Origin: Octopus sinensis
Lineage: Eukaryota
Length of the DNA stretch: 64,000 nt
NCBI RefSeq assembly: GCF_006345805.1
Contig: NC_043001.1
Span: 40,424,001 to 40,488,000 of the forward strand
Direction of reading: 5' to 3'
In this document: piece after piece, positions 1-64,000 of the stretch
Layout of the letters: every line of letters starts with the position of its first letter
How positions within the stretch are numbered: position 1 is the first letter of the stretch
Notes under the pieces: model-generated
The model's database searches: none
Told to the model about the DNA's origin: nothing
What the model saw: the letters and a program-made list of their open reading frames with translations, nothing else
Program-made: the position numbers and the translations under genes

Positions 1-639
1 GCTCTGACCAGCTGTTTGACCAAAGCTCAATTAAGATCTAAAATGGAATACTGTTCTCACCACCTGAATATCTTAAACCTCATAAACCTGAATAGCAAAA
101 TTTCACTCTCCATCACACAATCTCTCGGCCATAGACAAGCTGACCTTGGCTGCCTGTTCCACAGCAATTTCAACAACCTTTACTCCTCTAAACTAGCTAG
201 TTACATACTACATCTCTCAGACCCACTAATCTTGTCACCTGTACCCCTCCATCTCATTAACCCCTATTCCCAATCTTCCTCCCAAAACGTTAACATTACA
301 AAATTCTCTTATTACTCACGGTTTTCCTGCAGACGTCAGCTTATAGATATTCGATTTGAATATCAACTATATTAGTCTTACCAGTCTTAGTAAGGCTGTG
401 AAGAGTAAATCATAAAGGAAAAAATTGTGTTCTAAGGGGTTGGTTGGCTGATCTTAAGTTTGCTGGACTGGGGTCCCAGGCTGTTCCGTGTCTATATGAT
501 ACCTTAATGATGTAAAGATATTTTCAATAAATACTGCTTTAAATGTTTGTTTTGTTTATTTTTATGGGAATATTTAAGATCTGAGATATTTATCGAAATT
601 ATGTCCCCTGTAATTTATAATGCTTGTATTCTTTGCTTG

Positions 640-832
640 AAATTTTAGCACAAGGTTAGCAACTTTGAGGTTGAATGTAAGTCAATTACACCACACACTG
701 GTACTTATTTTATCAAAGGATGATAGGCAAAGTCGACCCCAGTTGCATTTGAATTCAGAACGTAAAGATAGACAAAATGCCGCTAAGCATTTTATGTCTG
801 GTGTAGTAACGATTCTGCCAGTTCATTGCCTT
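640..832 (-). mobile_element. tRNA-derived SINE, short family, diverged copy
   Basis: Reverse complement matches the family at 856-1070 and 2416-2617 (ggcagaatcgtt...gcttagcggcatttt...gttctgaattcaaat...gtcgactttgcct). Confidence 0.7.
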
Positions 833-855
833 GCACATTATTTTTAATATTAATC

Positions 856-1070
856 AGCAAGCTAACAGAATCATTAGCATGCTGAGCAAAATGTTTAGCA
901 GTATTTAGTCCGTCTTTATGTTCTAAGTTCAAATTCCATTGAGGTCGGCTTAGCCTTTCATCCTTTTGGAACCAATAAAATAACTACCAATTGAACCCTG
1001 GGGTTGATATAATTGATTTATCCCACCCACCCCAAAATTGCTGGCTTTGTGCCTAAATTTAAAACCAATA
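856..1070 (+). mobile_element. tRNA-derived SINE, short family
   Basis: agcaagctaacagaatcattagca...gttctaagttcaaattcc...gcctttcatcc...tgtgcct. Same family as 2416-2617. Confidence 0.7.
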
Positions 1071-1274
1071 TTAATCGGTATATTGATGCAATCATTTAAA
1101 ATAAAAAAGACCCTATCCCAAAAATATGCAACACAAGAAACACTTAAAAAGGGAAGAAGTTGGGTTGACCTGTGTTCCTGCTAAGTTTTTGGTGCAAATT
1201 TGCTCAGTAATTTACTTATGAGCAAATTTTGTCATTTTTAGCAAAGTATATGCACGTTTGTGTATGTGGTCTGA

Positions 1275-1525
1275 TCAGTAAGTATCCGGACTGTTGCTAA
1301 GGTATGCAGAGTGAAGCCACTTGGGACAGACTGACCTTGAACTTTGCTGTGTATGTGCACTAAGTTTTAACATTTTAGTTCACTTCCAGTTTCCAGCAGT
1401 GCTAGGATGGAACGTGTAGCGTGTGCTCATTGCATTGGCCATGACAGAGAAAGTTGAGCCGAGAATCTGCATCAAATTTTGCCAAAAGCTTGGCAATACT
1501 TGCTCAGAGGCTTATGCAAAACTTT
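1275..1525 (+). mobile_element. Mariner/Tc1 5' fragment (terminus plus start of transposase)
   Basis: ATG at 1441 reads MTEKVEPRICIKFCQKLGNTCSEAYAKL, a typical mariner N-terminus. The upstream sequence aligns by eye with the copy at 59822-60030. Confidence 0.7.
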
Positions 1526-2415
1526 CAAAAACTTTTCGTCATTCTCAACACAATCAAGGAGATCTTGTTTTACAGTGAATACTGAAATTTAGTATAGCAA
1601 TAAACTGTACCCCATGCATATCTAGTTGGTCTTTCATTATCAGTAGTTTTGTTTCCTTGTATAGGTGGCCTGTGTAAAATATGTGACGACAAGAAGTGCA
1701 TTGTTTTATGTCCTTTGTAGTTTGTCATGGAGACTAGTGCGGTTCAAACAGGGTTAGCATATTCATGATAGATCTGATGTATTGTTTGTACGTCACTTTT
1801 ACTCTATGTGCATTGTAGAAGTATTGTATACAACTCTTAATATTTTTGTCATTAATGTGTGTGTATATCTGAAGTGGTTGTGAAAGTGCATGGCTAGGCT
1901 GTTCAGCTCATCATCAGATCATGGGTTCAATTCTTGGACCAGGCAGCATATTGTGTTCATGAGGACAGTTCTTCAACTTGTATTGCTCCAGTTCACTCAG
2001 TTTTAATGAGCACCATTCAGGTGCTAATTCAGCCCTCTCTTTCTCCAACTGTCACATCCCAGATGTCCCAATAGATCAAAGGTTAAGAAGCACTGAGGGT
2101 GTCTATGTCTTGGTCATGACTACACTACATAGACACCCCAAACAACTAACAAAAGCATGGTACATGTTACTAAGCCATACTCATTCATGAGGGATAACTA
2201 GCTGTAGTAAGTTTATGATGTTGAGTTTGATTGTTGGCTGTATTTAATGTACTCTGGCAAAGAAGGTAACAGTGGATTTGTCATATGTTACTGTTATTTT
2301 AGAGCCAGATTTCAAGGTGACCGATGTAGGATTGTAATAGTTATGCAACTGTGATGAGTAGGAGGTTATGAGTGTGATGATGTTTCTGCATGATACACAG
2401 AAATATCATCACAGC

Positions 2416-2617
2416 AGCAAGCTGGCAGAAACGTTAGCACGCCGGGCGAAATGCTTTATGGTATTTCGTCTGTCTTTACATTCTGAGTTCAAATTCTACT
2501 GAGATTGACTTTGCCTTTCAGGGTTGATAAATTAAGTACCAGTTATGTACTGGAGTTGATCTGATCGACTGGCCCCCTCCCCAAAACTTTCGTGCCTTGT
2601 GCCTAGAGTAGAAAAGG
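2416..2617 (+). mobile_element. tRNA-derived SINE, short family
   Basis: ggcagaaacgttagcacgccgggcgaaatgct...ttctgagttcaaattc (B-box-like)...gtgcctagagtagaaaag. Several related copies occur in the window. Confidence 0.75.
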
Positions 2618-2639
2618 ATATTTATGTATGATATGGTGT

Positions 2640-2820
2640 CTATGTGTAGAGGCCTGAAAAGATTTTGCAGGTAAAGTTTGAAAAGAGTGAGTGACAGGAC
2701 AGATCTTTGTGGTACTCCATTCAGGAAACTGAAAATTTTGGAAATGTGGTTTATTTTCTATGCTACATAGGCTTGGCAGCCTGACAGAGAATAACTGGAG
2801 TAAACATCTGCAGCTGAAAA
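2640..2820 (-). mobile_element. Degenerate non-LTR (LINE) reverse transcriptase fragment
   Basis: Minus strand reads ...FLNGVPQRSVLSLTLFKLYLQ, matching the LINE RT motif GVPQGSVLSPxLFNLY. Stops are present. Confidence 0.6.
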
Positions 2821-3109
2821 AAATTTTAATTAATTAAAATTACATCCTATACTGAAGAATAAACAATCATTATCCTAATGACTAATTATTGTTAAGAAAT
2901 GCAAAGGCAAGGGAGACAATCAAAAATATTTAAAGTAAAAGGATATTTTCTATTAGTCATTGTTTTAAGTTATCATGCCACTCAATGTTCTATCACTAAA
3001 ATCCTTTGTACTTCTTGAATCATCTTACATGTAACAGGAATAGTTGGACTGAACTTTCTAATGGGGATCTAATAAGGCCAAAGCTTGCCCAGTTTTGTCA
3101 CTAATCATG

Positions 3110-3522
3110 TGCAGGTGTGGCTGTGTACTAAGAAGCTTGCTTCCCAACCATATTGTTCCAGGTTCGATCACACTGTAGCAGACCTTGGGCAAGTACCTCC
3201 TACTATAGCCTGAGGCTAACAAAAGCCTTATGAGCAAATTTGGTAGACAGAAACTGAAAGAAGCCCGTCATATGTGTGTGTGTGTGTGTGCACGTGTGCC
3301 TTTGTGTCTGTATTTGGCCACCCCACCACTTGACAACTGGTGTTGGTATGTTAACATCCTTGTGACTTAGTGATTCAGCAAAAAGAGACCACCACAATAA
3401 GTACCAGGCTTAATAAAAAAAATGAGTACTGGTGCCAATTCATTCAACTAAAAATTCTTCAAGGTGGTGCCCCAGCATGGCCATACTCTAATGACTGAAA
3501 CAAGTAAAAGATAAAAGATAAA
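3110..3522 (+). mobile_element. Long SINE (tRNA-like head, internal microsatellite, tail ending cagcatggcc...actgaaacaagtaaaaga)
   Basis: Matches the abundant family also seen at 11690-12050, 35715-36296, 42385-42895, 48043-48420 and 49500-50150. Confidence 0.75.
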
Positions 3523-4162
3523 CTACTGAAGATCAGACTGCATAGTTAGCTTGCATTTAGTATTTCCCTTTAACCCCATGTTAACTCTGATCAAATAAAT
3601 CTACAATCAAAAGCATTTTAGTCCTATCATCCCACATTTTTTTTTCCCTTTTTTAAAGTATGGTATATCAAGAACAGTATTTCCCAATGTATCTTCTTTT
3701 TTAATACAACGGGGAGTAATTTAAAGATTTGGTTGCTACTTCTAGCAAGTTGAGCAAAAGAGTGAGGGTTTTATGTTACTCAGAAGAAGCAGCCAAATCT
3801 AACTGAAATTACATTCTACTGTCTTACGGTTATAAGTTACTGTCATTAGCCCTTTTGTGCTTTCTCTTAAGGAGGTTATGGGTAATCTGTAGATACGTAC
3901 CAAGTAGAAAATACTACCAAACTGGTGATGTGCTATAAGTTAATGGCTGAGATGTTTGTAGGAAAATCAGCCCTGAGATAGTCTAAGAGAGAGTGATAAG
4001 GTCAGATTTAAAAATCAAGTAACAAAACACTGAAATAAATGAAAATATGCTGTATTGCAAGTTTATCTGTTGCATATTAGCAATTAAAAAAAAAAGAAGA
4101 TGCCAAAATCATGGTGATGATAGTGCATGTGAATTGTTAGTCTCTATATATTTTCAAAATGT

Positions 4163-4207
<45 letters not shown>

Positions 4208-4436
4208 TACAAATAAGCAGTAAAATAACCAGCCAGGAATATAATTAAAAAAAAAAGAAATATATGAAATAAAAATTTTTGTCCTTTATGTTTTAAATCC
4301 CACCAAATTAAAGCTTTCTGGAAATGTACGTGGAATTTAGTTACAATAATTGAAAATTATTGTTGATAAAAGTGTTTTATATATTTTTTTTTTGTTTGTT
4401 TTTTAATCATTTAATATTTTCTATTTAGAAATTGGA

Positions 4437-4812
4437 TTAACTATCTAAGTGTTCTGGATTAGGGTTATCTAATGCATCATCTTGTATGTTGTTACTTGAT
4501 ATAGAGAGGTTTGTATCAAATGATGAAAGAACAGCGTCTGAATTTGCATCTTGCAAAGCAACTTGGGCCAGAACAACTAATGGGTTCACATGTGGTGATG
4601 TCTTCTCTTCTTGGTGCTTCTTACGTTTGCTGTGGTCAAAGTGTCTGTGGTTCTTGTTACTACTATTTGGTTTACGTCGACGTTTCTCTGGACTTGGAGA
4701 TTCTAGGAAGTTGTTTATATTCCAGGCAAATCTCAAAGGTCCTGCATTCTTACCAACAGGAAAATGCCAACTACAAACACGACTATTTGTGGTTGGAATA
4801 AAGTTTTGTCGT
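4437..4812 (-). CDS. THAP-domain protein, coding exon 2 (terminal): second half of THAP finger, basic stretch, amphipathic motif, stop
   Basis: Acceptor tttcag|A at 4813. Reads (K)RQNFIPTTNSRVCSWHFPVGKNAGP...PEKRRRKP...VNPLVVLAQVALQD...EHLDS*. The CSxHF motif supplies the last Cys and His of the C2CH finger. Phase matches exon 1 (AA+A=Lys). Confidence 0.85.
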
Positions 4813-5634
4813 CTGAAATATCCAAATAAAATAAAGCATTTAATTTTTTTATACATTTTACTAAATAATATAAAAATGGCAATATATTTTGAAAAAAATC
4901 CATAAAAAAAAATTCATTAAACAAAATGCATGGAGATTTATTTCAAACACTTAGTTCTACAAATGCAAATAAAATAGGTTTATATGTATGTTACATACTG
5001 ATCAGTTGAAGAGACTAAACAGAATTAAGCAATGCATTTAATTCCAAATGGCTCATTTCACTTAGCAATTGAGAGTCCCTAATATGCCAGCATCCTATCC
5101 AGTGAACAGTTATCACCTATTTAGTCAATACCACGAAACAAGAGCTGAGCATAAACCCTTAAGTATACTTTGGCTTATTAAAAAAAAATTTATATTTTTA
5201 CATTATTTTGAGGGCACATTTTTTTAGAAAATTGGAACTAGTTGTGATGAATGTTTGGTTCACATTTACTGTATGTTATCAATGTGCATTTAAAAGAAAA
5301 TTCTTTAAATATTTAAGCCAAGCAGGCTTTGAACTAAATACCAGGAACTACAGAACTCAATTATGTAAAGTAAACAAATTAACCATCTTTCATATGTTTT
5401 CTACTTTTTAAGTAGAAAGCTTCATTATATTTTAATTACTGTAAATAGAAACTAATTGCTTACAACTAGCTTCATGCTTCTCACTTTGCAAGATCTCAAA
5501 GCTTCGTTATGTTTCAATTACTGAAAATGGAAACTGCTTGCCTACTATCTTCCAACTCTTCTTTATTTTTTTTTTCTTACTTTCTATAATTAATCAATGC
5601 ATTACTATATTTCAGTAAATGTTCACATATGTAG

Positions 5635-5822
5635 TAATAAGATGACGACAGAAGGAGCGCCAACAACAACCACGTGCGACTCTCCCTTCCGGGACTAGAT
5701 GTCCGCACTGCGACCGATCTTTTCAAGCAAGAATTGGCCTAATCGGTCACCTACGGACTCATCAGTAAATTTGCGCGAAGACCATCATCCTTGACCTTGA
5801 GGGATTGCCATCATCATCATCA
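5635..5822 (+). mobile_element. RTE-type LINE 3' end
   Basis: Reads ...PRATLPSGTRCPHCDRSFQARIGLIGHLRTHQ*, a C-terminal C2H2 knuckle typical of RTE/BovB ORF2, followed by a short UTR and a (CAT)n tail. Confidence 0.75.
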
Positions 5823-6347
5823 GTAATAAGGACACATATATAAAGACATTCATTAGATGAATAGATATTTGTTCAACATGATTATCACAAAAATATGGTT
5901 TCTTCAGTTTCAAGCAAACTTAAGGAAATTTATTATTTTGCATATTTGACAAGAGATTTTATCAATGAATATCTGTTGAAACTAAGGAAATTGCATTGTT
6001 TTAGTTAATTTAGTCATTTAAAACACATGGATTCTTATATTCATTATTTTAAATTATATTTTTACATTATTATACAGTAATTAAGTATCAAAATCTTTCA
6101 TTGTACATTTACAATATAGCCATTAATACTCTGTGAAATAGAGCATTTGTAACTAGATGGTACATGTATGGTGAAAGAGTTTGACACCTTATTTTAATAA
6201 ATATGGTTTAGCTAGTTGGAAGGAGCTGCATTGATGACCATTAAAATTCTTTCTATACTTAGCAGGGGGAAATTCCAGATGGTTAACCCTCTGTGTTGGA
6301 AGGTTTAACCAGTCATTATTAGTGCAGGTCTTAAATAGTGAGACATA

Positions 6348-6488
6348 ATCAATCTTAGTGTTCAACTGGTGCTTATTTTATCGACCTCGAAAGGATGAAA
6401 GAGAAAGTCAACGCCCTCGGAATTTGAACTCAGAACGTGAAGGCAGACGATTAAGTAATAAAGTATTGAATAATTTACTAATTGAATT
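6348..6488. repeat. 141-bp direct repeat, copy 1 (truncated SINE plus shared non-SINE flank)
   Basis: Near-identical to 8047-8187 (about 3 substitutions), including the junction ggcagacga|ttaagtaataaagtattgaataatttactaattgaatt. Confidence 0.85.
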
Positions 6489-8046
6489 ATGGAGGAAAGA
6501 TGGAGATGGTATGTAACTAATTAGTTAAGCAAAAGAAAGGAGACAGTATGTATATGTGCCAGAGGTTGAAGTGCATTTTTGAGCAAATATTTGTCAATCA
6601 GCCTGATGGTCTTATTTTGGATGTGTTCTTGAATGTTTATATGAGTAGGAGAAATACCATCTCATCATGGGCCTCACTTGAACCTTGTTGAGAGTCAGCA
6701 ACTGATTAGAGCTGAAATATTTTCTCATTTTGAAGAGAAAAGTTAGTATCTGGGATTTTTACAGGTTTGTATGTTGGAGTGCCAGGAATATCCAGCAGAG
6801 ATGGTAAGGCCAAGAAATTATGGGTTTTGTTTCGTCCAAGAGCAACGAGGGTGAAGAATATTTTTTTGATATAAACGGCGATTTTATCTGTCTTTCAATA
6901 GAAAGAGACAAGATCCTTTTTTACATCTTTATTGGAAAATATTGGAAGCAGTACAAGTTTGGTGTGAATAACGCATAAGTGAAAAAGATTAAAGAGCATT
7001 AAAGAAGAGTAGTTATTTAGGAATTGTTAAAGATTACAATAAGCAAGTTGTTAATGTACAGAATAATCGAAAAATATTAGTTTAAAAGTGAATGTATGTG
7101 CTTTAAATGGACAAAATTATGGCACAAAGAAAATTCATTATTAATTAAAAATAATCTCATTTTGAGGCTCTTCTGCAGTTTGCAAGCCACTGAGAGTTCT
7201 TTGATATTTAATGTGCAGTTCGTGGAAATAGAATATTGGTTAAACTTTTTATATACAAAAGCTAGAACAAGAATAAATATTATTGTGTAACATTAAAATT
7301 CTTAAGAAAATGTTACGTAACAATAAAATGTATCTCTTTCGTCCAGCTTACATTATTGCATATAGGTAAATTCTGTGAGCACTCTTGTAAGATCTCCAAT
7401 CGTTTATTGTGGATTAGATGAGGATATCAGGAATGTCACGAAGAAAATTCAGAAATGCTATGATCTGTTGCTGTTAACCTTAAGTACTGACGGATGAACA
7501 TGAATATCTGCGTGGAGATCGGATTCACAATTATTCTTGCACTCGGAGACGAGTCCGCTTTTCCAATGAATTAAGATAAGCGAAATAGGCCCCTCATTTT
7601 CTCTGATTAAATGAACAAACGTAGAAATTAACCATAAATTCAACAAGTGAGAGTAAATACCAACATTCACTTTAAAGACGTGTGTGTACGGGCGCCTGTT
7701 AAGCTAGTACGTGAGAGTACGGGCGCCTGTTTAGTTAACACGTGAGTGTATGTGTGTATATTTGTCAAAAATGAAAGGAAAATTTTGCAATTCTATATAT
7801 CTAAACAGTGTGGGAAGAATGCAGAACCGAAAAAGCGTTATTTACATCTTATTGTACCTGACTTTCATTCCCACCAGATCGATAAAGAGTATACCAGCAA
7901 TATGCTGGGATTTGTGTAATTATTATTCTCTAATCCTTACAAAAACTTGGCCTTGTGTTGAGTTAAAAGATGTCAACATTATGTAATAAAATATTGATTT
8001 CAAATTTTGACACAAGGCCAGCAAATTTGGGGAGGGGTAAGATTAC

Positions 8047-8187
8047 ATCAATCCTAGTGTTCAACTGGTGCTTATTTTATCGACCTCGAAAGGATGAAAG
8101 GGAAAGTCGACGCCCTCGGAATTTGAACTCAGAACGTGAAGGCAGACGATTAAGTAATAAAGTATTGAATAATTTACTAATTGAATT
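8047..8187. repeat. 141-bp direct repeat, copy 2
   Basis: See 6348-6488. Confidence 0.85.
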
Positions 8188-9055
8188 TGTCATTGGGTAA
8201 TGTAATATATATATATATATAAATTCCAATTAATATATGAAACTACTAAAATAAAATGAAAGTAAGAGTAAATGAAATGCTAACAAATTAAGGTTTGCCT
8301 AAACAATTTTAAGTAAGCAGTGGGTAAAGAAATGATACTATTTTATTCAGAAATATATCTAATATTACTTTATTAAGTTTTAATCTAAAATTGTCAAGAT
8401 TTTAAGGTAGGATATTTCCAATCGAATAGGCGCCATCTTGCTTGAGAAAGAAATATTAATTCCTCCCAGATATGAAAATAAAGAGTAGAACTTAAAATAA
8501 AAAAGGAAATTTGAAAAACGCTAAAAGATACTAACATCTTGGACGTTGAAAACGTTCAATACAAACATCGAGACAACGCCATTTGAAAGAAATCTAAGTT
8601 GTCGACTGCACGGTGAAAATGTAAACAGAAATAATTTCCAATCGCATTACATGCTACCACTGACAGTATTGAAAGACAGAGAAAAAGAAAAGAAATGAAA
8701 TCATCCATTACACACTAGAGTTTAAAATTGAGAAAAAGCAGCCTGGAAGTATTGACTCGTTTGTACGTTTACCAAATCAGTACATCAGGATGTTCCAAAA
8801 TTAATTATGCTTTCAATTTTTATCACGTCTATAATGGAATTATCTTCAGATTCAACAACCTGATTTGGAAACACAGTCCCGTTATAATAAAAACAGTTAA
8901 TCCAAGACGCATCAGATACGTTATGCACTTCTAAACATGTCAATTAGCGCAATATTTACATATGTTTCAGTATCTACTACTGTTTTCTACCGATTAATGG
9001 ATGGACCCAAGCGTTCGACTGTGGGCGTTGGAAGTTGACGGCATTTGACACTTAC

Positions 9056-9168
9056 TTGATAGCTTTTAACCATTTGTTTTTGTCCATTTCTGCTGTCGGG
9101 AATCGATAGAAAGATAAATCACAGTTTTCACTCCTGTTGTTACATTGTGGAACGCAACATTGAGGCAT
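9056..9168 (-). CDS. THAP-domain protein, coding exon 1
   Basis: ATG at 9168. Reads MPQCCVPQCNNRSENCDLSFYRFPTAEMDKNKWLKAI plus AA, then donor gtaagt. It carries the THAP hallmarks C-x3/4-C, F-x-F-P and W and joins exon 4437-4812 in frame to give 162 aa. Missed by the ORF track. Confidence 0.88.
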
Positions 9169-9214
9169 GTTGCTCTATTTTGGTTTCAAAATCTCGATTT
9201 TAATAAACTGTATA

Positions 9215-9245
9215 AATGGACCCGGAAATACCGGCAACTTCCTAA
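9215..9245 (-). promoter_or_regulatory. Putative promoter of the THAP gene (ETS-like sites)
   Basis: CCGGAAAT (9222-9229) and ACTTCC (about 9237-9242) lie 50-75 nt upstream of the ATG in a locally CpG-containing patch. Confidence 0.4.
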
Positions 9246-9585
9246 AAAGTATCGCTCCAATTTTTTATCCGCATGTCATTTTTTTCATACAGTGATATAT
9301 CAATATTTTTAAACTGCTATTATTATAATATCTGTAAGCATCTTCTTGCATAAGAAAATTCCGAAAAAAATTTATTGAATTAAGAGATTTATAAAAATAA
9401 AAACAATAAACATAAATTGAACTGAAATTAAAATTAACCAAAACTTAGATCAACAAGTTACCACTTGACTCCTTAACCGACCATCACAGTCAACAACATA
9501 AACATACCATTCACCGAAGACAAAATGATAACACATTCACAAAATTCTCAACACACATACAAGATGAAGTAAAAGGAAGAAAACA

Positions 9586-9973
9586 GATCTTTTCGGTTTG
9601 AACGGCAGTTTTTAACATAATTTCTATGTAACTAAAAAAATTTAAACTTCGTATACTGGTAGACGTGTTTATAAAACATCTTTTTTTTTAGTTTTATTGA
9701 GAAAATTTTATAGTTTGTAAGATATTTGTTGTATTTTTTCTTCAATTTCAACCAATCACTGACGTCTATTGAGGTAATAACACATTCTGTGCCTTATGAA
9801 TGTCCCTCGTTTAAGAAACAGATTGGGTTTATTTACATTTGTGAAGAAAAAAAATACCCTTCCCCCACCCTAAAACAGATTGAAATGCAATAGATCGATA
9901 CTAGGGTCATAATTATGGGTGACAATTTCATATGACACCGCTAGAAAAAACTGCCGTTCAAACCGAAAAGATC
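9586..9973. mobile_element. MITE-like element with 28-bp terminal inverted repeats
   Basis: gatcttttcggtttgaacggcagttttt at 9586 and its reverse complement aaaaactgccgttcaaaccgaaaagatc ending at 9973. No coding content. Confidence 0.75.
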
Positions 9974-10185
9974 CGAAGAAAACTAATATACATATAGTCA
10001 GCAGGTATTACATTTGCCAGGCAGAAAGAAACAACGAAGTACACAAAAGATACGTTAGATCTATAAAGGACTATGCTAGTTTTGCTTGGAGCTCCAATCT
10101 GCCTACAATAAACACCAAATAACACATTCTACAAATTACCAACACTAAATAACAAAAACGGGGACCCCCACCTCCACCAAAAAAA

Positions 10186-10665
10186 TGTGGAATTCTGGTT
10201 TAAGCACCCCATATAACCCCTCATGACTTTTTTATTTTTTGAAATTTTCAGGGAATCTTTTGCGAATTTGTACTATACATGGGAATTCATACAATTATGA
10301 AAAACAATATTTAATAAAGAAAATATTTTAACCCCTTCCCCCTCATAAATCCTAAAACTTCCATTCTTTTTCGAATTTTTTAAAAATATGGACCGTCCAA
10401 GTTTTTTGAAGTCCTACACTCATGGGTGCATTATCATGTCATTAAATGTGCATGTGGAGAAAAATATTGAAAAACATCAATACATGTGAGAGTGACAAAG
10501 AAAAGAGGAAGGTATCAGGTGGTCGTGAGATGCACTAAAAAACCCAGCTAAATTGCCCTTAAATCATACTTTTTTTTGCATAATCATATGAATTCCCATG
10601 TGTAGTTTTCTGAAAATACAAAAATTATGAGGGGTTATATGGGGTGCTTACACCAGAACTCTACC
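10186..10665. mobile_element. Non-autonomous element with long imperfect inverted arms
   Basis: aagcaccccatataacccctcat...atgggaattcata (10200-10290) is mirrored by tatgaattcccat...atgaggggttatatggggtgctt (10585-10650). Confidence 0.6.
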
Positions 10666-11282
10666 AAAAAACACCTGGGCATGCTTGGGGTACAGTTTGT
10701 TGCTGCAGTAAGCTTCAACCTGGCCAAACCTTTACTACATGAAAGGCCACCTCCAAACTCCTGATGTATTAATGCAGCATCGAACCAAGGAAGCCTCTAC
10801 ATGATTGTTTGACCTGCTAGCATAGAAATAACATTCTACATGTCAAACAACGAATGTGGCTCTGAGCTTCCTGCACTCAAGACTGAGTGGTTGTGGCTGA
10901 AATGCCTTTGGTTGTACATCTAATCAACAAAAAATGAGCTGGAACTAAAGATCACACAGTGTTATGAGCCCCTAAATAGTTTGGCTGCAGAGGATAAACA
11001 TTAAGTGTATTTGAACACTAGTTGTTGTGGTCTAACCAAGTCCATCGCCAGAAAATACAGAAAGACTGAAACTATAGAAAGAGTGCAATATCTTCATGGT
11101 CTCATTGCACCCCAGTATGATTCAGAGCAGTATTGTCCTCAGAACTTGACTGTGGTTAACAACACAATATATATGTGTGTGCATATGGCCTGCCTACCTA
11201 GCCAGTGGGCTATCATCATTCAATAGCTATAACAATGCAAGGAAGCGCATTGTGGCCAGCCTGGTCAATACATTGTTTTTTA

Positions 11283-11600
11283 TCATCATCATCATCGTTT
11301 AACGTCCGTTCTCCATGCTAGCATGGGTTGGATGGTTCGACCAGGGATCTGGGAAGCCAGAAGGCTGCATCAGGCTCCAGTCTGATCTGGCAATGTTTCT
11401 ACAGCTTGATGCCCTTCCTAACGCCAACCACTCTGTGAGTGTAGTGGGTGTTTTTTATGCGCCACCGGCACAGGGATCACAACTGCAGTTTCCATTGATT
11501 TTTGATGTTGGTGTACTTGACTCAATGGATCTCCTCAAGCACAGGGTCGAAACGGTGTTTCTTTACTTGCCACCTGCACGCGAGTCAGTCCAGCGGCCCT
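11283..11600 (-). mobile_element. RTE-LINE 3' UTR/tail copy
   Basis: (CAT)n-cgtttaacgtccgttctccatgctagcatgggttgg... The same tail is contiguous with RTE ORF2 at 24945-25648 and 56811-57447. Confidence 0.75.
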
Positions 11601-11689
11601 GGCAACTGCCGGGTGCCAGTCATAGGATTGGTTCAATTTCAATTCCGATATCACTTGCCCCAACAGGTCTTCACAAGCAGAGTTTTATT

Positions 11690-12050
11690 TATTTCAGTCG
11701 TTAGACTGCAGCCATACTGGGGCACTGCATTGAAGGGTTGTAGTGAAAACGAATCCACACATTTCTGTTGAGCTTGGTAATTATTCTATTGTTCTCTTTT
11801 GCTGAACTGCTAAGCTATGGGGACATAAACACACCAACACTGGCTGTTAAGTGGTGGAACAAGCACTCACATATATACATATACAATGGGCTTCTTTCAG
11901 TTTCCATTTACCAAATCCACTCAAAAAGCTTTGGTCAATGCAAAGCTATAGTAAAGATACTTACTTGCCCAAGGTGCTATGCAGTGGAATTGAATCCAGA
12001 ACCATGTGGTTGGGAAACAAACTTCAAACCACGCAGCCATGACTATGCCT
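11690..12050 (-). mobile_element. Long SINE copy
   Basis: ttcagtcgttagactgcagccatactggggcac...gggcttctttcagtttcc...ccaaggtgc...aaccatgtggttgggaaacaaac. Confidence 0.7.
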
Positions 12051-12404
12051 AACTAGATGTTTTGCTTACAGCACATAAGTTCACCCATCCAAGTACTAAT
12101 TAGGTTTGACATTTCTTAACTTCAAGTGATTGGACAAGAACAGGTGTTTTCAACATATGAAATGCTGTAAAAGTAACAAATCCAGGAAAACTTCCATGAC
12201 TATATCTGGTTTCATAGCTATATTCAGAACAATTTTTTTTCCACATACGTGTAATGCTATAATATAGTGCTGTTTGGTTGATAAGCAACTTATAAATATT
12301 ACACTAATTACTTGATGGTAAATAAAACGTTAGATTTTTCCTAGTCTAAAATCATGACTTTTTATTTACTAATGACAACAGCTCTAATTGAATAACTTCT
12401 TTCA

Positions 12405-12605
12405 CTCTTTAGCATTTAAGCCAGACAATACTCCATTTTGCTCAAACTGACTAGATCTGGCTTCTTACACCTATCCTACAATGTCACTCTAAAAACAAAC
12501 AATGACATCTTTGAAATCTTGAAGTTACAAGATAATGCATGATTATTAATTCAAAACAATGTGAATAAATAGGTTTTCTGATAATCTGAATGCTTAAGTG
12601 TTAAT
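12405..12605. mobile_element. piggyBac-type MITE (about 200-bp family), diverged
   Basis: ctttagcattt...cacctatcctacaatgtca...aatgcttaagtgttaa. Related copies at 14668-14885 and 48425-48620. Confidence 0.55.
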
Positions 12606-13469
12606 GTTAATTTAGTAACACCCATTTCAACAATTCCTAGTAACTGGCAACCACACATATTCAGTCACAATATCTTCTTTGTATTTAAGCAAATCAAGAG
12701 CTTACTCTATAACATTTATTTAAAAAATTGAAATCAAAGTAAATCCAGCAAGCCAGTCTTTAGTTCTCGTTATGGTGCAAATAGGAAATTCAGGCACTGG
12801 GACACACTTGCTTTGGAGGGGGAAGAGGAAGGTGCAGGAGAGATCACCTATATCAACTGAGTACACAACTAATGCTTATATTATTGAAGTTGAGGTGACA
12901 CTGAACAGCAAAGTCTGCTGTGGTGATATTAGAACTCAGTATCTAAATAGGAAATGTTATGTAGTTAAGGTCTCTGTAAAAGACTCAGGTTCCATGCTCA
13001 ATACCAGTGTTGTATTTCAGGAAAGTATCTTCTCCCATATCCTAAGAATCACCAATACTTTGTGAGAATAATTTAGACACATACTCAGTTGAAGTCCATT
13101 GTAAATATGTATGCACATGTAGCAATTTGCCAAATAAAGGACAAGAAAATAGGTTGCAAGAATGAAATAAGTTTGAGGTGATTGACCAAACCCTTGTAGG
13201 CAGTGTCCCAGCATGGCCACAGTACAATGATTGAAACCAGCAAGATATCTTGTTTTTGGTTGTTGCTTAACCTCAATGCAACTGATAAAAATTATATGAA
13301 ATACATATCCATTGACATAATTAACCTTCCACATACAGCATATCAGTGATGTGCTGCTGAGTAAGTACAACTGGTTTCCACAATCCATTTGGTTGATGTA
13401 CACAACACTTTGTTTTAAATGATGAACAGCAAGTTAGGGTATGGTAGCACTAGAACATTAGCCTAGTTC

Positions 13470-13568
13470 AGTGGTTCCCAACCTGTAGACTGCAAAAGTA
13501 GTAGTGGATCCATGAGAAAACTCATTTAAATAAAAGGGGTCCTTGTTAGTGAAAAGTTTGGAAACCTA
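13470..13568. mobile_element. Short hAT-type MITE
   Basis: Starts CAGTGGTTCCCAACCT and ends ...aagtttggaaaccta, an imperfect match to the hAT/Charlie-type terminus. Confidence 0.5.
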
Positions 13569-14667
13569 GTTGAATCTCAAGATGAAAGTACCCGCACCCC
13601 CTTACGAGTTACCATGAATGCTAAGCTCACACCACCACCATTGCTTCTTGCTTTTGCATTTAATATCTTGTATGTGCATTTGTTGTCCACAAGTTAATTC
13701 TTTTCTTGCAGGTTGTGTTAAGTGCATCTTCCATGTCAACAGAGGTAATCATTGAGTCTAACATTTCATCTGCAATCACAGGGTACTCTTCAGTTGCTAG
13801 TAACACCTAGATCGCAGGCTAGTACTTCAAAGAAAAATAACATTGATCAGAAATAATTACATTTTATATAGTATGAGTATCTATGAATTTATTACCATCA
13901 CATGGCCGGTACTTTTTGCAGAGTTAACAGCAACTTAGGTACTCATCTATTACGTTCCAGATTGATGTATAGATAATACAGCAATCTCATTTGTTCTACA
14001 GTAAAAAATTTATCATTTGGTAAAGAGTAAAAAGTATAACACCTTTTATAAATAATTCAGTATAATAAACTTCCATAAGGTATCTTTGCACCCCTTTTTT
14101 TCTTCTTCATTTATAACACTGATTGGCCCATGAGATTGTATAATTTATTTTTGTTTGTCATGCAGGTTTATTTCTGTATATGTATGTAACTTGAAAATAT
14201 TTTTAATATAAACTTTCTATACAGGTTTAATAAATTTAAGTTTGAGAATTATTTTTTTAAATTATTGCATTCTCAATATCATTGAACTACAAATGTTGAC
14301 AGGTATGTTGTAAGCTAGCCTTTTGGTGCATGTTATTTTCAACTGGAATGGAAACAACAAAAATTTATTTTTAAACTCATTTCTCTATGCATGTCACCAT
14401 TTAAGTATAAATACTTAATTACTAATCTTATAAGTTTGATCTGTTGATTTTGTATAAAATAGCCTCATGTCAATAACAGAAGTCCACTTGCCAGAGGGAA
14501 AAAACTGTTGGTAGACTGCATAGAAGTTCTCCGTAAACATCTTGAAGGTGCAATCATAAGAAGAGTCAATGCATTACACCTGCACAAAGTATGTTAACAA
14601 TGTGGCCTGTAAATTTATATATTGTTTTATGCTCTCACTTAGTAATGTCATCATGTCTTGGGCATTT

Positions 14668-14885
14668 TAACCTTTAGTATTCAAACCGGCCATACCAGGC
14701 CCAAATAGCCCCTGTATTTTGTTCAAACTGACCAGATCAGGCCTCTCACACCTACCATACAATGTCATTCTAAAAATAAGCACAATCAAAATCTCAAAGC
14801 TACAAGATAACGTATGATAAATTCAAAACAATGCGGATAAATAAGCATTGCATATGATAGAGTAATCTGTATGCTAGGGGGTTAA
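14668..14885. mobile_element. piggyBac-type MITE (about 200-bp family)
   Basis: ttaa-cctttagtattc...gtatgctagggg-gttaa, with TTAA-like flanks and short inverted ends. Confidence 0.6.
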
Positions 14886-15390
14886 ACTTTGCAGAGAACA
14901 TCTCTTTCCTGGCCTAGGAAAAAAAATTTATTTCTCGAGAGAAACTCCAGTTCTGGTCATGGCAAAGCTGGCTTCAGAGGTAAATGAAAAACAACATATG
15001 ATTTGAAATTAATGACTATTACCTGGAAGTTGATACCAAGAAATATTCTTCAAATATTGAATATTGTATTGTTTAATTAGTATTTAATGTGCAATTTATA
15101 TGGATGAAAATTATCTTGCATGAAGATTTAAAATTGTAGTGAACCATAAAACTAATTACTTCATCACTAGGAAACCAAGAATTAAATGCTTTGAAATTAC
15201 ATTCATATGTGGTGATCAACCTGCATTGCTATAAGTCTATCGTGTGACAAGAGTAGATATTAAATTTTTTCTTTCCTATTTAAAGTATGTCTTTGAGTTC
15301 ATTAACATCTAGCTCTGTAATACATTGATGTATCTTAATTTGGCTGTAGAATTTGAGCACCAAGAGTTTTTAAGGCCTTAGCATCAAGCA

Positions 15391-15590
15391 GTGTATATGA
15401 AATGACTTCAAAAGATCTGCATAGCACCTATTCCAAAGAAAAGCATGTCTTGCCTCAGTATCTTTTTCCACACATCTGACAAGTTACATAATACTGAAGG
15501 GTATATGAAATGATTTCACAAGATCTACTGCAAGCACCTATTCCAAAGAAAAACATGCCTTGCCTCAATATCTCTTTTTCATACATCCAT
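15391..15590. repeat. Two diverged tandem copies of an approximately 110-bp unit
   Basis: gtatatgaaatga(c/t)ttca..agatct...gcacctattccaaagaaaa(g/a)catg(t/c)cttgcctca(g/a)tatct occurs twice. Confidence 0.75.
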
Positions 15591-16893
15591 GCTAGCATGG
15601 AAGGTGGACGTTAAACGATGATGAATACTTAAAGCTTTTTAACAACTGAAATATTTTCACTGGTACAGCAGAAGTTAAATTTAACCTCATTAACGATCCC
15701 AATGTAATAAAATCAAAACAAATTTCGAAATGTTGCTTCAGGATACACCTGAACTTCTGGTCATTTAGTGAATATTTGAGGAGTCAGGGAAAATAATTTC
15801 TTAGAAATTGACGTTATATTTTGAAGTGGGAGGGGGTGCGTATAACATCATGCTGAACATGAAAAGTCGTGTTTATAAACACTGAAGCTCAACTAATTTT
15901 CTTGATCCAAGCTTTTAGAAAATATTTTATAGATTTATATAAATTGGCATCATTTTTGTCGGAGGAATCATATATAGGGATTCAACTTTCTGAACACTAG
16001 TTAGGACCTAAGTTACAGAGGAGATTTAACAAAGATATTTATCATAAGCCACATTTTTTTTGTTATACTCATCTAATATACTCTTAAGCTGAATGTATAA
16101 TGTTCCTACAACTGAGATAGGACACCTTTTATTATGTTACACCAACTCAAATTTCTATACCACAGAAATGGCTGGGTGGTTAAAAGGATTGCTCCACAAC
16201 CATGTGGTTTTGGGTTCAATCCCACTTTGGATGTCTTCTATTATAGCTAGGGCTATAGAAGACTATGGTAAATAAAGACGTATGTGTGTGCACAGGTTAA
16301 TGTTGATATTTTATGCTCGTCACTAACTGCTTGAGCAAATGATAATATTGTTGTCATTCTTTGCTAACATTATAACCAGGTACTTAGGAAGAACATTCTG
16401 CTGCAAAATCCTGCTTCAAATAAGTCCTTGTGTAAGCCATACTAGCATGAAAAAAGTGGATGTTAGATAAACATGAAAACAAGGCAGACTATTCTTTAAA
16501 AAACAAAACAAAAAAAAAATGCTTGTGCAGAACTGATTCAGGATAAACAACAGGAACATGTTCATCAAAAGGATGTTTCAACACACACATTTAGCATATT
16601 GTGCTGGTCATTCTTTAAGTTTGTTGTTAAGGGCACTAAATCCATAGTTACCTATAAATATGCCATTTCAAAATAGGTTTACATTTGCAGAAATAGTATA
16701 TTGCATTAGATGTCTTAACTTTCTTGTTAAAGGCTCACTAGAGACATGGATAGATCATAACTATTATCATAAAACTATGACTTATGATACATGCAAACTT
16801 TAGTAAAAATATTTCCAATCAATAGACTAGGCATTAAGAATTTCTGTGAGCACTGCGTAATTCTACCTAATCAAATACAGCTGTAGTAGACCA

Positions 16894-17082
16894 TCATCAT
16901 CATCATCGTTTAGCGTCTGTTTTCCATGCTAGCATGGGTTGGACGGTTCAACTAGGGTCTGTGAAGCCAGAAGGCTTCATCAGGCCCAGTCAGATCTGGC
17001 AGTGTTTCTACGGTTGGATGCCCTTCCTAACACCAACCACTCCGTGAGTGTAGTGGGTGCTTTTTACGTGCCACCCGCACAG
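16894..17082 (-). mobile_element. RTE-LINE 3' tail copy
   Basis: (CAT)n...ccatgctagcatgggttggacgg...ggatgcccttcctaac...ttttacgtgccacc. Confidence 0.75.
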
Positions 17083-17486
17083 ATGTTCACAATTTATCAG
17101 CACTTTGATGACATTCACAGTCACAATATAGTCACACAATCACATCACAGAATAAATAAATAACAAGAAGAAGTTATGCTTAATGTTATATTACAGATTC
17201 ACCTGAAAGAAGCAAAAAGATTTGTATGCTGTGATGGTGGAAATATTAGTGAAGACTAAAAAAAGAAACATTTTGGTACAGTTTAGCTGACAGCACATAA
17301 CTCCACTTCTCTACAGCCCAGTTTTTTGGTCCAATATAACCATGAGGCAGTCAACCTATGTGTGTGTATGTGTGTATTATATATGTGTATACATATATGT
17401 GTATATATATATATATATCATTTTTTATGAAGTCAGTCTGTATATCTTTAGAAAACTTTCCTTTTAAAGTTTCTATTCATGAGTTG

Positions 17487-17810
17487 TTAGTCAAATCTGA
17501 AGCGTTTCTTGGGTGGACCTCCATGATTATCAAATCTATTATTTCTCCAGTCTGGTCTGCGGCCTCTGTTAAACCCACCACCGCCACCGCCTCTAGAGTT
17601 CCTGTCACGTCCCCAGCCACCTCCATAACCGCCGCCACCACCGCCTCCTCCTCCTCCACCTCCATAGCCTCGTCTTCCATTCCTCATTGCGTTGTTGTCT
17701 TCTATTAGTTCTGGCAGTTCAGTTGCTTTTTCTAATGATTCATGTTTTGAGTTTAACCATTTCATTTCCAAAAGCCGCACCATATCTGCTGGGACATCTA
17801 GGACACCACC
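17487..17810 (-). CDS. DDX21: DDX21/DDX50-like helicase, last coding exon (GUCT end plus Gly/Arg-rich tail)
   Basis: Acceptor ttttag. Reads GGVLDVPADMVRLLEMKW...LEKATELPEL...RGYGGGG...RGG...GGPPKKRFRFD*. 324 nt, phase 0. Confidence 0.93.
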   Translation of the reverse strand, partial: GGVLDVPADMVRLLEMKWLNSKHESLEKATELPELIEDNNAMRNGRRGYGGGGGGGGGGGGYGGGWGRDRNSRGGGGGGFNRGRRPDWRNNRFDNHGGPPKKRFRFD

Positions 17811-17992
17811 CTAAAATACAAAAACAGAATTGTCAAGGAGTTTAAATTTGATCTATATATTATCTATACAGAATAAATAATTTAGCCATTATAGAAAAAT
17901 AAACCAAAAAATCTAGCAATTAATATTTACTACAAGTATTACATATCAATAACGAATGTTAAAAATAGAGGTAAATTCTTACAAATACTCAC

Positions 17993-18124
17993 TTTTTTGT
18001 CTTTTGTTAAACGAATTTCTCCGACTTTATAGGACATTTCTGGCACCTGTCGCTCCAAACAATTTAACAGATAGCCTGGGGAACGAATTTCTGTATTGGT
18101 TCGCAAAACAAAAGATACATAACC
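17993..18124 (-). CDS. DDX21: DDX21/DDX50-like helicase exon (GUCT domain)
   Basis: ag|GYVSFVLRTNTEIRSPGYLLNCLERQVPEMSYKVGEIRLTKDKK|gtgagt. 132 nt, phase 0/0. Confidence 0.9.
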
Positions 18125-19156
18125 CTAAAATGTATAAAAAGAAATTAAACTAATAAAAAGACATCTCCAAAATCTGAACAATGGAACAAATACAAAAGCT
18201 ATAATGTAATGTAACTATAAGAGTTCTATAATAGATGATTGTTAGCATGGCTCTCCAATACTATCCTTACTCAAGAAGTTGGATATACACAAAGGTAAAG
18301 AACTTATGGAATCTCAGGAAAACGGCGATGGCCTGCAACAAGCATTGTAGGATTGTTCTCTCGAATATAGAGAGCTTTACAGACTCATAAGTCTTCTCCA
18401 CTCTACAACCTCAGTAACTTGCTTGCTCCTATTTCCTTCTTTATTACTTTTTAGCTAGTTCTCTTTCTTTTACTTTCTCCCACACTCATTTCTATCATTC
18501 TTCTTACTCACTCACATCCTTCCACAGCATGTAACACACCACCTACTTATTTATCTTCATACATTCCACCAGAGTCTATTCCCATCATCCCTTATACTTC
18601 AGCGTTTTGTCCTATCTAAGCAATAAACACTGATCAATATAACTATTATCGTTTTACACTTTCTAGCCTCTTCTACTGCTTTGCATTCATTACTCACACA
18701 TATTTTGCTCTCCTCATTGGAGTGTCATGCAATTCTGGCAACACTATCTATGCACATCTTACTGCTGTCAAATCTGATCCTACTCCTCTATTCAATATAT
18801 CTCCTAAGTAACAATGCTTTCACACCATTTCCAACATCCAACTCAACACTTCATACATACATTTATAATATAATTGCCGTATTGGTTAATAACTTTCACA
18901 CTATTGCATTTATAATTAACTCCTCTAGCACATATTGTACATTTAATAAAGTGAACTTCTTGTTATCTTGGTTTAGAAAAAAAACATTTAGAAAAAGTGG
19001 GCTTCAATTTAAATCTTTTATCTTCAACCAACATAACTACTAGAAATATACTGTATACAAAGTGATCTGCTACATTTTACCAAACTGTCAAAACACTCAC
19101 CATTCCTCCAAAACACAGACATATACACAATACAACAGAATTAAAGGATACTTTAC

Positions 19157-19316
19157 CTCTTTAGCACTTAAAAGTGATCGAGAAATAATTTTTGTGCTTT
19201 TAGAAATAACTGCAAGTGCTGCGGCAAGAGCATTCTCAGCTCCTCGTTCCTCAATAAGAATATTGGCAGAGTCTCTAAAATAATCTAAAGTTTCATCAGG
19301 AACATTATCTAAAGAT
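19157..19316 (-). CDS. DDX21: DDX21/DDX50-like helicase exon
   Basis: ag|A-SLDNVPDETLDYFRDSANILIEERGAENALAAALAVISKSTKIISRSLLSAKE|gtaaag. The AAALAxISG-like and RSLL motifs are typical of DDX21. 160 nt. Confidence 0.93.
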
Positions 19317-20148
19317 CTACAAAAGAAACAGAAAAACAATTAGTACCAATTTGCTTTTTTCAATTTATTGGGGAGAGGAGGAAGAGGATCAAGTCACTTA
19401 AGCTTTAAAATGATCAGTAATTACTTTGCCTACCATCATTACTTTCAGATTCAAAGGCATATTACTAAAGGCCAAAAGTAAAATAAATCTTCACTGAAAA
19501 GGTTGTGCATAGCTGGGTTCTTGAAACAATTTAATGGACTACATGAGGAATTAAATCAACCCATATTAAGAACTTGACATGGAATATTGACATTTCTAAT
19601 ATCTTGCCTCAAAAGTGAAATATCATAAACTGCACTAGGCTATCTTGGAGTAGACATCTTGATGAAATAGGTCATCTCTCAAGATATTGAAATTACTGAA
19701 ATTCAACTTTATTAGACAAAAAGAGATTTCGGGTGTTAATAGTAAAAACGATATTTGAAGAGGAAGAAAATTATGTAAACTAGTGCAACAATGCCATATT
19801 GTAAAAGATCAGAGTTTTCAGCACCAACACAAAAATTAGGATGAGAATTTCTTCAAATTTACTTTTCTTTGGGTAAAACTTACTCAGAACAAGGGCAAGC
19901 AATCAGTCAAATTACAAGTTACAACAATTCCCAGGTAAAACAGGTATAGATTTTTTTTATTAAGATCAATACTTTGTTCTCTGTATGTGCTTATATATTC
20001 TACTGGAATTTTAATAGCTTTTCTACATTTTAAAGCTGAAACAGCTGTAAGCTAATGAAGTTGATTGCATATGTCCTGTTCCCTAGTCATTCAATAATAA
20101 ATATACATATCAAACATAACCCTACAATAAAAAGATATTACACATTAC

Positions 20149-20222
20149 CTTGCAGCATCTTTAGCATACGTTTTGATGATATCTACTGTGGTTGGTGGAC
20201 CAATTCGCTTAAAATTGACACC
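20149..20222 (-). CDS. DDX21: DDX21/DDX50-like helicase exon
   Basis: ag|GVNFKRIGPPTTVDIIKTYAKDAA-AG|gtaatg. 74 nt, phases fit both neighbours. Confidence 0.92.
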
Positions 20223-20459
20223 CTATAAAAGAATGTTTTATTTAATAAAAGCAAAGTTGAAAATCTAACAATTACTCCAAATACATCATATAAGTGTATA
20301 TCTATTTTAATCTACTTTATTTTTACTGGTTTCAATTACAGGAATGCAACCAGTGTGGGGTTTTAATTGATCCTACAGACCTCCATATATATCTCAGTCT
20401 GGTACATATTTCAGCAAATTGCTATGTTATAGAAAGGCAATTCAACACACTCTTCTTAA

Positions 20460-20677
20460 CCCTTTTGTTACTGTATTTATTTTGAGATGCTCTGTTTCTT
20501 TCAATTACTTTAAATATAAGAAAGAATTTAGTAAAATAACTTAGTTATCATTCAGCTAGTATTAGGAACATAAATTGTGACTAAGGTTTGGTGGAAGATC
20601 TTAATTCAAAACTTATAAAAACAAGACATTTGTACTCAGAGCCAGAGCCAGTTTCAGCCAGGTTGGTAATGAAAGGT
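20460..20677. mobile_element. piggyBac-type MITE
   Basis: TTAA|cccttttgttac...ggtaatgaaaggt|TTAA, with the same termini as 21806-22829 and 31081-32160. Confidence 0.7.
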
Positions 20678-21236
20678 TTAAAGCAACCAAATATGCTTCC
20701 TGTTGCCAGTTCTTTCTCACTATATTCCACCGCTCTCCAGAGTTGCTAGATATACTCTTTATAGGGGACATGGCACAATGTCAATGTGAGGATGCATGGA
20801 GAAGCTCAAACAATATACACACATATAAACAAGCCTCAGCATAGTTTCAGCCAACGACATATGCTCAAGGTATAATGCAGTGAGGTCAAAGCTGAAACCA
20901 TGTGGTTACAATTACAACTTGTTAACCACACAGCCACGCATGTGTGCGTGCACACATGCAAAGTCAACATGGTTTCCACCAACAAATTCCACTCAATGCA
21001 TGGGTTAACCTGAGGTTTCAGTCAAAAGTACCTTTCCCAAGGTACTGTGCAGTAGCTTGAAACCCAAGACCAAAATAGTGGTATAGCAAACTTCTTAATT
21101 TTTTTTTTTTACTGACCTACCTATGGGTCAAGTAGTGGTGTTAAACAGATTAAAGGACTATGTCTATTCCATATATGAACTTTAATTTGATAACAATAAG
21201 AGAATAAAATGATATGCATAATATAAAATAACTCAC

Positions 21237-21461
21237 AGCTCTTCGTTCAACTTGCATAAGGTCACTTTCTTGGCGCGGTGAATAAAATAAAACACTTATC
21301 CCTGAACGGCCAGCACGTCCTGTTCTTCCAGAGCGATGTATATAGGCATCTGTATCTTTTGGTGGACTACACTGCACAACTAAATCAACCTCCGGTATAT
21401 CTAAGCCTCTTGCAGCAACATCAGTTGTTAGAAGAACTTTGTACTTACTATCGCGGAAGCT
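21237..21461 (-). CDS. DDX21: DDX21/DDX50-like helicase exon (motifs V and VI)
   Basis: ag|[75 protein letters not shown]|gtgagt. 225 nt. Confidence 0.96.
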
Positions 21462-21805
21462 CTGAATATTAACACAAGTAGAAGGATAGATTCAGAAAAG
21501 GAGAAAAGCCACAAAAAAAAAAACAAAACAAAACTAAAGTATACAAATGAAAAATGTTGAATCACACACACACAAAACTAAATCCATATTATTCCTATGT
21601 ATTTAATGCTATCTTCTGTACTAGTAGTAATATTTCTGAAATAACTGCAGCTGTCATCATAAATTTTATTTACATATACACCAATTTAACCAGTGAAACA
21701 GCACCCCCCCCCCCAGTACTAATAAGTACAAAATTCATATTGTATCTTAAGATAATTATTTCTAGATGTATTTAATTTAGGACTGCTATTCAGTGAAGAA
21801 TTTAA

Positions 21806-22829
21806 CCCTTTCGTTACTATATTTCTGACCAAAATATACCCCTTATGTGTTTCAATTAATTTCTAACATAATCATAAACTTAGTCTGGTTTCATTAAACA
21901 ACTATAACTTTTTTTATTTATCAATATATTAATGTGATTTTTGGAAGATAATTTAATGAAATGTTCTAAACCAATTCTATACTATAATTTTTGTCACAAA
22001 GTGACTAATTGCAGGTAGATACAGGTAAATTCAACAAAATATAAATTATTAAATTTTTGTTCAAACATCGCTATAGAAAATGGGTTTTAGCTAATATTCA
22101 ATTGGGATACAATAAAATTTTACTATAGAATTGTTATTCTGGGTAACTTTCTGATACCCATAATAATATTTATAGCAACATAAGCCTTAATTTCATTTAA
22201 GGTTGTGGGAAACCACAAACTATCCCTTCTTTCGCTTTGTTTACATTTAGCGTAACGGTTCGTTTCCGCTGTAATTTTCTGATACTCGGTTCGTTTCCGC
22301 TGTAATGATTTCAATAGGCTCATTCGAAAAAGTAAAAAGAAAATCTAAGGCTTTACTCTCCTGGAAAGATTGTGGCTTGGTCAGTTTCTTCAGAAAATCA
22401 CTGAAAGAAACAGTTTTATCAATTTTCATTCCATTCAGGTGCCAATTCATTACTGTTTCATTTTCGGAAAATGAAACATGGGATTCATTATCAAATACCA
22501 CGTGCTTTTTTTTTTTTCAGTCATAGAGTTAGATTTATCAAGGTCTTCAGTAGAAAAGCCTTCGAATTCTGACTCGTTGCTTGATATAATGAAATTTGTA
22601 TCCATTTTTTGTCAGAATTACAAATTTTGAAAACAATAGGAACAAATTTTGGAAAAAAATCTCCCAAAATTCACGGAATTAAAATTACACTTTGATCCTT
22701 GTACAAAACTGCAGATGAACTGTTTACGAAGTATAATCACGTGTTTTCACGAATGTACTAAAGAGATTTGCTCTGATATTCTCATTTAAATATGAATAGG
22801 TAAATACAGGCGGCTTGGTAACGAAAGGG
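21806..22829 (-). mobile_element. Non-autonomous piggyBac element carrying a transposase N-terminal remnant
   Basis: TTAA|CCCTTTCGTTAC...GTAACGAAAGGG|TTAA. The remnant reads ...EIITAETNRYAKCKQ...WFPTTLNEIKAYVAINIIMGIRKLPRI (PGBD-like). It is an inverted near-copy of 31081-32160. Confidence 0.88.
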
Positions 22830-22952
22830 TTAAACAAATATTGCACAGAAATAAATAAAACTAATTAATGAGCAGTCTTTCATTAAGTTCAATGTAACCA
22901 TTAATTATACTTAAAATTTAATCAAGATATAAAGTTTAAATAAATATCTTAC

Positions 22953-23159
22953 CTTAAGGACAAGTTCTCTCTTATCTTGGGGAATGTCACCATGCAACAC
23001 ATGAGCATCTAACTTCATTGAAGCACTAACAGCAAGCTCATCAGCTTGCTTTTTTGTTTGACAGAACACAATGGCACGGCCATGATTACCACTGTACACT
23101 TGGATTATATCAGCAATAATACTGTTACGGTCTTGAATGCTACATTTGATAGCAAGGTG
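22953..23159 (-). CDS. DDX21: DDX21/DDX50-like helicase exon (motifs IV and IVa)
   Basis: ag|HLAIKCSIQDRNSIIADIIQVYSGNHGRAIVFCQTKKQADELAVSASMKLDAHVLHGDIPQDKRELVLK|gtaaga. 207 nt. Confidence 0.96.
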
Positions 23160-23767
23160 CTGGAAAGTAAAAATTATATTTTTTTAAAAGTCTGCATTTA
23201 TAATCAATGTTATTTCAATAGCTTTGTGACAAAATCAAATAAGATCCATGCTCTAGTTTTGAAATGATTGAAAATTTAACCAACCTTTGTATTAACTGTT
23301 ATAAATAATTAGTGTTTAAAATACAACGCAGCAAAAAAGTCTTATATAATACTGATAGAACTTTTACCCACTGAAATCACTTGCTTTCCTTTGTGCAATA
23401 AGATTTTGGTTGATGTTTCTATTTAAAAGTAAGCCTTCTTAGTACTGAAAAGTCTAAGACAGCAAAACAAAGCTGATTTTTTTAAAGTGCTAAAATTTTC
23501 TTTGACCACAAGTAACAGCTGAGTGAAAGCTTATAATGCTGCTAAAAGAAATACCATAGGATTACAAGACTAATATTGAACATGAATTTGGCAAAAGGTC
23601 AGAAATTTATGATACTTATGAGATTTTATAACACCCATGTAAATCTCCAGATTATGGTAAATTAGATGTAATATTAACAGCTAATCTATCCTGAACTGGA
23701 ACCTAAACAAATATTTCTTTTAATAGCAGAGCAATTAAAATGTAAACTTTAGAGCTGCATAACATAC

Positions 23768-23916
23768 CTGTACAGTTGTAGAAGTCTTTATTTGTTGCTG
23801 GCCAATCAAATCAACTTTCTTAACATCTTTTTTCATGTATTTTTGGGCAGTTCTATACACCCATGGCGGCAGAGTTGCAGAAAACAGTAACGTCTGTGGT
23901 TTATGTCCTTCATCCT
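23768..23916 (-). CDS. DDX21: DDX21/DDX50-like helicase exon (motif III, SAT)
   Basis: ag|AG-DEGHKPQTLLFSATLPPWVYRTAQKYMKKDVKKVDLIGQQQIKTSTTVQ|gtatgt. 149 nt. Confidence 0.96.
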
Positions 23917-24543
23917 CTGTGGAATTACAAAAAATAAATTGCTGAATGTACAGTTCAATCAGAATAACATTAGCTAAGTTACACATCAAAGAATTTATCT
24001 ATTAAAAAACCCACATGATGCAAATAAGGAATTTACCATCCCTTATTCCTATGAATTATAAGAATGTAAGATGAACAGTAATATAATTCTAATTTGGTAC
24101 ATACCATCCTAAGAATACATGAAGTGAATGTCCATACATGCAAAGACACTAACCATAAAGTAGATAAACATTTAGCCACTCACACTTTCCACAGAATCCA
24201 CACTATACAAATATGTGGGCATGTGTGCATGCACACACACTCTCACATAAAGAATCCACATCATGTCAGTCAGATATTCTCACCTTCTCATAAATATAAA
24301 TAAAGAATTAGTAAACTAGGTAGAAAGGGTATGTCATTGATAAAGATGTGAATGGCAATGAAAAATGAGGGTCCACTGAAAGTTATTTTAATAAGGAAAT
24401 ATGTATTATTTGTATAGAAAAATGTGAACTACATATATTTAACTATGCTTTTACTTTTAGTAAATAGATTTTGTGTACCAAGTGTTACAATAAACTTGCT
24501 CTTATCATCAAATGGTTAATTTCAAAATTTCTACAGGTATTAC

Positions 24544-24729
24544 CTTTGTCATAAGCAACCTTTAAAATTTCATCAACAGATTCAGCAAAGCCCATGTCCA
24601 ACATCTGGTCAACTTCATCCAAAACGACATGTTTAGCTTTCTGCAAAGACATATTGCCTTTCTGGATGTGATCAAGAATACGACCTGGTGTGCCAACCAA
24701 GATGTCCAGGCCCTTCCACAATGCACGCT
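24544..24729 (-). CDS. DDX21: DDX21/DDX50-like helicase exon (motifs Ib and II, DEVD)
   Basis: ag|[64 protein letters not shown]|gtaata. DEVD is characteristic of DDX21/50. 186 nt. Confidence 0.96.
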
Positions 24730-24944
24730 CTAAAAGAAATAAGAATCTTGTTGAATACATGAAATGATAGTATAGCAGAAAACAAGTCATTGATATAAAG
24801 ATATAAATATCTGCTAATCTATGTAATGAATTGGCTAATTACACAGCTAAAATAAATTATTTTACCACATGCAACCCTCAGAATGTAAGGAATTGGGGAT
24901 CACATGAAAATATTTATTGCATTTTATACAATTACTTATTTAAA

Positions 24945-25648
24945 TCATCATCATCATCGTTTAACGTCCGTTCTCCATGCTAGCATGGGTTGGACGGTTC
25001 GACCGGGGATCTGGGAAGCCAGAAGGCTGCACCGGCACGGAAGCCAGTGGAGGCAGCGCTGGCATCGGCCACGAGTCGGATAGTGCCTTTTACGTACCAC
25101 CAGACCAGGGATCCTGGCTGGTTCAATTCGGTTTCGATTGCCCCAACATGTCTTCGCAGGCAAAGAGGGTTGGCATGGGTGCCTGTCGTCGGATGAGGTT
25201 CTATATCGACTTCGCTTGCCTCAACAGGCCTTTGTGTCCAAGGGAGGAAAGGCATTCATAAGTGGGCTGGGCTCACTTGTCCTGCTTGGTCTTCTCACGT
25301 ACAGAATATTTCCAAAGGTCTCGGTCGCTGGTCATTTTCTCAGTGAGGCCTAAAGTTCTCTTGCACACCACAACTGATGCTTCTTAGGTACAACATTTCT
25401 CTCAAGGTGCTAACGCTCTGTCGAGTATGTACACTGACATTACACATCCATCGGAGCATACTGGCTTCATTCCTCACGAGCTTACACATGTCCTCAGCAG
25501 TCACGGCCCATGTTTCACTACCATGTAGCATGGCTGTTCGTACACACGCATCATACAGTCTGCCTTTTACTCTGAGCGAGAGGCCTTTAGTCACCAGCAG
25601 AGGTAAGAGCTCCCCTAAACTTTGCCCAGGCTATTCTTATTCTAGCAG
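24945..25648 (-). mobile_element. RTE-type LINE 3' fragment (ORF2 C-terminus, 3' UTR and (GAT)n tail)
   Basis: Reads ...KGLSLRVKGRLYDACVRTAMLHGSETWAV...RNEASMLRWMC..., followed by the abundant tail ending ccatgctagcatggagaacggacgttaaac(gat)n. Confidence 0.85.
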
Positions 25649-26845
25649 TTACACTTTCAGCGCACCCACCCACCCCACTACATGACTTGGTCACCTAGAT
25701 AACGGAAGCTATCAACTACTTCTAGTTTTTCCCCCTGGAAAGTGACGGAAGTTGTTTTCTGCAGATTTTCGGAGGTTAATGCTCCCGAGCATCTGCCACA
25801 TACAAAAACTATCTTCCCAGTTAGCCTACCTTTGACATTGCTGCACCTCTTATGTGTCCATAGCTTATATTACTGAAATAAGTATTACTTATTAATGCTT
25901 CATTAAGAATACTATTGTTAATAATCAATGAGCTTTATAAATTGCTCACAAGCTACAAATAAAATCAGTCCTAACAAAATTAATTTGTAACTGTATACAC
26001 CAAATCAGTAATGTCACAATAGAATTCTATAAATGTACACACAAAAATATATATTTTATTATTGAAGGCATACTGCTTAGTGAAGGCTATGGGTTCAATT
26101 CCAGGACCAGATGGTACATTGTGCTTTTGCAAGGCCACTCCATTCATGTTCCAGTCTATTCAGCCAACATTGAGTATTACCAAGTGCTTGTGTAGGCAGG
26201 TCTTCTTTCAAAGTGTCACCCCCTTGATATTCTATTGGGTGGGGTGGGTGGGGGCAATGTTTGCTCACAGCTACAGAGCAACAAACGAAAGCATATACAT
26301 ACTACTGAGCCATACTAGCCTGTAAGTAACAGCCATAGATTTTCTGGCTGCCTTTCTTTGCATTAAACTTTATTTTGCATGATGAGCCACCTAAACATAC
26401 ATATGTCGATTTCTGTATACTACATTCCACCTACGCACCTCCACACATGCGTATGTATCTGTATGTATATATAAATGACTTATGAAATTCACTTTGCAAA
26501 TTCATGATTTCTACTGCATGTAAGTGTAAGTTAATTTCTACATTAGCATGAAAGTGTAGGTCAGGGTGACTAATATTTTGAATGTAACTGCTAGATGGAA
26601 AGAATAGGGAAGCCTGCAGGTGAGGTGTGTACCCAAGTACCTTTCTCAGCTTGTTTTTACATTGCCATAAGTCTTTTGTAGATAATAAATCTTGTAACTC
26701 AGTGGTTTTGTTGTGCGAAGACTGATAGAAAAAAAAACTCCACAAAAAACCCTTTCTGGTGGGGAAAGGGAATACAACCAATGCCAAAACAGATGACAAT
26801 ACATGTGTATGCATGCACCTTACATTATTAACCAACATTACTAAC

Positions 26846-26963
26846 CTTGTGGTTCATATGGTACTCCACCATAAAAGCAAAAGGCAGAAAGCTCTCCACA
26901 GACTTTTAAGAAATCTTCATATACCTGTTTAGCCAACTCTCGAGTCGGGAGTAAGACTAATAC
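26846..26963 (-). CDS. DDX21: DDX21/DDX50-like helicase exon (motif Ia and GG doublet)
   Basis: ag|[40 protein letters not shown]|gttagt. 118 nt. Not in the ORF track. Confidence 0.95.
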
Positions 26964-27150
26964 CTAGAAAACATGAGAATTGAAATAAAAAAATTTTTAA
27001 ATAAAATTCAGAAAATATATGCAAAACATCATATAAAGAATAATAATTATTCAACATACCTTTCACTATTATGTGTTTCAATTAAATTCTAAAATAATTG
27101 TGAAATTTAGACTGGTTTTGTAAAACACAATTTTTGTTGAAATATGACTA

Positions 27151-27529
27151 TCTCTCTCTAGATAAATGCAGTTTGTCTGTGCGTTTTCTGTGTGTCTGTT
27201 TTCCTCGTACCCTCAACTCTGACCACGGCTTTCAACCGATTCTGATGAAACTTGACACACACATAGCCCAATGTCATAATTCAAAACTAACGCAGCGAAA
27301 ATTTTGAAATTTCCCCAGTTCTGAAAAAAATCGATAAATCGACATGGGGTCGAGAATCAGAACCCAAACCACAGACCGTCTAGGGGACGCAACTCCACCT
27401 TTTTTAACTCTCAAAAAATTTACCATCATTTTTTTTCCATTTTTTTGCTATTTTTTGGCTATAACTCTCTAAAAATGCTTTATAGTTATTTCCCTTACAA
27501 ACCTGAGCAACGCCGGGCGATACTGCTAG
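27151..27529 (+). mobile_element. Non-autonomous Helitron-like element
   Basis: A|TC...CTAG|T boundaries, with a subterminal GC-rich hairpin-like cctgagcaacgccggg. The 3' end is shared with 58342-58719. Confidence 0.65.
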
Positions 27530-27949
27530 TATATAATAATAAACAGATATAGCAGTTATTTTATAATAAGCGCAGAAAAAAGAACTGTGCACATTGATTG
27601 ATCTCCAATGTCATAGAGAACACTTGAAAGGAAATATACTAATGTAAATAGTCAATAAATTTTGAGTGATTTCTGAAGATTTAACAATTAGGTGTAGTTA
27701 GTTTCAAAAATATTGGATGAGAAATACTTTCAAATGCTTCCTTTTATTTTATTTTTAATCAATTTATCATCACTTCCACTACCACAGCCTGTTATTTTAA
27801 CAAAGAGCCTCTCCCTAAGAGTGAAAAGCAGATCTATGATACCTGCGTGCATACATGGGCTACAACTACAGAGGACATGCAAAGGCTTGAAAGAATGAAA
27901 CTAGCACACTCCACTGGATGGGTAATGTCAGTATGCATTTACAACAGAG

Positions 27950-28077
27950 TGAAGGGCATCCAGCTGTAGAAACTCTGCCAGATCAGATTGGAGTCTGGTG
28001 CAGCCATCTGGTTCGCCAGACCTCAGTCAAATCGTCCAACCCATGCTAGCATGGAAAGTGGACATTAAACGATGATG
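27950..28077 (+). mobile_element. RTE-LINE 3' tail copy
   Basis: gaagggcatccagctgtagaaac...ccaacccatgctagcatggaaagtggacattaaacgatgatg. Confidence 0.75.
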
Positions 28078-28094
28078 TAAATGATTTAAGATAA

Positions 28095-28620
28095 AAATTA
28101 GGTAAGAGGCATCAGTTGTAGTGTGCAAGAGAGAAGACTGCACTGGTATGGTTCATGTAAAGCATATGAATGAGAACAGTTGTTTAGAGATACCAATATC
28201 TAATTGTGGAAGGAACCTGTGGAAGAGGCAGACACAGGAAGACATGGAATGAAGTAATGAGAGGATCTTCAGACGTTGGGCCCCACAGAGGATATAACAA
28301 GAGACCAAGACTTCAAGCAGTTTGTTTGAGAAGATACATCAAACTAAGTAAGACTGTGGCTGTCCATACATGCAGGTATGTCTTATACGTCCTATTCTCA
28401 AAAAGGGGTCCTTGTCCTGGGGGCTTAGTACATGCTGCTGTCACAGAAAAAGTACTCATGCTGGTGTCACAGAAAAAGTACTCGTGCTGGTGTCACAGAA
28501 AAAGTACTCGTGCTGGTGTCACAGAAAAAGTACTCGTGCTAGTACCACATAAAAGTGCTCATGTTGGTGCCACTTAAAAAGCATTCAGTACATTCTGTGA
28601 AGTGGTTGGCATTAGGAATG
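28095..28620 (+). mobile_element. Diverged RTE-LINE C-terminus plus UTR
   Basis: ...VEGTCGRGRHRKTW... matches the RTE C-terminal GRGRPRKTW motif. Followed by UTR repeats and gaagtggttggcattaggaa. Confidence 0.65.
28432..28586. repeat. 26-bp minisatellite, about 6 units
   Basis: The unit gtgctggtgtcacagaaaaagtactc is repeated, the first four copies nearly perfect. Confidence 0.9.
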
Positions 28621-28827
28621 ATGAGGGGAAACTATCAAAAAATCCTAAACAACTGGCAATAGTTTACAGCTTGTTTACAAAATGAAATTCTGTTATCACT
28701 AATGTAATATCATGATTCTCATCAATATTTTGATTTAAATACAAACAGAAATCTTAGGTAGTTTTGAAAACGTAAGAATTATGTAGAATTATTACAGGTG
28801 TGTCATAAAGCATAATTATTTTCTTAC

Positions 28828-28899
28828 CCTAGGCATTCGACCTTCTTTTGTTTTCTTTTTTTTAATCAGTTTTTCTACCAGTGGCAAAACAAAGGAAAG
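28828..28899 (-). CDS. DDX21: DDX21/DDX50-like helicase exon
   Basis: ag|LSFVLPLVEKLIKKKKTKEGRMPR|gtaaga. 72 nt, phase 0/0, follows GKT as in DEAD-box proteins. Confidence 0.93.
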
Positions 28900-29676
28900 C
28901 TGAAATAAAACAAAGCAGTTAACATCTATTTATAAAGAGATAATTAAGGTACAATTTGTTTAACTGTCCCTAAACAAAATTTTAATATGTTGCTGATTAA
29001 ATAAGAGGAATACTTAAAATTTGTTTTCTAAACAACACCTATATAAATTCCATTAACAATGGTTGAGAAGTTACATTCAAAATATAAATAAATCATAATC
29101 TTTCCACAAACCACCGCTTTTGCGTCACTCAAAAGAGTTAAGTTAAAGGACATTTAAATAGTAGTAATACCAATTCCAAAGAACATTTCTCCCATGAACA
29201 AGAATGTTTAGTCTCAGTTCAGCACCGATGAAGCAGGTTTAGTGCTGAAAAGAATTCCTGTCATGATATGACATCTTTTTTTCAAGCAATGTACTATATC
29301 ATCCAATATGTTCTTCCTCTTTTAAATAAAGTTGTATGTAAGAATGTCTATAATGGAGGTAGATTTAGTGGAGGATTATTAGGTTCAGACATGGTTGATC
29401 CATTAATCTCAATAGATTTACCTCCAAAGACCATATAACTAATAAACAATTACTTTCACCTTCAGTCATTCTGTAACACACACCAAAATCATTTTAAGTC
29501 ATTCACTTCTATCTAAACTTTAATGTGGATGAAGATGGTCCAAGTAACTTTTTTGAATGAAAAGTGGTTTTCTTAACTTTGTAAGTGTAGATGCAAAAGT
29601 CAAAATATACCAACAATTTTCATTCACAGTTATGAATGAATGAAAATCAAAGAAATCATCAAATGAGCAAACTTAC

Positions 29677-29696
29677 TGTTTTTCCAGTGCCAGTTC
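29677..29696 (-). CDS. DDX21: DDX21/DDX50-like helicase 20-nt micro-exon (Walker A)
   Basis: tcttcag|GA ACT GGC ACT GGA AAA ACA|gtaagt = (R)TGTGKT. It is needed to join AQA-C to LSFVLP in frame. Confidence 0.92.
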
Positions 29697-31080
29697 CTGA
29701 AGACAGAAAAATGTTAAAATAAATTACAAAGAAACAGATGACAAAGAATGTAATAAATAATTTAGTGTCTTTTGTTTAAACTTTCAAGTATATTAGTAAA
29801 TACTAAAATAATCGTGAATTAACATTTTTGTTTATCAACATTTAAAGGTGGTGCTTGGATCAACTTAGCAAAAGATACTTAAATTTATGGTGGATTTTAT
29901 GATTCAGGATTCTAATTACAGGTAAATACAGGTGAATGTAATATTTATACTTTTGTTTAAATATCACTATGAAATACAAATTTTAATCAAAATTCAACTG
30001 GAACAAATGACAGAATTGTAATATCTGACATGAAAGAACCATGCAGGGATTGGATTTTCAATTGAACTCGATAGCATATAAAACAACTCCACATAACTTG
30101 ACATACACACTTTGTGAGGTTGCCTAGGATATACACAGGCACCTCAGACACTCCTCATTATACTGTTTCGTGTGTGCAGCAGACACTACTACTCATGAGT
30201 AAGATCCCCAAACAGTTTAAATCATTAAAAACTGGACAAAGCATGTCTACTAAATACTAGATTAGGTATTTCAACACATCACTTGATATTATTTGATTTC
30301 TAGAAATAAATCTTTCAAAAATGGTGCCTATTTACTTTTGAAATGTCTGTGTATAGCCAAAACATTTATCTCGCCTTATAATCTTCCTTCCTTACCTAGA
30401 CAGGTTTTATTGGCATATAAAACAATTATCTTTATAGAGTATGAAACAAGTGGCTTTAAAAAAAAATCACACGTAGGTCAGTAAGCTAGAAACAATATAT
30501 TAATGGGAAAAAGGAAGAATGCTGGATTTTACACTAACATTTGCAAATTCATTATTTGTCTTCCTTATTCCTTTGTTTATATTTTGCAAAGCAATTAGCC
30601 TCCAGAGTTATCTGGAATATTTGAATTTCTAAATTTGGCACTCTTTTCAAAAAAGGATAAAGCACTGTAAAAATACTAAGGTTTAAATAGGACTACCATA
30701 AAATCTAGAGAACATTTCCATAAGATTGTGAGGTAACGTGTAGTAAGTGTTTACATAGTGAAATTATATTACTGTTTACAACAGGCATGAATGCAGACAT
30801 GGTGTTTTGGCATCTTGGGCAAGTAGCCGTGATTCAATCTTAGCCTTATTCGTGGAATTTGGTTGATAAAACTGCGTGGAAGCCCACTGGAGGACCATTA
30901 CTGTTCTTGGGGGTAGACTTTATCATGTAGCACAACACCTTCAACTGGTCATTAGCAGCCTTTAGTGAAATATATTTTATTCCAACCATTCAAAACCGGG
31001 TCTCTGATATGAGGATAACTCACTTCCACAAGTTTCAAAGGACCTGATAAGGGTCACAAGTGCTGCACTTCTTTGATTAA

Positions 31081-32160
31081 CCCTTTTGTTACCAAACCGC
31101 CCCAAAAAAATTTTGGTTAATGTGACCAAACCGACCAAACCCGCCCATATTTACCTATTCATATTTAAATGAGAATATCAGAGCAAATCTCTTTAGTACA
31201 TTCGTGAAAACACGTGATTATACTTTGTAAACAGTTCATCTACAGTTTTGTACAAAGATCGAAGTGTAATTTTAATTCCGTGAATTTTGGGAGATTTTTT
31301 CCCAAAATTTGTTCCTATTGTGTTTTCAAAATTTGTAATTCTGACAAAAAATGGATACGAATTTCATTATATCAAGCAGCGAGTCAGAATTCGAAGGCTT
31401 TTCTACTGAAGACCTTGATAAATCTAACTCTATGACTGAAAAAAAAAAAAGCACGTGGTATTTGATAATGAATCTGATGTTTCATTTTCCGAAAGTGAAA
31501 ACAGTGAATCAGAGAGCTCCGACAGCGATAAAGAAAATGAATTGGCACCTGAATGGAGTGAAAATTTAAAAACTGTTTCTTTCGGTGATTTTTCTGAAGA
31601 AACTGGACCAAGCCACAGACTTTCCCAGGAGAGTAAAGTCTTAGACTATTTCTTTTTACTTTTTCGAATGAGCCTATTTGAAATCATTACGGCAGAAATG
31701 AACCGTTACACTAAATGTAAACAAAGCGAAAGAAGGGATAGTTTGTGGTTTCCCACAACCTTAAATGAAATTAAGACTATTTTGCCATAAATATTATTAT
31801 GGGTATCAGAAAGTTACCCAGAATAACAAATTCTATCGTAAAATTTTGTTGTATACCCAATTGAATATTAGCTAATAACCCATTTTCTATAGCGATGTTT
31901 GAACAAAATTTTAATAATTTTATATTTTGTTGAATTTACCTGTATCTACCTGCAATTAGAGTCACTTTGTGACAAAAATTATAGTATAGAATTGGTTGAG
32001 AACATTTCATTAAATTATCTTCCAAAAATCACATTAATATATTGATAAATAAAAAAAGTTATAGTTGTTTAATGAAACCAGACTAAATTTATGATTATGT
32101 TAGAAATTAATTGAAACACATAAGGGGTGTATTTTGGTCAGAAATATAGTAACGAAAGGG
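31081..32160 (+). mobile_element. Non-autonomous piggyBac element carrying a transposase N-terminal remnant
   Basis: TTAA|CCCTTTTGTTAC...GTAACGAAAGGG|TTAA. The remnant reads ...SESESSDSDKENELAPEWSENLK...LDYFFLLF..SLFEIITAEMNRY...WFPTTLNEIK. It is an inverted near-copy of 21806-22829. Confidence 0.88.
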
Positions 32161-32233
32161 TTAAGCAATAGACAAAAACATAGATTGCATTATGAAACCA
32201 ACACCATAAAGAACTGAAGGGAACAGGACTTAC

Positions 32234-32317
32234 GTGCTTGAGCAATAACATCGTGGCCATCATAGACATAATCAAAAGTTTGTGATTGAATTGGAAAAAG
32301 ATAATTGATATCATTGG
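32234..32317 (-). CDS. DDX21: DDX21/DDX50-like helicase exon (Q motif)
   Basis: ag|CC-NDINYLFPIQSQTFDYVYDGHDVIAQA-C|gtaagt. 84 nt. Confidence 0.94.
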
Positions 32318-33315
32318 CTGCAAAAAATTAAATGACAATAAGATAATGAAACAGTGCTGAAATATGAAAGATTAATTTAAATAATTTAGATAATGCATAT
32401 CAATGCTGGTCTTCAGTATTACACTGACTAAAATAACAGCAACTAAAGTGAAAAGTTGTAAGGATAACAGACCTCACAAAGTCTTTATATGGTAAACTGT
32501 ACAGTACAACAATCTTTATAGCCAGTCATTAATGAAATATAAGCCCACACCAATAATGGTAGCCGTAAGTGAAGAATGTAATTTATGGATGAACTTATGG
32601 CAAGATGTAGTAACACATATCTGATTTGCAACAGGAAAGCAATGTATCTGGTTTTCTCTTTTGTAATACAGTGACATGATCCTAGCTATTACTGACAGCA
32701 AGCATGAGTTCTTGTATCGATGAATCTGCCTTCTGACAATTTCATGTGAACCATGGTTGGTTTTGACTAGTTAGCACTTCATATTACTTCACATGCACAA
32801 TTCAGTTTATATTAGATGCCATACTAGTGGATTTTTTCTCTTTATTCTCATATATTCCACATTAACTGACTCAACAGATCTTTGGTCCAAATTGCATACC
32901 TATTGAATCAGGTTAGTTCTGATTACACAATTTTAACTATTTATATTTCACATTTATACAGCACTGTGTATAGCTATGTTTTGAAGAGAAGAAACTATGA
33001 AATGGTCAACTGTTGAAGACTGAGTATATCTTGTAAGTAAATAAAATAAATAGAAAGGGGAGCAGGAATTAAATACATTGCGTAAGCCCTGCATACAGAG
33101 AGATAAAAATCTTAATAGAATATATATATACAATACATTCCATCTATTCTATATACTATACCAACATAAATTCAACTTACTGAACCAATCAAGTTTTAGG
33201 GGAAATATTTATTTGAATATATACTATCAGAATTGAAATTGTCATATTGACTTTATTAGCAGAGAAAATTAGTACAATAAAAAAGAGTTTTAGCTGAAGA
33301 AAGAAAAAACAATAC

Positions 33316-33442
33316 CTTTCAATTTTTGAATAGAGGTGTCAGAAATACGGAAATTGCCAAAAGCACCAATTTCCACCTGGGGATCAACTTTGTCACTATC
33401 AGATGCACTAGACGCATTTCCATTCATATTGGTTTTGTTTTC
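33316..33442 (-). CDS. DDX21: DDX21/DDX50-like helicase, coding exon 2 (shared phase-0 acceptor)
   Basis: ctgacag|ENKTNMNGNASSASDSDKVDPQVEIGAFGNFRISDTSIQKLK-G|gtattg. GAFxNFxIS matches the DDX21 pre-Q region. 127 nt. Confidence 0.9.
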
Positions 33443-33716
33443 CTGTCAGTAAAAAAAGAAAGAAAACTGAAATTTTCTAATGAAGAAACAAGTGTTCAAA
33501 CAAAATGCTATCTGATTGTGTATTTAATTTCTCTTGATATGGCTTGGGAAAGGATGAAACTGACAAATTGATTTACTTGAAGATATACCAAAGTATTTTT
33601 AGCATATTTTAGTCTTACCTAAAATGACAAAAAATTACAACTGATCTACTTTGTCTCATTCAACTTAGTCAAAAATACTTGTATGCTCCTAACTTTTTAT
33701 CATATTTCTAATTAAG

Positions 33717-34780
33717 TACTGAATTGGTCAAAAAGTCCATTCAGCTTTTTTATGGGAAAATAAAACCAGTTTTAAACACAAAGTGATTTATTCAGTCAAT
33801 GATATAATTACTGTTTCATTCCAGTATCTTCTGCCATCTTGTGGGCAGATCTATTATTTTCCGTCTTTACAGTAAAAAAACACATCCAGGTGAAAATCTC
33901 AAGGTTCAATTTTGGGCCAATGTTTAGGGTGTGGCAAAACCTAGTGAAGCCCCAGTAACTTCTACCACACCTGTGGTGATGAAAGACACTGGCCTTATAA
34001 TTAGCAAGTGCTGGAAGCTTTTGGTGAATCACTCCATTTAATTTGTTCAGCTGGTCACAGCACACATCTAAACTGATGGTCCTGTCCATGAAAAGCTCGT
34101 GCAAGACATTTTTCCAATCCCAAATTGAAAATACAAACTTCAAATGAAATCTTGCTCTGACGGTTGTTTGTGGTGATTCAACACACTTCCCCTATGATTT
34201 GTTTGCATTTCACATTGTTACAGATGACTCTTTTTGCATCTCCGACCACCATTCTCCTCAAAAAAAAAAAAAAAAAGAACGTTTTCTTTACATTTCTGTA
34301 ACGAATCAGACTGAAATCTGCTGGGTGAAGTCAGTCTCGTTCGATGTGAGAGACCCAAAGACTGAGTCTGCTGACCTAAGTTGATGTAGATGGTTTACAA
34401 CACTCAATTTGGATATCCTGGTTGTATAATGGGGATTAATGCTGCTGTTAATCTCAGCTACAGGGTGCATCTGGAACCAAAAAACTTGATAACTATTTCT
34501 GGCACACACATTCCGTAAGAACATCCTCTCCATATACAGTACATATCATCCTGCAGGTTTCTGTCACTTTCTTGCCTTTTTTAAAATAAAACAGTTTAGT
34601 TTTCCATTTTCAGGGTAATCCCAAGCACACAAAAATGCAACCTTTCTCATAGCAGCAAGTCTGCAAACTGTGTTTAAGTGTCAAGTAGCTAATGCACAAG
34701 GGACAGACTGAAGTTAGCTACTCATTAGAGTGCTTGGAGTTTAGTGCCAACAAAAACTGAACTTTTTGGCTAACTGAATA
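33717..34780 (-). mobile_element. Decayed mariner transposon
   Basis: Frameshifted remnants RMVVGDAKRVICNNVK (IVTGDEKW), SIWDWKNVLHEL, VFHHHR (FHHDN) and VLPHPKHWPKIEP*DFHL (PHPPYSPDLAPSDFHL). Imperfect TA-flanked inverted ends. Confidence 0.8.
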
Positions 34781-35714
34781 CTTTTCAACTAATTTTAAAA
34801 GCCAGTGTTTATAATCAACAAAATCATGAAAGGCAGTTTTGATTAAAAACATACCTTTAAACTGAGCTGGTTGGTATTAAAAGGGTAAGATCATTTTACT
34901 AAATCCTACCAAATTCTTTATTTTCAAAATGAGTTCAAGCAGTAACAAAAGGGCTAAATGAATCCATCCCATTCCTTAACTAATACAGAATTAAAATGCA
35001 GTATGTAAAAACTAAAACCATGTAAAATTCCGCAATATTCTATATTGATAAATGAAATTGCTTTCCAACACAAGATAGTTAATTTAAATGATCTAGTGAA
35101 AACTTACAGTTAATAATTACTATATTCAAGTACCATTAAAATAAATTGTTGCAAACTATTTTAATTGACACTATTTAGGTGGTGGTTCAATAGCAAAACT
35201 TTTTTTTTAGTTACTCCTTGGTAAAATTACTTTTTATTTAAAGGAATAATTTTCATTAAAAGTATAAACTAAAAAGACATTGTAAATATCAAAAAGTAAC
35301 GTACTATTTATTATAGAGAAGTTAAGTATTCTATTGGTTGGGTTGCCACAGGACTGCAGCCATGCTTGGGCACCGCTTTCAAAGGTCTTAGTCAATCATA
35401 TCGACCCAGTACATATTTTACCGATCTGATTATCGGAAGGGACGTAATTCGACGCACCATTTTACAGCAATATAGACAAACCGATGGTTTCGAAATTCAC
35501 TACCAAATCTATCAAAGCCTTACTCAAGTCAAAGTTACAGATAACACTTGCACTAGGCGCCGCACAATAGAATCGATTCCGGAACCATGTAGTATGAAAA
35601 CTTCTGAATTGCATGGCAATGTATGTTATATAATTTTAAAACTTCTCAAATGAAATCAATAAAACCAATGAAACACGGGATTAGACTTAATACCACAATC
35701 TTAAAATATATTTT

Positions 35715-36296
35715 TATTCTTTTATTTGTTTCAGTCATTTGACTGCGGCCATGCTGGGGCACCGCCTTTAGTCGAACAAATCGACACCTGGACTTATTCT
35801 TTGTAAGCCTAGTACTTATTCTATCGGATTCTTTTGCCGAACTGCTAATTTACGGGGACGTAAACACAACATCGGTTGTGAAGCGATGGAGGGGGACACA
35901 AACACAAAGACATATATATATGGGGAGAATTCACACAAAGAAAGACGAAGATAGGTGGTGTAGACAACAAAAAGATGTATCAGTTTAACCCTCGAGAAGT
36001 GAAAAAGTCTAACGTTTCGAGCCTACGCTCTTCCACAGAAAGGAACACAAAGAAACGGAGAGAAAATAAAGAATGTATAGTGGCTAGCGATCTATCATGG
36101 CGAAAACTATATATATATATATAGATAGATAGATAGATATATACACACACATACATACACGACGGGCTTCTTGCAGTTTTCGTCTACCAAATCCACTCAC
36201 AAGGCTTTGGTCGGCCCGAGGCTATATTAGAAGACACTTGCCCAAGGTGCCATGCAGTGGGACTGAGCCCAGCACACAGCTACTCCTGCGCCTATA
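35715..36296 (-). mobile_element. Long SINE interrupted in its (TA)n by an approximately 180-bp insert
   Basis: SINE tail at 35715-35920 and head at 36110-36296, with foreign sequence at 35922-36102. Confidence 0.8.
36007..36043 (-). ncRNA. Degenerate minimal hammerhead-ribozyme-like motif (Penelope-type terminal repeat)
   Basis: Minus strand CCTTT-CTGTGGAA-GAGC-GTAG-GCTC-GAAAC-GT-T-AGA: a perfect 4-bp stem II and a palindromic AACGTT helix III. The core differs from CTGATGAA at two positions. Confidence 0.4.
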
Positions 36297-39022
36297 TAGT
36301 TGGAGCTATTTCTAATAACGATTACAATCTAATTTCCAAAATTACAAATATCTTAAATAGCTACTAATACTGAGGTCGTAGCAGTCGGATATCAAAAGAA
36401 AATAATTGTTAGAAGATAAACATTGCAAATTTTATTTTATGAGAAAATAACCGTTAGAAGATAGATAGACAGACATTGCAGATTTTACATTACTGTATAA
36501 TAACAATAATCGAAAATTGATCTATCAACAGAAATTGAGATTGAATTTCCTAAGAAATTGTATTCCAAAATACATATATATATATATATATATGCTACGT
36601 TATTTTAAATCCAACCAAATTAAAAGAAAAAATTAAGGACGATATCTTGGAAACTTGAAATATTATAATAGTACATTATATTTGGCACTGTGCCAATACT
36701 ACCATTTGACAAAGTACAGCATTTATATATCGTTTGCAACAAAGAAACTATTTTTAAAAGTGCATTTCTGTAGACATCCACGTGTCTAGTACAATGAAGG
36801 AGGAAACTTGATTTGAATAGATTACAGGAATCGAAGATATCTTTAATATTGAATAAAGTTACTGGAGATAACTACAGACATGAATTCTAAGTAAAACAGT
36901 GAATAAACGTTATGCACTTCATATTCTGAATATCATAGACTGAGAGGAACGGGCGACTTAGTTGCAGTAATGGCGGAAAAGGGATGGACGAACGACAGTC
37001 GACCAAGATAGCACTGAAATTTATTTTTTAAGCAGTAAAAGGGAAAATAGATAAATATGTGTTGTTGGTCATGCAACGGAACATGACATGAAAAATAAAA
37101 ATTTATCTTTAACATGTGCCCATAAACTAATCGATCATGGATATACTATTAAGTAGTATTATCAAATTGGAATTCATATAAGTTTCAATTAGTGGACTGA
37201 GGTGAAAGCACTTTTCTTTTCCTGAAGTTAGAATTATAATATCGCCCCATGCTTTTGTATGTATGTATGTGTGTGGTTTTCTAACGAGATAGAGAGCAGG
37301 GAGTTCTCGATGTACTTTACAAATTTATAAATATAGATATTCATTATAGCTTATCTCCGTGAATGTTCAGTTTCTCTGCGAAATGTGTGTGTGTAAATAT
37401 ATATATATATAATATATATATATATATACATACATACATACACATACATATAATATGCAACAGAGTAAAAAGTATAATACAATCGATATAAAGTTAATGT
37501 GAGTAAAAGCAACGTTCGTATTGATTAACGAAAAGCTTTCACGACAAACTAGAGCTAAACAAACCATCAGCCATGACCCAGTTAGCAGCACTTCCTAAGT
37601 TACAAGTATTCTGTTAGATACTAAAATGCAACCAACAACGACACGTTCGTAACGAGCTTAAAATAACAATCTTAATAAGCATTAAAAATGCTGAGCTTGA
37701 GATGAAAACCCCCAAATGAAATTAATTACAAAATAAAATTATACTAGTTTTTCAGACCTCAAATTGCCTTTTAGATCAAAATTGTATTTTGTTAAACGTT
37801 ACTGTATTAAAATATAACTGAAAATATTTCGTAATTGTACTCGTTTGGCGAGTGACTTGATCTGACACAATGAGTAACGAAATAATTATTTTATGGAAGA
37901 GCCAGTCATTTTAACAAATTTAAGAACATAGAAACTTATTTCGAATATTTCTTAATAGCAAGGACCCAAAATTTCGCCGCACACTGGTGACCAAGTGGTC
38001 ACTGACCGAATGCTACTAGATACGTACAACACTAAGCCAGAAAATAAAGTACAGTTCACCTAAATGTCCAAGTTAATAAGTCAATCAAGAAACCGTAATT
38101 ACATATACAAGCTGGAGACATATGTCATATTAGGAAGTTCATAATCAACGAACGGAATCGCGTTTATTTTCTTATACAGATCTGAAAAATAATCTTAAGT
38201 TGATGTATAATAATTACTTACTTTAAAAGTTGCCATGCTTTATATATCCAACGATAGAGTTAAGGTATTCTTTAATTATCAAACAATAAATGTAAATTAA
38301 TCCATTATTAGATGAACGCAATTGACAAATGGGCGCGAATATATTCAATTTTAATGTGTGTCCGGACAAGGATATAAACAAAATTAGTCTTCCAATCGCA
38401 TTGAGAATTCACGCGTGCGCCCGAGTGTGACTCGATCGCTATAAAACAGTCGGGAAATTTTTCACATTGCTAACGTAATAAGTGTGTCAAATATATCTGT
38501 GATACCTGTGTGGATGTATACATGTGAACAAGTGGTTATCAATTCTGGATATATAAATATTCTACTTGCGACAGTACAAAATCGTAATATGCACAAAGCG
38601 AATGGTTACGACATAGAAAAATCACTTAAGCTGGAAATCGGAAAACAATGCCATAAATTTAATATGATATTGTTTCTGTGCACGTGTCCATATCTTCCAT
38701 CAAAATATATTTAATCAAGGACAAAACAGACTTGGAATAATAGAAACATATAAATTGAAATTTTTAAAATTCAATATTCGTTTATGATTATAATAAATAC
38801 ATAAATGAATTTTAAACCGGATTATTAACGTAAGAGAGCTCCACAAAGACTTGCATATATGTTAAAAATCTTCGTTATATTTTCATTCTTAAAATTTTTT
38901 TTTTTTTTTTAGTGATTGAAACCTGGTATCTCTTTCATACTAAATATAAGCGAAATATACATTTGAATATGGGGTGAGTGAAACACTCGATATAATATTT
39001 AAAAGATTAAAACAAAACTGAC

Positions 39023-39070
39023 GTTTTTCTTGAGTTTCTCTTTCGGATCATCACTAGATTTCGCAGTCAT
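39023..39070 (-). CDS. DDX21: DDX21/DDX50-like helicase, first coding exon, copy A (proximal)
   Basis: ATG at 39070. Reads MTAKSSDDPKEKLKKN|gtcagt, 48 nt, phase 0, compatible with the acceptor at 33442. A promoter cassette lies 150 nt upstream. Confidence 0.75.
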
Positions 39071-39204
39071 CCTTTTGATTTAACGATTTTCAATCTTCTC
39101 CCGCCTTTGAGAATTCGATTTTACAATATTCAGAAATAGCTGGTAATGCCGAGAATTTCAAATAAATAAACTCGACTAAACACGTCACTGAACTTGGTTC
39201 GCGT

Positions 39205-39270
39205 ACCCAATCAGATAAGCACGTGTGGGAAGCTGACGCCTCAGGAAATATGAAAACGTCACATCCGTTC
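39205..39270 (-). promoter_or_regulatory. Promoter cassette A (E-box, GGAAAT, CRE-half/ETS composite, CCAAT)
   Basis: CACGTG 39220-39225, GGAAAT 39244-39249, ACGTCA 39256-39261 followed by ATCCG, CCAAT 39207-39211. The cassette is conserved in copies B and C. Confidence 0.65.
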
Positions 39271-39919
39271 AACCTGCTTTCCTTCCATGTGACACGTTAG
39301 CTCTTATATAATTTTAACTACTAATTGAAATTAATTTCACCACGTTCCACTTTGTGGCTCGCATCTAATATAAACCATCGTTTCGGTAATCAATGAGCAA
39401 GTTATTTATTTCTTCTGTGGTCGCTAGACACAGCATCCAAATCTTCCTCAAGCCACACAAGTCTCATCACATAAAGGACACATCATATTGATATAGTAGT
39501 CCTAAACATACCAATAAAAAAGACGGGGTGGTCACGACTGTAATACCTTAAATCATCATGTCTGCTTAATGATGAGCTAAGCTATCCCTTCAAAGAAGAA
39601 CTGTTCGAAACGTCACCCCATTCTTACAGCCTGCTAGAAATACCAGCCAAATATCTTTTAAGTCGCATCTTACCGTCTGAAGAAGGATGGATGTATTGGA
39701 TAACACAGTTCTGAGGAAATACTACTTGGGGGAAAAAAGACGAACGGCTTCAGAGCCACTAGTCATAGAACCACTCAATCACGGTTGATTTTGGAATGGA
39801 CAACACACGAAACTATATTACTACCAAGTCGATATCGGCGTGGTTGCTTCACCGGGTTTAGAAATAGCAGCAAAATAGTTTTCGAATTATACGCGACAAG
39901 GTAAAAATAACAGGTGGAG

Positions 39920-40380
39920 TTCTGATCGAAGTACATCATAAATTTTTTTGAGGCTAATGCAGTTTCGCATCTCCTTGTAAAATGAATTTTTTTGAAAAAC
40001 TTTTTTTCGGATTCCTACGTTTTAGACATGCAAATCGAAATTAAATACAGACAAAAACATTAAAGGAAAAAGAATTTGCGTTTTACTTTTGTTTACCTTA
40101 ATTAACAGTAAGTAATATTTTAATGTAAATTAAATATACAACATGGAAAGACTTCTGCCCGTCCCAACTTTTCAAAAAAATGCATTTTTCAAGGAGAGGT
40201 GCGAAACTGCATTAGCCCCCATTTTTCTTTTTAAGAATTTTCAGAAAATCTTACGATTATGCAAGAACTCCACCTCAAAATACAAGCATCAATTCGATAT
40301 TGTAGCTTTTACAGACACTGAAATACTGAAAACAGGAGGGGCGGAGCGCATTTGCACAAGCATCTACTCTTAGATTCCTC
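39920..40380. mobile_element. Element with internal inverted arms (MITE-like)
   Basis: ggctaatgcagtttcgcatctccttg (about 39952-39977) is mirrored by caaggagaggtgcgaaactgcattagcc (about 40190-40217). Confidence 0.5.
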
Positions 40381-41483
40381 AACATTACTGGTATATATAT
40401 ATATCAATTTTAGATTCTATATTTATTAGGTTGATTATCCTTTTCCGAAAATGTATTTCGGAAGGCTAAGTCTAAGCTTGTATTATTGTAGAATATTTAT
40501 GTGGAGATGTAAACATGGCTGTGGTTAAAAAGTTCACTTCGCAAATACGCGATTCCGGGTTCGATTCCAACGATTACTACAGAAACTCTACGTACGTTTA
40601 GTTGTCGAATATGCACGTGAATATAGAAACTACACGCTACATTATTTTATACAAGTGACTACTAGGATTAAATGAACTTAGTTGTTATTTACAGTTTATG
40701 GTATATTCTACAGGGATAAACAAAACAGCACACTTTTAGATGTTTTGGAGAAAGTATCTACTTTTATATTTTTGTACAGTAGTTTCTATGTGATCCCTTC
40801 CATATCATAGCGGAGGTAGCTATATATATATATATATATATATACATACATACACACGTACTTCACACAACTATATTGGTTAAAACGACCGATTTTTGGT
40901 AAGCGTAGTAAATGCCAATATAGATCGTTAAAATAAAAATCTCCATTTTTCTAAAAGTTATGAGGAAACAAAGTTGGACGAGGTATGTCATAATTCTTGT
41001 GGTTTGACATCGATCGATCAATGACTAAAAAAGCTTCAAGTACAAATGATAAACCCCACTCAAAAAAATTTATGTTCTATTTCGTCGTTGTTGACAAATT
41101 ATCATAAATATAAATTACAAAATTTTACATGAGATTAAGTATAGAAGAAATTATCCTTTCAGATACTTCACGTGACTTTATTTCTTAAAAGTATACATTT
41201 AAAAATCCGATCAGAAGACAAAAGTAATATATATATATATATACATACAGATATATAGTGGACAATTTTTTTTTTAATAACAACTGAATTTACATTAACT
41301 CACTCACTCACTCTATTCAAAGAATTGATTGAAAATTCAACAGAAAATCCCATTTGCTTATTGTTTCAGTATATACAACTGAGAGCAGAGTAGATAAAGG
41401 TAAGTAAAGTTGTTTATACAAGTGAAAATCCTTCTACAACAAAATCAAAATACAACCTCTATGTGAATAAAAATAATACCAAC

Positions 41484-41531
41484 TTTTTTCTTCATCTTTT
41501 TTCTCGAATCTCCATTAATTTTCGTAGTCAT
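41484..41531 (-). CDS. DDX21: Paralogous first coding exon, copy B (putative alternative exon 1 of the helicase)
   Basis: ATG at 41531. Reads MTTKINGDSRKKMKKK|gttggt, 48 nt, phase 0. Identity by hand count is 34/48 nt to A and 38/48 to C. Confidence 0.6.
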
Positions 41532-41714
41532 TCCAGGTAACAACTTTTCGACAATCTTCAATTCTACTGTTTTCTTCTTTGAACTTATGTATATATATTT
41601 ACCCACAAGACAAACAAGTACGGCGAGGTTTACAAACAAAACACTCAGCTAACAAATATAAATTTGTTATAAGTAACAAATATAGTTTGGCAAGTTTTCT
41701 TGACCAAGGTTCGA

Positions 41715-41770
41715 GAGCACGTGTAAAATTCTAGCAAACCCGGAAATATGAAAACGTCATATCCGTTTAC
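41715..41770 (-). promoter_or_regulatory. Promoter cassette B
   Basis: CACGTG 41718-41723, CCGGAAAT 41740-41747, ACGTCA 41754-41759 followed by ATCCG. Confidence 0.6.
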
Positions 41771-42384
41771 CTCATTATCATTCCGTGAGACAATTGGAAA
41801 TTCTTTTCCATTTACTTTATCTTAGACTTATTTCTATCACTGAGGTGCGGCCATGCTAGGGTACCGCCTTGAAGATTTATTATAGTCGAAGGAAACGATT
41901 CTGGGGATTTTTTTTTTCCGGCCTGGTACTTGTAAAATTGTCTTTATTGTAACTGAGGGAAATAAACACATTAACGCGAACATAAACTACACACACATAC
42001 AATGGGCTTCTCAGTTTCTGTCTACCAAATCTATTCACAAGACTTTGATCGGTCCGTGGCTATAGTAGGAGACACTTGCCCAAGGTGCCACGTAGTGGGA
42101 CTGAACCTAGAACCGTGTGGTAAAGAAGCAAACTCCATACCATACAACCACACCTGCATTTTCTTACTATTGCTCAAAATTGGTCTGACTCAGACACAAA
42201 GGTCCCAGATCTTAAGAGAGGCGAATGGAGTGGATGTGTATGTGTGTGACAGACTGTATTTTCATTAATACACTTTCAGCATATGATAATTGAAATGGTT
42301 TCAATTGAAATTTAGCTTACTTTATGGGGGAAACATTGCAAAATATACCTCAAGTCAGCAATATATTAACACCCCTATTAACAC

Positions 42385-42895
42385 TTTTTTTTTTTACTCT
42401 TTTTACTTGTTTCAGTCATTTGACAGTGGCCATGCTGGAGCACCGCCTTTAGTCGAGCAAATTGACCCCAGGACTTATTCTTAGGAAAGCCTAGTACTTA
42501 TTCTATCGATCTCTTTTGCCGAACCGCTAAGTTACGAGGACGTAAACACACCAGCATCGGTTGTCAAGCGATGTTGGGAGGACAAACACAGACACACATA
42601 TATATTATATACATATATACGACGGGCTTCTTTCAGAACCGCTAAGTTACGAGGATGTAAACACACCAGCATCGGTTGTCAAGCGCTGTTGGGAGGACAA
42701 ACACAGACACACAAACAAACATATATATTATATACGACGGGCTTCTTTCAGTTTCCGTCTACCAAATCCCCTCACAAGGCTTTGGTCGGCCCGAGGCTAT
42801 AGTAGAAGACACTTGCCCAAGGTGCCACGCAGTGGGACTGAACCCAGGACCATGTCGGTAAACAAGCTACTTACCACACAGCCACTCCTACGTCT
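42385..42895 (-). mobile_element. Long SINE with an internal tandem duplication
   Basis: gaaccgctaagttacgagga...gacgggcttctttcag occurs twice (about 42520-42635 and 42636-42750). Confidence 0.8.
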
Positions 42896-44394
42896 ATTAT
42901 TCTATTATGGAATAGTGGATCCTCAAGCACTTTTTTCAACTCAATATTTGCATGCTGTTATTTATAGATTTGTGCTTCGAGATCCACTGTTCCGAAAAAG
43001 AAATATTTCACCTAGAAAGTTTATGATTCTCCATATAGTTACTTGTTCTATTTAAATCAGCCGTTCAGACAGCCCTCTGAGTGAAGGTGTTCCGCTGTGA
43101 CCACCTACTGTGTTTTTCTTTTCCTAAAACAGATTTGAAGGAGCTGTAACTTCTATATTCAACATATTGCGTAGAAGTTCCTCTCGTTAACTCTCAACTA
43201 CATTTTAAAATTCAAATCCCGTGAGGATTCATTCTTTCGAACAATCCGGCAGTTAGCGCAATATTTTTCCAATAAATATGTTCTATAAACTTGTTTCATA
43301 CATTGAGAATGTACGACTACAGAAAAGGGTGAGAGTATGAACGAAATTTTCACAGTAAAAATCCACTCCGGTTTTTTTTTTTTTTGCGGGGGGAGGGGGG
43401 TATTTATTTATAACCCTACATACAGTAATTGTGTAAGAAACATTTAAGTACAAGGTATAGGATTACAATAACATGGAAGAGGACAGTCTAGTAGTAAATT
43501 TCTTTCAATAACAAAACGCAGTCACAACACGCACTTAGGAAGTATTCAAAAGGAGACGATTAGAACCAGGATAGTCATGATCGAGCAAACTTCTAAACAG
43601 ACATTCCAGCCATGACCATCCCGTCTTTTTTTACATTTCTTAAATCTCTCTCTAGATATGTTAAGATAATTTCGAAGGAGAATTTTCCTTCTATTTCTCA
43701 CATCCATACGATTTTAGTTTCATTGCGATATAAGGCCGACAAGACATTTTATAAGGGTTTTGTAGCGAAGATCGAATTGACTCGTTTTGTGATCCGAAGC
43801 TACCAAAAGATCCCCTCTTTGGTTTAATTGCGCACTGAGAATACATACGGAAACAAATACATATACTTTATCCATAACCCTATAACTGTATATGTATTCA
43901 TAACCCACTTAAGTAATTACTGTCAGGCTGTCTACGTGCCAATTAATAGGACGTGGTCAGACTGCACTTAAGCATATGTTTAAAATGTCCTAAGTGGCCT
44001 TCAATTACTATCACTGTTTTGGGACAGCGAAATGAGCAAATCTTGAGTTGTCAAACAATGAAACCAATCCGCTCAACATTCAGCCCATGCAGCCAAAAAT
44101 GGGTTCGTGTGCTTCATTTCACAAGCAAGACTATATAGCTGATGTCCATACATCAGCTATAGACTTAATTGGGTAAGATCTGGGATCCAAAGAAACGGTC
44201 TGCGTCAACAAAAGTTAATCCATAAAGATCAGATATTGTTGTGAGGAGTGAAAATCCAACGTTTTAGATACTTGTCCTTCGGAATTTAAAATCCTTCTTA
44301 ATTTTATTAAAAGTAGTATTTTGTCTGCTTCTTTTTACTATATCTATAGCACCACTCCACACACACACACACCTATGACAAACATTGATTCAAG

Positions 44395-44760
44395 CCATAA
44401 GAGAGGAATTTAAAACTGGCTGGCTGTGAGAATTTCGGTATGCTGATGACCTTGCTGAATCTGAAGATTTTAAAAAAATTCCAGATATGGAAGTAAAATC
44501 AAGACTCAAGTGATCTCAAAGTAAACTTAGCAAAGACTGAAATTTTACTCTATACAAAAGAAGAAAGGACCTTGCTACTATCAGGGAAATTGTCATGCTC
44601 AATATGTAGAAAAGAGGTACATGGAACTCCATATGGTGTACTCTATAAATGAAGAGGCATAGTCTGGCCGAGAAGGCACAGGCTGGCAGAGAAGGCACAT
44701 TGTAAGCAATAAGAGAAGATTAGAACAAATTTCTTGAAATACTTAAAAGGCTCCTTAACA
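44395..44760 (+). mobile_element. RTE-type LINE reverse transcriptase fragment
   Basis: Reads YADDLA...KF.IWK...LKVNLAKTE...SGK..CSICRK: the RT catalytic motif plus the Cys-rich insert of this RTE family. Frameshifted. Confidence 0.7.
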
Positions 44761-45107
44761 CTTTCGGCTCGGCTGGTACATATTAGTACCAGTCAAAAAT
44801 TTTACAACTTAAATCTTTAAAATTCCCACTCTATGTAAATCAGTATAGTACCACTCCAGGCATATGATTGGAGTGTATATGACAGCTCAAAAGGCTCGCA
44901 TGCATACAAACCCCTCGCCATTACAGACAGCTCTTAAGTGTTTATTATTGGTTCTCATGCTTTAGTAAGCTATTAATAACATTTTCTTCACTGTAAACTT
45001 ATCATAAACACATTATGCATAGTTTACAAACATTGGATAGTAATATTCTTGCAACACTGTTGCAATACATATTTCTAAGAGTAAATAATTTTGAGTAGTA
45101 CACACTC

Positions 45108-45358
45108 AAGCCGGTGGCACGTAAAATGCACCAATCCGACTGTGGCCGTTGCCAGCCTCGCCTGGCACCTGTGCAGGTGGCACGTAAAAAGCACCCATTA
45201 CACTCACGGAGTGGTTGGCATTAGGAAGGGCATCCAGCTGTAGAAACATTGCCAGATAAGACTGGAGCCTGGTGCAGCCTTCTGGCTTCCCAGATCCCCG
45301 GTCGAACCGTCCAACCCATGCTAGCATGGAGAACGGACGTTAAACGATGATGATGATG
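45108..45358 (+). mobile_element. RTE-LINE 3' tail copy
   Basis: Two ggtggcacgtaaaa modules, then ...ccatgctagcatggagaacggacgttaaac(gat)n. Confidence 0.8.
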
Positions 45359-46989
45359 ACACTTGTACTATTGTGGTTTTGTATAGGTAACCACTTGTAC
45401 CATTGTAGTTTGTTGTATAGCTAAGATTGTACCAGTTGTGTTATAAAACTGTTAGAGAAACTTTTTTTGTTGGGAATCAAACATACACAGTTTTTCAATC
45501 AACCTTCATCTTACTCCCTAATATTTGAAATATTTTTTTTTTTGCAAGATTCACTGCGATATTTTGATATAACTGGTACATACATGGTACTTCATCTAAA
45601 TACAATGTTACATGCCTGGTAGATTAGAAAACCCAAATGGTACAAATATGTGCCAGGCTAAAAATAGTGTCTACCTAATTGGCACTGTTATAAACCATCT
45701 AAGAAGAATCTACCCAAATTTTAGAGAAAAAATTCTGGGTTAAAAGTAATTGAGTTCAGAGTTATTCTGATAAAAAAATTGTTTTAGGGTAATTGGCAGA
45801 TTGTATTATGTTTGTGTATGAAGTGCAATGCTGCATGGTAGTGCGGCGAGGACTTTGAATGCAGAAAGAAAGAAATAAGCTCTACTCAATTTGTAATTGT
45901 AGCGTGCTTAAGCACAAATGAATTTAGAGAAAAGCTGGATATAAGAGAAATCAGATGTACTGTGCAAGACAGACTGCATCGATATGAGTATGACACATAT
46001 GGAGGATGTCAGTTTTATCAAGTAGTAGTTGTTCTAAGTGAAAAAGACTTAAAACGACATGAAATTTTGAAGACTGATCTCAAAAAGCTGAACTTTGCAA
46101 AGAAAGTGGATGATTATAACTGTCAATACAACAGTACTTGAGAAAACCTATGCAAGTTTTGCAAATAGATGTTAAAATTGGTAAATATAAGTTGAGATGA
46201 TTATTTACATCTGTTAAGACACCAACCACTGTAGCACACTACATAATGAAGGATGGTATCGTATGTCTTTATTCACCCCCACAACATTGCCTTTTACATT
46301 ACCTCCTTTCCATCCTGATGTAATGAGGGATGGTTTCAATTTATCCATATTCATTATCCGCTATCATCAACTTTCTCTATGACTAGCTACCTCATTCTTC
46401 TCCATGTCACTCTTTAATAACCATCACCTATCTCTATTGCAATTACTCTTTCATCATGGCTTTTTGCTACGATTCTCACTCAAATACACGCTCGCTCTCT
46501 CTTCTGTTGCTATGTTGACATAAATCGCTCTTTCTCACTTTCATCACACATTACTCAGTCTGCTTTCCAACATGTGACATATAGCAATCACTATGTTTCA
46601 TTACTCACTTGACTAACACTTTCTTGCTCCCATTACTATGTTCCATCCATCATATCTTAGTCTCTTTGTTTCACTCTCGCACTCAAATTTGCCCCCTTAG
46701 TTATACAGGACAACGCAATCTTTCTAACACTTGTCCCGTTACAATAAAACTCTGAGTACACTGTAAAGTGGTTGGCATTAGGAAGGGCATCCAGCCATAT
46801 GTAGTAATTCTAAATTTATAAATACTGAAGTAGTAGCAAAAGTACAGCTCAAAATTAGGTCTATAGTTTATCATGTATGAGGGAAAAGTTCAATTTCTCC
46901 AATATAAGATTTTTATCCTTATTTTTCTATGGTTTTTATTAAGTTGTTTCATAAAGAAATGATTTTATAACTACATAAGCTTTTTTATT

Positions 46990-47985
46990 TCAGCAATGTG
47001 GTAGGGGATGAAAACACCACACAGCTATCACCTGGTGGTAATGTATGTTTCAATAGTGAAAGGCAAACAGTTACCAAAAGCAATAACAGCTGCCATTTTA
47101 TATGATCTTTACTAGAACTAATACATTTTTACATCATCCTCAGACTGGATGAAATTTACATCACTGGCCCAATTTTCAAAACCAGAAAAGGATCTATTTG
47201 GGGTTGTGTATGTAACACATGAAGAACCCAAGCAACCATTGTAATTCAATATTCTGAGGTATAGATAGCTTTTCAAAAGCCTGAGAGTTGAATATTCTGG
47301 AACGATGATAATGATAACTTGATTCTCCATATGAAATCAGATACCTTAAAAAGTTAATAGAGGTTAGATCATATCTACATTTTTTATGTTTACAGTCAGA
47401 TTACCATGATCGTTAGCTTTTAAGAAATAGGAAATGCATCATGCTTTTTTACACCACAAGCTAAACATGACTAGATACTTCTAAGAAAATTTTTGTTCAT
47501 AAATTTATTAATGACTCACCAAAAACACAGATACACCATTTGTGATATAGGAAATCAAGTAAAAAGGTAAAGAACCCAACTGTTTGGAAAGAGCATATTG
47601 TCTTTTGTCAGGTAGTATACCAACTTGATAATAGGGGCCACAAAGATCATTAGTATTTAAGTTTGGATACACCACTGACCAAATCATCTACACAAGGAAC
47701 TTGATAAGCATCAAACTCTGTAAAACAGTTGAAAGGTTGACAGATTTATTACAAGCCTTTTCCAACTGGATTTGCTAAGATTGAGATTAAACTTATTATA
47801 AGCCTTTTCCTACTTGATAATTGGATATTCTACAACAGAAATTGCATTCACCCTGGGTATTATTTGGCTCCAAGATACCTTCTCTACAGCTTTGAAATAT
47901 TTTTATCTAAAATTCTCAACAAAAGGGTTGCAGTTTGGAGTGAGATTTTTTAAAAATTAGCTGGTTCCTTTGCCACTTAAAGTCG
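46990..47985 (-). mobile_element. Decayed Ty3/Gypsy pol fragment (RT to RNase H start)
   Basis: Frameshifted remnants GILEPNN (GIIEPS), KRLVI, NCFTEFDAYQVPCVDDLV (NRFTELDAYPLPRIDDL), DLCGPYYQV, ITNGVSVF, LQWLLGFF and PFTIET. Confidence 0.72.
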
Positions 47986-48042
47986 AGTAAGACCACAACC
48001 ATCATCAATGTCACTTAAACCATTTAACATTCAGATTTCTCT

Positions 48043-48420
48043 CTTTACTCTTTAACTTGTTTCAGTCATTTGACTGCGGCCATGCTGGAGCACCACCTTT
48101 AATCGAGCAACTCGACCCCAGGACTTATTCTTTGTAAGCCCAGTACTTATTCTATCGGTCTCTTTTGCCGAACCGCTAAGTGACGGGGACATAAACACAC
48201 CAGCATCAGTTGTCAAGCAATGCTAGGGGGACAAACACACACATATATATATGTTCATATACATGAAGGGCTTCTTTCAGTTTCCGTCTACCAAAGCCTT
48301 GTGAGTCAGCCCGAGGCTATAGTAGAAGACACTTGCCCAAGGTGCCACGCAGTGGGTCTGAACCCGGAACCATGTGGTTGGTAAGCAAGCAACTTACCAC
48401 ACAGCCACTCCTGCGCCTAT
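48043..48420 (-). mobile_element. Long SINE, near full length
   Basis: ctctttactcttt..cttgtttcagtcatttgactgcggccatgctggagcacc...ccaaggtgccacgcagtggg...accacacagccactcctgcgcc. Confidence 0.85.
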
Positions 48421-49041
48421 TAGTCTATCAAGTATAATGCTTCTTTATTCACATTGTTTTGAATTAATCATAAATTATCTTGTACCTTCAGAATTTTAAA
48501 GATGTGTTTGAATATTTTTAGAATGACATTGTAGGATAGGTGTGAGAGGTTGGATGTGGTCAGTTTAGCATAAAACAGGTAGAATATTTGGGCAAGATAT
48601 GGCCTGATTAAATGCTTACATGGACCAGACAAAACCCAAGGTTTGTTTTCAATGGCTGGCTGCCCTTCTTGTTGCCAACTCTCAAGAAAGACTATAAATG
48701 AACAACTTCACTTGTATGACAAGAGTACACACACACACACACACACACACACGTGTGTGTATGTAGCTTGTCTGAAGTGGAGTACAGAGTTTATATACTA
48801 AGAAAACGAAAGTAGTCAGGATTTGGATAACTTTATTTAACGCTTACCATATGTAGGTTATTATTTTTAGAAAATCCATACCTTTTATATATATAAGTTA
48901 GTTAAAAAAAATCTGGAGTTGAATTTGTTTGCTTAGGTTTTGGAAGTGGTTACTCGAGATATGTATTTGTGGGCAAGCATGTGTGAGTGATGAATTTTTA
49001 AATAAAGTATGAGAACATGTGTATGTGTGTGTATGTATATG

Positions 49042-49085
<44 letters not shown>

Positions 49086-49499
49086 CAGATAGAGAAATGG
49101 AGAGCACAGCAATAATAAGAATGAACATGGGCACTGACTGGGTACTTGTTTTTCCAGCTGTTACTTATGTTTCAGTATTCAGCAATGTGACTTCATGTTA
49201 TAGATGCAACTAGTAAATGCACCCTATAGAGGCCAAATAGTGAGTAGAGACACATCACCAGACAGCTAAAGAAGATTAATACTAGAGCCAAAACCTGATT
49301 GGTTTAATTTTTGCATGTTGAGCACATCCAATCATACACACACGCACAGTGAGTTTCTCAGTTTCTACCTACCAAACACATTAGCAAGGATTTCCTTAAC
49401 CTGAGGCTGTAGACGACATTGGCCCAAGGTACCATACAATAGGACTGAACCCAATACCACATAGTTGGGGAGCAAATATCTTAACCACACATCCATGCT

Positions 49500-49907
49500 T
49501 GTGACTCAAAGGCCAAGAATGACTGTGGTTGCTTCCCAACCACATGGTTCCAGGTTCAGTCCCACTGTGTGGCACCTTGAGCAAGTGTCTTGTACTATAG
49601 CCTCGAACTAACCAAGACCTTGTGAGTGGATTTGGTAGATGGAAACTGAAAGAAGCCGTCGTGTAACAGGGTTTTGATTGTCCCAAGGCTATAAGTAGAA
49701 GACATTTGGGTCAATATAAAAACCTTCATCCGGGAACAATTGAAAAATTGTGTGTATATTGTGTGGTAAGTAGCTTGTTTACCAACCACATGGTTCCGGG
49801 TTCAGTCCCACTGCGTGGCACCTTGGGCAAGTGTCTTCTACTATAGCCTCGGGCCGACCAAAGCCTTGTGAGTGGATTTGGTAGACAGAAACTGAAAGAA
49901 GCCCGTC

Positions 49908-49960
<53 letters not shown>

Positions 49961-50260
49961 TGTGTGTTTGTCCCTCTAGCATTGACAACCGATGCTGGGG
50001 TGTCTATGTCCCCGTTACTTAGCGGATCGGCAAAAGAAACCGATAGGATAAGTACTGGGCTTACAAAAGAATAAGTCCTAGGGTCGAGTTGCTCGATTAA
50101 AAAGCGGTGCTCCAGCATGGCCAGTCAAATGACTGAAACAAGTAAAAGAGAAAGAAAGTGTCTGTGTTTGTCCCCCCCCCCTCAACATCGCTTCACAACC
50201 GATGGTGGTGTGTTTACGTCCCCGTAACTTAGCAGTTCGGCAAAAGATACCGATAGAATT
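49500..50260 (+). mobile_element. Cluster of long-SINE copies (partial head, full copy with (TA)n, partial middle)
   Basis: Heads at about 49525 and 49760, tail to about 50155, and a further fragment at 50157-50260. Confidence 0.8.
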
Positions 50261-50262
50261 AG

Positions 50263-50465
50263 GGTACTATTTAAGGTACTCGTGCATCTGCGCTCGCTAG
50301 TCATGACTAGTCGATCCTCACTGTGTTTTTATTTTATTTACTTTGTGTAAAAAAATTATTTATTTTGTGTTTTATTTACTTTGCTATGTAGTCGTTGTAA
50401 GATCGACTAGTCACGACTAGTTAGCGCGGATGCGCGCACCGGGACCACTTTTCTTAAATAGTACC
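50263..50465. mobile_element. MITE with GGTACTATTTAAG termini
   Basis: ggtactatttaag...ctagtcatgactagtcgatc is mirrored by gatcgactagtcacgactag...cttaaatagtacc. It truncates a SINE fragment. Confidence 0.7.
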
Positions 50466-51015
50466 GTAATGGAGAAGGGATATTTGTTTCATATTCTCTC
50501 GCTTTAGGATTAGAAAGTGAAAGCAGAAGTCGTCAATCTTTATAAAAGAGAACTATCGCACTAAGCACTAGATATCAGACGCTGTCTCCAACACATCTGC
50601 AAGAATTTTGTTGGTGCAGAAGCCATGAAAGTAACGCGGCCCTCATGCAAAGTTATAATTTTATTAGTAACGGTATCATGTTACAAGAGGGCCCCGGAGG
50701 AAAATGTAAGGCTTTCATTATCAATCACGTAGAAATATGTTCTAAAAATATTTTTACTATTAAATAAAAATTGAAGGCAATCGAACGTCACTTCAAGATA
50801 ACTTGAGTCGGTGCAGTCTTCAGAAACCTCGTGGGTACAGAAAAATTGATAGAAGGCGCACGCTAGAGTTATAACATACTTAAATCCAAATGAATTCTCT
50901 AGAATTTTCATTACTAGTACATTGAATAAAATAGCGGTTTTAAGTTGTTCAATTACATTTTTCGATAACAAAGGAACGTTAAAATATATTTATATATAAA
51001 AAAAATAATACCAAC

Positions 51016-51063
51016 TTTTTTCTTTATTTTCTTTTTTGAATCTTCATTAACCTTCGCTGTCAT
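51016..51063 (-). CDS. DDX21: Paralogous first coding exon, copy C (putative distal alternative exon 1 of the helicase)
   Basis: ATG at 51063. Reads MTAKVNEDSKKKIKKK|gttggt, 48 nt, phase 0. Identity by hand count is 36/48 nt to A and 38/48 to B. Confidence 0.6.
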
Positions 51064-51242
51064 ACTTTTTTGATAATCCTCAATTTTTTTTTTTTTGTTT
51101 CGTTTTTCTCCGTTGATAAGCTGAATTTATATATTTCAAAGAAGACAAATTGGTATGCTGAGGTTTTAAAAGAAACAAAACACTCAGCTAACAAATATAT
51201 TGCTATATTTTAGCAAATTTTCTTCGGACACCAAGTTCGGAA

Positions 51243-51295
51243 CAGCACGTGTAAGAAGTTAACTATTCCGGAAATGCAGATACGTCATATCCGCT
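51243..51295 (-). promoter_or_regulatory. Promoter cassette C
   Basis: CACGTG 51246-51251, CCGGAAAT 51268-51275, ACGTCA 51282-51287 followed by ATCCG. Confidence 0.6.
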
Positions 51296-52739
51296 TCTCT
51301 CTCTATCGTTCTGCGTGATGAGTGTGAAAAAAAAAAATTCTTTTGTTTCGTTATATTTATTCTCTTAAGTTATTAAGTTTCTCTCTTAGAAACGAGGTTA
51401 CTGGTTTTATGGGAAACGAAAAATAGGATTTTGTGCGGAGTGATTTTGCCATAAGCATCTGCAATCTAAGAATCCCATTCTAAAATATACCTTAAGTTTG
51501 TATAATGTGTTTAGTTTAGGTTATCCCGGACAGGCAGACTTATGGGTAAAAGCGGTTCACCTTGTCTTTTAGATGTAATATATCTCAAGAAAGACTACGT
51601 CGTTTTGTTTGTTTATTTGAAGGAAATTTGGCTGCTGTATCCATTTTGCTTACTCTACAATTTCTTTCGTATATACAAAAAAAAAACAGATATCTTCGGG
51701 ATCATCTTTAGATCTAGGTCGTTCCACCATGAGGATTTTGTTTTAATTAGTGATATCCATGATGACGTTATCTGATGTGTCTTACCTTCTTTTTAAGATC
51801 TTAGGGTATGATTTAGAGGTTTGGCTGCTTTTCATGGGGGCTCCCTTGTAGTTTGTTGGAATAAATAAATATACCGAGTTGCTTATATTGACTCATATCC
51901 TAACGCATTTAATTTCACTGGGATATTGTGTCCATGTGAGCTTGTCAACAATTTGGGATGAAATCGAACTGATAGGTTTCAAATGCAGGTCATCCTTTCT
52001 ACATTATGAGGGAATTTCTTGTATTTGTTGGCTCTTCCTGCATTTTAGCAGTTCGCCTAAATGTGTAATTTTCTATTGTTTTGATATCCTCTTTGTTAGC
52101 GCACTGCTGATTGCATAATTTTGGATTCAAGCTGTTTTTCAGCTCATACCAAAGTATGTGAAAAAGGTTTGTTATTGATTTAGACAAGGTTTGCATTTTA
52201 ACATAACCATTTGTGTACAGTGGAAGTCAAAATGTTTCTAGGTATGTGATATGTGCCAGAACAATGGATGAATCTCTAATAGCAAAGATTTGGAGATGAG
52301 CCTTCATAAAGCTTGTGCTGAGTAAAACTGGTGTAGAATTTAAAACAGATTGAATATACAAATGAAATTTCAGTCACAAATGTGCTAGGTGCAGCACATA
52401 TGGGTATATTTGTAAGGTGTATTCAAGAAACGTAGACTTTGTTCATCAGGATGGAAAGGACTTTGGTCACCATATCACATCAAAGCTGCACTAAAGAAAT
52501 GTTGCAACAGCAGATATTTGTTTGGCAATCATCATCATTTTATGTCTGTTTATCATGCTGGCATGAGATGGATAGATTGTCATAGTCCAAGGTACCTTCC
52601 ACTGGGAGCTACAATTCCCAAAGACAAGTTGCTTATATGTGTCATGTGGCTAATTCTTCGAACAGGAGGAGTCAAAGAACTTAGCCCTAATGAACCTCTA
52701 AGTAAATTCTTTGCTGAACTTACTGCTGACTCTCACTAC

Positions 52740-53520
52740 AAATTAGACTCCTGTATATGGCTTGTACACCATTCACAAATCATTCATTTACACCTAGTTT
52801 TCTTAGTGACCACCAAGTTACAGAGCATAACATACTGCCAAAGGCCTTCTCTAAGTTAGCCAATACTAGGTATTGCAGATTATTCTTAGCTAAATACTTC
52901 TCTCTCAGTTGTCTAACAAGCAAGATGGTATCAGTGTTACCTCTTCCAGGCATACACCTGATCTGTATCTCATGTTGGCTAATTCTGTTCTTAACCAATT
53001 ATGCTATAACTCTTTCTGCAACCTTCATAATCTTGTTTAATACTTTGGTGCTTCTGCTATTGTTGCTCTCTTGTGCATCTCCTTTGCCCTTGCAGTAGTT
53101 TACAATGATACTGCTACATCAGTAACTGGGTATGATACTGTCCTCTATTGAAGCGACTAGCATGTGCTCTACTTCTCCAGATATTTAAAGCATTTCAGAT
53201 ACTATTCCCATTAGACCAGCTGCTTAACCTACCTTCATATTCTTGAATGCTCTCTCACTCTCTACCATATTCTTATCGACTTAAATGACTGGTTTGTCTG
53301 TTGAGTCAACATGTAGTTGAGCTTCTTTTCCCCATGCATTTTCTTCATTCAACAACCTCTTGTAATAGCATTTCCATGTCTCTTTCTTTTCATCAACAAT
53401 AAAGAAGTATGTTTCTATCATTCAAGATACATTTCTTCCAAATTGCATCTTGCTTCTTGCCATTATACTAGCTTGTATAAATATTTATTATTCCTAGTTG
53501 GCAGTCAAGCCAACTTTTTC
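52740..53520 (-). mobile_element. RTE-type LINE reverse transcriptase fragment
   Basis: Remnants SIIVNYCKGKGDA, IMKVAERVIA and MPGRGNTDTILLVRQLREKYLAK...LEKAF...WWSLRKLGV. Confidence 0.8.
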
Positions 53521-55383
53521 AAATGATCCGACATACATCATTCTGATAAACTATTTTGTTATTGATACACACCACTAATATCTTTTCTATTGCATTTTGA
53601 TAAATGATACAATTTTTGCCATACAGCATTATATTTATCTCAATAAACCAATAGCCATGTTAATTCAATCCTGAAAATTATCAAATTTTATTTGGTGGTA
53701 AGCACTTTTCCAAAAAAATTCCATATGATAAATGAAGACCAGATTCATTATTTAGAGTTAGGTATGAATCTAATTAAATCATGCCTACTTTGTAATGGCA
53801 GCATATGCAGAAATATCTGTTTGATTTACATTCAAGAATGATAAATAACACCAATTTGCTACACCTTAGTCAGTTTTTTCTGAGACCTCAGTTATTTACG
53901 GATAAATATAATCTGGTTATGGGTAAACATGAATTGGATTTATAAGACTTAAAGTATGATGGATGTAGATTTTCTATATAATTTAATACTGTACATATAA
54001 GATTTAAGTATATCTATTAATTACATCAGACACACATTGTTGATTAATTTTATTATCAACATTCTGTACAGCACTTCTAACAAGACCATGACTCTTAGCA
54101 TAATCTGTTACCACCTTGGGTATAACTAAAAACTAATGTGAAGCATGTGAGCACAAGACATATAGTGAAATCACAGGAAAGCTGACAAAGAAGGTTGTCT
54201 TTGTATATCACAGATGCACAGGAGTGTTTGTTATTAGGTGTAACCATGAAATAAAATCTTTTGAATGCTCCTAAGATTGCCTAATAGCTGCTCTTGCCTG
54301 TGTGATCTAATTTGTAGGTGAATGCTCAGAGGGACTAGTAACCAGATTAGGAATGAAATAGACATGTGATGTATATGGAGAATGACAAATGGGTAAAGAA
54401 ATGTCAAGTGATCCAAAGAGTATGAATCTGCGGGGAAACAAAGACAAAGGGAGACATGGGAAAAAACTAATATTATCTCAAATAGGCTGAATGTAACGAA
54501 AGACTAAACAAAGGATTGCAACAGATGAGGAAATGCCATGATAGAAAGACCTACCCAAAACAAAGTAAATTTTTGGGGAAAAAATGTAAAATGATGATGA
54601 TTAAAGGACTGAGATGATTGGCAATTTGCTGTAATTGAGAAGACTTGTCCAGCTAAGTAAAACTGAGGCCATAAAGGCATATCATTTATGTCCATGCCTC
54701 TGCACACAATCTGTCCCTGACAAACCTCTTCCTAAAACTTCACTTGTCCCCCCACCTGAGTCCACCATTTGCTGTATTTCCCCCGTTTCTATCTTCCACT
54801 CTCCCTTCACACCCTTGCAAACCAGCCTGCACATAATGTATTCCTGTTAAATTTCTTCTCCACAACAAATACTCTTAACACCCGCTCCCTCTATTTGTGT
54901 TCACTCACTGCATTCTCTCTCCTCCAACTCTCAGCCTCCTTTTGCAATCTTACAAAAGTACCTACCCACTCTATTCAATTCTTAAACCCACTTCAATTAC
55001 ATACATCTCGCTGCTTCTTCAGTGTGCACCTTACCATCACATTTTTCTCCTCTTCTCTCTTTCTCTCTCTCCAACTAAAGTAACCATGTATTTCCTTTAC
55101 TACAAAACACTTCTTTCTGTCCTTCTGTCATACTCTAACTTCTCATCAATAATATTCCCCACCTCAATTGAGGGGATCCTGTCTTGTAAATTAGTTGGTA
55201 ACCTCACCAATACTACTGCCACAAAAGTGGTTGACATCAGGAAGGGCATCAAACCATAGAAACCATGCTAAAACCAACAGTCATGCTTGACTCAATTTCC
55301 TGACTTATCAGCTCCTGTCAAACCATCCAACCCATACCAGCAGGGAAAAATGGACATTAAATGATGATGATTGTGATATACAA

Positions 55384-55384
<1 letters not shown>

Positions 55385-55425
<41 letters not shown>
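55385..55425. repeat. (TA)n microsatellite
   Basis: Uninterrupted TA run. Confidence 0.95.
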
Positions 55426-55429
<4 letters not shown>

Positions 55430-55435
55430 TGTTGC

Positions 55436-55631
55436 GTCTGGGGAGAGTCATTTTCTTTTTGTGCCTTATAATTTAACACACTCACCAGTAAAATTTCAGT
55501 AGTCAAGACTATTGAAAAGTCTGCAAGATGCAACGAAAATTTTAGGAAAATAAAAATAAGAAATAAATGGAAATTTTACCGGTGAGTGTGTTAAATTATA
55601 AGGCACAAAAAGAAAACGACTCTACCCAGAC
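55436..55631. mobile_element. Fold-back/MITE-like element with 62-bp inverted arms
   Basis: 55436-55497 is near reverse-complementary to 55570-55631, with a 72-bp spacer. Confidence 0.8.
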
Positions 55632-55697
55632 ACATCAGAATATGCTTCAACACACGAACTCATATAAAGAATCTTGCAAACCAAATCCAAAAACAAA

Positions 55698-55728
<31 letters not shown>

Positions 55729-55755
55729 TATACATATATACATATACACGTTAGA

Positions 55756-55987
55756 GATTTTTATCCGTTATTTTTGAGGTTTATAGAACCTAGATGTTCT
55801 CTCTAATGTGTTGAATCTCACGCTAAGTGGATTCCTTATGTGTATAAATATGCACTATATCGTATAACTAATATATAGTCTTCTTGACTAATTTTTTTGC
55901 ACGTTAGACCACTGGAAATGTAAATTTTGATTAAATATTTTAAATTTAATTAAATTCCATTTCCCTTTGATATGATTAAACATTATA
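55756..55987. repeat. 232-bp direct repeat, copy 1
   Basis: About 4 substitutions versus 56570-56801. Confidence 0.9.
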
Positions 55988-56221
55988 ACTTTTTGGATAA
56001 TTTTCGGTTAAAGTTGGCAGTTTTTTATTGTAGCCAACGATAGGACAGCGATTGCGCAGAAAAATTTGAAAAGTCAGTTCATATAAACACGAGACAAGTA
56101 GCGGTGCTTGTCTTCTGTCTCTTATATGTTTAACCCTAGGTTGGACCTCGCTGAAGAAGATCAGACCTTGCGAGTTCCCCCGACTTGCTAAAAGAAGATC
56201 AGAAACCAATTTGGTCCAGGG

Positions 56222-56562
56222 TACTAGATGGTAAATGTTTTTCGGTGGCACGTAAAAAGCACCATCCAAATCATGGCCGAAGCCAGTGCCACCTTGACAG
56301 GCTTCCGTGCAGGTGGCACGTAAAATACACCAATCCAACCGTGGCCGATGCCAGCCTCACCTGGCACCAGTGCAGGTGGCATGTAAAAAGCACCCACTAC
56401 ACTCACGGAGTGGTTGGCGTTAGGAAGAGCATCCAGCTGTAGAAACATTGCCAGATAAAACCGGAGCCTGGTGCAGCCTTCTGGCTTCCCAGATCCCCGG
56501 TCGAACCGTCCAACCCATGCTAGCATGGAGAACGGACGTTAAACGATGATGATGATGATGAT
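56222..56562 (+). mobile_element. RTE-LINE 3' UTR/tail copy
   Basis: Three ggtggcacgtaaaa modules and a (GAT)n tail. Confidence 0.8.
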
Positions 56563-56569
56563 TCCTGTC

Positions 56570-56801
56570 GATTTTTATCCGTTATTTTTGTGGTTTATAG
56601 AACCTAGATGTTCTCTCTAATGTGTTGAATCTCACACTAAGTGGATTCCTTATGTATATAAATATGCACTATATCGTATAACTAATATATAGTCTTCTTG
56701 ACTAATTTTTTTGCACGTTAGACCACTGGAAATGTAAATTTTGATTGAATATTTTAAATTTAATTAAATTCCATTTCCCTTTGATATGATTAAACATTAT
56801 A
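56570..56801. repeat. 232-bp direct repeat, copy 2
   Basis: See 55756-55987. Confidence 0.9.
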
Positions 56802-56810
56802 TATACATAT

Positions 56811-57447
56811 CATCATCATCATCATTTAGCATCCGCTTTCCATGCTAGTATGGGTTGGACGGTTCAACTGGGGTCTGTGAAGCCGGAAGGCCGCATCAGG
56901 CCCAGTCTGATCTGGCAGTGTTTCTACGGCTGGATGCCCTTCCTAACGCCAACCACTCCGTGAGTGTAGTGGGTGCTTTTTACGTGCCACCCGCACAGGT
57001 GCCAGACGGAGCTGGCAAACGGCCACAAACGGATGGTACTTTTACGTGCCACCGGCACAGGGGCCAGGCGAGGCTGGCAACGGACATGAGCGGATGGTGC
57101 TTTTACGTGCCACCGGCACGGGGGCCAGGCGAGGCTGGCAACGGACACGAACGGATGGTGCTTTTACGTGCCACCGGCACGGAGGCCAGACGGGGCGGCG
57201 CCAGCAACGGCCACGATCGGATGGTTCGCTTAACTGATGTTGATCGACCTCAATTTTGGTTCTGCTTTCTGATATCTGATTTGATTTGGTTTGATTTTGA
57301 TTTTGACTGTTCTCACTGGTCTTGCCGGGTCTTCTCACACACAGCATACTTCCATAGGTCTCGGTCTCTCATCATTTCCTTGGTGAGACATAAAGTTCGA
57401 AGGTCGTGCCTCACCACCTCGTCCCAGGTTTTCCTGGGTCTACCTCT
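56811..57447 (-). mobile_element. RTE-LINE 3' fragment (ORF2 end, UTR with four about 61-bp modules, tail)
   Basis: Reads CGRGRPRKTWDEVVRHDLRTLCLTKEMMRDRDLWKYAVCEKTRQDQ*. The 5' end is truncated at a (TA)n run. Confidence 0.85.
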
Positions 57448-57456
57448 TCCACAGGT

Positions 57457-57516
<60 letters not shown>

Positions 57517-57519
57517 TAT

Positions 57520-57909
57520 ACAAATATTTTATAATTATAAACATAATTATAATCAGGAGTCAGCTAATTGCTTCACCACATACCAAATTTAGAATTTAGT
57601 GCTAGAGTTAAATATGCACATGATCGTGTGCATATTTAACCCTAGCAATTTCAAATTTTATTATTGGAAATGCTACACTGAAGAGAAAAGTAATTTAAAA
57701 TACTTTAATCTTTAAACACGCCTGTGGCTAATTGGACTCGTGTTGACTCATTGTTTTTCTCTTTGCCTATGTAAAAAATGTTTTACTGTAGTTGAGATTC
57801 TTACAGAAGTAGAAAAGGAATTTTTAACTTCTATTTCTAAATTTGGTATGTGGTGAAGCAATTAGCTGAGCCCTAATTATAATTATGTTTATAATCATAG
57901 AATATTTGT
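57520..57909. mobile_element. MITE-like element with about 75-bp TIRs and an internal 20-bp hairpin
   Basis: 57520-57594 mirrors 57835-57909. Hairpin at 57601-57646 with 19/20 pairs. Confidence 0.75.
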
Positions 57910-58341
57910 ATAATTTTACCTATAAAAGTTATTCTAACATACTGATCTACTTCGGAAAATTATTAACTAATTGATTGATTAATTAGTTAATTTTACCCTT
58001 TTATTATTAATTTGAAATTATACATACATATATATATATAAGTAAATAAATGGAGTTGAACGCAGGCGTTATTCAAATTCTTTTACTTTTGACATATGTT
58101 TTGAAGACAACATTGGTTTTATTCCAAAGGAATAAACGGTGTAAAATAATGTAATCTTCTCATCAGGAAAGAAAGAGAACCTATCTCAACAACAAGACAT
58201 TATAACAATTTTGATGACTGCTTATTGAATTTTCCATGTAAACTGTAAACAAAGGTTAATTCATTCATCCATTTACATATATATATAGATAAAACTTGCT
58301 TGGAAAAGGATGCATGGCGTTCGATCATATAATAATATAAA

Positions 58342-58719
58342 TCTATATATATAAAACTGAAGTTGTCTGTGTGTGGCAGGTTTGGTAGCCTTCAACTAAC
58401 ACTATTTTCCCCGAGACCCTGCGGTACAAGTTGACCAAAATTGAGAGTATGATAGAAGAAGGCTTGCTCTTCATTCCATAGAAGATAAAATTCAAATCGG
58501 ATATGTTAAGACCAAAAATTACTTACATCAAAAAGGTGCTTTTTTTCTATGAAAATCCCTATTTTTACGATGTTTTTACTGTTGTGTCGCCATTTTTCAA
58601 CCAGAAAAATGTTCACTTAAAGAGAATAACAAGCTACATAATGCAAAATTTTTAATTTTCAAAAATTCCAATTCTAAAGGGTCGAAACAAACCCGAGCAA
58701 CGCTGGGCGATACTGCTAG
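58342..58719 (+). mobile_element. Non-autonomous Helitron-like element
   Basis: A|TCTATATATATAAAA...CCCGAGCAACGCTGGG-CGATACTGCTAG|T. Confidence 0.7.
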
Positions 58720-59444
58720 TAATATATAAATATATGCATATATACATACATATTTGTACATACCTACATCTATATGTATATATACATGCATATATGGGTA
58801 CAGGACATCAGAAAAACGTTGAACACAATGAGAAACGAAAACATAAATACAAAAACAGAGAAACAAATTTTTTTCAAACAACAAAAAAAAACAGAGTACA
58901 AGACATACAACACAAGAAATATTCCCCTTCTTCAGCTGTCCCTGTTTCGTCTACTCTGCATTTCAAAGGTAAGGACAAGATACGACTTCGTTGAAATAGT
59001 CCTTCCCGCAAAGCAAATTAAATAAAATTTGGGATTTTTTGTGGAGGGTGAAAGTGGTAACAAGAACAGGACAGTAAGTACAAAACAAAACAGTAAAAAC
59101 AATACAAGTAAAAACAGTAAAAGACAGGACAAAGAGAATAACACAGTAAAAACAAACAATGAGGGCTGTTAAGCCAAGACGATGGAAAAATTATTCTGAA
59201 CACATTAAGGAGACAGCTTATGAGAGGGACAGGATAAGCCATCTTGTCTTGGTGAAGATGGCTTCCCTCTGGTCACGTGTCAGTGACGAGAGAGTCGAGG
59301 AGGAGGAGTAAGAGAGAGGGAACAGTGAAGCTCTCTCCCTCTCTTGTTCATCATCCTTTCTGGTTTTCTCTCCCACCCTTCCCTATTCTTCTCCTCTCTC
59401 CTTCACCGTTCCCTCCCTCTTACTCCTCCTTATTGGCACTTGTG

Positions 59445-59762
59445 TCAGTGGCATGTGAAAAAATATTCAAGTGAGATCATTGCCAGTGCTAATGGACTGC
59501 TTCCTGTGCAGGTGGCACATAAAAAACACCATTTGAACATGGCCGTTGCCAGTACTGCCTGACTGGCTCTCATGTAGATGGCATGTAAAAGCACCCACTA
59601 CACTCTCGAAGTGGTTGACATTAGGAAGGGCATCCAGCTGTAGAAACTCTGCCAGATCAGATTGGAGCTTGGTGCAGCCATCTGGTTCGCCAGTCCTCAG
59701 TCAAATCGTCCAACCCATGCCAGCATGGCAAGCAGATGTTAAATGACGACGACGATGATGAT
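59445..59762 (+). mobile_element. RTE-LINE 3' UTR/tail copy
   Basis: gtggcatgtgaaaa-type modules, aggaagggcatccagctgtagaaac, ccatgccagcatgg and a (GAC/GAT)n tail. Confidence 0.75.
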
Positions 59763-59821
59763 ATACACACAAAATCACATACATATACATATGTACACAT
59801 GCATACACACACACATACATG

Positions 59822-60486
59822 TGAGGTCTCATCAATAAGTATCTGGAGTATTGCTTATAGTAATAAAGCTAAAGCATGCAGAGTGACAATGTTTGGCATA
59901 TATTGACCTTGAACTCTGCTATGCATGTACACTAAGTTTTAACGTTCTAGCTCACTTCTACTGTTTACAGCAGAGCTTAGAAGGAAGGTGCATAGCGTAT
60001 GATCATCACATTGACCATGACAGAGAAAGTTATCATGACAATACCTGCTCAGGGGCCTACTCAAAATTGCAGAAAATGTATGAAGGGGAGTGTATGCAAG
60101 TGGTTCAGATGTTTTGAAGATGGCTGTAAAAATTGTGTTATATACAAACGTTCTGGGAGACCCACAGCTAGCAGAACTGAGAAAAACATTGTAAATGTGC
60201 ATGCAGCTGTGAGGGGAAATTGTTGAATTAACATCTGTGAGTTATCAGAAGATGTGCAGATTAGTTCAATCCATTATCACTGAAGATTTAGGTATGAGGC
60301 ACATGTCTGCCAAGTTTGTGCCAAAACTGCTTTCAGCTGAATAAAAAGACACTTGGGTTTCAGTTTCACAAGATCTTCTTGATTGTGTCAAGAACAATGA
60401 ACAACATTTTTAAAACTTTGTATAAGCCCCTGAGCAGGTATCACCAAGCTTTTGGCAAAATTTGATGCAGATTTGCTGCTCAACTT
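59822..60486 (+). mobile_element. Mariner 5' half with an inverted mariner fragment at its right end
   Basis: Reads KWFRCFEDG...RSGRP..SRTE.NI...TEDLGMRHMSAKFVPKLLS (HTH region of a mariner transposase). 60410-60486 is a reverse-complement piece of the same family. Confidence 0.8.
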
Positions 60487-60489
60487 ATG

Positions 60490-61735
60490 AATTCATTTTT
60501 ATTTTTGTGTTTGTTTTCCTCAGAGGTCTGTAGTTGGGATGTTTTTTTGCTTTAGTGATTGCTGTGTCAATTAAACTAGTGGGATATTTTTGTTCTTTTA
60601 GAAATATTTTTAATTCCTGTAATCTTTTATCCCTTAATTCTGCATCTATTACTATTGTGCAAATTTGTTTTGCCATATTAAAGGGTATGTTTCTTATGGT
60701 ATGTGAAGGATGGGAGGAATGAATATTCAAATATTGGTGTGTCTGTAGGTTTGTAGTAGAGATCTGTTTTTATGGTGTTATTTAGAAGTATGTCTAAAAA
60801 TGGTAATTCCTTTATGTGTTGTTCCATGGTGAACTTTATTGAAGTATGTAAATTATTTAAAAGTGATTGAAAGATTCCTAAGTCTTATTGATATTTGGTC
60901 CAGAATATAAAGCAGTCATCCAAGTACCGTTTCTAGTTGTTGTTTTTTTTTAATATAGATGGAGAATTGTTCGTTAAATGTTTCTGTTAGTTGGGAATAT
61001 AGTTTGACCTCTAATAAGCCCATTACAAGTGTTGCTTAGGCGGGAGCTACTTTTTTACCCATTGCCATTCCTTTTATTTATAAGTAGAAGTTGTTGTTGA
61101 AGAAGTGATTATTTTCCAGTATTAATTTTCATTCTTCTAAAATGAAAGTTTTTGAAAATCTTTCCATGATATGATTTGGGTGTTTTCTTAACCAGAAATT
61201 TATAGCATCAATTCCTAGGTCATGTAGGATATTGGTGTACAGACTAGTTACTTCGATACTAACAAGAATTATCTCCTAGTGGACAGTTTTAGGTATGTAG
61301 TTTAAAAAGTCCATACCGTCCCAGACAAAACTTGGTATCATTTTGTATAGAGGTTTTAGAACTATATCTATTAAGTTGCTTAAGCGTTGTGTACTGGATG
61401 CTGGTCCTGCAATGATTGGGCATAATTTCTGGTCTCTGAGTTTGGGAATTTCGACATATGATGAATTGCTTCCTTTTATGCTGTCTTGGATTTCTTTTGA
61501 TTTGTGGATCTTGGGCAAGCCATAGAAGTTACTGGTTTTGATTTCGAAGTTGGTTAAATAATTAACTTCATTCTCAGTTAGGTTATTAGGATGTTTTGAG
61601 ACCAGTCTATGTATCTTGCCCATGGTATTTTTATCCTCGTTTTGATTTAGCTTCTTGTAGAAGTGATGGTCATTGAGTTGTTCCATCACCTGTAATGATT
61701 CTTGTCCATGATAACTATTGCTCCACCTTTGTCAC
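60490..61735 (-). mobile_element. Penelope-like retroelement RT relic
   Basis: DKGGAIVIMDK, FYGLPKIHK, PIIAGPAS.TQRLS, GMAMGKKVAPA*ATLVMG, KRYLDDCFIFW and HSSHPSHTIRNIPFNMA. In-frame stops are present. Confidence 0.88.
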
Positions 61736-62804
61736 CTTATGGATGTAAGAATGGAAATAAAAGATGAAAGGGTTGGGGACAGAAAAGTTACTAGATTCAT
61801 GTTTGCTTTGTCCCTTACATCTTTAATGAGAGCCATAAAAACTCCACACTCAACAATCACATTTTCTCACTCTCTCTCTCTTACACACACACGCGTGCAT
61901 GCACACATGTGTGTGCGTGTGCACGTGCACACACACACACATACACACTCACTCTCCACTGTATTGACAAATAACATGTAGCTATAGACATTGCTAGTAT
62001 TCTTATTATTGCTTAGTTATTTAAAACTTAACGGGTTGGTGGTGATGGTATTGGTTGTATGAGTTTTGGTGATGATAGTAGTAGTGATAGTGATATTAGA
62101 GGTATTGTTGGTGGTGGCAACAGTCATTTTGATCTTGTTAATTGTATTGTCTGTATAGTTTTGTCTCAAGTCAATCCTTATTGACCTAAGATCAAATACA
62201 TGTCATTCAACTTTTAAAATACACTAGGGTACTACATCATTTCATATGTTGCTTTATTTTTGTTCATACTATTGTTGCTATTGTTGGTTGGTTGGCTGGC
62301 TGTTAATGTTAATGGCAATGGCTATAATGGTTTTGGTGTTGATGTTATGTTGGTTTTGGTGACAAAATCAGCTAAGAGTGGCCAGTGGCATTTATTTCAA
62401 AAACAGACAACATACAACATAAATTCTTGATTTGTTAAAATGGTCCCTGCCTCTAGTGGATGTGTCATAATTACCAAATGGCTAATGAAACTAGCTCTAT
62501 ATAAGAAGGGGAGATAGTCTCAATGATCAGGTATTCTCCAAAGTTGACATCCCATCCAGGAAAAAGACAAGCTTACTGTTTGGAGATAAGAGAACACATG
62601 TTTCTGCCTCAATAGGCATTATCAACATGATGATCGTCTCACCTTCTGTCCAGTAGCCAAGGAACTTCTTAGACTAGGACAAAAAGAGTAGAACATATCT
62701 TCAGCTTAGGTAATTTGCATAATTGAAGCAAAACTGAGACCAAAGAAATAACTCAGAGTAGCCAATGACATGTATTTGAACAACATAGACAGACTGGTAG
62801 GGAG

Positions 62805-62915
62805 AAAGATAGATAGATAGATAGATAGACAGAAAGACAGACAGAGAAACAGAGACAGACAAAACTAGATAGCTAGATAGATAGAAAGATAGGAGATAGA
62901 CAGATAGATAGACAC
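62805..62915. repeat. (GATA)/(GACA) tetranucleotide microsatellite
   Basis: Imperfect agat/agac runs. Confidence 0.9.
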
Positions 62916-63254
62916 AAGGAAATATACTCAAACACATACACAATTATTCACACTGAAAATTCCATTTCATGCTTCATGTTTATAGTCATGCATATACAAA
63001 CATTTACACACACATACAAGCAGGCCTGGTAGGGTTGCTGGTTTAGTCATGGATGACATGACCATGCACCAGGTTTTCCTGGAATACATGTTACTAAAAT
63101 TGACTGATGAAGGAAAGCAAAGCAAAACTTCAAAAAGTCACAGTCAGCCTTTTCCTTGAAAAAGTTTAATAAACACGTACTCTACAAAAAGCATTGAGTA
63201 ATCTTTCAGTTTAATGTTAAATTGTTTATATACATATAACTTGACATAAAAACA

Positions 63255-63560
<306 letters not shown>

Positions 63561-64000
63561 GGATTTGTGTACGTGTGTGTAGGTTGTGATAGATATTGTT
63601 ATTATTTGCAAATATCTATATTTAATATATGCCCCAATTTGACGATGGATATGTGTCTGAGTTTCAGATTCATTATGAGAATCTTTAGAAGAAATTTTCA
63701 TAAATAATTATTTACCTTGTAATCGTTTCTTCCTTCAAACAAATTTGATCTGGTGAAAAAATACACAATAAAATACTGAAAAATTTGGTTTCAAATCCAA
63801 CAAAATTCCTTCATAATTTGATTAGTTTCATTAAGGTGAAAAAAGAAACATGTTAAAATCTGATTTTGTTGACTATTCATAAATCCAGCCTATAAATCCT
63901 GTTATCAAACTGACTTTTTTTTTACACAACAGAATTGTTTTTGTATAGAAGCTGCTAATAAATCACTGAGTAGGTATGCCAATGTATAACTATATATGCT

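Follow-up and report, generated by a model that had tools for sequence, protein, structure and literature searches.

Paralogous promoter and first-exon modules probably feed one DDX21-like helicase gene body in Octopus sinensis

The locus analysed here raises the question of whether a single helicase gene of Octopus sinensis can be started from several duplicated promoters, each with its own short coding first exon. The window (the whole stretch of 64,000 nucleotides, positions 40,424,001 to 40,488,000 of contig NC_043001.1) had been read from its letters alone, and this preliminary description proposed a layout of variable first exons and constant downstream exons, in which three cassettes supply alternative N-termini to a DDX21-like gene body. 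In window coordinates, the coding mini-exons of the cassettes are:

39070-39023, minus strand, cassette A (proximal): MTAKSSDDPKEKLKKN, then a phase-0 GTCAGT donor
41531-41484, minus strand, cassette B (middle): MTTKINGDSRKKMKKK, then a phase-0 GTTGGT donor
51063-51016, minus strand, cassette C (distal): MTAKVNEDSKKKIKKK, then a phase-0 GTTGGT donor

A sequence check confirmed the positions and sequences first given for these exons to the base; each opens with an ATG, runs for 16 codons and is followed by a phase-0 GT donor. They lie within paralogous blocks of ~320 bp that all have the same orientation. Recounting pairwise exon identities gave 34/48, 36/48 and 38/48 (70.8-79.2%), in agreement with the 71-79% counted by hand. 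The earlier count for B versus C also held: five codon differences are synonymous and five non-synonymous, so that the two peptides differ at five positions, mostly by conservative changes. The three coding parts contain no indels or stops, whereas the cassette pairs, aligned over ~190-200 nt of promoter and untranslated flank, have 8-11 gap openings, a contrast that had likewise been noted.

The surrounding introns are rich in SINE-like and other repeats, as seen from multi-copy BLAST matches and repeat-type loose ends, and the cassettes themselves could in principle be a dispersed repeat or mobile element carrying a chance ATG and GT. However, whole-genome searches with B and with A returned this locus alone and no further cassette copies, and a profile built from the three copies found none besides A, B and C in the 64-kb window. 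The encoded peptide is moreover the conserved N-terminus of cephalopod DDX21, decapods included. A mobile origin was rejected and is given practically no credence.

The part of the gene that the cassettes would share lies further downstream:

33316..33442, minus strand, shared exon 2 (ENKTNMNGNASS...GAFGNFRISDTSIQKLK), with its acceptor at 33442 after ..acag, phase 0 (tblastn)
17487..33315, minus strand, constant gene body with DEAD-box core, DDX21/DDX50 dimerisation and GUCT region, Gly/Arg-rich tail and stop (tblastn exon chain)

Using the O. bimaculoides protein as a tblastn query, helicase exons were confined to 33442-17490, and none were found upstream of the cassettes or between them, the latter as the preliminary description had stated. 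The exon translations include the Q motif, DEVD (motif II), SAT (motif III) and HRSGRTGR (motif VI), which identify a DEAD-box core. In the orthologue P0165, this core is followed by PF26142 (DDX21-DDX50 dimerisation) and PF08152 (GUCT), as in the DDX21/DDX50 family, and its exons are 90-100% identical to their counterparts in the window up to the stop codon. This octopus protein was reached via a profile of a tunicate-like relative and the window exons. A PF08152 scan directly on the genomic DNA gave no match, because introns split the GUCT domain. Judging by its family, this helicase would reside in the nucleolus and act in rRNA processing. The gene body is single copy, as a protein search with a DDX21-specific single exon matched one place in the 2.72-Gb genome. 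In vertebrates, the whole gene was duplicated (DDX21/DDX50). Since the octopus gene body is single copy, the contrast drawn earlier holds, and only the 5' module is multiplied here. The shared domains are the DEAD-box core, the DDX21-DDX50 dimerisation domain, GUCT and the Gly/Arg-rich tail.

Between cassette A and exon 2, we identified a further first exon:

38222..38868, minus strand, first exon D, unrelated to A-C, with a long 5'UTR, an ATG at 38236, the peptide MATFK and a GTAAGT donor after 38222

The coding part of D (38236-38222) has no homology to A, B or C. The preliminary description had missed it. Like A, B and C, D is phase 0.

We compared the window with an independent assembly of O. 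bimaculoides, as orthologous loci had been proposed as a check. The same array is present: the C-B-A order is collinear at ~86-88% identity, with C and B 8.7 kb apart (9.5 kb here) and B and A 3.0 kb apart (2.5 kb here). The RefSeq predicted models XP_014770272-XP_014770276 represent O. bimaculoides nucleolar RNA helicase 2 isoforms X1-X5. Predicted isoforms X1, X2 and X3 open with the C, B and A peptides, respectively, joined to exon 2. Isoform X4 has the MATFK first exon, the N-terminus of D, and isoform X5 is initiated within exon 2, at an ATG that the window has too. Rather than the three N-termini initially proposed, there are at least five, adding the MATFK exon and the exon-2 start.

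The agreement between the two assemblies also bears on whether the cassettes are an assembly artefact, or the remains of collapsed or unassembled full-length helicase paralogues. We rejected this explanation as almost certainly wrong, having found no evidence in its support. Against an artefact, the independent assembly shows the same order and similar spacing, and the 71-79% identity means that the copies are neither recent nor collapsed repeats. Against collapsed paralogues stand the single genomic match of the DDX21-specific exon and the lack of helicase exons between the cassettes and upstream of them.

The B and C peptides are identical in the two species at all 16 residues. Their exons have one synonymous difference each, while the flanks have ~7-8% substitutions, and in the B 5'UTR, identity falls to 83% and 13 alignment columns are gaps. 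Cassette A differs more: isoform X3 contains a 15-aa version (MTAKSSDDSEKLKKN) with one amino-acid change (S/P) and an in-frame codon indel, and the basic cluster is weakened.

Conservation extends upstream of the coding exons, where we delineated three profile-matched blocks:

51064..51332, minus strand, cassette C promoter block and 5'UTR (profile match 51332-50989), with the triad TGACGT..TTCCGG..CACGTG at 51287-51246
41532..41803, minus strand, cassette B promoter block and 5'UTR, with the triad at 41759-41718 (orthologous block at 18440-18785 of L004)
39071..39306, minus strand, cassette A promoter block and 5'UTR, with the triad at 39261-39220

The motif triad TGACGT..TTCCKG..CACGTG occurs three times in the window versus none in 100 shuffles. 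Each of the three O. bimaculoides cassettes has it too, as does Argonauta copy 2, and its span is exactly 42 nt in 6/6 Octopus cassettes. The segment from -200 to -100 is identical between the Octopus species at 100/100 positions in cassette C and 98% identical in cassette A. A conserved triad precedes every variable exon, and transcription support was found only for C.

Exon C is present in RNA-type data. In a word index, at least 14 O. sinensis assemblies, 36-115 Mb in size and drawn from six or more studies, contained its words at 0.9-1.0, and in small assemblies of RNA type the matches come from 51016-51215. Contigs were mapped for four runs, all chosen because the word index showed exon C in them, so that relative promoter use cannot be read from their coverage. 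Contigs over D span 38221-38659 and 38221-38868. In runs X1 and X4, the D contig has a loose end of 26 nt that is the start of exon 2, revealing a splice from D to 33442. By this spliced contig, runs X1 and X4 are identified as RNA and 33442 as an acceptor in use, in line with the phase-0 downstream exon that had been placed there. A k=31 graph would be expected to branch, and the contig to end, 27 nt into exon 2 if the other splice partner ended in ...AAA. As exons C and B finish in ...AAA and A does not, the branch would point indirectly to an upstream partner of the C (or B) type. Splicing of C to 33442 in O. sinensis is therefore suggested indirectly, by this branch and the O. bimaculoides isoform sequences.

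Exons A and B had no contig coverage in the four exon-C-selected runs (4/4 for each, and no spliced contig for A), although intronic contigs at depth 2.5-12 were present and D was covered. A single contig in run X7 (38922-39027) reaches no further into exon A than its final 5 nt and runs on into the intron. Of the RNA junctions to 33442 anticipated in the preliminary description, none was seen for A or B in these four runs, nor directly for C; the one junction observed starts from D. Use of A and B would follow from the predicted models of the sister species and from sequence conservation.

The zero depth of A and B fits an alternative in which only C and the unrelated D are functional, B and A are nearly silent leftover duplicates, and isoforms X2 and X3 are rare noise transcripts. 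In that case, the shortness of the exons and the remaining similarity of the copies would explain why the 16-codon frames are still open. Against this, only four runs were mapped, all of them selected for exon C, and O. bimaculoides has predicted gene models for all three cassettes. The exact 42-nt span of the triad in 6/6 Octopus cassettes also speaks against it.

Selection on the coding exons provides arguments on both sides. The dN/dS proposed as a check is ~0.1-0.26 for B-C, well below 1, and dN versus the decapod exon is 0.14-0.18, but with exons of only 48 nt, these statistics are weak. An exon would show no more than one change with a chance of ~0.1, and a pair would lack indels with a chance of ~0.06-0.14. 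The B peptide nevertheless stayed identical at 16/16 residues between the two Octopus species next to its gapped 5'UTR, which speaks against leftover duplication. For A, the dN versus the other copies is higher (0.23-0.34) and the KKK-KKK cluster is lost. Together with the codon indel and the S/P change, this makes A look less constrained, as expected of a relaxed copy.

In Argonauta, two cassettes were found, of which the proximal copy lacks the ATG, has a +2 frameshift and is dead as a coding exon. This shows that such copies can decay, and it is a further point in favour of leftover duplicates. Weighing both sides, we consider it unlikely that B and A are such relics.

How old the array is can be answered only in part. 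The preliminary description had called it old. Argonauta has just two copies, one of them dead. A maximum-likelihood tree did not resolve the eight cassettes: it groups Argonauta copy 1 with A and copy 2 with B, which contradicts their positions, and has long branches and AU p values of 0.04-0.11. By exon sequence alone, C is nearest to Argonauta copy 1, with five differences. We infer no orthology from the tree or from this comparison. The peptide type of A-C also occurs in Argonauta and decapod transcripts. In decapods (cuttlefish/squid type), transcripts assembled from public runs have the main first exon MTAKLNGESKKKSKKK spliced to the equivalent of exon 2, and no duplicate of this main exon was seen among them.

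Together, we consider it probable that three promoter and first-exon modules of one ancestral type feed a single helicase gene body via exon 2. In the DDX21-like gene of cephalopods, one ancestral promoter with its coding first exon (peptide type MTAK-N--SKKK-KKK) would have undergone tandem duplication in octopods, giving rise in Octopus to the distal C, middle B and proximal A modules. Each retains the CRE-like, ETS-like and E-box elements of the triad with their spacing fixed, as well as a 5'UTR, a lysine-rich 16-codon ORF and a phase-0 donor, and could be spliced directly to the acceptor of the shared exon 2 at 33442. The promoter chosen would then set the regulation of the gene and its first 16 residues, with the rest of the helicase identical, while the MATFK exon and the exon-2 ATG would yield forms without the lysine cluster. 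Module C, the only one of A, B and C detected in the RNA data here, may represent the ancestral-like state, with B probably conserved as a coding exon and A drifting. Promoters A and B may be active in O. sinensis, and the basic peptide may target the protein to the nucleus or nucleolus. The proposed variable/constant layout is borne out as far as the paralogous modules, the single body, the collinear O. bimaculoides array and isoforms X1-X3 are concerned, but co-equal use of the three modules is not.

A stronger version, in which the modules are sub-functionalised, with promoters used by tissue or stage, tails tuning nuclear or nucleolar import, and the array maintained by selection from a time before Argonauta and Octopus diverged, is tentative and rather unlikely. 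If true, the array would be a cheap substitute for whole-gene duplication of a ribosome-biogenesis factor. Runs X21-X24 have a sample or study in common with runs containing exon C, yet lack this exon themselves; under sub-functionalisation, this would hint at switching.

Clusters of several variable first exons are known from UGT1, GCNT2 and the clustered protocadherins (PMC1885805, PMC3325998). Like these, the octopus locus has tandem paralogous first exons derived from local duplication. In those clusters, each exon has its own promoter and is spliced to common constant exons, which is the layout predicted here. Unlike the UGT1/protocadherin type, where the variable exon encodes a whole domain, the octopus exon encodes a 16-codon basic tail; no functionally distinct domain was found in its 16 residues, which are of a single peptide type. 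The octopus array also has only three members and one unrelated first exon, and belongs to a housekeeping nucleolar helicase rather than to a receptor or enzyme that generates diversity. It is not known to use a stochastic or CTCF-type mechanism of choice.

The locus is genuine but ordinary as alternative first exons go, and its isoforms are already shown by the predicted O. bimaculoides models. No general principle is changed, because arrays of variable first exons, like alternative promoters, are widely known and RefSeq has the isoforms for O. bimaculoides already. XP_014770272-XP_014770276 have the same five N-termini and the same gene body, but are automatic models of another species and are silent on the origin of X1-X3 from paralogous tandem promoter-exon modules. 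The expectation for annotating cephalopod DDX21 is corrected to five N-terminal forms, three of them paralogous. The locus also illustrates that duplicating a promoter with a tiny coding first exon can diversify the regulation and N-terminus of an essential single-copy gene.

The N-terminal region is very short in cephalopods, with 16 aa and ~26 aa before the core, compared to ~100 lysine-rich residues in the tunicate-type relative P0058. Decapod DDX21 resembles the octopus gene in having alternative first exons (MAGPHYTQEK and MDGIDSSLQRRLRQ), but these are unrelated to the decapod main exon, in contrast to the paralogous octopus exons A-C.

Reading the minus strand and recomputing the cassettes reproduced exactly the three exons, peptides and donors claimed in the preliminary description, and the phase-0 shared exon that it placed at 33442 was seen in the sequence. 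Its count of three first exons was too low, as the MATFK exon (exon D) between A and exon 2 had been overlooked. The coding features are as follows.

39070-39023, minus strand: cassette A (proximal) coding exon, MTAKSSDDPKEKLKKN, then GTCAGT donor
41531-41484, minus strand: cassette B (middle) coding exon, MTTKINGDSRKKMKKK, then GTTGGT donor
51063-51016, minus strand: cassette C (distal) coding exon, MTAKVNEDSKKKIKKK, then GTTGGT donor
38236-38222, minus strand: MATFK coding part of exon D, between A and exon 2, GTAAGT donor, phase 0
From 33442, minus strand: exon 2, behind an ..acag acceptor, phase 0, encoding ENKTNMNGNASS...GAFGNFRISDTSIQKLK

The three mini-exons are identical at 34 (A-B), 36 (A-C) and 38 (B-C) of 48 nt, with five synonymous and five non-synonymous codon differences between B and C. 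The MATFK exon is unrelated to them in sequence. Exon D, with a CpG-rich GCGCACGCG-type motif near 38425, spans 38222-38868 on the minus strand and has 630 nt or more of 5'UTR.

With proteins of relatives and of O. bimaculoides as queries, tblastn placed helicase exons in the minus-strand interval from 33442 to 17490 and nowhere else. They contain the DEVD, SAT and HRSGRTGR motifs and a Gly/Arg-rich tail, and the orthologue carries the domains DEAD, Helicase_C, DD_DDX21-DDX50 and GUCT. A DDX21-specific exon matched one place in the 2.72-Gb genome; the gene body is therefore single copy, with no paralogue hidden elsewhere. Within the helicase introns, two related ORF fragments (..FEIITAE.NRY.KCKQSERRDSLWFPTTLNEIK..) lie in opposite orientations, at 22123-22501 (minus) and 31351-31790 (plus), and have the appearance of remnants left by a single transposon family.

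Alignment of 600 bp around each copy, together with a profile scan, showed that the homology between A, B and C spans roughly 320-340 bp, starting about 270 nt before the ATG and ending about 25 nt past the donor. The scan recovered only these three copies in the window. Whole-genome searches with B and with A matched nothing outside the locus, which rules out a dispersed repeat as their origin. All three share TGACGT, TTCCKG and CACGTG in an identical 42-nt span, a composite pattern with three matches in the window versus none in 100 shuffles; we take these motifs to be CRE-like, ETS-like and an E-box, respectively.

A profile search reached the "nucleolar RNA helicase 2" cluster of O. bimaculoides, whose members are the RefSeq isoforms listed below.

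Isoform X1: N-terminus MTAKVNEDSKKKIKKK, equal to C (16/16 identical)
Isoform X2: N-terminus MTTKINGDSRKKMKKK, equal to B (16/16 identical)
Isoform X3: N-terminus MTAKSSDDSEKLKKN, equal to A (15 aa)
Isoform X4: N-terminus MATFK, equal to the fourth first exon
Isoform X5: begins MNGNASS, at an ATG within exon 2

Since all five run on into the same exon 2, the proposed layout of variable first exons on a constant exon already stands in these automatic models, and the array is implicit in them. The literature searched yielded no paper discussing DDX21 in cephalopods.

The O. bimaculoides locus is collinear with the window at about 86-88% identity and holds three cassettes in the same order, which rules out a mis-assembly. 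Substitutions affect about 7-8% of the flanking sequence, which also has many indels. In the coding exons, B and C show a single synonymous change each, and A has one synonymous and one Ser/Pro change as well as an in-frame indel of 3 nt. With 48 nt per exon, each of these exon-versus-flank contrasts is weak by itself (P about 0.1). Between positions -200 and -100, promoter identity is 100% for C, 98% for A and 92% for B. On the same 48-nt exons (NG86), dN/dS is about 0.1-0.26 for B versus C, and dN is higher for A (0.23-0.34). Among the paralogues, no coding indels were found versus 8-11 gap openings in some 190-200 aligned non-coding nt, with a chance of about 0.06-0.14 per pair. Elsewhere, 7877-9588 (and ORFs at 4437-4905) stands out with 95.5% identity to O. 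bimaculoides, far over the background of about 87%; its counterpart there is the beginning of an adjacent THAP-domain gene (50804-52102 of the O. bimaculoides locus).

Public runs were searched with the exon C region only (51016-51215). No fewer than 14 assemblies (36-115 Mb; six or more studies) contained all or 90% of the sampled words; for a 2.7-Gb genome, they are transcriptome-sized. Four RNA-type runs (X21-X24) had no exon C words despite sharing a sample or study with runs that contain them; a switch of promoter from sample to sample may explain this, or just low coverage.

Contigs of runs X1, X4, X7 and X11, chosen for exon C content and uninformative on relative promoter use, were placed on 38100-41800. 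Exon D was the best-covered 5' exon in these four RNA assemblies (contigs 38221-38659 and 38221-38868) and is spliced to 33442. In X1 and X4 its contigs carry a 26-nt loose end that, reverse-complemented, reads as the start of exon 2 (AAAACAAAACCAATATGAATGGAAAT); this proves directly that both runs are RNA and that splicing uses the acceptor at 33442. With an ambiguous G, the contig ends 27 nt into exon 2. Such a stop would be expected from a 31-mer graph if a competing upstream exon ends in ...AAA, like C and B; a partner ending like A would put the break at 30 nt. The break point thus supports the C-to-33442 splice, only indirectly.

The bins of exon A (38968-39215) and exon B (41200-41800) had zero depth in all four runs, save one X7 contig (38922-39027) that touches just the final 5 nt of exon A before running on into the intron. 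As intronic contigs reach a depth of 2.5-12 in the same runs, any use of A and B in these samples can only be very weak. It is unlikely that B and A are near-silent relics, a reading to which this lack of depth would point and which sits poorly with the conservation of B. C is transcribed in O. sinensis, B is conserved and A is drifting; all three are probably real alternative first exons in Octopus. Unspliced contigs at 39296-40196 (depth 2.5-12; X1, X4 and X11) end at 39296-39301, right against the A promoter block on its upstream side. Lacking strand information, they would fit either intronic pre-mRNA started at a promoter farther upstream or divergent transcription starting at promoter A. 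At 40171-40220 and 40934-40976, contigs accumulate in large numbers, with unrelated loose ends on either side, a pattern typical of short interspersed repeats that are expressed or lie within other transcripts.

The best-supported reading is that a promoter and coding-first-exon module of about 0.3 kb was duplicated in tandem. Because each copy keeps its promoter motifs, start codon and phase-0 donor, promoter choice would set the first 16 residues. B and C retain a KKK-x-KKK / RKK-x-KKK cluster, which, judged by sequence, may resemble a classical basic import signal; the cluster is weakened in A and absent from the MATFK and exon-2-start forms. With its paralogous first exons in tandem, the array probably has the organisation of the multiple-variable-first-exon clusters of UGT1, GCNT2 and the clustered protocadherins (PMC1885805, PMC3325998). 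Unlike these, it is a minimal version of three 16-codon exons, and the domain-level variable exon of the classical clusters is absent. In vertebrates, duplication of the entire gene gave DDX21 and DDX50, whereas at this locus the 5' module alone was multiplied.

The Argonauta hians locus has two cassettes, and no homologue of the MATFK exon was found there. The distal cassette encodes MTAKSNGDSKKKMKKK. The proximal one (12581-12873 of that locus) keeps the promoter triad and GT donor, with ATT for ATG and a 2-nt insertion (+2 frameshift) that leave just MKKK in frame before the donor. Decapod transcripts carry MTAKLNGESKKKSKKK on the same exon 2, as well as unrelated alternative first exons. 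The cassette peptide type thus appears ancestral to cephalopods, and C, with five nt differences from Argonauta copy 1, is probably the most ancestral-like copy. At least one duplication may be older than the Argonauta-Octopus split; as the cassette tree is poorly resolved and conflicts with gene order, independent duplications are also possible. In the proximal Argonauta cassette, a short upstream ORF (MSTWNYNEYLW) precedes the MKKK remnant.
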